Virus record (IMG/VR): IMGVR_UViG_3300037424_000917
Location: 1 to 40,206 of that record
Strand: one strand, 5' to 3'
Origin: a virus
Taxonomy: Duplodnaviria > Caudoviricetes
DNA: 40,206 nt
The translations under genes were made by a program, and so were the position numbers. Within the stretch, counting starts at the first letter, position 1. The number at the start of each line of letters is the position of its first letter. Under the pieces are notes generated by a model that saw nothing but the letters and a program-made list of their open reading frames with translations, was not told the origin of the DNA and made no database searches. This document shows, piece by piece, positions 1 through 40,206 of this stretch.

Positions 1-80
1 GAGCTGGAAAAAGAGTTAGCCATATTGAAACATGTTTGACGTCGAAAACACATAAAAGAGAGAACCTCTTTTTCCAGCTC
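1..80. repeat. 15-bp perfect inverted repeat (1-15 / 66-80)
   Basis: GAGCTGGAAAAAGAG at 1-15; its reverse complement CTCTTTTTCCAGCTC at 66-80. May extend beyond the window edge. Confidence 0.85.
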
Positions 81-309
81 CCCTCCCCTCCCTCTTTTAG
101 CGGCGAGGTTAACTCAATACACAGCAAGAGGTTAGCAGAAAACCCCACTGGGGAGTGGGATGAGGGGGCTCCCCTGCGGGACCTACCATCAGAGGTACTC
201 AATCTGGGTGGTTAACTACTTATGGGTTATGATGTATCCGCCTTTAGAGGTACATGAACGGGCGAAGTAGCTCCCCAGAGGGGTAAGTAGCGGAATTATC
301 GAATTTTGT

Positions 310-345
310 TTGCGACAACCACGCAAAATGAGGCGATATAGTAGT
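310..345 (+). promoter_or_regulatory. Conserved phage promoter/operator motif, copy 1 (upstream of primase-helicase)
   Basis: TTGCGACAA-N6-AAAATGAGGCGATATAGTAGT; 32/36 identical to the - strand copy at 39166-39201; contains a TATAGT -10-like hexamer; GAGG RBS and ATG at 371 follow. Confidence 0.7.
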
Positions 346-370
346 AGACAACTTCAAGATACGAGGTAAC

Positions 371-3109
371 ATGAGCACCAAAACAACGGAAGCCTTTAGG
401 CTGTACTATGAGAGTACGCTTAAGGGTGCACACAATAATCCGGCGCTACTGGCGCGCTGGGGAGCGGACCCGTCTCGTTTTGAGACACAGATCATGTGTC
501 GCAAAATGGGTCACCCGATACCCGACACAAAAATGTACGAGGAAGACGGGGAAGTATTTGGCCCCACCCGCTGGCCCTATGATGCCGCCAGTAATCCAAA
601 CTACAGCGACCCGCCCATCAAATATCTTATCTCTAAGCGGCTTCTCGCTATCGGGTCAACTTGGTGGGACTGGAAGAACAAACGGACTTATGGTCTGGGG
701 TTCGACTTCGATTCGCTAGTCGACCACGATGAAGATCATGGTATCCCGCAGGAAGAAATAGACAAGCTTGACCGACTCGACTGCCCGTGGATGGAAATTA
801 ACCGCAGCACGAGAGGCAACGGACGTCACATCTATATCTGGTTCGGCGAGCCTTACCCGGTTTCAATGAATCACTCTGAACATGCGGCTATCGCGCGCTC
901 TCTTCTGCCAATGCTCGGCAAAGCCACTGGCTTGGACATAGAAGCAAATGTGGATTGTTGCGGGCAGGTGTTGTGGTTTCATCACGAGAATGCCACCAAA
1001 GAGAATCAGGGCTACGCGTTAGTTAAGCCGGCGACACAAATTCTGACCGCCAACGATGTCCCGTCAAATTGGCGTGACAATCTTGAAGTTGTCTCAGGCG
1101 GCAGATCCAAAGTGCGTGTCCAGGGATGGACCGCAGATGGTCTACCAACACAGGGGGATGAGCTTGACGAGATGACTCAAGCTCACGCCCGTGTAAAACT
1201 TGAAGAGGCCCACATCCAGATACTGGAAGCACTGGAATGCACAGGACACTCCAGCCTGTGGGTGTCCGACCACCATTTGTGGCAGGGGCACACGGGTGGG
1301 CTCAAGCAGGTATATGATGAGTGGGCTGAGAAGGGCAAGCCGCTCAAGGGACTGTTCGATACCAACTCGCGCGAATCCGATCCAGGTAAACCAAATTGCT
1401 TCATGAGGCCCAAGGTCGGTGGCGGCTGGGATGTGTATCGTTTTGGCGAGGGAACATCCGAGTGTGTGATGTGGGATAAACAAGGTAAGTGGACACACAC
1501 CACCTACAACCACCCGGCCACACTGAAACAGATCTGCTTTGCCGCCGGCGGCTTCGAAGGCCCGAACGAAGACCAGGGGTACATATTCGCAACAGTGGCC
1601 GAAGTAGAATTGGCCATCAAATTGTTGGGCTCATCGGTTACGGTACCGAGTCATGTCAGCGACGATGATGGTAGGACGTTTTCTTTGCGCATGCGCGAAG
1701 ATGGTAAAGTGATCTTTACTATCTCCAAGGTGAGGGATGACAAGCCCTCCAACTTCCCGCTGTTTGCCAAGACTGCTAAGGGCTGGGCGAGGCTGTTGAA
1801 AGATGCTATTGAGACACCGGACAAAGAGACAGCCGACGCTGAGCTATGGTGCGAGTTGGATGACAAGTTCAGGTGTTTGAAAGCCGACCAACAATTTGAG
1901 GCTTGGGTGATACAGGACGCGTCTGAAGAGTGGGTCACCCAGCCTCGCGAGAACGTAAAGTCTGTGCTGGTATCCATGGGGTTCAACAAGCCGGACACCA
2001 TTTTTGGCGGGGCCATTATGCGATCATGGATGCTGGTGAACGAGCCATTTGGACCGGAGTATCCGGGCGGTCGTAAGTGGAATAGGAATTCCCCACAATT
2101 TTTGTACGAGCCAATCGAGTTGGGCGAGGGAGAAGTCCCTTGCCATCCGACGTGGGACAGGCTTATGAACCACTGCGGCTGCGACCTGGACAATTATATC
2201 CACGAGCTGCCGTGGGCACAGGCGTGGAGCATTCACCAGGGAGGTGATTATCTGAAAGCGTGGGTCGCCTGCATGTTCCGAAACCCATATGGTAAACTGC
2301 CTTATCTATTTATGTATGGCCCGCAGAATAGCGGAAAGTCCAGCTTCCATGACGCAATCCGCCTACTTATAACGAGGGGTGTGGAGGGGGCAGATAGGGC
2401 GTTAACCAGCAAGGGCGGGTACAATGGTGAGTTGAACGGCGTCGTGTTGGCTGTGGTTGACGAAGTGAATATTGCCAAGTCTGGCCCAGAAGCATATGAT
2501 AAGATGAAGGAATGGACCACCGCTGTAGACATATCCATCCACGCGAAATACAAGCAGCCCAAAAGCGTGAAGAACACGCTACACTTTGTGCAGATGGCTA
2601 ATTCCCGCGCCAACCTGCCATTATCCACCATTGACACGCGAATCACGGCGATGAATGTTCCCAGTCTTGAGGAAGAGATACCACGGGATGAATTTCTCAC
2701 CTTACTCAAAAAGGAAGCACCCCACTTCATGCGGACTTTGTTCGACTGGGAACTTCAACCTCCAGCCGGGCGTTTGATGCTTCCACTTATCGAAACACAA
2801 GGTAAAATGGATGCTGCGGAAGTGAGTATGAATCCGCTCGAACAATTTGTGGCGCACGAATGCCACCGGGTTGCCGGGAGTGCTGTCACAATGAAGGACT
2901 TCAAAGCCAAGTTTTATTCCACCTTGGAAGACTACCAGAAGAGTGACTGGAGTGAGAAAGAAATTCAGAAACAGTTGTCTGAAGAATTTCCTGTGGGGCG
3001 AGCAAAGGGAAATGTTACTGTGGTTGGAAATATCAGCTTTGTGGAGTGCGAGCCGACCGAGCCATATGTGAAACGTGAGCACCGTTTGATAAAGGTAAGT
3101 GAAGAATGA
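371..3109 (+). CDS. Primase-polymerase (AEP-like)/helicase fusion
   Basis: N-terminal GFDFD (DxD) and RSTRGNGRHIY (SxxGxH) AEP-like motifs; C-terminal P-loop GPQNSGKS and Walker B VVDE resembling NrS-1/DUF5906/D5-type helicases. Confidence 0.8.
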   Translation: MSTKTTEAFRLYYESTLKGAHNNPALLARWGADPSRFETQIMCRKMGHPIPDTKMYEEDGEVFGPTRWPYDAASNPNYSDPPIKYLISKRLLAIGSTWWDWKNKRTYGLGFDFDSLVDHDEDHGIPQEEIDKLDRLDCPWMEINRSTRGNGRHIYIWFGEPYPVSMNHSEHAAIARSLLPMLGKATGLDIEANVDCCGQVLWFHHENATKENQGYALVKPATQILTANDVPSNWRDNLEVVSGGRSKVRVQGWTADGLPTQGDELDEMTQAHARVKLEEAHIQILEALECTGHSSLWVSDHHLWQGHTGGLKQVYDEWAEKGKPLKGLFDTNSRESDPGKPNCFMRPKVGGGWDVYRFGEGTSECVMWDKQGKWTHTTYNHPATLKQICFAAGGFEGPNEDQGYIFATVAEVELAIKLLGSSVTVPSHVSDDDGRTFSLRMREDGKVIFTISKVRDDKPSNFPLFAKTAKGWARLLKDAIETPDKETADAELWCELDDKFRCLKADQQFEAWVIQDASEEWVTQPRENVKSVLVSMGFNKPDTIFGGAIMRSWMLVNEPFGPEYPGGRKWNRNSPQFLYEPIELGEGEVPCHPTWDRLMNHCGCDLDNYIHELPWAQAWSIHQGGDYLKAWVACMFRNPYGKLPYLFMYGPQNSGKSSFHDAIRLLITRGVEGADRALTSKGGYNGELNGVVLAVVDEVNIAKSGPEAYDKMKEWTTAVDISIHAKYKQPKSVKNTLHFVQMANSRANLPLSTIDTRITAMNVPSLEEEIPRDEFLTLLKKEAPHFMRTLFDWELQPPAGRLMLPLIETQGKMDAAEVSMNPLEQFVAHECHRVAGSAVTMKDFKAKFYSTLEDYQKSDWSEKEIQKQLSEEFPVGRAKGNVTVVGNISFVECEPTEPYVKREHRLIKVSEE

Positions 3110-3852
3110 AGATCAAAGACAGTGGATCAAGAAGCAAGTTCGAATCCGGGGCGCAGCGAGACTGCCAAGAGGGCAAGGGCCGTATGGATCTTCTGCCATT
3201 CATGGCACTCATGAATGTGGCCAGAGTGTATGAAGAGGGGGCGAAGAAATATCGTGCCCACAATTGGCGGCGTGGCATCCCTCTGTCCCGTTATGCCGAC
3301 TCTGGAATGCGTCATTTTGCAAAGTGGATGGCCGGTATGCGAGACGAGCCTCACCTGGACCAAGCGGTATGGAATTTGCTGTGTCTCATTGAAACCCAGG
3401 AGCTGATTCGGCAAGGCAAGCTTCCCGCCGAGCTGAACGATCTTCCGTACAACCCGCTGGATATCCTGGAAAATCCGCAAGATCTTCCTGATCTGGAACT
3501 TCCGTTCGAAGGCAGCGAGCTGGATGGCGACGTGCCGGGCAGTGGTGGTGAGTTGTATGTTGACGGCGAGAAGCTGTGCGACGTTGAAAGCTTTGCCATC
3601 GAATATACTAGCCCGGAGTGCCGCGAGACATATGATAGCACCGAGGAAGAGACGGAGCGTGGTACGCCATATAATGGTGAGTGCGCGGGCGGGTTCTGCG
3701 GTGCCCCGGTTACGTTTGAGATTCGTGACGCCGACAAATATCGGTCAGCGGAATTTGAGAAATACCGGGAGGCGATGCTTGACTGGGGACGTAAGGAACA
3801 CCAACGTGCTTGTGACGAAACGATGGCGGAGTGGGCCCGCACAAGGGGATAA
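3106..3852 (+). CDS. dATP/dGTP diphosphohydrolase-domain protein (DUF5664-like) with acidic C-terminal extension
   Basis: IKDSG.R..FESGAQRD...GKGR.DLLP...GAKKY..HNWRRG...RH...E.HL..A.WN signature; ATGA overlap with the primase stop. Confidence 0.8.
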   Translation: MKIKDSGSRSKFESGAQRDCQEGKGRMDLLPFMALMNVARVYEEGAKKYRAHNWRRGIPLSRYADSGMRHFAKWMAGMRDEPHLDQAVWNLLCLIETQELIRQGKLPAELNDLPYNPLDILENPQDLPDLELPFEGSELDGDVPGSGGELYVDGEKLCDVESFAIEYTSPECRETYDSTEEETERGTPYNGECAGGFCGAPVTFEIRDADKYRSAEFEKYREAMLDWGRKEHQRACDETMAEWARTRG

Positions 3853-3853
3853 G

Positions 3854-4450
3854 ATGAAGAACTGGTACAACAACATAATGGCGGCTGTGGACGTGGAGAC
3901 TACCGGCACAGAGCCGGGGTACCACGAGATACTACAGATCGCCGTATTGCCCCTGGACAACAACATCAAGGTGTCCGATGAGCATCGGTTCTTCTATATG
4001 AACGTCGCTCCCAAGCACCCTGAACGGCAAGGGAAGGCGGCAAGGGGAAAGCACAAGCTGGACGCACATAAGATGGCTGCCGAGTGCATCACTCAGGAGA
4101 GAGCGGCTGACATGTTGAACGAATGGTTCAACAATATGCAACTGCCGTTTGGAAAGCGGTTGATTCCGCTGGCCCACAACTGGGGCTTCGAGAGAGGCAT
4201 GATGACACACTGGCTAGGTATCGACCGGCTGGATGAAATATTCCATCCATTTCCTCGTGACACAATGTTGTTCGCCAACATGATTAACGATGTGTATTCG
4301 TGGCAAGGAATGGAGATACCATTTCACACAGTGACCTTGAAGGCCATGTGCAAACGCTTTGAGATTCCTCTGGAGAACGCTCACGACGCGTTAGCCGACT
4401 GTGTCGCCACCGCCGCCCTCTACCGCGAGATGATCCGCAGCTTCGGCTAA
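3854..4450 (+). CDS. DnaQ-like DEDDh 3'-5' exonuclease
   Basis: VDVETTG (ExoI), AHNWGFE (ExoII), RDT, HDALAD (ExoIII). Likely start is ATG 3854 after AAGGGG, not 3524. Confidence 0.85.
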   Translation: MKNWYNNIMAAVDVETTGTEPGYHEILQIAVLPLDNNIKVSDEHRFFYMNVAPKHPERQGKAARGKHKLDAHKMAAECITQERAADMLNEWFNNMQLPFGKRLIPLAHNWGFERGMMTHWLGIDRLDEIFHPFPRDTMLFANMINDVYSWQGMEIPFHTVTLKAMCKRFEIPLENAHDALADCVATAALYREMIRSFG

Positions 4451-4573
4451 TCGGCGCATCTTTACCTCACGCTGGGCGGCTCGCTTTGCAGCACGTATGG
4501 AGCCGCGCGCCGGCCGGGCCGGCGACGACTGCATATTTGCTTTCTTGTCCCGACATTTTCTGCACTTTGACAT
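4391..4573 (-). CDS. Small basic CxxC protein, last gene of the late operon (tentative)
   Basis: MSKCRKCRDKK..., GGAG upstream of ATG; 3' end overlaps the exonuclease gene convergently by 60 bp. Confidence 0.4.
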   Translation of the reverse strand: MSKCRKCRDKKANMQSSPARPARGSIRAAKRAAQREVKMRRLAEAADHLAVEGGGGDTVG

Positions 4574-4589
4574 TTCTGCGCTCCAACTG

Positions 4590-4635
4590 ACGGGCGGGGA
4601 AGGCGTGTGGTTCCATACGCCCGCCCCGCCCGTTT
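4590..4635. terminator. Strong GC-rich hairpin near the convergence of the two transcription units
   Basis: ACGGGCGGGG-aa-GGCGTGTGG-tt-CCATACGCC-cg-CCCCGCCCGT followed by a short T run on +. Confidence 0.55.
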
Positions 4636-4636
4636 G

Positions 4637-5182
4637 CTATACTGGGTTGGTAACACCGAGCAAGTTTAGAGTCTTGCACGGAGAGAAGTCGGTCAGTGCC
4701 GCGCGGTGAATGTAGATCCCATATTGACGGAGCATCTTCTTGCACCGGGCTGTCAGATCTTTTTCTACTTCGCCGTTAACGACACCATTCAACATCTCTT
4801 CGTAGTTCATGGCCACTACTTCTTGTACGATGGCGGCTTGCGCGATATCCTTCACTGTGTCATCTGGCATCCAATTCAATTTTCCAATCGCTTGAACGAT
4901 GTCATTTATCGAATACACGACCACGCCACCAACAACAACAGATTTGTTATCCTTGGTTACTAGAGCCTGTGTCCTGGTGTTAACTGTTTGGCGCGCAACA
5001 ACGTGCAACTCAACTTCTGACAACAGGGGCCAGTACCATCGCACCCCCGTCTTTAACTCTACTGGTTCGCCGCGCCACCGCCATTTCACTCCAGCGTGTG
5101 TGGCACGTACGATGATACGACGGGGGAAGAATTGTAACAACGCGTCGAATATTTGTCCAAGCCAAGCGAATGCTGATTCCAT
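4637..5182 (-). CDS. SPFH (band 7/stomatin-like) domain protein
   Basis: IIV..H.GVK.R.G.P..L..G..WYWP...QT......Q.L.TKD....V.G.V.Y.I.D pattern; start 5182 (TAATG overlap) or 5188. Confidence 0.75.
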   Translation of the reverse strand: MESAFAWLGQIFDALLQFFPRRIIVRATHAGVKWRWRGEPVELKTGVRWYWPLLSEVELHVVARQTVNTRTQALVTKDNKSVVVGGVVVYSINDIVQAIGKLNWMPDDTVKDIAQAAIVQEVVAMNYEEMLNGVVNGEVEKDLTARCKKMLRQYGIYIHRAALTDFSPCKTLNLLGVTNPV

Positions 5183-5718
5183 TACCATAGTCCTTTTGGG
5201 CAGTGCTCTGTAGCCATTTTGATTTTGTTAATCACGGCAAAGGTGCTAGTGGAAACTTTACAGCCACACCCCCGGCACCTCTTCTTTTCCGCGTCATACC
5301 ACTCACAGGGCTTACAAAACTTTGTGTGAATGGCTTCAACCTCTTCATCGGAACGTACCGGCCTACCTTCTCCGATCCATCGTGTCAATGCCTCTTTGTA
5401 CAACCATAGCTGTAGAGAGAGGGCCGGGTAATCCGGCACGCCGCCGGGGGATTGCACTTCTGCAATGTCTGACTCCCCCAGCGGCGACTCTTTAATCATT
5501 TGCATGATTTCAGCGGCTTCCTTTACCATCTCTGGTGCCGGCTCCATATTTGGCTTCTTGCACTTTCTGTCAACATGCTCGACTCGATGAGTACACAGCA
5601 TGCAGGCTTGAGCATCTACTCCATGCCCGAAGGCTTCGCACTGGCGATTCATACACCGGTGCCGTTCGCTCCCGTCAGAGCGATTGACAATTGTTTGTCG
5701 TTTGTCGCAAGGTAACAT
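5182..5718 (-). CDS. Cys-rich hypothetical protein (DUF6171-like C-terminus)
   Basis: C-terminal CKPCEWY...RCRGCGC...K......CPKGLW; second Cys cluster at the N-terminus. Confidence 0.6.
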   Translation of the reverse strand: MLPCDKRQTIVNRSDGSERHRCMNRQCEAFGHGVDAQACMLCTHRVEHVDRKCKKPNMEPAPEMVKEAAEIMQMIKESPLGESDIAEVQSPGGVPDYPALSLQLWLYKEALTRWIGEGRPVRSDEEVEAIHTKFCKPCEWYDAEKKRCRGCGCKVSTSTFAVINKIKMATEHCPKGLW

Positions 5719-5726
5719 GAGGCGTG

Positions 5727-8700
5727 TTACTCCACGTAGGGGTTCATTTGAGGTTGAATTGAGCCATCAGGTAGAACCGTTCCTGGTGGTACCGCATCTG
5801 GGTTTGCTATAGTGCCCGGTGCCCGATAGTCGGGGTCGCCAGTGTAGGGATTTATCTGGACAGTATTTTCCTGTTGGGCGGGGTCGCCACCAGATGGTGT
5901 GCTGGACACGTCACCGACCGGGGAAGTAGTCTCGCCGCCGGAAGCGTGCCCGGCTGCTGGAGGTGTATCTTTCGATTCGCTGTACCCCTGACAATCCTCT
6001 TCCTCGTGGCCCGCCGCGACATAATCTCCCTTAGAGCCGTCTGTTTGCAGCACGCCGGTTTCATTACATGACCATCTATCCGATACGGACTTCCCGTAAT
6101 TAGCCTGCATGTATTTTGCAAACATACTTGCCGCCCACGCGGTACCGAATGTGTGACACACTGCCCATACTGGCCCCGTGCACGAGGGGCATCCGCTAGA
6201 GCAATTACATGGGCCGCCACAGGGATCTCCCTGACCTTGTGATGTGCTGGTGTGCCAAAGCACACGCACATTGTAATTACATCCAACCCCGGCCGGGCAT
6301 GAGCCTTGTTTTTCTGGCTCTGGTTTATCGTTGCCACTTCCACCGGCGTTGCCGCCGCCGGATATGGCGCTCTCTACCTGCGCACGCGCGGCCGACTGGG
6401 CTATCTGCTTTGCCTCGATTATCGGGTCTACTTCATCGAAGTTGATGTAGTCCGACAACTCGCATCGAACAGATGGCAGCGTGTCACACAGATCACTTGG
6501 GTGAAGATCGCCCGATGAGATAATCAATTGATCGTCCCGGTGATACCCTCCCAGCAGCAAGTGCCCCACGGGCGGGGTGACTTCGAAGTTGTAACCGCCG
6601 CCACCATGTGTGTCGAGCGGAAGAGGCCAGACACTGGCGCACGGCTGTTGTGCCGGCCACGCCCAGAAGTAAGGTGTTGTTTCACCTGACCGGACGGGTG
6701 TCCAGCAGTCGAGAGTGACCGTATTCTCATTTGGATCAATTGTCATTGTCTCAATGATGCACTTGACTGGAGTGGACGAGAACTGTGCAACATTGATGGT
6801 GACGCAATCCAACACGTCCAAGTCCATATGCTTTAGAGGCAGTGAGAACTTAACCCGCTTCCATGAGTTGGCTTTTCGGATCAACCAGAAGGTAGCGGAC
6901 TTCAATACCAAATCGTAAAGATTATAGGTGTAGTAATCCCAGTCTTGCGCCACGGTTCCATACTTGTCCACGTTGTATTTCAGCACCAGCTTGCGTTCCG
7001 GTTCCTCGTTGTCCTGAACCGCCGCCCCTGCTTTTTGCCACTTGATATTGTGTGTTGTATAAACTTCCTCGGTGACACTAAGTGACTCTTGGAACGTACC
7101 AGTGAGAATGTCGGATTCTGATAATGTACGAACCGACGCGGGCTCCGTGGGAAGATAGCGAATGAACATCACGCTATTTCTCACGTACACGGCACACCGC
7201 GACTGGTAAGCAATGTCGTTAATCAGCTTGTACACGTCGGGTCGGTCAGTCAGGTAGAAGTTGTTCGGGTAGTTTACCACGAGAGCATGAACTGCCGCGA
7301 ACGACGCCGCGTCAACTGTGAGATCTGTGTATCGGTCGATCAACCACTCAATAATGTCACAGGGGTTGGGGCCTACGCTGGAAGTAAATGACACATAGAT
7401 GTCATCGTCCCACTGGTCGTTGTACAGCTTAAGATCTTTGTTCATGCCAATCTCAACTACCTGATAGCCTTGGTAGTCAGTTTCATACACGGTATAGTAC
7501 GAGGCAGGAACTTCTGTCAAATAGCGGAAGCCGTTCGGGGCCGTTCTAAACGCGGCGACACCATCCACCGTCCCTGGTAACAGAGACGCGATGTACAGAA
7601 TCTCGGACTCGGCTTCTATGTAAACTTCGGAACCAGCCGGGGCCCAAAAGAACCCTGCATCTTCCATCGCATCATAGTATTCCCATGATTCCTTTGGCCC
7701 GCCGACCAACCCAGGGGTAGCGACCAAAGCCTCTTCGCAACTGGCGAACGCTTGAGCAGTATTCTGGCTGGCCGTGAATGTGGTACCGTTTGTGGCCGGG
7801 GTCCAGGTGGCACTTGTGTTGAGTATACTTGTGCCGTCCAGTATCCACTGCCCGCCCGCCCCTTGAATGGTGTTGTCAGTCCCGCCTATTTGAGCGCGCC
7901 CGACAACCATCCCGTAGCCTTGTGTCCGTATGTTTTTGCACGGCACATGGTTGAACGTGGCATACTCTGGATGCTGACGCTGGTGTATGCTGAATACGTT
8001 TCCAGTGAAAACACCTTTGAAGATGGCGTTCTCAATGAAGACAGTTGTGACAACTCCCTGTGGGAAGCTGGAACCGTTGTACACATTGAAAGTGTCGTAC
8101 TCATAGGCCATCTGCTGAGTTTGTAAGTCTTTCAACTTGCAAATCTCGCCGAACCGACGGTTTACACATTCCAAGTCAGGGCCGATAGTCTTCGCGACGG
8201 TCATGGTCATGCCGCCGTTCGGACCCAGTAGGGCATTGGACTGGTTGCCGGTAGACTGCGAGGGGCATTGAATCTTAATGGCCTGACAGATACGTGGCTC
8301 TAATGTGAAGTCGTGTATGCCGACTCCGCCCTCTAAATAACCTCGGCGTGGCGCTCGTACTTTGACGGCGGGCAGGTGGCAAACCTGCCCAAATACGAGC
8401 GGCCACGCCTTTCCCAGCGCCTCATCTGGGATATTCGGGAAGTCGCCCTCTTCCATACTGAAGCCGACTTGCTTCTCTTGCAGCTTGGAAAGGACGTTGA
8501 ATCTTAGTGTTCGCTGCGCTTCGTCCCATTCGATAGGTGTGACGATCTCACCACGAAACACAAGTATCTTGTGAATTGAACTCAGAGACTTGGGCTGGAT
8601 ATACACGCGTGCGGGTCGCTTGTGAATATCATTGGCATTATAGATGGCGCGCAGGTGACCGTCCACGTCATCCAAAGTCAGGGCCAATTCCTGTGTATCA

Positions 8701-8891
8701 CTGGAACCCTCCAGCATCATTGACCCGTCGAATCCCGCCATCTCCAATATGACCGGGCGCGCAGAACCGAACTCCTGGTCCGAGTAAAGCAACGTGCCGT
8801 TGTCAACCCAGTCCACTTCGAGAAGCACGATCCATTCTGTTCCCATGTTCTGGCTGAGCAGAACTTGGGCTTGAGGCGTTACCGTTCTCAT
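5727..8891 (-). CDS. Large tail tip / baseplate hub protein with Cys-rich C-terminus
   Basis: 1054 aa at the end of the tail module; GKAWPLVFGQVCHLPA and NPCDII..LI motifs typical of tail-tip proteins. Confidence 0.7.
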   Translation of the reverse strand: MRTVTPQAQVLLSQNMGTEWIVLLEVDWVDNGTLLYSDQEFGSARPVILEMAGFDGSMMLEGSSDTQELALTLDDVDGHLRAIYNANDIHKRPARVYIQPKSLSSIHKILVFRGEIVTPIEWDEAQRTLRFNVLSKLQEKQVGFSMEEGDFPNIPDEALGKAWPLVFGQVCHLPAVKVRAPRRGYLEGGVGIHDFTLEPRICQAIKIQCPSQSTGNQSNALLGPNGGMTMTVAKTIGPDLECVNRRFGEICKLKDLQTQQMAYEYDTFNVYNGSSFPQGVVTTVFIENAIFKGVFTGNVFSIHQRQHPEYATFNHVPCKNIRTQGYGMVVGRAQIGGTDNTIQGAGGQWILDGTSILNTSATWTPATNGTTFTASQNTAQAFASCEEALVATPGLVGGPKESWEYYDAMEDAGFFWAPAGSEVYIEAESEILYIASLLPGTVDGVAAFRTAPNGFRYLTEVPASYYTVYETDYQGYQVVEIGMNKDLKLYNDQWDDDIYVSFTSSVGPNPCDIIEWLIDRYTDLTVDAASFAAVHALVVNYPNNFYLTDRPDVYKLINDIAYQSRCAVYVRNSVMFIRYLPTEPASVRTLSESDILTGTFQESLSVTEEVYTTHNIKWQKAGAAVQDNEEPERKLVLKYNVDKYGTVAQDWDYYTYNLYDLVLKSATFWLIRKANSWKRVKFSLPLKHMDLDVLDCVTINVAQFSSTPVKCIIETMTIDPNENTVTLDCWTPVRSGETTPYFWAWPAQQPCASVWPLPLDTHGGGGYNFEVTPPVGHLLLGGYHRDDQLIISSGDLHPSDLCDTLPSVRCELSDYINFDEVDPIIEAKQIAQSAARAQVESAISGGGNAGGSGNDKPEPEKQGSCPAGVGCNYNVRVLWHTSTSQGQGDPCGGPCNCSSGCPSCTGPVWAVCHTFGTAWAASMFAKYMQANYGKSVSDRWSCNETGVLQTDGSKGDYVAAGHEEEDCQGYSESKDTPPAAGHASGGETTSPVGDVSSTPSGGDPAQQENTVQINPYTGDPDYRAPGTIANPDAVPPGTVLPDGSIQPQMNPYVE

Positions 8892-9274
8892 CTCTCTTCA
8901 AACTCCAATATGACTGTCATCGTTTCGCCGCCCGGCCAGCCGTCACCTGCCCGTCCAGCACCTGCAAACTCAAACGGATTGTTCCGCAGGTATCCAAGCC
9001 ACATATCCCCGTCGTGGTCAATGACCTGAATCAGTTTTCCAAAGTACGAATTGATAAATGCCCGGAGTTCCAGCGCCTTGTGTCGGCTAACTTCAAACTC
9101 CCAGTTGAACTTCTTTCGTCCATTCCGTGATTTCACGTAGGTGTATAAGGTCCCGTCCATGGCGCGCATGCTCTGAACGGTGGCAGTGATGCCCTTCGTG
9201 TCACCCCAGTTGGGGCTAGGGAGCAATGTTGTGGTGATGATGCCCGGATAGGGGGCTTTCATTATGAAGCTCAT
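8888..9274 (-). CDS. Distal-tail-like protein
   Basis: 128 aa, LPSP...RAMDGTLYTY pattern; paralogous to the C-terminal domain of 9271-10698. Confidence 0.55.
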   Translation of the reverse strand: MSFIMKAPYPGIITTTLLPSPNWGDTKGITATVQSMRAMDGTLYTYVKSRNGRKKFNWEFEVSRHKALELRAFINSYFGKLIQVIDHDGDMWLGYLRNNPFEFAGAGRAGDGWPGGETMTVILEFEER

Positions 9275-10698
9275 ACTATCACCGCCGTCACTGATTGTGA
9301 AAGATTAAGGGCGCGCCCGTCCCCACCTGCTTCTCCCGGCTCATATGTATCTATCATCATCTCGCCTTCGAACTCCAGGCTAACAGTCCAGCGAGCCTTG
9401 CCGTCTTGTGTAGCCACTTCGTTCGGGTTGGTGATGAACCCCTGCCACCGGCGACCTTCCCAGTCGGTCAAGCCGATGTTCTGTCCGATGGTGTTCTGTA
9501 GGAATGTATGAAGTTCATCGACTTGAGATTCCAGCAGGCCGATCATCGTTATGGCGAGTGTGCGAACCTTTGGCCACGTTGGATCGGCATACACAACCAG
9601 CTCACCGCCCCGCGTCTCGCGGCTGATCCTGCTGTACGCATTGCGGTCACGATTATCAAGCTCCGGTGCCCGCAGTGTAACCTCGGACGTATGTGCCCCA
9701 ATGGCAGGCTGATAGAGGACGAAGCGGTCTAACGTGGAGCCTTGTGGATCTTGCAGTTGAACCGGGGGCGGAGTAACATCCGTCGTGATTGTGTTCTCGC
9801 CCTGGAACGGCGTGTATTGCTTCCTTCCGCACGGTGTGTCTTCATACCAAGTGAGCGCGTGCCCTATGCCCAGATCCTGCTCAACAAGACGGATGAAATT
9901 CGCGGTAACAACCAGAGCGTCTGTCACGTTGAGCGTGCTGGTGGCTGTCAGGGAGAATCCCCACGTCACAGTCTGAACAAACACAATCTCGCTACTGCAT
10001 CCGCCGATAGGAGAATCGTCGGTGAGATTGAGCGTGTGTGTAATAACCTGTGTCGGCAGGGGCACACCCGCCACTTGAGCGAGAGCCAGTTCGTCTTCGA
10101 CGAACATGTGATATGGGGTGCTTACATGCTGAGAAAGTCCCAGCCAGTCGTTTACCATTGGCTTGAATGGTGACTGCACAACCAGTGTCTGGGTGAGTCC
10201 CAGATCGTGGGCCACTGGTACACTCGACAGAGTTAATACCGTCTGTGTTAGATTAAGAGTGTTGCCAACCGGAGCCCGGTCAGCCACATAGTTGAACTCA
10301 ACTATGATATGGGACAGACTTAAGGCTGTATCGGCGGGCCATGTTAGCGACCGGCCACCATTTGACACGAACGAAATCGTATGGGACACACCAAGAGGGA
10401 TGTCCCTGGCACCAATGGCCGTGTGCGTTAGATTCAGCGTGTCAGCTACATCTTGATTTTCGTTGAAGATGGTGGCGGTGGCGTCGTCGGTGAGATTCAT
10501 GGAGGATGAAAACGCGCGGTCTTCAATCCAGCCGTGCACCACCTCCACAAAGTTTATTGTGTTATTTGCTGACTCTTCAAGTGCGGGGGCCCCGCTTTGT
10601 GTCAACACTGAAATATACTGGCGCAAAACTCTTAATTCACCGTCTGTTCGCTGGCCAGCTACTTCTACAAATTGTTTGGTGAGGCTGAGAGTTGCCAT
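9271..10698 (-). CDS. Tail protein: beta-strand repeat region plus C-terminal distal-tail-like domain
   Basis: Repeated (H/D/N)TL(N/S/G)L(T/S) units; C-terminal domain similar to 8888-9274. Confidence 0.6.
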   Translation of the reverse strand: MATLSLTKQFVEVAGQRTDGELRVLRQYISVLTQSGAPALEESANNTINFVEVVHGWIEDRAFSSSMNLTDDATATIFNENQDVADTLNLTHTAIGARDIPLGVSHTISFVSNGGRSLTWPADTALSLSHIIVEFNYVADRAPVGNTLNLTQTVLTLSSVPVAHDLGLTQTLVVQSPFKPMVNDWLGLSQHVSTPYHMFVEDELALAQVAGVPLPTQVITHTLNLTDDSPIGGCSSEIVFVQTVTWGFSLTATSTLNVTDALVVTANFIRLVEQDLGIGHALTWYEDTPCGRKQYTPFQGENTITTDVTPPPVQLQDPQGSTLDRFVLYQPAIGAHTSEVTLRAPELDNRDRNAYSRISRETRGGELVVYADPTWPKVRTLAITMIGLLESQVDELHTFLQNTIGQNIGLTDWEGRRWQGFITNPNEVATQDGKARWTVSLEFEGEMMIDTYEPGEAGGDGRALNLSQSVTAVIV

Positions 10699-11717
10699 TA
10701 TAGGTACTCGATTCCGAACGCTGCCGCGTTAACAGTAGCCGGTGTCCAGGCGTTAGCCGTGCCCGGTTCAAGTTCAACAATGAACGACTTGGTGGTGTAA
10801 TTAGCAGAGTTGTATGTAATGTTCGCCGAAGCTGTTTCATTACCGGAAGAGTTAGCCGTAAGGGCGACATTGATGCTGGCATCTGTTTTGAAGGTGCCAG
10901 AGACAGCTATTCCCTTGATCGTGTCGAAGGCAAGAGTGGCGTCATAGCTGAGTCTGAGCTTACCAGCAGCATTCGCAGTGGCGAGTGTTGTATCATCATC
11001 AGTGATGTCATCATCGACATCAAGGTAGTTGCCAGTTTCCCATTCGTTAGTCACATCTCCGTCAGGAGTAAGAGTGTCTATCTGAACCGGGCCCAGGAAG
11101 TCATTGTTTGTATTTCCAGAGCCATCACAGACATAGATATCAGTGACTCTCCCAAGTGTCCCTTGTGGGGCAGTGAACTTCACTCGGTTGTAATAGCCGA
11201 GAGTGCTCCCCTTCGTGTCTGTGGGGCCACCAGAAAGAACATTAACACCATTCACACGAACTTCATAGTAACCGTCTGTGTCGTGACAATTGGCTTTTAT
11301 CTCGATGTACGACCACGCGTTTGCAAGAAGGTGAAATCGAGTTGTGTGCGCGATCAACGTGGTGCCGACAAACAAAGCCAGACCACTTCCATACTGCCTG
11401 AGTGTTAGACTATTGGCCGCTCCCTCTTGCAAACCAATGAGCATACCGTCAATTCCGTTTTGCGGGTCGTTCACTTCGTAGGTGAAAATCGCCGCCCCTA
11501 CAATCAAGGTGGTATTGGTAGTTAACTCGGAAGTGTAAATCCACGAGCTAAGATTCAGCTCTAGTGAAGTACCGGCTCGATAGCCAGCTTCAACATCCAT
11601 CCATATCTCAGCAGATACACTACCATAACGACGTGAGATAATGTTGGTTGGATATGGCTGACTTCCGTTGGCGGTGCTGCTATAACTGTTGCAACCATCT
11701 AACCAAATAAGAGCCAT
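10698..11717 (-). CDS. Minor tail protein, paralog A (putative lectin-like beta-sandwich)
   Basis: Start MALIWLDG at 11717 (TAATG overlap); W.Y.E.K...G..EV.VNG, IYVCDG.G..NNDFLG and WTPAT.N shared with the adjacent gene. Confidence 0.65.
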   Translation of the reverse strand: MALIWLDGCNSYSSTANGSQPYPTNIISRRYGSVSAEIWMDVEAGYRAGTSLELNLSSWIYTSELTTNTTLIVGAAIFTYEVNDPQNGIDGMLIGLQEGAANSLTLRQYGSGLALFVGTTLIAHTTRFHLLANAWSYIEIKANCHDTDGYYEVRVNGVNVLSGGPTDTKGSTLGYYNRVKFTAPQGTLGRVTDIYVCDGSGNTNNDFLGPVQIDTLTPDGDVTNEWETGNYLDVDDDITDDDTTLATANAAGKLRLSYDATLAFDTIKGIAVSGTFKTDASINVALTANSSGNETASANITYNSANYTTKSFIVELEPGTANAWTPATVNAAAFGIEYL

Positions 11718-12778
11718 TAGCCCACCTCCACACCGTAGTGTATTCCATTGATTGTCGCAGGAGCCCACGCATTTCCATCAGGGTCCAATTCAAAACAATC
11801 GGACATACTATTGGGCTTGAGAGCCCACACAGGATTGGTGTTATGTTCATTCACTGATCCAACCCCGTTCTGAGAAATATGCTTGACGCCTTTCATCAGA
11901 TTTCCAGATAGCATTGATACAGTTGTTACTTGAACTCCGTAGACAGTATTAGGAGTCACAGGCAGGGCCGGGTAACTAAACATTGCTTGGTTGCCAGTGG
12001 CCGTGTCCGAAATGTAAGTGTCAATGTTGATTGTTTCTGTATTGACCATTGCATAAAGGTCGGTGCCGGTACTCGGAGTCATGTTTCCAGACACGTCCGC
12101 ATCGGGGTACAAAGTATGTACAACACAGTCGCCTAGAAAATCGTTGCAAGTGCTCCCCACACTATCGCAGACATAGAAATCGTCGATGTACAGCCAGCCG
12201 TTCGCTGTTACACCTCTGAATCCAACCATCGGATAGTTAGGGTAAGAGGTACTGTAGATTGTGTTACCTGAATAAGTAAGGACAGTGGTACCATTTAGCT
12301 TTACTTCCACGGTTCCCGATGCACTGTGGTGGTATACTTTTGCCTCTAAGTAGTACCATGTGTTCGCAGATATCACATCATTTGTTGTTGTGATATTTAT
12401 CGTTGTACCTAACCTGTTTATACCGAGGTTTCCATTTATTGTGAAAATATCCAGAGAGTCATAACCAACAGTCGTCCCGTCCGTTGAGCCTGTTCTGAAT
12501 GTCAGCACGTCGGAGGTGACATTTCCGTTGTTAGTCACCAGAAATGCGGCACCCGCAACGATTGTTGTACAGGTAGTCAACGCTGGGGTCAGCAGCTCAG
12601 TTAATTGACTTACCTTTAAGAGCAGCGAGTTTCCACTCCCTGACCTACCGGCCACGATCTCGTAACTAGCTGGATACAAACTGGCTTCCACACCGTATAC
12701 AGTCTCCAGGGAGTTGACTGTGCAGTCATTGCCGCTGGCACCATATTGTTCAAAGCCGTCTACCCACAGTAATGTCAT
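11717..12778 (-). CDS. Minor tail protein, paralog B (putative lectin-like beta-sandwich)
   Basis: Start MTLLWVDGFE at 12778 with AGGAG RBS; the longer ORF-track version overlaps the tRNA. Confidence 0.65.
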   Translation of the reverse strand: MTLLWVDGFEQYGASGNDCTVNSLETVYGVEASLYPASYEIVAGRSGSGNSLLLKVSQLTELLTPALTTCTTIVAGAAFLVTNNGNVTSDVLTFRTGSTDGTTVGYDSLDIFTINGNLGINRLGTTINITTTNDVISANTWYYLEAKVYHHSASGTVEVKLNGTTVLTYSGNTIYSTSYPNYPMVGFRGVTANGWLYIDDFYVCDSVGSTCNDFLGDCVVHTLYPDADVSGNMTPSTGTDLYAMVNTETINIDTYISDTATGNQAMFSYPALPVTPNTVYGVQVTTVSMLSGNLMKGVKHISQNGVGSVNEHNTNPVWALKPNSMSDCFELDPDGNAWAPATINGIHYGVEVG

Positions 12779-12792
12779 ATCAAATCTCCTAG

Positions 12793-12865
12793 AGCACCCG
12801 GAAGGACTTGAACCTTCAACCTGTTGATTACAAATCAACGGCTCTGCCAATTGAGCTACAGGTGC
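12793..12865 (-). tRNA. tRNA-Thr(UGU)
   Basis: GCACCTG/CGGGTGC acceptor stem, TAGCTCAATTGGCAGAGC D-arm, GTTGA-TTTGTAA-TCAAC anticodon arm, GAAGG-TTCAAGT-CCTTC T-arm; no encoded CCA. Confidence 0.92.
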
Positions 12866-12870
12866 CTTTA

Positions 12871-12890
12871 GGTGTGAGTATGCTCACACC
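12871..12890. other. 8-bp hairpin just 5' of tRNA-Thr
   Basis: GGTGTGAG-TATG-CTCACACC. Confidence 0.6.
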
Positions 12891-12898
12891 ATGGTTAC

Positions 12899-13393
12899 TT
12901 AACCACTGATCGTGTACGTGACTTTCAGCGTGTCACCGTTCGCCGTTGCAACGACGCTGGAGAACGCGGCCGTGCTCCACAGGGTGCCGGTGTTGCCGGT
13001 GCTCTTGACGTTGTTGCTGGACACAAAGATGCCCTTCAAGTTGCCAGTAGCATTGATGCTGAAGTCAGCAGTCGTGGCGTTGGTGATGGCGCGCGTAGCG
13101 GCAGCACCTTCATTCCACGTGACGCGGTTGGCTTCGGTGTAAGATGTACTCTCTGCCCAGCCCGCGTGCGAAGACAATGTGTCGGCGTCGGCGAAAGCTG
13201 ACCACCCACTGTTGTCTACCAGCCCGATGTACCACGTTCCGATCTGAGTTTCGCCATGGAATCCAACGTCCAGCAGCGAGTTAATACCCTCGTCCACGAT
13301 TCCATTCGGGAACTCATAAACGCCCTTCAGTGTGCCTTCGACATCTCGGTGCTCGACGACAAACCGACCAGTTAGTTTGGCTTTCTGATCCAT
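12899..13393 (-). CDS. Small virion tail/fibre structural protein
   Basis: N.IVDEG...LL...WYIGL...Y....R..W...GTLWS...GDTLKVTYT pattern; directly downstream of tape measure; ATG 13393 has a GGAG RBS. Confidence 0.65.
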   Translation of the reverse strand: MDQKAKLTGRFVVEHRDVEGTLKGVYEFPNGIVDEGINSLLDVGFHGETQIGTWYIGLVDNSGWSAFADADTLSSHAGWAESTSYTEANRVTWNEGAAATRAITNATTADFSINATGNLKGIFVSSNNVKSTGNTGTLWSTAAFSSVVATANGDTLKVTYTISG

Positions 13394-13408
13394 TACAGTC
13401 TCCAAAGG

Positions 13409-16400
13409 TTAACGGAGTTTAATGTTGTTACGCTGCACTTCGCGGCGCAACTGTCGGCCAATCTCCCGCACCGTTTGCTGAGAGCTATCGCCGCCCTGAA
13501 CCGTGACGTTGATGTCACCGACATTGGTGACGGTGCCACCCTGCTCACGGTAAACAGGCTGACTACCTTGATTCATCGCATTCAGTTCCGAGAAGAACTT
13601 TCGCGAATTTCTTGAATTAACTACAGTCTCTCCCTTCGACAGCATGGTGTGGATGTTATCCTGTCCGCGCCCGCCCTGTGCGAAGTATTTCATTGGTCCG
13701 CCAAAATACTGCGATGCCCCGCTGCCGGCCGCTGCCTGTGCCCTGGCGGCTCTTTCCAGTTCATTCGCCAGTCCGGTAGCTGCTCCCTTTGCCACGTTAA
13801 TGGCCCCGGTCGCTATTTGCGCTGCTGTTGTCACCGAGTTGGTGTTTGTAGCGGCGTTGCCCATGCTGGTGGCTGTGTTGCTCGCACCAGTGGCCATTTC
13901 ACCTGTCTTCTTGGCAGCGGCATCAGAACTTATCTTGACGTTGTCGTAATTAGTTTTGAACTCCGCCGCCTTGTTGGCGATGGCCGTCATGGGTTGCAAC
14001 TGATCCAAGAATGCCTGTGCCACTCCAGCCAGCTCTTCATTCGGCATTCCTTTTTTTATCTCTTCGTTCTGCTGATTCCAGCGAAACAAGATGGGTAGGA
14101 TGTTGTCCATCGCTTGGGCCACTTCAAGATTGATTTGCTTTGTATTGGCCAGCTTTTCAATCTTGCTATCAAGCAGACGAAGATTTTCAGCTTCTATTGT
14201 CTTGCCCTGTTGCAAAGTATCAATGTACCCCTGTATTTCCTTTTTCACATTGACTTGGTTTTGTAGCTGGGGCCGGGCAGCAATAAAATCATTCACCCGT
14301 TTCTCGCCCGCCGCCAAGGCCATGGTTTCGGTAGCGTTCTCGTGGGTTTGAATATACCGCAATCTTCCCTGTTGAAGTATTCTGGCTTGAAGTTCAGAGA
14401 TTTCTTGGTTCGCGCCTTTCAACCCCTCTACGGCCACCTTCTCAAGCGCAGTGATCGTCGCCTGCTTTTCGGCTACCTTCAACCTCTGTGCTTGTGATGT
14501 TTTTAGCTGTTCCTCAGCGGCCAGCGTAACACGACTAGCGAATTCCCCTTCCTTCTCCCCCGGCCTCTTCTCTACACCCAGAGACTTTGCCACTGTGTCT
14601 GTGCTGGCTACTTGTTGAACTGCAACTTTGATGTTGATAACAGATTTGTCAAATGCGGCCTGAGCGCGCGCAACCTCAGCTTCCCAGTCCTTTGTTCCCT
14701 GGTTTAATGTGCTGGTCAACCACGAGACGACAACCGGGCTGGCAAGATCCAGTCCCAGCGAGCGGAGAAACTGATCGCCCAGCTCTGCCTTGCCGAATAT
14801 CTCGTGAACTTTCTTGTCAATCTCGGCTACTGCATCTATCACCCCTTGACGCTGCTGATCTGTTAACGAATCCTCATTCAGTTTGATGAGCTGCTCGTAG
14901 CGTTCCTTGGCCAGTTGCTTCAACTTTTTGGCATTCTCTTCGCGCATCTTCAATTCATCTTGAAGTGCTGGAATGCTGTTCTTGCTTATGCGGGCCGTTG
15001 TTTCAGCTATTGATTGCTTGTTTCGCAGAGCACCGATGGCTTCCTTCTCATATTTGTTTTGAAGACGCGTGTTCTTCGTCGTTGACGATGCAAGATCAAG
15101 TAATTTTATCAGTGAATCAGAGGCGCGTTGAGCGCGCTCGGACGCTTCCTTCGAACCATCTAAGCGTCCAAAAGCGTTGGCCACATCCGCGCGGCTCTTT
15201 GCAACTTCCTTGTCGATAGCAAGCAGTTTTGCCCTCTCTGTTTTTGCGTTTTTCAGTTTCAGGTTTAGCTGCCGGGACGCAATCTCACCGTTAATACTCT
15301 CGATGTCTTTCTGCGCATCCTTAACAGCATCCGTGGCTTCCTTGATCTTGTCCTTAAGATCCTTTATGCTGGCCTCATAGACACCGATTATAGATTCGCC
15401 AAGAGCCTTCAACCCAGCATTAGCTACGTCGATTGCGTTTTTCCGAATCTGGATAAGGTTGTACTCTTGCTTGTTGGCTTCAACATAGTATTGATTAGCC
15501 GCTGTTACAGCATCCTTGTAGATGGCCGCGATGTCTGTTTTCTGCGACTCTTCACGAAGTTTCTCTATGTTCGCTGCCGCCAAACCCATTTCAGATTTAA
15601 GAGTATTGGCCAGCCTCGCCGACAAATCAAACGAATCAGAGATGTTTTGTAAATTCTGAGCCGTGTTATTGACGACATTTGACATGCCGCCAACCAGAAA
15701 GTTAACCAGCGGAAGTGTAGCGGTGCCGAGACGAGTCCAGATGTTAGCCCACTGCTGAGTGGCTTGGGTTAACTTGAATGCGTCAGCCTCAGTGAATTCC
15801 TTGAAGATATCAGAGGCGTTTTTACCACCTTCTTTGATCTGTTCGATGGCTTCAGCGAGTTGCCCGCCGTTCTCCGCCGCGATACCAAAGTAACCGGCGA
15901 TTGCACGCACACGTCGAAACAGCTCGCCTACTTCGTCAGAGCTATCATTTGTTTCCTCGGATATTTTTCTCATCAGGCCGGGGAAGCCGCCGAACACGCG
16001 TATCGCCTGCTCCGCGTTATCAACACCCCACTTGCTGAACTGCTCTTTTAGCGGGTCACCAGGGCGGATCAACTGCTGGAAGATGGCCCTCAACTGTGTA
16101 AGGGCCGTGTCAGCTTTGACACCCTTTTGAGTCATGAGAGCTATCGAGCCCGCTACATCTTCCCACGCGACACCTAGTTGCGCCGATAGAGGAAGAACCT
16201 TACCAAGGCTGTTGGCTATTTCGTCAAGCCTAAAACGTCCGATGTCGACGGCCGCGAACAGCGTGCCAGAAATTCTCTCGGCCTCGCTCGCTTCCAGTCC
16301 ATACGAGTTAATGACGGACGACAACGCGTCGATAGCATCCGCATTTTCAGACACGGCGATCGTCGCCAAGCGGGTGGCTTGAGCATTAAACTCGAACGCC

Positions 16401-16891
16401 TCACTCGCGCTGACAACTTGGTTTGACAAGGTCTGGTATAAACCTTCGGCCAGATCCTTGGGGGCTTTTCCGATGGCATCCGACAGCGCCAGTATCTCAC
16501 TGGTGATTTGTCCAGACCCCATGTTCATGTCTTGACCGATGGTCTGGATTTCAGCAATCGCTAAGCCGAGTTCCCTGGCAGACTCGACGCCCTCGCGCAT
16601 TGTCTCGATGAAGGCGTTGATGGCTCGAAGCACGATCTGTGTCTGAAGAACTCGAACCATTGTCTTCCAAGAGATGGTCAAGTCACCAGTAGTCTTTTTC
16701 GCTTCCTCGGCTTTTTTACTGACGGTGCCAAGGTTAGCCGCTGCGGCCGTCCCGCCGCCTACTGCATCCGCCGCGCCCTTGAATTCACGCAAGGCGGCTG
16801 TACCGGCGTCCAACGACCCCTTAAGCTTGGCGAGGTTGTTTATGGCGCTGCTGGCATCAAAGCCTAGTTTTTGTGTGATCGTGTCTGCCAT
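13409..16891 (-). CDS. Tail tape measure protein
   Basis: 1160 aa Ala-rich helical protein with TP901-type core (LAEGLYQTLS...A.T.LRA....L..P) and C-terminal FAQGG...D...MLSKGE.VVN. Confidence 0.9.
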   Translation of the reverse strand: MADTITQKLGFDASSAINNLAKLKGSLDAGTAALREFKGAADAVGGGTAAAANLGTVSKKAEEAKKTTGDLTISWKTMVRVLQTQIVLRAINAFIETMREGVESARELGLAIAEIQTIGQDMNMGSGQITSEILALSDAIGKAPKDLAEGLYQTLSNQVVSASEAFEFNAQATRLATIAVSENADAIDALSSVINSYGLEASEAERISGTLFAAVDIGRFRLDEIANSLGKVLPLSAQLGVAWEDVAGSIALMTQKGVKADTALTQLRAIFQQLIRPGDPLKEQFSKWGVDNAEQAIRVFGGFPGLMRKISEETNDSSDEVGELFRRVRAIAGYFGIAAENGGQLAEAIEQIKEGGKNASDIFKEFTEADAFKLTQATQQWANIWTRLGTATLPLVNFLVGGMSNVVNNTAQNLQNISDSFDLSARLANTLKSEMGLAAANIEKLREESQKTDIAAIYKDAVTAANQYYVEANKQEYNLIQIRKNAIDVANAGLKALGESIIGVYEASIKDLKDKIKEATDAVKDAQKDIESINGEIASRQLNLKLKNAKTERAKLLAIDKEVAKSRADVANAFGRLDGSKEASERAQRASDSLIKLLDLASSTTKNTRLQNKYEKEAIGALRNKQSIAETTARISKNSIPALQDELKMREENAKKLKQLAKERYEQLIKLNEDSLTDQQRQGVIDAVAEIDKKVHEIFGKAELGDQFLRSLGLDLASPVVVSWLTSTLNQGTKDWEAEVARAQAAFDKSVINIKVAVQQVASTDTVAKSLGVEKRPGEKEGEFASRVTLAAEEQLKTSQAQRLKVAEKQATITALEKVAVEGLKGANQEISELQARILQQGRLRYIQTHENATETMALAAGEKRVNDFIAARPQLQNQVNVKKEIQGYIDTLQQGKTIEAENLRLLDSKIEKLANTKQINLEVAQAMDNILPILFRWNQQNEEIKKGMPNEELAGVAQAFLDQLQPMTAIANKAAEFKTNYDNVKISSDAAAKKTGEMATGASNTATSMGNAATNTNSVTTAAQIATGAINVAKGAATGLANELERAARAQAAAGSGASQYFGGPMKYFAQGGRGQDNIHTMLSKGETVVNSRNSRKFFSELNAMNQGSQPVYREQGGTVTNVGDINVTVQGGDSSQQTVREIGRQLRREVQRNNIKLR

Positions 16892-16892
16892 A

Positions 16893-17402
16893 TTACAGCG
16901 GCCCTGTTTTGATGTAGTTTCTGATGTCGGGCAACTTTGCCGTCGCCGCGACTTTTTGCCAATCCGTTAACGCGCGTTGCTGAAAGAAGTAGGGTGTGAA
17001 TCTCACGTTGTTTGACCATGGGCGGGGGTAGGGGCCTTTTATGGCCTGATTGTATTCGTTGTAGGCCAAGTAGCGTAAGTTCGTAGAATACACGAAGCCT
17101 ACATAAGGCTTACCAGCGTCTTTCACGACCCCGCTGCCTGCCGATGATGCCCTCCCCAGGGACACTCTTGATTCTGGGGCCACAATTGGGTCCATCGGTA
17201 TTGATGTACCCAATGATTGTGCGAGTCTTTGGAAGGTGGCTCTGGATGCACCCGACCACACCGGGATCGGGGTCTGCCTGATGGCGGCGTCGATCCACGC
17301 TCGCCCTGCGCGCTCGTTAAGATTTATGAGCGCGTTTAGAACAACTTTCTTGTACTTCGGAAGGTCGAAAGTTATGGACACCATCTTGGTTATGAATTTC
17401 AT
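16893..17402 (-). CDS. HK97 gp10-like tail completion protein (tentative)
   Basis: PVWSGASRAT resembles the PVDTG.LR.S motif; lies in the tail module. Confidence 0.5.
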   Translation of the reverse strand: MKFITKMVSITFDLPKYKKVVLNALINLNERAGRAWIDAAIRQTPIPVWSGASRATFQRLAQSLGTSIPMDPIVAPESRVSLGRASSAGSGVVKDAGKPYVGFVYSTNLRYLAYNEYNQAIKGPYPRPWSNNVRFTPYFFQQRALTDWQKVAATAKLPDIRNYIKTGPL

Positions 17403-17640
17403 AGTACCTTCATAACTCCAGCTTTTAGCATCTCACCCTTCTCGTGCTCGGAAGTCTGATAGAACGCGATGAGCTTAGCCTGTGCAAAAACATCCAGGCT
17501 GTCCCAACAAGATTGAGTGTCGCTCTTCAACCCAGGGGGCAGGATGCCGAATTCTCGGCACGCTGCCCATATTGTGTACTCCTGCGTTCTATGGGACGGC
17601 CAGAGGTGCTTCCGAGCTACGCCCCCTGACCACGTAGAAA
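17399..17640 (-). CDS. Tail assembly chaperone gpT-like segment (reached by -1 frameshift)
   Basis: Open -1 frame after GGATTTT: ...TIWAACREFGILPPG...WDSL...AKLIAFY...KVL*, whose TGA overlaps the ATG at 17402. Absent from the ORF track. Confidence 0.75.
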
Positions 17641-18069
17641 ATCCTCACGCGCCTTTGCGATCTTCGCCTCATCGAGAGACAAAGCCGACATGGCGGCGTT
17701 GATTACGCGGGACAGTTCAACTTCAGAGAGGCCGGCTTCAATCAGTTCTTTGGTCCAATCCATCCAAGTACCCGGCTTCTCAAGATCGACGGTACTCCAT
17801 TCGATGTCACTGGCCTCAAGGCAGCGAATCATCATGTATGCAAATCGCCGCGAATCACGGACGGCGACGGCTTTCTTGTAGTCGGGATCGGATAGGTCTG
17901 CGCTTCGTCCATCTTTTGTCGTGACCATGGGCGGAACTGGTTCCGGGCAGATCTTGTCAAAGGCGTCCGAGAATGCCACCGCCTTGGCGCGAAACACGAT
18001 GTTGCCCGTCGGGCGCGGCAGGACAAGGATTTCTTCTGAGGGGGTAACTGTTACTCCACCAATCTTCAT
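17617..18069 (-). CDS. Tail assembly chaperone gpG-like
   Basis: Between major tail and tape measure; ATG 18069 with GGAG; ends EDFLRGQGA across the slippery site. Confidence 0.75.
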   Translation of the reverse strand: MKIGGVTVTPSEEILVLPRPTGNIVFRAKAVAFSDAFDKICPEPVPPMVTTKDGRSADLSDPDYKKAVAVRDSRRFAYMMIRCLEASDIEWSTVDLEKPGTWMDWTKELIEAGLSEVELSRVINAAMSALSLDEAKIAKAREDFLRGQGA

Positions 18070-18111
18070 TTTGTATCTCCAAAGGCGTTCGGGAATAGAG
18101 GTGTCAACCTC

Positions 18112-18137
18112 CGGGGCTGTGGATTTCCACAGCCCCG
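18112..18137. promoter_or_regulatory. Inverted repeat with 12-bp arms after the major tail gene (mRNA stabiliser/attenuator)
   Basis: CGGGGCTGTGGA-TT-TCCACAGCCCCG; no U-tract on the - strand. Confidence 0.6.
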
Positions 18138-18152
18138 TGGTCAACTATCAAA

Positions 18153-18905
18153 CTAGCACTCGGCGTCAGTCGAGCGGGTGACGGCTGGCTCGCTCACGTT
18201 GCACTTGCCGGACACGCTGATCGTGGCGGCTTGCAGATCGTAGTCGAGAGACTCCCAACGGAAGTCCGTAAACAACACGTCTTCATCCTGGTCGGTGCCG
18301 CAGGGCACGCAGTGCTTGGCGAGGATGTCGATGCAATAGGGCTCGCACAGGTCTGAGGAAGTGGAAACCCACTCAGCCGCGTAGCTCAGACGCTTCAGGG
18401 CGTCAACCGGCGTGATGGTCGTGCCGGAAGCAGACTTCACATACTCGTAGACGAACTCAAGGCTCATCTCGACGGGCTGTTCGTCGCCTTCCTTCACCGT
18501 GTCAAGGTTGCCACGGTCACGCAGATATTCGTACTCTTTCGTCTCGGTCCAGGTCAGGTTGCCTTCGCCGATCTTGACTTCAAGTCGCTGGTTGATGAAT
18601 GTCACCACGTTGTCGGTGTTGCCGCTGTTGTAGCTGCCAGCACCAAGAATGGGTGTGATTGTAACGCAAGTTGTTGCGTTGGCGGACGGGTCGCGAGCCG
18701 TCACGGTGTGAATCGTGTTGGCTGTCTCGCCGGCCAAATACAAACGAGCACCAACCGGAACCTGATTGGTCGTGTCGGTGTTCAAATTGACCGTGTTGAT
18801 GTTGATGGTCGCGTCGTTGGCGGACGCGTTCGCGGTCAAGAGGGCCGAGCCCGCCAGACCGTCTTGAACGTAAATCGTCACGTCACGCAATTCAATTCGT
18901 GCCAT
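18153..18905 (-). CDS. Major tail (tube) protein
   Basis: Position before the chaperones; IGEGNLTWTE...DRGNLD...P.E.SLEF...ISVSGKCN; strongly biased (C-ending) codons. Confidence 0.75.
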   Translation of the reverse strand: MARIELRDVTIYVQDGLAGSALLTANASANDATININTVNLNTDTTNQVPVGARLYLAGETANTIHTVTARDPSANATTCVTITPILGAGSYNSGNTDNVVTFINQRLEVKIGEGNLTWTETKEYEYLRDRGNLDTVKEGDEQPVEMSLEFVYEYVKSASGTTITPVDALKRLSYAAEWVSTSSDLCEPYCIDILAKHCVPCGTDQDEDVLFTDFRWESLDYDLQAATISVSGKCNVSEPAVTRSTDAEC

Positions 18906-18928
18906 GAGTATGTTACTCCTGCAAGAGG

Positions 18929-19417
18929 TTAGTTGGTATGCAAATCCATTCCGTATACGGCGTCCACTTCAGACATCCGTACTCTCACATCCGGCTTGAG
19001 TTGCCCGAAGTGAAAAACTCGAACCGCTTCGTTTCGTCCTTTCTTGACTTGAAGACAACCCAGCAATGTGTTGACGTTGTCGTCTGGCCCAGTACCTTTC
19101 TTGTAAATACCAATCGGCTGCAACATGGTGTTGGCAAAAACTCCGGTCCACTGTATGAGGGAGAAGGCGTCCGCACCGCGCAAATCCATTCGTTCAGTAA
19201 ACAGAAAGTTGATGGTAACACTTATGTCCCAGAAATTCTTACTTACTTCTTTGATATCTGGTCCAGTTACTCGGAGTTCAACGTGGTTCGCCCGCATGTC
19301 CGCGTCGGATCGTTCGTCGATCCCTTCCACGAAATACGGTAAGGAAATACCCGAAGCAACACTTTGAAAGTGCAATGCAATTGACTGAAAAATCCACCGC
19401 GCGAGGTTTTTGTCCAT
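18929..19417 (-). CDS. Tail terminator-like protein
   Basis: Size and position before the major tail gene; ELRVTGP motif. Confidence 0.55.
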   Translation of the reverse strand: MDKNLARWIFQSIALHFQSVASGISLPYFVEGIDERSDADMRANHVELRVTGPDIKEVSKNFWDISVTINFLFTERMDLRGADAFSLIQWTGVFANTMLQPIGIYKKGTGPDDNVNTLLGCLQVKKGRNEAVRVFHFGQLKPDVRVRMSEVDAVYGMDLHTN

Positions 19418-19431
19418 TGCATCTACTCCGG

Positions 19432-19941
19432 TTAAGCAATCGTCGTTGTGACGGATTGTGTCAAGTTAAGCAGGTAGCCGTTGGCTTTGGCATACAAGTC
19501 TTCGGGCGGGTCCACGCCCTCTACTCGCTTGGCTATCACCATCCACGCCGTAGACTGTTCAAACTCTTCGATCGCAAGCAGCTCATATTTCTTGTGGCTG
19601 TATACGATCCAGTCATCCGAGTGGATATCAAATGTTGAGGGGACATCTGTCCTGTCGATAATGAATCGACGCTTCCCTGTGTCATAGCTGCCGCCCTGTA
19701 CAATCTTTTTGTTGGCGGATATCAGGGAGATTGTTTGGGTTACTTCCCTGGTAATGTTGGCTGGCAGCACAACAGCCCGTGGGATGTACACCGAGGTACC
19801 TGTGTACGATTTCGCTCCTGATGTGTAGTTTGTAGTCGTGGTGCCCAGGTGATAAATCGTGATCGGCCCGCCGTACTCTTTTTTCAGTTGGCGTATGCAC
19901 CGGCGGATGAATCGGATAAGATTGTAATTAGGTCTTGTCAT
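19432..19941 (-). CDS. Head closure/stopper-like protein
   Basis: YGGPITIY...TG/SG.K...DDWIVY..KKY pattern; position in the neck module. Confidence 0.55.
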   Translation of the reverse strand: MTRPNYNLIRFIRRCIRQLKKEYGGPITIYHLGTTTTNYTSGAKSYTGTSVYIPRAVVLPANITREVTQTISLISANKKIVQGGSYDTGKRRFIIDRTDVPSTFDIHSDDWIVYSHKKYELLAIEEFEQSTAWMVIAKRVEGVDPPEDLYAKANGYLLNLTQSVTTTIA

Positions 19942-20194
19942 TTTCGTCCACCTGAAGTACACGCCCGGAGTGGCAAGACTGAATCAATGTTGACACCCAC
20001 TTCATTTGCTGCGTGTTTGCCGCGATGACTGTGATGTTTTCTTTCACCAGGGCGGCGAGCGTCTCTTGCTGATACTCTTCCAGCTTTTCCACACGCTCTA
20101 CCAGCTTGTCTTCGCGCTTCCAGTCACGCCAGATGAAGAACAACACGATCCCAATGAGAGGGCCAAATTCCTTGAACAGGTCGATGTAGTCCAT
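19928..20194 (-). CDS. Holin-like single-TM protein (BhlA-like)
   Basis: EFGPLIGIVLFFIW TM segment followed by RDWKREDKL and a coiled coil. Confidence 0.55.
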   Translation of the reverse strand: MDYIDLFKEFGPLIGIVLFFIWRDWKREDKLVERVEKLEEYQQETLAALVKENITVIAANTQQMKWVSTLIQSCHSGRVLQVDENDKT

Positions 20195-20201
20195 TCCATA
20201 T

Positions 20202-20684
20202 TTACTCCCAGGGGAAAGGTGTCGGTTCAATTGGGTCTTGTGGCTTTGCCCACACTACCGACTCTACAAATGGGTCGGGAATTTTGTCCGGCGGAACTTG
20301 CAACTGCGATTGAACACTTTGCAACTCAACTATCGTGATGTCTCTTTCTGGTCCCGCTACCATCCCGCCAATAGCCGACCGCAACAACCGCTCGCGGTAG
20401 CTGAGAAATATGACTTGTACCAAAGATCCCAGGATTTGAGCGAACACAGGACTCCGCTCGGCTTCGGTCCAGATATTTGGGATGTTGAAGTATTCAACCG
20501 TGGCTGGGTCTTCGCTCATGTCCTTAGTCTCATAGTTGTATGCCTGCAACGCGACCGTGCAAGGCTGCTTTCCATCCGACTGCAACGACACATTCAGGGC
20601 CGCGATGAACCTATCGGGAAAAACTCTTTCGGCCACGGCGGGCTTGGACACCAGATTGTTGGAGGGTATTCGAGGTAGTCCCAT
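20202..20684 (-). CDS. Hypothetical protein
   Basis: 160 aa, tightly packed in the operon. Confidence 0.6.
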   Translation of the reverse strand: MGLPRIPSNNLVSKPAVAERVFPDRFIAALNVSLQSDGKQPCTVALQAYNYETKDMSEDPATVEYFNIPNIWTEAERSPVFAQILGSLVQVIFLSYRERLLRSAIGGMVAGPERDITIVELQSVQSQLQVPPDKIPDPFVESVVWAKPQDPIEPTPFPWE

Positions 20685-21668
20685 TTAGTCCTGTACCTTA
20701 ATCTGGAGAATTTGCAGCCGGGCGACCCAGTTATAAAGTCTTGGAACAGAAACATCTGCCGTTCCTGTTACCACGATAGCTATTACATTTCCGGCCCTGA
20801 TTGCAAGGGCACAATTGTATTCAGCGTGGTCTTCACCGAGCACGGAAATTGATGGCGAGCCGCTCACATATGCGGGCGCGTCGGTACCGTCGCGTCTTAT
20901 TGCTGCATGAAAATAATAGTGAGCACCTATGTTGGCAAAATTTATGAATCCTGCAACATATCCGGTCATTTGCCACATGCAGTTTGGAGGCATCACCAGC
21001 TTGTGTAAACTGTTCCCGCTGTCTATACCGTCCGTTGTCATGTCAACAGCGGTGTTGCTCGCGGATCGGATGTATTGAGTGATCGTCATGTACTGAACGT
21101 CACCAACTTCGTCCAACGAACCGCTGGCTCGCGCTTGCCCACACCAGAAATCGTTTACAGCGTGTCTCCCGTGTGTTATGCCATAGTGACCAAGAGCTTG
21201 ATTGTTGGCACCACCGAGAATTACCGTCCCAGCACCTGACGAGATATTCTGTATTCCCGCTAAAATGGCTGAGCTTCCATACCCATTTAATGTGTTTCCG
21301 CAACCTGTGAAAATTCCACTGTTGGACACATTACCAGATATGGTGTTGTCACGTCCACTTATAATCGAGGATGACAGAGCATTGAGTGTATTGTTGCCCG
21401 TATTGACTACAAATGTGTCGTTGACAGACGCGTGGGTTATTTCGACACTGTTCGCCAAGATGTTGTTGGAGCCAATGCTCAGTGGCTTTTCCACAGCAAT
21501 CAGATTGGCGGAATTAAGCGTAAGGTTTCCGGTGGAAGTTACGCCCGGTGCTGTAATAGTTCCGGTGAACGCTCTGGTGCCGTCCGCCAGTGCATACTGC
21601 GTGTGATCGTCGTCTGCCAAGCCCGTGAGGCTGCCGTGGTCGCTTGTGCCAGCGCCAGATGCTACGCC
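20685..21668 (-). CDS. C-terminal part of a fibre-like protein, in frame with 21669-22661 beyond a TAG
   Basis: GVASGAGTS-DHGSLTGLADDDHTQY motif begins upstream of the ORF-track TTG; S.I..G..N beta-helix-like repeats; no RBS before TTG 21620. Confidence 0.65.
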   Translation of the reverse strand, partial: GVASGAGTSDHGSLTGLADDDHTQYALADGTRAFTGTITAPGVTSTGNLTLNSANLIAVEKPLSIGSNNILANSVEITHASVNDTFVVNTGNNTLNALSSSIISGRDNTISGNVSNSGIFTGCGNTLNGYGSSAILAGIQNISSGAGTVILGGANNQALGHYGITHGRHAVNDFWCGQARASGSLDEVGDVQYMTITQYIRSASNTAVDMTTDGIDSGNSLHKLVMPPNCMWQMTGYVAGFINFANIGAHYYFHAAIRRDGTDAPAYVSGSPSISVLGEDHAEYNCALAIRAGNVIAIVVTGTADVSVPRLYNWVARLQILQIKVQD

Positions 21669-22661
21669 CTACGGCTCATCAGCGAATGAGCGATAGTCCG
21701 TGTACTCTTCGATGGTGTAGAATGGCGAGTCTGCGCTCCTCTGCATAATGATGCGCGCCAGCACCTTGTGCTCCAACGTCGGCAAACTACCAAAGCTAAG
21801 ATCGGACCAAGTGTTGTTTGCGCGGGCGTCGGCCAGCGTACCATCGTCAGCCTGCCCTGGTATCAAATACACCGGAGGTGACGATGTGGAACCGACCACC
21901 CAATAAGCAAAGTGTTGTGCAACCCCAACCGGCACCAGCGTCCAGGCGTTGTCAGTGAACTGATTTATTTGTGGTATGTTGGAAGAAATGTAGGCCGTGT
22001 TGCTAGATGCAAGGGTTCGTTTCCACTCTCCCGTTGCTCCGCTTTGATACATTACTGGGGCTGTTAAGGGGGTTAATATTTGATCCCAGAATCCAGAACC
22101 AGCGTCGTCTGTTACTATCGCTTCAATGTCTTCATCATGAAGTTCGCCCTGCGCCAGATTGACGGTAGTGTTTCCGCTAACTATTTCTAATCCTAGCCCC
22201 CAGGCCCATTGTGTGCCACGAGTCTCATGAAAATAGTCGTGCATCCTATCGGATGTGTCCCACGAATGCAGTTCTGGTGCATACAGAATAAGCTCATTAT
22301 CTGTGGAGTTCCAATATAGTGACAACACAGTTGCCAGTGTATCATTAAACGTCCACTCTGTCTGTATCGCTTGGAGCGTGGCTCCGTTGAAGGCGATATA
22401 CCACATTCCACTGTTATTGGTGAAAGTCACATCTTGCGGAGTGTTGAAAGTGTACTGGATTCCAGCAATCCAATATGTGGCGTCATCACCGATAGGGGTC
22501 ACGGTAACCGTGCGCGTTGATTCATTGATTGTGACCGACACGATGTTGTCGATGGCATCGACATTCCAGCCTGTTTTCAGATGACTGTATTGAGGCAGGG
22601 CGTCAACTTCGTCGATCTGCTCGATACGTCCGTCAGTAATAATGAGTGGCTTGTTTGTCAT
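21669..22661 (-). CDS. Virion fibre/decoration protein, N-terminal part (ends at TAG)
   Basis: N-terminal KPLIITDGRIEQ; H.Y.H.T.GTQW..G and G...DEDI motifs of phage fibre-like proteins. Confidence 0.7.
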   Translation of the reverse strand: MTNKPLIITDGRIEQIDEVDALPQYSHLKTGWNVDAIDNIVSVTINESTRTVTVTPIGDDATYWIAGIQYTFNTPQDVTFTNNSGMWYIAFNGATLQAIQTEWTFNDTLATVLSLYWNSTDNELILYAPELHSWDTSDRMHDYFHETRGTQWAWGLGLEIVSGNTTVNLAQGELHDEDIEAIVTDDAGSGFWDQILTPLTAPVMYQSGATGEWKRTLASSNTAYISSNIPQINQFTDNAWTLVPVGVAQHFAYWVVGSTSSPPVYLIPGQADDGTLADARANNTWSDLSFGSLPTLEHKVLARIIMQRSADSPFYTIEEYTDYRSFADEP

Positions 22662-23365
22662 AATTTCGCCCGCTCATTGACTTCGATGTCGAACTTCGTG
22701 AGAGTGATTGCTGTTCCTACCATTATGACGACTTGGCCGTTACCGCTAGGCGGTGTAGCTGACAAGGTTCCTGGTGTCGTTCCAAGATAATAGACAGATC
22801 CCGGTGAAAGATTGGCGGTGCCGATTACTGTCGTCCAGTCAGCCTGCGTTACGCTTCCGTTGGCAACCACCAAAGCCACGTTGTTCGCTGTCGCGCCGGT
22901 CAAAACCAGCCCCAGAACCAGGGACGGATCGCCGTCAGTGTTAGCGGAAGCCAAGTTTACGGTGTTGTTGCCCGAAATATATACCGGCTGCCCGGTCGCT
23001 ACTGCCTCGTTGGCGGTTAGTTCGTACCGCTCGGAGGTCGGGGCGTGAAATCCGTCCAGGGAGGCGTGGACAAAGTCGTCCAGGACCATTGTGTCGGTTA
23101 TACCACGTGGATAGTCCCAATTCCACCCCACAGAGCCCCCCAGATTGAGCGTATGCGTGGCTGGGTCAGATCCGTGGTTCAGATGGGTTGTAACATCGGC
23201 GTCCAGCAGGAGCGAGCTGGAGGCCTCCCGGCCCCATTCCCCAGTGGCCGAGGCTGAGTCACTTAAATCCACCACCGAATGGAGCGTCAGACGCTTCTCT
23301 AATAGCCCTGTTGCGCCCGTGGCCGGGACGAAGGGGAGCGGACGCGTGGAGGTGAATCGGCGCAT
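22658..23365 (-). CDS. Capsid decoration/cement-like protein (DUF2190-like C-terminal domain)
   Basis: A.EA...G.PVY...A.A...GLV...L.PG..YYL..TPG.L..T.P; paralog of 33921-34385. Confidence 0.6.
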   Translation of the reverse strand: MRRFTSTRPLPFVPATGATGLLEKRLTLHSVVDLSDSASATGEWGREASSSLLLDADVTTHLNHGSDPATHTLNLGGSVGWNWDYPRGITDTMVLDDFVHASLDGFHAPTSERYELTANEAVATGQPVYISGNNTVNLASANTDGDPSLVLGLVLTGATANNVALVVANGSVTQADWTTVIGTANLSPGSVYYLGTTPGTLSATPPSGNGQVVIMVGTAITLTKFDIEVNERAKL

Positions 23366-23643
23366 TATTTGTACCGGGAGATGTTAAGTTCAGCGCCAGA
23401 GGTGACTTCGATGAATTTGATGTGTGTCAAATCGCCTGGATACCAGATGGTTTCCCCGGCGTTAATCAGCATCCCTACTGTGGTGGTTGGGTCGGTGCCG
23501 TCGTCCCGATAGCGGACGGGGGCGACCAAACACTGAATTGAGCAGACCCGACCATTTCCGCCCTGAATACCCCTCACAGTGGTGGGAAAAATCTGTACAT
23601 AGCCGTCTGGCTCAAGTACATCGTCTTTGACGAATGTGGTCAT
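23365..23643 (-). CDS. Small capsid-associated hypothetical protein
   Basis: VRYRDDGTDPT..VG...AG motif; directly after the capsid gene; GGAG RBS. Confidence 0.6.
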   Translation of the reverse strand: MTTFVKDDVLEPDGYVQIFPTTVRGIQGGNGRVCSIQCLVAPVRYRDDGTDPTTTVGMLINAGETIWYPGDLTHIKFIEVTSGAELNISRYK

Positions 23644-23657
23644 GGGAATCTCCGTGT

Positions 23658-23696
23658 AAGAAAAGTCCCGGCGGGCGGGTTTTCCACCCGCCGGGA
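23658..23696 (-). terminator. Rho-independent terminator after the major capsid gene
   Basis: On -: TCCCGGCGGGT...GCCCGCCGGGA followed by CTTTTCTT. Confidence 0.75.
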
Positions 23697-23729
23697 GCTA
23701 TCGAAAAGCGAGCTTAAGCTCGCATTGGG

Positions 23730-25148
23730 TTACGCGTAGAGCAAGCAACCCAGGTTGACGTCCAACAGCGCCACGCCAAGCAGCATGTCCAAGGTGACCT
23801 TGGTGCCCTGGCTGGAGATGTCGTACTGCATCGCAACTCGCATGGCCAAGTCACGGTAGACACCCACGGCGGCTTGAACGCCGAGCGAGGTGGCCGGGAC
23901 TGCCAAGGGGCGGCTCACCAGCGCGACTGCGTCACGGCAGAAAGCCAGACACATCGAGCCGTGCGGGCCGGGGAAGCAAACGTCGTTGTCCGCAATCGCG
24001 GTTGTCAACGGACGATCGAGCCAAACGTACAGCGCCACGGTGCTGACGCTTTGCACCTGCACGATTGTGTAGGTGTGTCGGCTGGCACCCGTTCCGAACG
24101 CAAGCAACTGACCCACGACGGGCTTCTTGTTGGCGGTGAAACCATCCAAGTAGATTTTCTTGTCGTAGCCAGCGGCGTACGCTGTGATGGAAGAGTTCGC
24201 GCTGGTGTGCTCGGCCAGAGCAACGGCACCGGGCAGGAACTCGTAACCAACCGCGTTGGCGGAAACTGCGTTGTCATACGCACTGACCAGCGTGATGCCA
24301 GTCGTCGAGCCAGAGCCCGTGTGTGCGCTGATGACCTGTGGCTGCTGATCGCCAGTGAACCACACGAACGAGCCGTTCGTGACTTCGGTCGCGGACGTGC
24401 AGGCCTTGTTGCCTGTGTCGCCAGCCGCAGCCCCGGCAGTGTGGTTCAGGGTGTTGATGTCGGCACCACTGAGCGGAACGTACGGGACGTTCTGATCCAT
24501 GTAGGTGTCGAAGCCCAGGATTCGGCCCAAGCGAGCTTCCTCAAGAGCCGTTCCGCCGTCACCGCGCTGGTTGGCAGCGATGAACAGTTCGGTGGCCAAC
24601 AGGCTGGTTTCGGCCTGCGGGCTGACAACGAGGTTGCGCCCGTAGGGGTAAGCCTTGTTGACATTCATCTTCTCGCGGGCCTCAAGGATGTAATCCTTGG
24701 CCGTCGAAGACGTCATGCCAGCCAGCTTGCCAGTGCCGTTCGTGAGGAACTGATGCACTTGGCCCAACAGGATGCGATCCACAGCGCTCGCCATTTCCAA
24801 CGCGGCGGGCTGCATGTAGTAGGAAATCAATTCCTTGAACGACAGGGACGCTTCCTCGTCCTTGATCGTGAAGGTAACGTACACGTGCTGGTTCAGCGGA
24901 ACCTGCACGTTGGTGCTGACGGCGTCTTGGTTCTCGACGCTATCGGACTGCGACTTGCGTCGGATTGTGAACTCGGTCGGACGCCGAGTGTTGACCACGT
25001 CGCCGTAACCGGCTACCATCGGGCTGAAATCACGGTGGACCAAGTTGGCCATAACCATGTTCTCTTCGAGGATGGCGAGCGATTCGTTGGCCCACAGCTC
25101 CGGGATGAGGGCGTCGTTGTCGTTTGCGAAGCACAGGAACAAGTTCAT
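23730..25148 (-). CDS. Major capsid protein (P22 coat-like HK97 fold with insertion domain)
   Basis: IPELWA.E.L..L..N.V...LV.RDF...GD.V....P; G.ILGFD; LAF.RDA.ALVSRPL..P; D.L.GV..LD. Confidence 0.9.
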   Translation of the reverse strand: MNLFLCFANDNDALIPELWANESLAILEENMVMANLVHRDFSPMVAGYGDVVNTRRPTEFTIRRKSQSDSVENQDAVSTNVQVPLNQHVYVTFTIKDEEASLSFKELISYYMQPAALEMASAVDRILLGQVHQFLTNGTGKLAGMTSSTAKDYILEAREKMNVNKAYPYGRNLVVSPQAETSLLATELFIAANQRGDGGTALEEARLGRILGFDTYMDQNVPYVPLSGADINTLNHTAGAAAGDTGNKACTSATEVTNGSFVWFTGDQQPQVISAHTGSGSTTGITLVSAYDNAVSANAVGYEFLPGAVALAEHTSANSSITAYAAGYDKKIYLDGFTANKKPVVGQLLAFGTGASRHTYTIVQVQSVSTVALYVWLDRPLTTAIADNDVCFPGPHGSMCLAFCRDAVALVSRPLAVPATSLGVQAAVGVYRDLAMRVAMQYDISSQGTKVTLDMLLGVALLDVNLGCLLYA

Positions 25149-25300
25149 TATTGAACTCCCTAAATTTGTGTGAGTAAGTTGTAAACTGACTCCCAGGTAT
25201 TACAAATCACACTCCCCTGGTACTCGTGTGACGAGCCCGGTCTTCCCGGTTGATCCGTTGCTTGAAGGCGCGGACAATCAAGCGTGGACAGCTAAATCGC

Positions 25301-26110
25301 TTATTTCCGTCGGTTGCGCGCCGGCAGACCCAATTTCTCCGGGTTCTCCGCTCGCATTTTCATGTACTGTTCGGTAGTGAGCCCGGCTTTGTCAATCTCG
25401 CCCGTGGCCTGAATACCTTGACCGGAGCCAACGCCGCTAACGACATTGCTCTTGAAGAGATTGCCGTACAGTTTGGGCAGCTCTTTCATTCTCTTGACAG
25501 CGTCGATAGGTGTTCGCAACGTGCGAATTTCTTCGCCTGTTTTCTCGTCGATGTCGGGGAAGTCAATCATGGAGATCAGATCACCTTCGGCCTCTTTCAA
25601 CTCGGTGAGGGGCTTCAGGAGAGCGACGATTTGATTTGGGTTGAACGCATCAGCCGTGGCTGCGGCATCTTGCAACGACCTCGATACCTTTTCGTCCCGG
25701 TATTTCCTTTCAACCGTTTCGGCTTTGTCTTTCCACATCTTCAATTCGTTTCCATACTTCTCGGCTTCCTGCTTGCGCTGGAATTCCAGTTCTTGTTCTT
25801 TTGTTCGGTACGTCTTGCGGACGTCTTCCAGTTGCGTGGCCATGGCGGCGCGTGCCTGTTCGGTGAGACTCTTGTCTTGCGACAGACTTTCAAGCTGTGC
25901 TTCCAATGAGGCCATCTTTTCTTGGTGCTTGCGCTTATCCTCAGCGAGGATGCGATTTAGGTCCGCTTGCGAGAACACCTTTCCATCTTCACCCTTGCCC
26001 GCTGTGGCTGCGGCTGCGGCTGCGGCTGCGGCTGCGGCTGCTTCACCACTGCCAGAGAGCCCTTCGCCGTCAAAACAAAGAAACAGGGTAGCGGGATAGT
26101 GATACTTCAT
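25301..26110 (-). CDS. Capsid scaffolding protein
   Basis: FSQADLNRIL coiled coil, LFKS...GSG and LT.EQY...R C-terminus; immediately upstream of the capsid gene; likely start MKYHY at 26110. Confidence 0.8.
   Translation of the reverse strand: MKYHYPATLFLCFDGEGLSGSGEAAAAAAAAAAAATAGKGEDGKVFSQADLNRILAEDKRKHQEKMASLEAQLESLSQDKSLTEQARAAMATQLEDVRKTYRTKEQELEFQRKQEAEKYGNELKMWKDKAETVERKYRDEKVSRSLQDAAATADAFNPNQIVALLKPLTELKEAEGDLISMIDFPDIDEKTGEEIRTLRTPIDAVKRMKELPKLYGNLFKSNVVSGVGSGQGIQATGEIDKAGLTTEQYMKMRAENPEKLGLPARNRRK
26006..26041. repeat. (GGCTGC)6 microsatellite encoding poly-Ala in the scaffold
   Basis: Six perfect hexamer copies. Confidence 0.9.
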
Positions 26111-26161
26111 AATTCCTAACCTCTCGTTAGTGCTTTGCCCTGCAAGTAAGGATGTCAAGTT

Positions 26162-26740
26162 TCAATGCAGGTCTTGAAAATGACGTTCTAAATATTGAAT
26201 ACCGCGTCTAAGATTAGCGGTGTTGTCCTTTGCGTGCCCTAGCATAGAATTGCAATTGCCACATAGCAGCCCTCTTATTTCACCAGTAACATGGTCGTGG
26301 TCAACACAAAACACAGTTGAATTTTTCCGCGTCGGTTTTGTCTCGCCACATATGGCACACCCTCCACCTTGAGAAAGCAACATTTTCTCATAACTTTCAA
26401 GGGTCACTCCATAGTTGTTCTGTAAATACGTGTCCCTGTCGCATCTTAAACATTTAGAGGAAATGCCTGAAGAGTTTCTGGTGCCTTGCCCGAACAAAGA
26501 ATGTACCAGCCACTGTTTGCAACTTGAACATTTTTTATGTGTCAATGTTATTACCCCTCTTGAATTTTTTACAAGCGGGCCATAACTAGCTTCTATCCTT
26601 TCGTATTTGTTCCGAACTTTCTTTTTGTCTCCTGTGTCCCTGCATTTCTTGCAGATATATGAAACCGAGCCGCTTTTTGTTTTGTCTTTATAAAAGTCTG
26701 AACGCGGTTTCAATTCTTTGCACACATAACAATTTCGCAT
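26162..26740 (-). CDS. Endonuclease VII-family (putative homing) endonuclease 1
   Basis: Two CxxC...F...CxxC zinc ribbons; YG.T...Y..ML..Q.G.CAIC...VDHDH.TG.IRGLLC..CN..LG...D; AT-richer than its neighbours. Confidence 0.85.
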   Translation of the reverse strand: MRNCYVCKELKPRSDFYKDKTKSGSVSYICKKCRDTGDKKKVRNKYERIEASYGPLVKNSRGVITLTHKKCSSCKQWLVHSLFGQGTRNSSGISSKCLRCDRDTYLQNNYGVTLESYEKMLLSQGGGCAICGETKPTRKNSTVFCVDHDHVTGEIRGLLCGNCNSMLGHAKDNTANLRRGIQYLERHFQDLH

Positions 26741-26745
26741 CGCGA

Positions 26746-27291
26746 TTAGTCTACCCGGCTGAAACGAATGAGACGATCGTCACACAGATATGGCTTCAAC
26801 CACATCCAGACGCGTGCCGTCGGAATGCCGTAGACAAGATATTCTGATGCTGAGCTGCTGTTGTCATAAGTTGTACTGACAGCAGAGTATGACTGCCGGG
26901 TTACATTCAGCCGTTCGATGGCATCTTCCGGGTCAAATCCGTCGATCAAGGCGATAGCTATCTCGTAGCACGCCCATTCAATTGTTTCTGGTACGTCGGT
27001 GTCTTGGCCACGAGGAAATTCCAGGGCCTGTGTCAAGTTGGCGGCGATTATTTCGTCGCGGCTGGGCGGGGAAGTCAGAATCTTTTCATACTGCTCTTCG
27101 TCGGAGTCATACTCGTACATGACCGACCAGACCGCGTGCTTCACACCCTTGTAATTGAGGGCGTCGATTATACGCGTGGCTTCCGTCAACGCCTTTGGTC
27201 TATCGGTGGCAGCGGAATCTTCCCATGTCTCTGAGTGGAGGCGACTGGCGAAGTATGCGTTTGCCTCGGTCAATGTTCCGTAGTATGCCAT
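26746..27291 (-). CDS. Head-tail adaptor (DnaT-like ssDNA-binding domain family)
   Basis: Y.TL.EA.AYF..R...W...AL..AT..ID.L.Y.G...Q.LEFPR...VP..I..AC.EIA signature; follows the portal. Confidence 0.75.
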   Translation of the reverse strand: MAYYGTLTEANAYFASRLHSETWEDSAATDRPKALTEATRIIDALNYKGVKHAVWSVMYEYDSDEEQYEKILTSPPSRDEIIAANLTQALEFPRGQDTDVPETIEWACYEIAIALIDGFDPEDAIERLNVTRQSYSAVSTTYDNSSSASEYLVYGIPTARVWMWLKPYLCDDRLIRFSRVD

Positions 27292-29132
27292 TATGCACCT
27301 TTGTCCAGATTCTTGCCCTTACCACGAACGGGAGCTTTGCTGTCCGGGCTCGTAGTGGTGTCGGTGGCTTGTTCTCGCTCGGCTTCACCAGACTTCTGGT
27401 CAATTGCCAATTCAGGGACCCCGCGAGCGGCGGCATTCGCCATCCCGCCGGCCTCGGCGATTTTCACCTGCGACTGTGCCTCCATGATTTGCTTTGCTCG
27501 CAGAACGCGGTCTTCGCGCGCCTTAAGATACTCATCATCATTGAAGCCCATTGCTTCGGACCCCGTCTCGTCGCCGCATAAGCCGGCTTCCACGGCAGCC
27601 CGGATGATCTCTGGGTTCGATGTTGTATACCCGGCCTTGTCAATCTCGGCGAAGATCTTGTCGATCGTGGCGGTGTCTACCTTACCGGCCAACAGAGTTG
27701 TCACGATATTCTTGGACAGCTCTTTCTTTACCGTGTTGCCCGGCACCGTGTACATCAAATCAGAAAGTTCTTTCGCTTCCTTGATACGATCGTCGTCATT
27801 CTTCAAACTGTATCGGTCAGGGTACTTGATCGTCGCTATATTGCGCTGGGCCGGATCTCTGCTCTCGTAAGCCGCAAAATGTTCGGCGACACGCCTCTCC
27901 GCGCCCTCGATAACCATACCGATGTAGGAAAGTCCAGCCTCTAATCCTTGGTCGGACAGTTTCAGGGCCTCGGCCGAGGTGGCACGCTTCCCCATCTTGT
28001 TCTGAACCGCCAGATTCACGATCTTTCGGATATCATCCTCAAGTTTTTCCTGCAACTTGATGGATGCCATCAGGGGCTCGGAACTCGGATGGATGAAGCT
28101 TGGCGCGTCGGCTTTCAAGTCATATGTGCGGCCGTGCGTGATGCCGTTGCGCGCGTCGGAGCCCACACCGCTATTGTCGGTGGTTACGCCCGTACCATCA
28201 TCGTCAACAAATTTCTTCAAGTGGGCACCGACTGCCCGCATATCTTTCTGTTCGATAAAGAACGGGAAGTTTGCTTTCAACACATAGGACACGTCACTGG
28301 AACCAAGATTCAGCAGCGCCACTTGATGCTTATACACATCTTTCAGCAGGCTGCCGCCGATGTTCAGCATTGTGAACGGAATTCGCTCCAATTCGAGAGG
28401 AATAACCCCTTCGTTGTCAAACTTCGGGTTGCCATACAGGTCGATGGGGTTGTTCTTTTCATCAAACAGCTTCATCTTCACTTTGCGGTCGCTGGGATCA
28501 ACCCATAGCAAACGGTAGCGATTGTATCCGCCACTTGGCAGAACTACTCCGTGTGCAAATCCTTGGTTGTAGTCGACCCCTCGGTCACGGAGCAGGATCG
28601 CGGTGAAGTCACCGGGCTCTTCCGGCTTTGCAACTGCCCACGATAGAATGTCTTCCACTCGATAGAAGTAGCAATATGGACGCGCGTTACCTTCGTCAGC
28701 CATCGTGCGGAATCCGCTAAGCACGGGCATGTCGGTATACACCCCGACTCGACCCATAACGAGCAACTCGGTCAGCACGTCAATACCAAGGAAGCTCTGC
28801 ATCGACTGGCCCTTATTGTCGATGCCGCCAATCTCGCCGGCGCAGGCGCGCATATAGTTGGTACTGCCGCCCCTGCGGGTAACATCACGGAGCCGTTGGA
28901 AAATGGAGTTTCGAACGTCCGTCACTGCCGCCTTCGCATAGCTGGGGATGGGCGTGAAGAACTTGCGTGTCTTAAAATCTTCGTCAGTTTCTCTGGTGCT
29001 GAATTTCTTCAAATTCTTGTCGACAAACCGAGAGCCACCGTTGTAGCATTCCCTGTATTCCCACCAGTACATCTCGTCTTCCAGGAAGTCCGGGTGCCGT
29101 ACCGATGTGATGAACGTCTGCTCTGCTGACAT
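27291..29132 (-). CDS. Portal protein
   Basis: 613 aa directly after terL; RHPDF...R.CY.GG...L.K...E...DF..R N-terminus and SAEAL motif. Confidence 0.85.
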   Translation of the reverse strand: MSAEQTFITSVRHPDFLEDEMYWWEYRECYNGGSRFVDKNLKKFSTRETDEDFKTRKFFTPIPSYAKAAVTDVRNSIFQRLRDVTRRGGSTNYMRACAGEIGGIDNKGQSMQSFLGIDVLTELLVMGRVGVYTDMPVLSGFRTMADEGNARPYCYFYRVEDILSWAVAKPEEPGDFTAILLRDRGVDYNQGFAHGVVLPSGGYNRYRLLWVDPSDRKVKMKLFDEKNNPIDLYGNPKFDNEGVIPLELERIPFTMLNIGGSLLKDVYKHQVALLNLGSSDVSYVLKANFPFFIEQKDMRAVGAHLKKFVDDDGTGVTTDNSGVGSDARNGITHGRTYDLKADAPSFIHPSSEPLMASIKLQEKLEDDIRKIVNLAVQNKMGKRATSAEALKLSDQGLEAGLSYIGMVIEGAERRVAEHFAAYESRDPAQRNIATIKYPDRYSLKNDDDRIKEAKELSDLMYTVPGNTVKKELSKNIVTTLLAGKVDTATIDKIFAEIDKAGYTTSNPEIIRAAVEAGLCGDETGSEAMGFNDDEYLKAREDRVLRAKQIMEAQSQVKIAEAGGMANAAARGVPELAIDQKSGEAEREQATDTTTSPDSKAPVRGKGKNLDKGA

Positions 29133-30790
29133 TAGATTACCTTCTCGTCGATGTTGCCGCCGGAAACTACACCCGCCGCCATGGGCAACGCCAGTTCTGC
29201 ATAATTTAGTGCGTGTGCAAAGTGGTCTGGACCAGTGCTAAGGTAAATCGCCTTCGGATTACCCTGCGTGTCTTTCTCATATGTGCGAACAAGGGCCTTG
29301 ATGTGGTCCCTGAATTCCAGCGACAGGTCGGCTGGAAGAGCTATTCTATCGGAGTGGAAACGTCCCATCGAGGCGTCTAACCAGTTCGTCCGGTCCACTG
29401 TGATTACAGGAGCACCGCCATCCTCTTCTGCCAGCGATATTTCCTTACCTGTTACACCTTTTCGGTACCGACACAGGTAAACATATCCGGGAAAACGGCG
29501 AGCAAATCGCCGGGCGTCATTTATCTGCGGGTCGGCGTCGAGCACGCAGGCCTTTACCTGCCACTCCCGCATGAACGGGTCCAAGTTTCCAAAGTCATCC
29601 CCCGGAACTTTTCCTTCCCACAGGAGTTTGCCGAACATGGCGGCATTCAAGTCGCTTCCACCTTGCATCTGGAATTCCATGATGACGATGTGGAGCATTT
29701 TACCTTGGTCGACCCCCATCACGATCATTCGATCCGAGCCGAGGTTGGGCCGCTGTGTTTCCTTAAAATAGTTCCTGATGGCGTTGTCGATTTCGCTCTC
29801 AGTTACTTGCCCACCATCCGGGATGTAAGGCAAGCCTTGCTTGGAGTTGTGAAACTCCACCATGGCGGCTTCGTCACCCAGACCAAGAAAATAGGCTAAG
29901 GCCAATTCCGCCGGCGTGACCGTGTAGCTGTACAACTGATTGATGTAGAAGCTACGATGGTCTTCCTCTACGTTGACTGTTGGAAACCACTTAGCATACT
30001 TCAGGAAGTCGAGCTTTGCTTCATGCTCTAACTTTCCTTGACACTCTTTGCACTTCAGGAACGAGCGCTTAATATCCGGGTCCGTTACTGACTCGCCGCA
30101 AATCTCCAAGCAATCCGGGAAAATGAATTCTGTCTGCTTGCTGCACTTTGGACATTTGAAGTAATAATGCTCCTGCGTCCCTTGCAGAAACATCTTGTGA
30201 ATACCAAACTGTGGGATAGTCGGTGTGCTCAAGCTCAAGATGAGCTTATGCTTCTGCCCTGACAACCGCTCGAAGGCCAACTGAATGGCTCGCTGGTCCA
30301 TTTCGTCCGCTTCGTCCAGCACAAGCACGGACACGGGAATTGACTTTAGGTTGCTGTCGCCCCTTGATCCTCGAATGTACAAGTTCACGCCGCCGGCTTG
30401 CTTCAGCCCAACGGTATTCGTATCGGTGAACAGTTCCTTCAGATAGTCACTGTACATCAGTGCCGTGTTGAAACGGCTCTTGCTGAAGTCACTTGCATTG
30501 AGGGCCGTAGGCAGCACGTACAACACGTCGCGCTTCAGCACGTCCACTGTGAAGAGTGACCGGTTGATCGCTACTTCTGTCAATCCCAACTGGGCCGCTT
30601 TCATTATCGTGTTGCGGCTGGCAGTTGAGTCGTGTGGCTCCCGGCACCAGGGGTGATACTTGAAGCTGTAAGGCCCTTCAAATGGGGCACCCATGATTCT
30701 TCGGTGCTGCACCCACCTACTGCACAAGTTCAGCGTACGCGAAACCAGTCCAGATTGTAGTGTTGCACCGAAGTCATCGAGTAATCCCAT
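29132..30790 (-). CDS. terL: Terminase large subunit (lambda GpA-like)
   Basis: KAAQLGLTE Walker A, LVLDEAD Walker B, LSTPT, CPKC...CKEC zinc motif, GVDQG nuclease Asp, DHFAHA. Confidence 0.92.
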   Translation of the reverse strand: MGLLDDFGATLQSGLVSRTLNLCSRWVQHRRIMGAPFEGPYSFKYHPWCREPHDSTASRNTIMKAAQLGLTEVAINRSLFTVDVLKRDVLYVLPTALNASDFSKSRFNTALMYSDYLKELFTDTNTVGLKQAGGVNLYIRGSRGDSNLKSIPVSVLVLDEADEMDQRAIQLAFERLSGQKHKLILSLSTPTIPQFGIHKMFLQGTQEHYYFKCPKCSKQTEFIFPDCLEICGESVTDPDIKRSFLKCKECQGKLEHEAKLDFLKYAKWFPTVNVEEDHRSFYINQLYSYTVTPAELALAYFLGLGDEAAMVEFHNSKQGLPYIPDGGQVTESEIDNAIRNYFKETQRPNLGSDRMIVMGVDQGKMLHIVIMEFQMQGGSDLNAAMFGKLLWEGKVPGDDFGNLDPFMREWQVKACVLDADPQINDARRFARRFPGYVYLCRYRKGVTGKEISLAEEDGGAPVITVDRTNWLDASMGRFHSDRIALPADLSLEFRDHIKALVRTYEKDTQGNPKAIYLSTGPDHFAHALNYAELALPMAAGVVSGGNIDEKVI

Positions 30791-30797
30791 GCTTGTC

Positions 30798-31256
30798 TCA
30801 CAGTGTGAGTTCCTTGCCCATGTCGGCCGGCGGGTCCAGCTTAGCTACCTTGTCGTCCACAACAACCGGCGTGCGAGGAATAACTACATCCAATGTGGCC
30901 GGGGAGCTTAGCGGCTTATATTCGTTCTTGTCGACCTTACCGCGTTCCTTGGCTTCCTTTGCCTTGCGCTTGCCTTCCTTTTCTTGCTCGGCTTTTAGCT
31001 TGGCCGTTTCCTCTTCGATCTTGAGTTTCTTCAGGTGATCTTCCACCTGATTCATTCCCCACGGAGCCGACCACAGTCGAGACGCGAACACTTGCTTCGC
31101 CGTGCTTCGACCGCACTCGACGGCTTCGATCAGCACTTCAACTGTCCCGTCGGGTACGTCAAGCTCATTGCACTGACCAACGACGCCCACACAGCCGGAT
31201 GGTTTGCAGGTGTAGCGAACGTGAGGATGACGCGAGAACGGGTTTTCAACTTTCAT
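30798..31256 (-). CDS. Hypothetical protein
   Basis: 152 aa, charged C-terminal half, in operon. Confidence 0.55.
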   Translation of the reverse strand: MKVENPFSRHPHVRYTCKPSGCVGVVGQCNELDVPDGTVEVLIEAVECGRSTAKQVFASRLWSAPWGMNQVEDHLKKLKIEEETAKLKAEQEKEGKRKAKEAKERGKVDKNEYKPLSSPATLDVVIPRTPVVVDDKVAKLDPPADMGKELTL

Positions 31257-31557
31257 TGTGCCGGGGCTCCAGGAAAAGTGGGGCGATTGTCAGGATCATT
31301 TTCAGGATGGCTGGCCAGTTGGCCTTAAACCAGTCCCACAGATTGGCGAGCCACGTCTTTGTGTCGGCTCCGACCAGCCCGTCGGTTCGGTTCCACGGGT
31401 TGATTTGCGCCTCGATGCGATCGTTGAACTTTGCCAGCTCAACCGCATCATCGGACAGAACCAAGCATGCGTTGTATTCAACGCGGGACATATTGCCCTT
31501 GGCATACTCGCTCTTGGCTTGGGCCCGTAATTTTCTTCGCAGTTTTGGGAGTTTCAT
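31246..31557 (-). CDS. Small protein with C-terminal amphipathic/membrane helix
   Basis: Likely start MKLPKLRR at 31557 (GAAAGG upstream); ends LWDWFKANWPAILKMILTIAPLFL. Confidence 0.6.
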   Translation of the reverse strand: MKLPKLRRKLRAQAKSEYAKGNMSRVEYNACLVLSDDAVELAKFNDRIEAQINPWNRTDGLVGADTKTWLANLWDWFKANWPAILKMILTIAPLFLEPRHNES

Positions 31558-31567
31558 TTGTGGCCTT

Positions 31568-31849
31568 TCATTGACACTCTGTGTCTTCGTTTGCCCTGTC
31601 CAGGGCTTCATATACATGCAGGATGACAAGCATCCAGGCATTGGAGATTGCTACTACGAGGAAGTATGCCCGCCAATCCCACGCGAGGGAGGGTAATGCG
31701 AGCCAGAATCCCATACAAATCGGGCAGAACAGCAGTTGATACCCGAAGTAGTTCCTGATTGGTGCCGCGATGTTGCTCTCGCTAATTAGGCATCCCACCA
31801 CTCCAACAGCCGCTGAGGTATTGAACAGGGTCACCAGCCAATCAAACAT
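31568..31849 (-). CDS. DUF1360-like small membrane protein
   Basis: I.APIR...LL.CP.C.GFW motif between hydrophobic segments. Confidence 0.6.
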   Translation of the reverse strand: MFDWLVTLFNTSAAVGVVGCLISESNIAAPIRNYFGYQLLFCPICMGFWLALPSLAWDWRAYFLVVAISNAWMLVILHVYEALDRANEDTECQ

Positions 31850-32096
31850 CTTTTCTCGCGCCCACTTTCTCTTGCCACTCAGCCGGTAAGATCCCGTCTT
31901 GATTGCAACGATTGGCTTTTCGGCCCTCTAACACCACGTCTACAGTTGCGCCCTTCACCGTGTAGAAGATGGTGGCAGAGAACTCCAATTCGTCATTGGC
32001 ACCAAACTCGTTGGCATTATAGATTGAGTGCAGTTCATCATCCGCCTTGTAAAACAAAGCGACGATGGGTTTGTTGTCAGTGAACTTGATTTTCAT
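31842..32096 (-). CDS. Hypothetical protein
   Basis: 84 aa, overlapping start/stop with neighbours. Confidence 0.55.
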   Translation of the reverse strand: MKIKFTDNKPIVALFYKADDELHSIYNANEFGANDELEFSATIFYTVKGATVDVVLEGRKANRCNQDGILPAEWQEKVGARKDV

Positions 32097-33229
32097 TGTG
32101 ACACCGCCCAGCCGCGAGATACTAAATTCGCAATTGCTGTGTTAGCTGTGGCGCTTCTGTTGGCGGTCCCGCTGCCAGGGTTTGCTCCCGCGACCAGAGT
32201 TCCATTTGATGTGCCACAAGCCTCGGTATCAATTATGAGTGTGTCAATAGTCTCTTTTGACATCTTGCAGTTGTAGATGTTGACGTAGTTGATTGTGTTG
32301 TACGAAGGGTGAATGGTTAATGTGGTGAGATTTGTGTTGTGGTACACATGCACCATCCGGCATTTTGTCCACTCATTGTACGTGTTCAGTGTTGTCAAGT
32401 TAGCCGAGGATGTCATCACAAACTGGCGCAGTTCTGTCCACTCCGGGTGAGTCTCTACCGCATTCACATTTGCATAAAACAAATTGAATGTCGTCATCTT
32501 TGTCCAGGTGTTGCATGTCGTAATAGTGGTGAGACGTGCATATGCCGTGTCAAGTGTGACAAGGTTCGGCCACGCATGACCTTCAATGGCGTTCATGCTG
32601 TTGCAGGTGTGCAGGTTGAGTGTTACGAGACTCGGCCATTCTTGCGTATCGAGGTTTGGTAAATACTTGTTGCCCGCCAAGTTCAATATGGTCATGTTCG
32701 GCCACGCGTAGGTGTTGAACGTGGCCAAGTTGCAGTTAAACGCGTTGAAGTTATTGAGACTCGCCCAATTATGGGTCGGAATATACGTTAGGAGCGTGTT
32801 CCCGTGTATCTGAATGTTTGTTGTTGACGGCCAGTCGAACAGGGTGACGCTTGTGAGTTTATTGTTGTAAAGCAGAACTGTTTCTAAGTCTGCCCACTTT
32901 TTTGCGTTCTTAAACTTAACCGTGACAAGATTCTGAGTGGATGCGCCCAGTGCTCGCATAACACCGGGAAGTGTACACTTTATGGTTCCGCCGTTTGCGC
33001 TGTTGAATGTGACCGTTTGAAGCCAGCCGGGGGTTGTTGTTTTCTTTACCTCACCGGTATCAGCGTCAATCGTTTTGAGAACAAGAGCGGGTGTGCCCGG
33101 AAGAAAATTTCCACTAAGTGTAACACTGGCCTTGTTTGTCGTGAACACGAAGCCACCATTGTTTCCATCCTGTGAAACAAATCTCCGTCCGCGATCTTGT
33201 ATATCGGCCCTGCGAGGCATTCCACTCAT
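32093..33229 (-). CDS. Leucine-rich-repeat-like protein
   Basis: About 9-10 repeats of 21-23 aa (L..L.T..WP.L..L.L..N); C-terminal AIANLVSRGWAVS cap. Confidence 0.7.
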   Translation of the reverse strand: MSGMPRRADIQDRGRRFVSQDGNNGGFVFTTNKASVTLSGNFLPGTPALVLKTIDADTGEVKKTTTPGWLQTVTFNSANGGTIKCTLPGVMRALGASTQNLVTVKFKNAKKWADLETVLLYNNKLTSVTLFDWPSTTNIQIHGNTLLTYIPTHNWASLNNFNAFNCNLATFNTYAWPNMTILNLAGNKYLPNLDTQEWPSLVTLNLHTCNSMNAIEGHAWPNLVTLDTAYARLTTITTCNTWTKMTTFNLFYANVNAVETHPEWTELRQFVMTSSANLTTLNTYNEWTKCRMVHVYHNTNLTTLTIHPSYNTINYVNIYNCKMSKETIDTLIIDTEACGTSNGTLVAGANPGSGTANRSATANTAIANLVSRGWAVSQ

Positions 33230-33239
33230 TAGGATTTCC

Positions 33240-33551
33240 CTAGATTATAACCCAGTGGATTATGTCGTTTGCCGTCGCATTGTTTGCAAATACCCTTGTC
33301 GGGTCTTCAACAGGCAGAAACACAGCCTCGCCCGCATCCAACGGGAGGCCACACGTAGCGGCCGACACCGTATTACCAACACCAGAGTTGCCAACATATA
33401 CAACCCCGGCGTTGTCGATACCGGCCTTTAATTGAACACCCTTCATCGGCTTGATGCTAGTGTCTGTCACTACTTGCGAGGGTGTGTTAGCCGTCGTCAA
33501 GTTCGTGGTACCGTGTCGAAGGACTTCAGAAACGTCTTTCTCAATGTGCAT
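33240..33551 (-). CDS. Small beta-rich hypothetical (possible virion) protein
   Basis: VQLKA..DN.G.VYVG.S.V...G.PL.AGE motif. Confidence 0.6.
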   Translation of the reverse strand: MHIEKDVSEVLRHGTTNLTTANTPSQVVTDTSIKPMKGVQLKAGIDNAGVVYVGNSGVGNTVSAATCGLPLDAGEAVFLPVEDPTRVFANNATANDIIHWVII

Positions 33552-33585
33552 GTTTCCACCAGTTTGGTTGATAATTGGTTGATGT

Positions 33586-33924
33586 TTAGGGGGCTATTGG
33601 CAACCACTCACCATTTATGTTGACGAGCGCTTTCAACGTAGTCTCGTTGAGGCTCACGCCCTGTAAAATGTTGCCGCCGGTGCCCAGTTGAACGCGCCGA
33701 CCCGTTAGGAGCAATAAGTCGCCGCTCGCGCCGCCGTTTATGTACCGGACGGTCTTCAGTTGATGATTATTGGATTCAAGGCGATGCAGCACCACACTTA
33801 TCTGTATCGTGTTGCCTGCTACAACTATTATCGAGATGTCGCCCAGATTCAATTTTGGTATCCCTATGCGGTCCTCTCCAGCAGACTGAAGCAATCCCTC
33901 TTTCATGATGAGTGGTTGTTTCAT
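33586..33924 (-). CDS. Small beta-rich hypothetical protein
   Basis: Start MKQPLIMKEG at 33924 (ATGA overlap); INGG..GDLL.L motif. Confidence 0.55.
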   Translation of the reverse strand: MKQPLIMKEGLLQSAGEDRIGIPKLNLGDISIIVVAGNTIQISVVLHRLESNNHQLKTVRYINGGASGDLLLLTGRRVQLGTGGNILQGVSLNETTLKALVNINGEWLPIAP

Positions 33925-34385
33925 AGCTTGATAGGCTGAGCTACCTCCAACTCCATTTCTGTATCGGACAGCGCGTGCCCAACTCTCGCCACGAATTCGC
34001 CCGCTGAATCTGGGGCTGTCGTAGTGAGTCGCCCGGCCACTGTAGCGGACAACCAGTAATCTGCACCCTCGGTCAGTCCGCCGGTGTCCCCTGTAACTGC
34101 GTCCCACTCGCCAGTGGTCGCTGGAAGTACACCGTCTGATACGATGTCTACCGGGTTACCATTTGCCGTTGTGACGGACACGAGGCCCGCTACTCTCACG
34201 GTGCTCTGCGAGTCGGCTTGAGCCTTAATTGCGTTGCCGCCGTTGACATACACGGGTGTACCGACGTTCAGCGTACTACCGGTGTTGTTGTTCTTTGTTA
34301 CGCCATTACTAAGGTCAATATGATCGCCGGGTTGTAGACGCTCAATCTGTCCGTTCGTAATTACCAGTGGAACCTTTTTAGACAT
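33921..34385 (-). CDS. Capsid decoration/cement-like protein (DUF2190-like)
   Basis: GTPVYV...KAQAD...AGLV...GLT.GA.YWLS...G.LTTTAP; paralog of 22658-23365. Confidence 0.6.
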   Translation of the reverse strand: MSKKVPLVITNGQIERLQPGDHIDLSNGVTKNNNTGSTLNVGTPVYVNGGNAIKAQADSQSTVRVAGLVSVTTANGNPVDIVSDGVLPATTGEWDAVTGDTGGLTEGADYWLSATVAGRLTTTAPDSAGEFVARVGHALSDTEMELEVAQPIKL

Positions 34386-34911
34386 TGCTCACCCATGTTT
34401 TTAGTGCCATCAAATTGTCCACATACTTGATAAGCTCTTTCGCTTTCCAGTATGTCTTTACTTGTATCTCTTCGCCGCGTCGGTACAGTATGATGGTTGG
34501 TACTGACTTCACGCTCTCTGGCGCTTTTTCTTCGTCAATGTCACGCACCGTGACTTTGAACCCGGCTTTCAGTAAAGCCGGTAGTTCTTTGGCTTGCCAT
34601 CGCTTGCAGGGTCCGCACCAGCTTGCAACCCAGGCTGTGATGGTGTAGTCTGCTTGGGTTTCGGGCTCTGGGGCGGGAGCTGGTGTGGGGGCTGGGACCG
34701 GCGGGAGGTTTTCAGGGCTGTAGGGTCCGATACCCTCGTCAGGTCCATCCAGTCGTTGATTATTTTGTACAACACGTCCAGCTTGGTCAGTGTGAAACCG
34801 CCTACCAAAATGTCCCGGAGCCAGCGCTTCAAGCGAAGCCACAGATTGAGAAGCTGTAACGATGGCAAACGCGACATAGATGAACCCTGCTGTTTGTAGT
34901 TTGTTTTTCAT
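34378..34911 (-). CDS. Secreted/membrane-anchored thioredoxin-fold protein
   Basis: N-terminal hydrophobic signal, Pro-rich linker, ASWCGPCK active site, V.SVPT cis-Pro loop. Confidence 0.8.
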   Translation of the reverse strand: MKNKLQTAGFIYVAFAIVTASQSVASLEALAPGHFGRRFHTDQAGRVVQNNQRLDGPDEGIGPYSPENLPPVPAPTPAPAPEPETQADYTITAWVASWCGPCKRWQAKELPALLKAGFKVTVRDIDEEKAPESVKSVPTIILYRRGEEIQVKTYWKAKELIKYVDNLMALKTWVSNV

Positions 34912-35570
34912 GTTCTGTCTCTGAGATACTTGGCCGCTCTTTCGAGCAGTTCTGGGTCATCTCTCAGTGAACCAATTGCTACATTGCAATGATGACACAA
35001 TAAGCCCCTGACTTTGCCCGTTATGTGATCGTGATCGACGAACAATCTTGATCCATTCACATTGGCTTCGCTACTGCAAATGGCACACTTTCCATGTTGT
35101 GAGGCAAGCAGGTTGTTGAAGTCGGCTGGAGTAAAACCATATTTTGCTAATTGATCTATAGCGCGACGATTGGTACAGCAGGGCTTGCACTCGCCTTTCA
35201 ACCCGTTAACCCCGCTCCGCGAATTGTAAAACTCTGAGTGGGCTTTCCACTGTTTACATTTGCAACAGCGTTGGTGTGTAGTAGTTGTTCTGCTGCACCC
35301 AGGCAGGAGTTCTCCATAATACTTGGGCAACGAGGCAGTTAACTCTTCAATCCTGGTTGTTCTCGGACCTTTATAATTTCCATCTCGTTTTAACTTTTGA
35401 CATTTCTTACAAACGGTATAAAGTCCCGCCGAGTCGCGTCTATTCACTGAGAAGTCACTATGCTGTAGCCAAGTAGCACAGCAGTTGCAACGCCGGTAAG
35501 TATCGGTAGTAACACAGTGAGCGTATTTATTTTTTGGCTGGCCATATTGAGCTATTTCGTCTGGTGTCAT
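34908..35570 (-). CDS. Endonuclease VII-family (putative homing) endonuclease 2
   Basis: Two zinc ribbons; Q.GKCAIC...VDHDH.TGKVRGLLC..CN.AIG...DD. Confidence 0.85.
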   Translation of the reverse strand: MTPDEIAQYGQPKNKYAHCVTTDTYRRCNCCATWLQHSDFSVNRRDSAGLYTVCKKCQKLKRDGNYKGPRTTRIEELTASLPKYYGELLPGCSRTTTTHQRCCKCKQWKAHSEFYNSRSGVNGLKGECKPCCTNRRAIDQLAKYGFTPADFNNLLASQHGKCAICSSEANVNGSRLFVDHDHITGKVRGLLCHHCNVAIGSLRDDPELLERAAKYLRDRT

Positions 35571-35571
35571 G

Positions 35572-36567
35572 CTATCTCAAGATATACGGAGGGATTGATA
35601 ATCTTGGATAACCCACGTAAGCACTGATGGCGAACGAATCGCCCTGTCGCAACATCACGTCAACAGTGTCCGCGTCAATCCAGAATGTCCCGTCGGCTTG
35701 ATCGCCGCGTGTCGGGCCAACAATCCAGTCTGAACCCCATGAGTTGAAGCACAGCGCGCCGGGGCGCTTGAACGCGTCATCATACGCAGCGAACAACATG
35801 GAGTGTCGCCATGGACGCCTCTTTCGTGTAAGGAATCCATCTTTGTCTCTCTTACATTGACCATCACCAAAGCCAATGTTCGAGCACACAATCACCGGGC
35901 TGCCGTTGGCGAGGCAGTCGCGAAGCTCGGCGAAAGAGCGGCAAATGGCCACTTTCTTCACCGGATGAAGCTTTGTGATTGGTTCGAGAGCGTCGGGACA
36001 CCCGGTGCGACCATATTCTACACCTTTTTGGGCATCATAGATGGTAAAATCAAAGCCGCCGGGGTACTTTTGCCTCAACAGCACGCCGTAGCGAACAAGC
36101 CACTCTGCACCCCAGTGCCCTGTCGAGCCTTTTCCTGAGCTGGTTCCGCCGATTTCTACGCGGCTGCCGCCATAGATCGGTTCGGTGGCGCACCACCCCG
36201 CCCATCTCTGCGCCTGCCTCTGGATAACAATCTGAACTGCCGTCAGCACGTCGACGCCACGACCGTAAGCCATGGACACGCAGTCGGCAGGCCCCTGGTC
36301 CAGCGGCACAAGCTTTCGACCGGTCACTCTCTCAAGAGCGAGGTGCAGAGAGACTACTTTTCCCTCTCCAGTGCCCTTAATTTCGCGATCTTGCTGCGAA
36401 ATGAAGGGGTGTTCGTGCCGGCGAATGAAATCTTCGAGACTTTTTGGGTCCGAATACCAGCCAAAACGATCTTCATCGTCGCGAGTCAGGGAAGCCTGGA
36501 CACAAGACGGGAGCAGCAAGCCGCTCGCCGTTGCTACCATTCCTTTTAGCATTGTTCGTCTGTCCAC
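35572..36567 (-). CDS. Papain-like (C1) cysteine protease with twin-arginine signal peptide
   Basis: MDRRTMLKG + hydrophobic stretch; DQG..DCVS (oxyanion Gln, catalytic Cys), HSM (His), NSWG..W (Asn); AGGAG RBS. Confidence 0.8.
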   Translation of the reverse strand: MDRRTMLKGMVATASGLLLPSCVQASLTRDDEDRFGWYSDPKSLEDFIRRHEHPFISQQDREIKGTGEGKVVSLHLALERVTGRKLVPLDQGPADCVSMAYGRGVDVLTAVQIVIQRQAQRWAGWCATEPIYGGSRVEIGGTSSGKGSTGHWGAEWLVRYGVLLRQKYPGGFDFTIYDAQKGVEYGRTGCPDALEPITKLHPVKKVAICRSFAELRDCLANGSPVIVCSNIGFGDGQCKRDKDGFLTRKRRPWRHSMLFAAYDDAFKRPGALCFNSWGSDWIVGPTRGDQADGTFWIDADTVDVMLRQGDSFAISAYVGYPRLSIPPYILR

Positions 36568-36577
36568 GGCGAATCTC

Positions 36578-37258
36578 CTAGCTGTTGCGCAGTCCCGCTG
36601 CGATGTCCTTCCACACCTGAGCGTGCTGCTCTGGTGTCATAAGTCGTCCATCTTGAGCCATTTTCAGCAGTTCCCCGCCGATTTTATCAAGCATCGGGGC
36701 CCACACTTCCAAAGATTCACCAAGAATTTCTTTATTCGCGGCGGCTGTGGCCTTAATCCAGTCCTCAGCGGTCGGTAACTCTGCCTCACGGGCTGCGATT
36801 TTCTCAAAACTGTCAGCTAATGCCAACTTCTGGTCACTGGGCAGGTTAAGTTCGGTCATCCAAAATGGGATCATACCTGCGAATGATCCGCTAGTTGGCG
36901 GCGGAAGGGGCGAGGCCACTTTCACAACGACGGTAACAACGTCAACTGTTCCGCCCTTGGCGCAGGACACGATAAAACGGTATTCCCCGTAGGTGCGAGC
37001 TGAAAAAACGGCCCGTGCTCCCGCATCGTACGTCAGGAAATCGGTGACAGAGTCGGGAACCACCAGCCACTTGAAACTATCAGCGACAGACCCTGAAACG
37101 TCCAGACGAACCAACTCACCAATTTTTGCGGTAGACGGAGCAACGAGCACGATTTTCGCCTGTTCCACACCGGGTGTGGACTCCTGCGCTATTGGTGCCA
37201 GAGTGGGCGTGGTAACAGCGATTAGAAAGGCAAGAGCGACGGCGATAATACGTTTCAT
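36578..37258 (-). CDS. Secreted protein with PKD/Ig-like and helical domains
   Basis: MKRIIAVALAFLIA signal; P.....GELVRLD.SGS....F.W...GEY.F PKD-like pattern. Confidence 0.65.
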   Translation of the reverse strand: MKRIIAVALAFLIAVTTPTLAPIAQESTPGVEQAKIVLVAPSTAKIGELVRLDVSGSVADSFKWLVVPDSVTDFLTYDAGARAVFSARTYGEYRFIVSCAKGGTVDVVTVVVKVASPLPPPTSGSFAGMIPFWMTELNLPSDQKLALADSFEKIAAREAELPTAEDWIKATAAANKEILGESLEVWAPMLDKIGGELLKMAQDGRLMTPEQHAQVWKDIAAGLRNS

Positions 37259-37261
37259 TTT

Positions 37262-37486
37262 TTAGTCCTGGAAAAAGCGGACACATGGTTCCCAGTCGCC
37301 GTCGTCTTCGCCAAGTGTCTGGGCGATGCGTGCCAGTACGGCTTCGTGTGCTTCCTTGCTACTGGTGAACTCAATCTCGGTTTGTGATTCTAACACTCGT
37401 CCACAGCGGCAGAGCCGGGAGAGCACGGTGATGTTTGGTTCTTCTGTCCAGCGATGTTCACGTCCACAGGCACAGAAGGCTTTCAT
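37262..37486 (-). CDS. Small zinc-ribbon-like protein
   Basis: CACG...CRCG. Confidence 0.55.
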   Translation of the reverse strand: MKAFCACGREHRWTEEPNITVLSRLCRCGRVLESQTEIEFTSSKEAHEAVLARIAQTLGEDDGDWEPCVRFFQD

Positions 37487-37490
37487 AACA

Positions 37491-37877
37491 TCACATTACT
37501 TTCATTGCGACGGAAGCGGCGGCGGCTTGGTGCGCTTCCCATTCTTTGTTTTCCTGCCAAAACTTGATCTTTTCGGTAACTTCGGCGAGTTCGGACACGA
37601 TCTCGTATTCCCCTTCTGTGAGATACTTGTCGATCAGACCCCGGAGAACTTGAACGTCGTCTTTCATAGCTTCAAAATTTCCCTTCGCTCGGAACTCGTT
37701 GATTACGTCTTGGATCGGTGTCACCCGGCCGGCGGCGATGTCGAGCATCGACTGTTGGATTGTTTGTGGATCAGGTGCAGTTGTGCTCATCTCGGCGATC
37801 CACGCGGCGTCGAGCTGCCGGCGCTGTTCATCCGTTATGATGAATTTGACTTGTACTGACTTTGGGTATTGTGCCAT
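37491..37877 (-). CDS. Hypothetical protein
   Basis: 128 aa helical ORF in the operon; no clear SD. Confidence 0.55.
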   Translation of the reverse strand: MAQYPKSVQVKFIITDEQRRQLDAAWIAEMSTTAPDPQTIQQSMLDIAAGRVTPIQDVINEFRAKGNFEAMKDDVQVLRGLIDKYLTEGEYEIVSELAEVTEKIKFWQENKEWEAHQAAAASVAMKVM

Positions 37878-37880
37878 AAT

Positions 37881-38091
37881 GAAAACCCGCCACTCGGTCG
37901 GCCTGCCCGGTGGCCAGCGGGTTTGGTCCCAGGATGCTATCCGGGGAGGGGTTCCGGGCTACCCGCCCATGATGACCGTCAGTGTAGGGACACGTGATCG
38001 TCTGCACGAGAGGGTCAGCGGGTGTGTTAATCAGGCGTCAGTTGCGGTGGCGACTGGCCGTTTAAGTCCTGCGCGCCACTGCCCGGACCCT
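37881..38091 (-). ncRNA. Candidate structured RNA downstream of tRNA-Pro
   Basis: Nested stems found by eye (see findings); no recognised family. Confidence 0.45.
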
Positions 38092-38102
38092 GGTATGTTA
38101 AG

Positions 38103-38176
38103 TCTGGGTGACAGGAATCGAACCTGCGACCTCATGCTCCCAAAGCACGCGCTCTGCCTAGCTGAGCTACACCCAG
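38103..38176 (-). tRNA. tRNA-Pro(UGG)
   Basis: CTGGGTG/CACCCAG acceptor stem, CGTGC-TTTGGGA-GCATG anticodon arm, GCAGG-TTCGATT-CCTGT T-arm; no encoded CCA. Confidence 0.92.
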
Positions 38177-38207
38177 TTGTTGAGTAGCCCAGCTTGGGGA
38201 GGCTGGA

Positions 38208-38399
38208 CTACGCAATGGGCTTGCTGGTGAACAGGCGCAGGACGATGTTCAGTCCGCCTTGCACGGCGACTAAAATTCCCACGAGGGCCGTGTTGTCAGC
38301 GATGACTTCGTGCCCGGCGACGTAACCAACTACGCCAGCGGCCACAACGAGGATGTTCAGCCAGACGGTCTTTGATGCGAGAACGGATTTGGTTTCCAT
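38208..38399 (-). CDS. Small two-TM holin-like protein
   Basis: K....SKTVWLN-TM1-TM2-NIVLRLFTSKPI; GGAG RBS. Confidence 0.6.
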   Translation of the reverse strand: METKSVLASKTVWLNILVVAAGVVGYVAGHEVIADNTALVGILVAVQGGLNIVLRLFTSKPIA

Positions 38400-38444
38400 G
38401 GTTTTCTCCGAGGTTAAAAAAGTGGCGTTAGACCACAGGGGTTG

Positions 38445-38636
38445 TTATCTACGCACCGGCGATGTGTCCAGCCGATGCTGCGTGTTCACGAGGCTTTCGA
38501 TTCTGTTAGCCGCTTCGCAAACCGCTGTGATCGCGTTGTCCAGATGCGGGTTGCTTTGTTTGTTTACGTCGGCCAGTCGTTTTTAAATCAGCGTTCTCAG
38601 GGCGGCGATTTCGCCGTGCAGGTTCATTGCAGTCAT
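38445..38636 (-). pseudogene. terS-paralog fragment interrupted by an in-frame TAA (38583-38585)
   Basis: MTAMNLHGEIAALRTLI*KRL...IESLVNTQHRLD aligns with terS EIALLRSIVEKRI...IEKLVSSCHNME. Confidence 0.6.
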
Positions 38637-38661
38637 CTCTCCCTCTCTCTCCCTCTCTCTG

Positions 38662-39153
38662 TTACTGGTTTTCTTGCTTCGCGATCGCCTCCGCTATCTC
38701 TCCGCCGATTTTGGCCACGATCTCATCACGCTCTGGGACATCTGTCAAATTCTGGTCAATGATGTGAACGATCTTCTGTGCGAGGGACACCAGGGCTGAC
38801 TTGTTGAGCAGGTTGCCCAGCTTTACTTCCATGTTGTGGCAGCTTGACACGAGCTTCTCGATAGCCAGGAATGTGTCTTTCAGGCCCGACATGCCGGCGG
38901 CGAACTCCGCGTCCGATTCCATCATGTTGATTCGCTTCTCGACGATCGAGCGGAGCAAAGCAATCTCAACTTTCAAGGACTTGACTTCATCTGCGGCGGC
39001 GTGCCTTTGCGGTGAATCGCCAAGGATACGCTTCGAAATGAGGTACTGGTTGAGCTGTAGGCTGCCGGTGTGCGGGTTATGCTTCTCGCACCATCGGCTA
39101 CCGGGAATCGGCGGCTTCTGGCAGGCTCCTGAATCTGTCATCCAATCACACAT
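38662..39153 (-). CDS. Putative terminase small subunit
   Basis: First gene of the late operon; C...C...WC..H N-terminus and L..EIALLR helix; start ATG 39153 with GGAG. Confidence 0.6.
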   Translation of the reverse strand: MCDWMTDSGACQKPPIPGSRWCEKHNPHTGSLQLNQYLISKRILGDSPQRHAAADEVKSLKVEIALLRSIVEKRINMMESDAEFAAGMSGLKDTFLAIEKLVSSCHNMEVKLGNLLNKSALVSLAQKIVHIIDQNLTDVPERDEIVAKIGGEIAEAIAKQENQ

Positions 39154-39165
39154 AGATTTCTCTCC

Positions 39166-39201
39166 ACTACTATATCGCCTCATTTTTGTTGTTTGTCGCA
39201 A
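39166..39201 (-). promoter_or_regulatory. Conserved phage promoter/operator motif, copy 2 (upstream of terS)
   Basis: TTGCGACAA-ACAACA-AAAATGAGGCGATATAGTAGT on the - strand. Confidence 0.7.
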
Positions 39202-39236
39202 TAATTATTCCGATTTTAACGATTTTGCGGATAATA

Positions 39237-39252
39237 ATTGGACGCGTCCAAT
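39237..39252. promoter_or_regulatory. 16-bp perfect palindrome
   Basis: ATTGGACGCGTCCAAT; partial copy TTGGACGCGTC at 39519-39529. Confidence 0.65.
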
Positions 39253-39414
39253 CAACCTGATTTCGGAGCTGCGCAGTATTTTGGGACCTGCCCGGTGTCC
39301 CCGACTGGACCCGCCGACTGTACCCGCCGGGTGTCCCCGATTCAGGGCTGGGCTCTCGTTTTGGCCTGTGCCGGCCGGATTAAGGCGGGGAATTACCGCC
39401 TTACCCGCTCGGCG

Positions 39415-39457
39415 ACTGGTGCCCAATTTCCAGGCACTGGTGCCCAATTTCCAGGCA
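39415..39457. repeat. 21-bp tandem direct repeat, two copies
   Basis: ACTGGTGCCCAATTTCCAGGC at 39415-39435 and 39436-39456. Confidence 0.9.
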
Positions 39458-39579
39458 TCCCGATCGGTATCACCGGTGGCTCGCGTCCCGCGTCCCGGCG
39501 GCCCGGTGGCCGGGCTGGTTGGACGCGTCAGTGTAAAATCCGCAGGCACCTCGCCATTCGATAGGGCGGGAGAGACGGA

Positions 39580-40185
39580 TTATCGGCACAACCAGCACAA
39601 CCCGCACAATTAGACCCACCCCACCTGCACAACCACTACAACCATTACATCCACAACCTTACAATCATCACATCCATCACAACACACACAACCATCATAT
39701 CTATCAAATATGATAGGCCGAGCACAATCGAACCACTGTCTCGTTGAATCTACGATGCTTACTTATTGTGCAGCCTGTGCTGGTTGTAGTGTGCCGGACT
39801 TGCTGGTTGTAGGGCCGAGATGTGCAGGTTGTAGTGATTGTAGGGCTGTTTTACCCTGGTGGGTGGGGTGGTAGGAGCGCTGGTCGTAGGGCTTATGTCG
39901 GTAATGACGCCCTTACAATCAGCACAGACACTACAACCCTAGCGGTACAACCCCTACAGCCAGAGGTGGGGTGGGATTGTTCCAGTAAGTGGGGTGGTAG
40001 TGGGTGCATAATCGGCACAACCGGCCCAGGTGGTAGTGGTATAATCGGCACAGAGTGTAAGTGGGTGGGGTGGTTAGGGTTATGTCGATTATTCGGTCGG
40101 AATCTTTAGAATAAATGATACAATACTAAGTAGGTGTCGCATGGACTGTATTTGCTGTGCTGGTTGACGGGGTTGTGAGGGGGCT
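39580..40185. repeat. Non-coding cluster of short YACAAYC and GTGGGGTGG motifs in both orientations
   Basis: Many CACAACC/TACAACC/TACAATC and GGTTGTA/GATTGTA copies; five GTGGGGTGG copies (one inverted). Confidence 0.7.
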
Positions 40186-40206
40186 GTCTATTGACTCGGC
40201 CGCGAC

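What the first reader, a model, noticed from the sequence alone, without database searches (positions are those of the whole stretch)
34378..38399. Candidate non-peptidoglycan lysis system: holin-like protein + Tat-exported papain protease + secreted thioredoxin + secreted PKD-like protein
Seen: in the late operon lie a two-TM holin-like gene (38208-38399), a Sec-signal PKD-like protein (36578-37258), a C1 cysteine protease with intact Gln/Cys/His/Asn residues and a twin-arginine signal DRRTMLK (35572-36567), and a signal-bearing WCGPC thioredoxin (34378-34911). A second holin-like gene is at 19928-20194. I recognise no amidase, muramidase, endopeptidase endolysin or spanin anywhere in the 35-kb late operon. 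Established: Tat exports folded proteins, papain-family enzymes need a reduced cysteine, and some bacteria such as Planctomycetota have been described with cysteine-rich proteinaceous envelope layers. Inference: the phage exits by reducing and proteolysing a protein cell wall, with the thioredoxin activating the protease and/or breaking wall disulfides. The planctomycete host is a guess. Alternatives are superinfection exclusion by receptor cleavage or a lysogen fitness module.
Basis: partly seen in the sequence, partly recalled or inferred. Interest (0 to 1): 0.85.

Follow-up and report, generated by a model that had tools for sequence, protein, structure and literature searches.

The report
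Protease-based lysis cassette of planctomycete phages
This uncultured phage, like its near-complete relatives, shows no recognisable peptidoglycan-cutting enzyme and instead carries a conserved block of a holin-like gene, a papain-fold protease with an export signal, a partner predicted to bind it and a thioredoxin, which likely bursts planctomycete bacteria by cutting their cysteine-rich protein wall.

Summary
All four genes are real. The contig is only the structural ~40% of an 80-130 kb phage, so endolysin absence was tested in relatives: no muralytic Pfam family in 8 near-complete genomes (420 cluster representatives) or 4 prophage regions, and none over cut-off for 9 families in 30 records. 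The protease has a papain fold and an intact Gln/Cys/His/Asn set. Its C-terminal tail is predicted to dock on the PKD partner (0.75, best control 0.01), and the tail covaries with partner type. Homologues of the holin-like gene sit beside ordinary endolysins in 7 of 14 module-free loci. In one 401-genome Planctomycetota sample all 6 protease carriers were among the 26 genomes with YTV wall proteins; 5 of 10 carriers show no ftsW/rodA. Best reading (0.62): a holin-timed lysis cassette that attacks a protein wall. Lysis, substrate and this phage's own host are inferred, and the thioredoxin looks accessory. Not found in nine literature searches; this scan had noted the same module on other DNA at least 8 times.

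The parts
38662..39201 (-). Conserved zinc-finger/helical gene heading the late operon, possibly terminase small subunit (boundary marker, not a lysis gene)
   Evidence: Matches the family found upstream in relatives, E 1e-61; one relative has a weak phrog_10899 TerS match, E 0.006
38208..38399 (-). Holin-like protein, 63 aa, two hydrophobic segments
   Evidence: Present upstream of the protease in 56 of 56 loci that reach the TerS-like gene; family members match PHROG holins; homologues abut Amidase_2, Hydrolase_2 or M15 genes in 7 of 14 module-free loci
38102..38176 (-). tRNA-Pro (TGG) inside the block; passenger
   Evidence: ARAGORN
36578..37258 (-). Exported partner: hydrophobic leader, PKD/Ig-like domain (about 33-117), proline linker, helical domain (about 124-226) predicted to bind the protease tail
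   Evidence: Model pLDDT 89; nearest folds include collagenase PKD domains; upstream of the protease in 74 of 74 twin-arginine loci with enough flank; complex score 0.75 against best control 0.01
35572..36567 (-). Papain-fold (C1A-like) cysteine protease with twin-arginine leader; Gln91, Cys96, His255, Asn275; C-terminal docking tail 325-331
   Evidence: Alignment of 84; model pLDDT 91; Foldseek xylellain 3OIS E 7e-11; RR motif in 106 of 112 full-length close homologues; inteins at three catalytic motifs in relatives
34908..35570 (-). Free-standing endonuclease VII (likely homing endonuclease) inserted in the block; passenger
   Evidence: PF02945 E 4e-25; absent in L001; a gap over 500 bases between protease and thioredoxin in only 11 of 108 loci
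34378..34911 (-). Thioredoxin-fold protein with hydrophobic leader, proline linker and WCGPC
   Evidence: PF00085 E 2.5e-7; downstream in 70 of 72 twin-arginine loci; CxxC in 99 of 100
34569..34877 (-).
   Evidence: Family is embedded in the +1 frame in 62, a separate gene in 20, not found in 26 of 108 thioredoxin loci; third frame has stops in 62 of 62; in 20 close loci codon-position entropies 1.06/0.70/1.42 and 56% amino-acid identity in this frame against 26% in the thioredoxin frame; net charge +9
31568..31849 (-). Three-segment membrane protein, DUF1360-like, with a CPxC motif
   Evidence: PF07098 E 0.019 here, 7e-5 in a relative; downstream in 33 of 54 twin-arginine loci
31246..31557 (-). 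Basic protein ending in a Trp-rich amphipathic helix; candidate membrane-disrupting accessory (likely start at 31557; longest ORF runs to 31641)
   Evidence: Downstream in 53 of 54 twin-arginine loci; no family in Pfam, PHROGs or the Atlas
29132..30790 (-). Terminase large subunit, downstream boundary of the block
   Evidence: PF05876, phrog_675; within 7 kb of the protease in 54 of 54 twin-arginine loci
19928..20194 (-). Conserved one-segment membrane protein with coiled coil among head-completion genes; holin role unproven
   Evidence: Conserved in relatives; no holin family match

Best explanation
The block is likely the phage's lysis cassette, in which a papain-fold cysteine protease takes the place of the endolysin and probably cuts the cysteine-rich protein wall of a planctomycete host. 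Shown: gene content, order, conservation, folds as predicted models, absence of recognised muralytic families in relatives, and host association of integrated relatives. Inferred sequence of events: late in infection the folded protease would leave the cytoplasm by Tat and the PKD partner by Sec; in the periplasm the protease's last seven residues are predicted to dock in the partner's helical domain, giving a two-gene enzyme whose PKD domain would grip the wall protein; the thioredoxin would keep Cys96 reduced and may open wall disulfides; the holin-like protein would set the timing, and in relatives whose protease has no leader it would also be the exit route; the nested cationic peptide and the 31246-31557 protein would disrupt the outer membrane in place of spanins.
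For: Slot: holin-like gene upstream in 56 of 56 loci reaching the TerS-like gene, TerL within 7 kb in 54 of 54; in unrelated prophages the pair sits after the tail genes or before the packaging genes. Replacement: homologues of the holin-like gene abut Amidase_2, Hydrolase_2 or M15 genes in 7 of 14 distinct module-free loci. Absence: no muralytic or wall-binding Pfam family among 420 cluster representatives from 8 near-complete genomes or 131 proteins of four prophage regions; 0 of 30 records over cut-off for nine families in six frames. Host: 15 of 25 GTDB loci are labelled Planctomycetota; four copies lie in prophage regions of three such genomes; in one 401-genome phylum sample 5 of 25 YTV-positive and 0 of 375 YTV-negative genomes carry the protease, centre genome left out (Fisher p 6e-7); 10 of 10 carriers tested have YTV proteins and 5 of 10 show no ftsW/rodA, including G031 with two such prophage regions. 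PMC8567305 (passages) reports YTV proteins as the top wall proteins, confined to the lineage where peptidoglycan genes are mostly absent. Complex: score 0.75, best of 3 controls 0.01, runs agree in at least 59% of contacts, partner pLDDT at least 82; the mark was reached by 116 of 157 solved complexes and 2 of 215 mismatched pairs. The tail covaries with partner type: 12 of 12 loci with the c23 partner end RI[IY], 7 of 8 with the c68 partner carry LxHxxW, 79 of 97 with the helical partner end in an aromatic-hydrophobic motif, and none of 14 loci with other or no partner fits these. N-termini come as twin-arginine (72), none (50) or membrane anchor (9) among 136 rows, 5 cut (the rule misfiled a few rows), the range known for endolysins (recalled). 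Importance: inteins interrupt three catalytic motifs.
Against: No lysis, export, binding or cleavage was measured. The host of the window's own twin-arginine clade is not shown: its only GTDB locus is a 10.8-kb contig in an Anaerolinea MAG, and source names of close homologues include Planctomycetota (P0038, P0265) but also a Deltaproteobacteria MAG (P0201). Five of 10 carrier genomes do have ftsW/rodA and four have a strong murG match, so peptidoglycan is not excluded as substrate there. The YTV association is not independent of kinship or genome size. 445 of 865 cluster representatives (under 110 aa) were not scanned, six of the eight genomes are one phage group, and I have no proper control for how often uncultured phages lack a recognisable endolysin; 7 of 14 module-free holin loci also showed none nearby. 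One genome has a weak permuted papain-like amidase match (PF05708, below cut-off) and two have amidoligase genes. The thioredoxin is leaderless in 21 of 100 loci and absent in some. Orphan homologues in Mucilaginibacter, Balneolaceae and Flexithrix records and two planctomycete copies without phage genes nearby show the protease can be kept outside a phage.
Confidence: 0.62

Rival explanations
1. It is a lysis cassette, but the protease cuts peptidoglycan peptides or the lipoprotein links between wall and outer membrane, so it is an unrecognised endolysin family and not a protein-wall protease.
For: Other papain-like folds (NlpC/P60, CHAP, C39, PeiW/PeiP) cut wall peptides (recalled). Peptidoglycan components were detected in several planctomycetes (PMC12673574, passages). 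Five of 10 carriers have ftsW/rodA. One homologue has a weak C39 match, E 0.009.
Against: Best fold matches are xylellain and papain/cathepsin proteases, not NlpC/P60 or CHAP. None of 31 longer forms carries a peptidoglycan-binding domain; all are intein forms. PG_binding_1 in 0 of 30 records. Five carriers, including G031, show no ftsW/rodA and no murG over cut-off. The partner's domain resembles PKD domains of collagenases.
Confidence: 0.17
2. The block acts at the envelope without lysis: it destroys the phage receptor (superinfection exclusion), remodels the surface, or helps non-lytic release.
For: Exported protease and thioredoxin fit any periplasmic job. A planctomycete phage released without lysis has been reported (PMC10945688, passages). 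Orphan and non-prophage copies exist in bacterial chromosomes.
Against: Fixed place in the late operon next to a holin-like gene; no integrase family among the scanned proteins of the six complete relatives, so a lysogen-fitness role is unlikely for this group; near-invariant presence and inteins at catalytic motifs suit an essential gene; this reading leaves the phages with no recognised way out.
Confidence: 0.13
3. The protease matures virion proteins and the thioredoxin helps fold cysteine-containing tail parts.
For: The block is co-oriented with packaging and decoration genes; several tail proteins here are cysteine-rich.
Against: Export leaders on three members would remove them from the assembly compartment; the window has a P22-type coat with scaffold; three prophage regions with the module also encode their own head maturation protease; the module occurs with unrelated head and tail types.
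Confidence: 0.05

Closest known systems
Holin-endolysin-spanin lysis cassettes of tailed phages (lambda S-R-Rz/Rz1 type; recalled)
   Same: Holin-like gene, position next to packaging genes or after tail genes, an enzyme with variable export route, and a gene nested in the +1 frame of its neighbour.
   Different: No muralytic family; the enzyme is a C1A-like protease; the nested product has no cysteine and so cannot be an Rz1-type lipoprotein; a thioredoxin and a separate docking partner are included.
Xylellain (Xylella fastidiosa, PDB 3OIS) and papain/cathepsins, MEROPS C1A
   Same: Fold (Foldseek E 7e-11, TM 0.60/0.72) and Gln/Cys/His/Asn catalytic set.
   Different: 18% identity; no PF00112 match for the window protein (a prophage homologue passes the cut-off); QxxxDCV instead of the papain QxxCxSCW motif (papain motif recalled); twin-arginine leader and a C-terminal docking tail; phage-encoded.
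PlyC of streptococcal phage C1 (PMC10604209, abstract)
   Same: A lysin holoenzyme made of a catalytic subunit and a separate wall-binding subunit.
   Different: PlyC cuts peptidoglycan and uses a PlyCB octamer; here a 1:1 tail-in-groove contact with a PKD-helical protein is only predicted, and no sequence or fold relation was seen.
Pseudomurein endoisopeptidases PeiW/PeiP of methanogen viruses, and mycobacteriophage LysB (recalled)
   Same: Phage lysis enzymes adapted to a wall layer other than murein; PeiW/PeiP are cysteine enzymes.
   Different: Their substrates are glycan-peptide or lipid-glycan polymers, not a disulfide-rich protein layer; different families.
Clostridial collagenases ColG/ColH PKD domains (PDB 2Y72, 4JGU, 4U7K)
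   Same: Fold of the partner's N-terminal domain, there attached to a protease of insoluble protein.
   Different: 13-15% identity; Ig-like folds are common and many unrelated Ig domains score alike; here the domain is on a separate polypeptide.

Membership tests
Papain-like cysteine proteases (MEROPS C1A) | Papain fold | tested here: met
   Model pLDDT 91, pTM 0.87; 254 PDB matches at E<=0.001, all listed rows cysteine proteases of this fold, led by xylellain
Papain-like cysteine proteases (MEROPS C1A) | Gln, Cys, His, Asn catalytic set in order | tested here: met
   Q91, C96, H255 invariant, N275 >=90% in 84 sequences; His/Asn region aligns to cathepsin K. Geometry in the model was not measured.
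Papain-like cysteine proteases (MEROPS C1A) | Pfam PF00112 over cut-off | tested here: inconclusive
   No match for the window protein; a prophage homologue scores 22.3 against cut-off 20.7; Atlas clusters carry PF00112 in 20-44% of members
Papain-like cysteine proteases (MEROPS C1A) | Proteolytic activity | not testable with these tools
   Needs an assay
Tat substrates | Twin-arginine motif near the N-terminus followed by a moderately hydrophobic stretch | tested here: met
   DRRTMLK in the window; RR motif in 106 of 112 close homologues of 320 aa or more
Tat substrates | TIGR01409 or TatP/SignalP call; export in vivo | tested here: inconclusive
   No TIGR01409 match for the window protein; one relative 16.4 bits against cut-off 16.7. 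No signal predictor was available.
Canonical endolysins (amidase, muramidase, transglycosylase, M15/M23, NlpC/P60, CHAP) | Muralytic catalytic domain or peptidoglycan-binding domain | tested here: not met
   None on the protease, partner or longer forms; fold is C1A-like
Holins | Small membrane protein beside a lysin, holin family match (38208-38399) | tested here: met
   Two hydrophobic segments; PHROG holin matches for family members L134 (E 2e-4) and L262 (E 8e-6), none for the window copy itself; beside endolysins in 7 of 14 module-free loci
Holins | Timed membrane lesion | not testable with these tools
   Needs expression and endolysin-complementation tests
Holins | Holin family match for the second candidate (19928-20194) | tested here: inconclusive
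   One hydrophobic segment, no family match in four members
Two-component spanins (Rz/Rz1) | Embedded +1-frame gene encoding an outer-membrane lipoprotein with lipobox cysteine | tested here: not met
   The nested gene is in the +1 frame but its product has no cysteine
Thioredoxins | Thioredoxin fold family match with CxxC | tested here: met
   PF00085 over cut-off; CxxC in 99 of 100, WCxxC in 69, WCGPC in 16
Thioredoxins | Reducing (not oxidising or isomerising) activity in the periplasm | not testable with these tools
   Needs redox assay

The most novel reading that the evidence does not exclude
Phages of YTV-walled planctomycetes have abandoned muralytic lysis altogether and use a reductive-proteolytic system: a two-gene protease holoenzyme assembled in the periplasm by tail docking, a thioredoxin that opens wall disulfides, and overprinted cationic peptides that replace spanins. 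The phages would then be genetic evidence that protein, not peptidoglycan, bears the load in these cells.
Probability: 0.5. Interest if true: 0.9.

Novelty: new variant of a known kind. Interest (0 to 1): 0.78.

Why it matters
Tailed phages of bacteria are assumed to need a peptidoglycan hydrolase to get out. A widespread cassette (about 1,100 matching stretches estimated in IMG/VR) built on a general-protease fold would be a new lysis chemistry. It also bears on a long dispute about whether the planctomycete wall is protein or peptidoglycan (PMC12673574, PMC8567305): the phage enzyme names the load-bearing polymer, and its cleavage products can be read directly. The module may also serve as a marker for assigning uncultured phages to planctomycete hosts, and the enzyme as a tool for opening these hard-to-lyse cells.

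Tried and rejected
Sequence search of solved structures with the single protein found nothing; the profile gave only weak cathepsin matches. tblastn against 50,697 GenBank phage records found no match, so no cultured phage with this protease was identified. phrog_2252 'endolysin' on 3106-3852 was rejected as a nucleotide diphosphohydrolase domain. Long 'protease cluster' ORFs in L023 and L039 were rejected: they are RNA-polymerase-like proteins joined through inteins. Profile comparison did not link the c23 or c68 partners to the window partner's domains (probability 0.1-7%), so they are treated as separate partner types. The helical domain was not folded alone, so its fold is barely tested. 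The Atlas gave no family for 31246-31557. Promoter and terminator scans were at chance level. The PF05838 six-frame search had no positive control and shows nothing; a 30-position PF13539 match in G012 is below cut-off. No RNA holder listed. No terminal repeat at the contig ends for the lengths tried. The protease tree (FastTree, 97 rows; 34 twin-arginine rows, 5 cut rows and all intein or split forms left out) puts the twin-arginine group on one branch with support 93 but cannot name its host. Mahajan et al. 2020 could not be read; its results are taken second-hand from PMC8567305 and PMC12673574. No supplements were read; tables of planctomycete virus genes in supplements could bear on novelty.

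Full report
Observation. The window is the whole held record: a tailed phage fragment with gpA-type TerL, portal, P22-type coat, scaffold and tape measure on the minus strand. They lie between a conserved TerS-like gene (38662-39201) and TerL (29132-30790). An endonuclease VII gene (34908-35570) sits between protease and thioredoxin; it is absent from the closest relative. Six relatives of 82-128 kb are syntenic with the whole window, which covers only their structural end. The absence of an endolysin therefore had to be tested in relatives.

The protease. It has 343 homologues at E<=0.001 in the word-indexed search. Gln91, Cys96 and His255 are invariant and Asn275 nearly so in 84 aligned sequences. 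The model (pLDDT 91) matches xylellain and papain/cathepsin structures. A twin-arginine motif is present in 106 of 112 close full-length homologues. More distant members have no leader or a membrane anchor (72 RR, 50 none, 9 anchor, 5 cut among 136 rows by a rough rule that misfiled a few). All 31 longer forms are intein forms (30 by Pfam, one by inspection), inserted just before the catalytic Cys, just after the catalytic His, or after NSWG; none adds a wall-binding domain. Atlas clusters nearest to it are 84-100% viral.

The module. Among 166 non-redundant loci of 186, the twin-arginine loci with enough flank have the PKD partner upstream in 74 of 74, a thioredoxin downstream in 70 of 72, the amphipathic-helix gene in 53 of 54, the DUF1360-like gene in 33 of 54 and TerL within 7 kb in 54 of 54. 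Of the other loci, 50 of 60 have one of three exported partner types upstream and 23 of 63 a thioredoxin. The holin-like gene is upstream in 56 of 56 loci that reach the TerS-like gene. The partner folds as a PKD/Ig domain plus a helical domain. Co-folding places protease residues 325-331 in a groove of the helical domain, score 0.75 against a best control of 0.01, with at least 59% contact agreement and partner pLDDT at least 82; the mark was reached by 116 of 157 solved complexes and 2 of 215 mismatches. This supports binding and does not show it. The tail sequence changes with partner type (12 of 12, 7 of 8 and 79 of 97 fit type-specific motifs; 0 of 14 with other or no partner); the motifs were defined after looking, and related loci share both traits by descent.

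A nested gene. ORF 34569-34877 lies in the +1 frame of the thioredoxin gene. Its family is embedded in that frame in 62, a separate gene before a short thioredoxin in 20, and not found in 26 of 108 thioredoxin loci; the third frame is closed in 62 of 62. In 20 close loci the nested frame shows the codon signature of a coding gene and is better conserved than the thioredoxin leader region (56% against 26%). The product is cationic and amphipathic and has no cysteine. Membrane disruption is my inference from composition; no family matched.

No canonical endolysin in relatives. Eight near-complete records (six syntenic relatives, two unrelated phages) gave 1,207 called genes and 904 clusters; of 865 clusters not matching window proteins, the 420 representatives of 110 aa or more were scanned against Pfam. 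No amidase, lysozyme, transglycosylase, M15, M23, NlpC/P60, CHAP or peptidoglycan-binding family appeared. Peptidase-like hits were a weak C92 below cut-off, an M28 and a trypsin-like protein; two records have amidoligase genes. Six-frame searches of 30 records (10 at least 90% complete) found nothing over cut-off for PF01510, PF01464, PF00959, PF08291, PF01520, PF13539, PF01471, PF07486 and PF05838 (the last had no positive control). 131 of 156 listed proteins from four prophage regions (flanking host genes and some shadow ORFs dropped) also showed none. By contrast, homologues of the holin-like gene in module-free phages abut Amidase_2, Hydrolase_2 or M15 genes in 7 of 14 distinct loci (L260, L261, L268, L271, L277, L278, L279; L269 and L270 were not inspected separately, L267 did not match the family), and two family members match PHROG holins.

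Hosts. Of 25 GTDB loci, 15 are labelled Planctomycetota, 14 of them to lineages of class Planctomycetia and none to Phycisphaerae (class assignment from my knowledge). Four copies lie in prophage regions of G031 (two), G032 and G033, after tail genes or before packaging genes, with a partner upstream; two further copies have no phage genes nearby. Four Bacteroidota/Balneolota copies examined are orphans among housekeeping genes. In one evenly drawn sample of the phylum, 6 of 401 genomes carry the protease and 26 of 401 carry YTV proteins; all six are among the 26 (5 of 25 against 0 of 375 without the centre genome, p 6e-7; not corrected for kinship or genome size). All 10 carriers tested have YTV proteins; five show no ftsW/rodA, and murG passes cut-off in three and nearly in a fourth; most are MAGs, so misses are soft. 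[quoted passage not shown] The window's own clade has no integrated member. Its labels are mixed (Planctomycetota, Anaerolinea, Deltaproteobacteria), and the two contigs whose lengths are known for P0038 and L161 are short, which suggests binned phage contigs. Its host is inferred from the shared module.

Mechanism and rivals. The most economical reading is a lysis cassette in which a periplasmic two-gene protease replaces the endolysin and cuts the protein wall (0.62). A hidden peptidoglycan or lipoprotein-link peptidase (0.17), a non-lytic envelope function (0.13) and virion maturation (0.05) remain. The thioredoxin is best seen as an accessory: CxxC is kept in 99 of 100, but 22 are short forms, 21 without a leader, and some loci lack it.

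Novelty. Nine literature searches (listings and abstract starts, with passages read in four papers and one abstract) found no description of this cassette, of a C1 protease as a phage lysin, or of a Tat-exported lysin; the library lacks most subscription papers and no supplements were read. This scan's own notes describe the same module on at least eight other genomes, seen after my analysis was largely done; they are not independent evidence. A search of those notes for the nested gene found nothing. I class the finding as a new variant of holin-based lysis, with a real chance that its wall-cutting arm is a new kind.

Noticed in passing
P0159-P0189, P0071; loci L007, L008, L027, L048, L051, L092, L096, L098, L132, L135, L140, L142, L152, L158: Inteins at three catalytic motifs of the protease family, two proteins with two inteins; an intein inside a twin-arginine substrate would have to splice before export.
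   Followed up: partly
window 12792-12865 and 38102-38176: tRNA-Thr (TGT) among tail genes and tRNA-Pro (TGG) inside the block; not used for host prediction.
   Followed up: no
L059:1093-1689 and related marine loci: A membrane protein with a PAS domain two to three genes upstream of the leaderless protease; possible lysis-timing sensor.
   Followed up: no
L233:9160-10347: In one G031 prophage region an exported trypsin-like protease follows the papain-fold protease; trypsin-like genes also lie near it in L049 and probably L045.
   Followed up: no
L174:2078-2899, L246:11998-12471, L045:9493-10026: A lipid desaturase-domain membrane gene recurs next to the protease in several planctomycete-linked loci.
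   Followed up: no
L262-L265, L273, L275: Other phages with the same holin-like family but no recognisable lysin nearby and no papain module in the stretch held; possibly further non-muralytic systems.
   Followed up: no
L023:15705-19304, L039:15361-19830: Large phages with the module also encode RNA-polymerase-beta-like proteins, one with an intein-like insert.
   Followed up: no
window 4637-5718: An SPFH/band 7 gene and a cysteine-rich gene close the tail operon and are conserved in five of six complete relatives each.
   Followed up: no
window 32093-33229: Leucine-rich-repeat protein inserted in the block in a few relatives, likely a virion decoration or receptor-binding passenger.
   Followed up: no
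L192:8789-9328: A PEP-CTERM protein in complete relative G006, consistent with a diderm host.
   Followed up: no
L162, L163, L164, L170: Partner-less chromosomal homologues in Bacteroidota and Balneolota records form one branch and end in a different, helix-like tail.
   Followed up: partly
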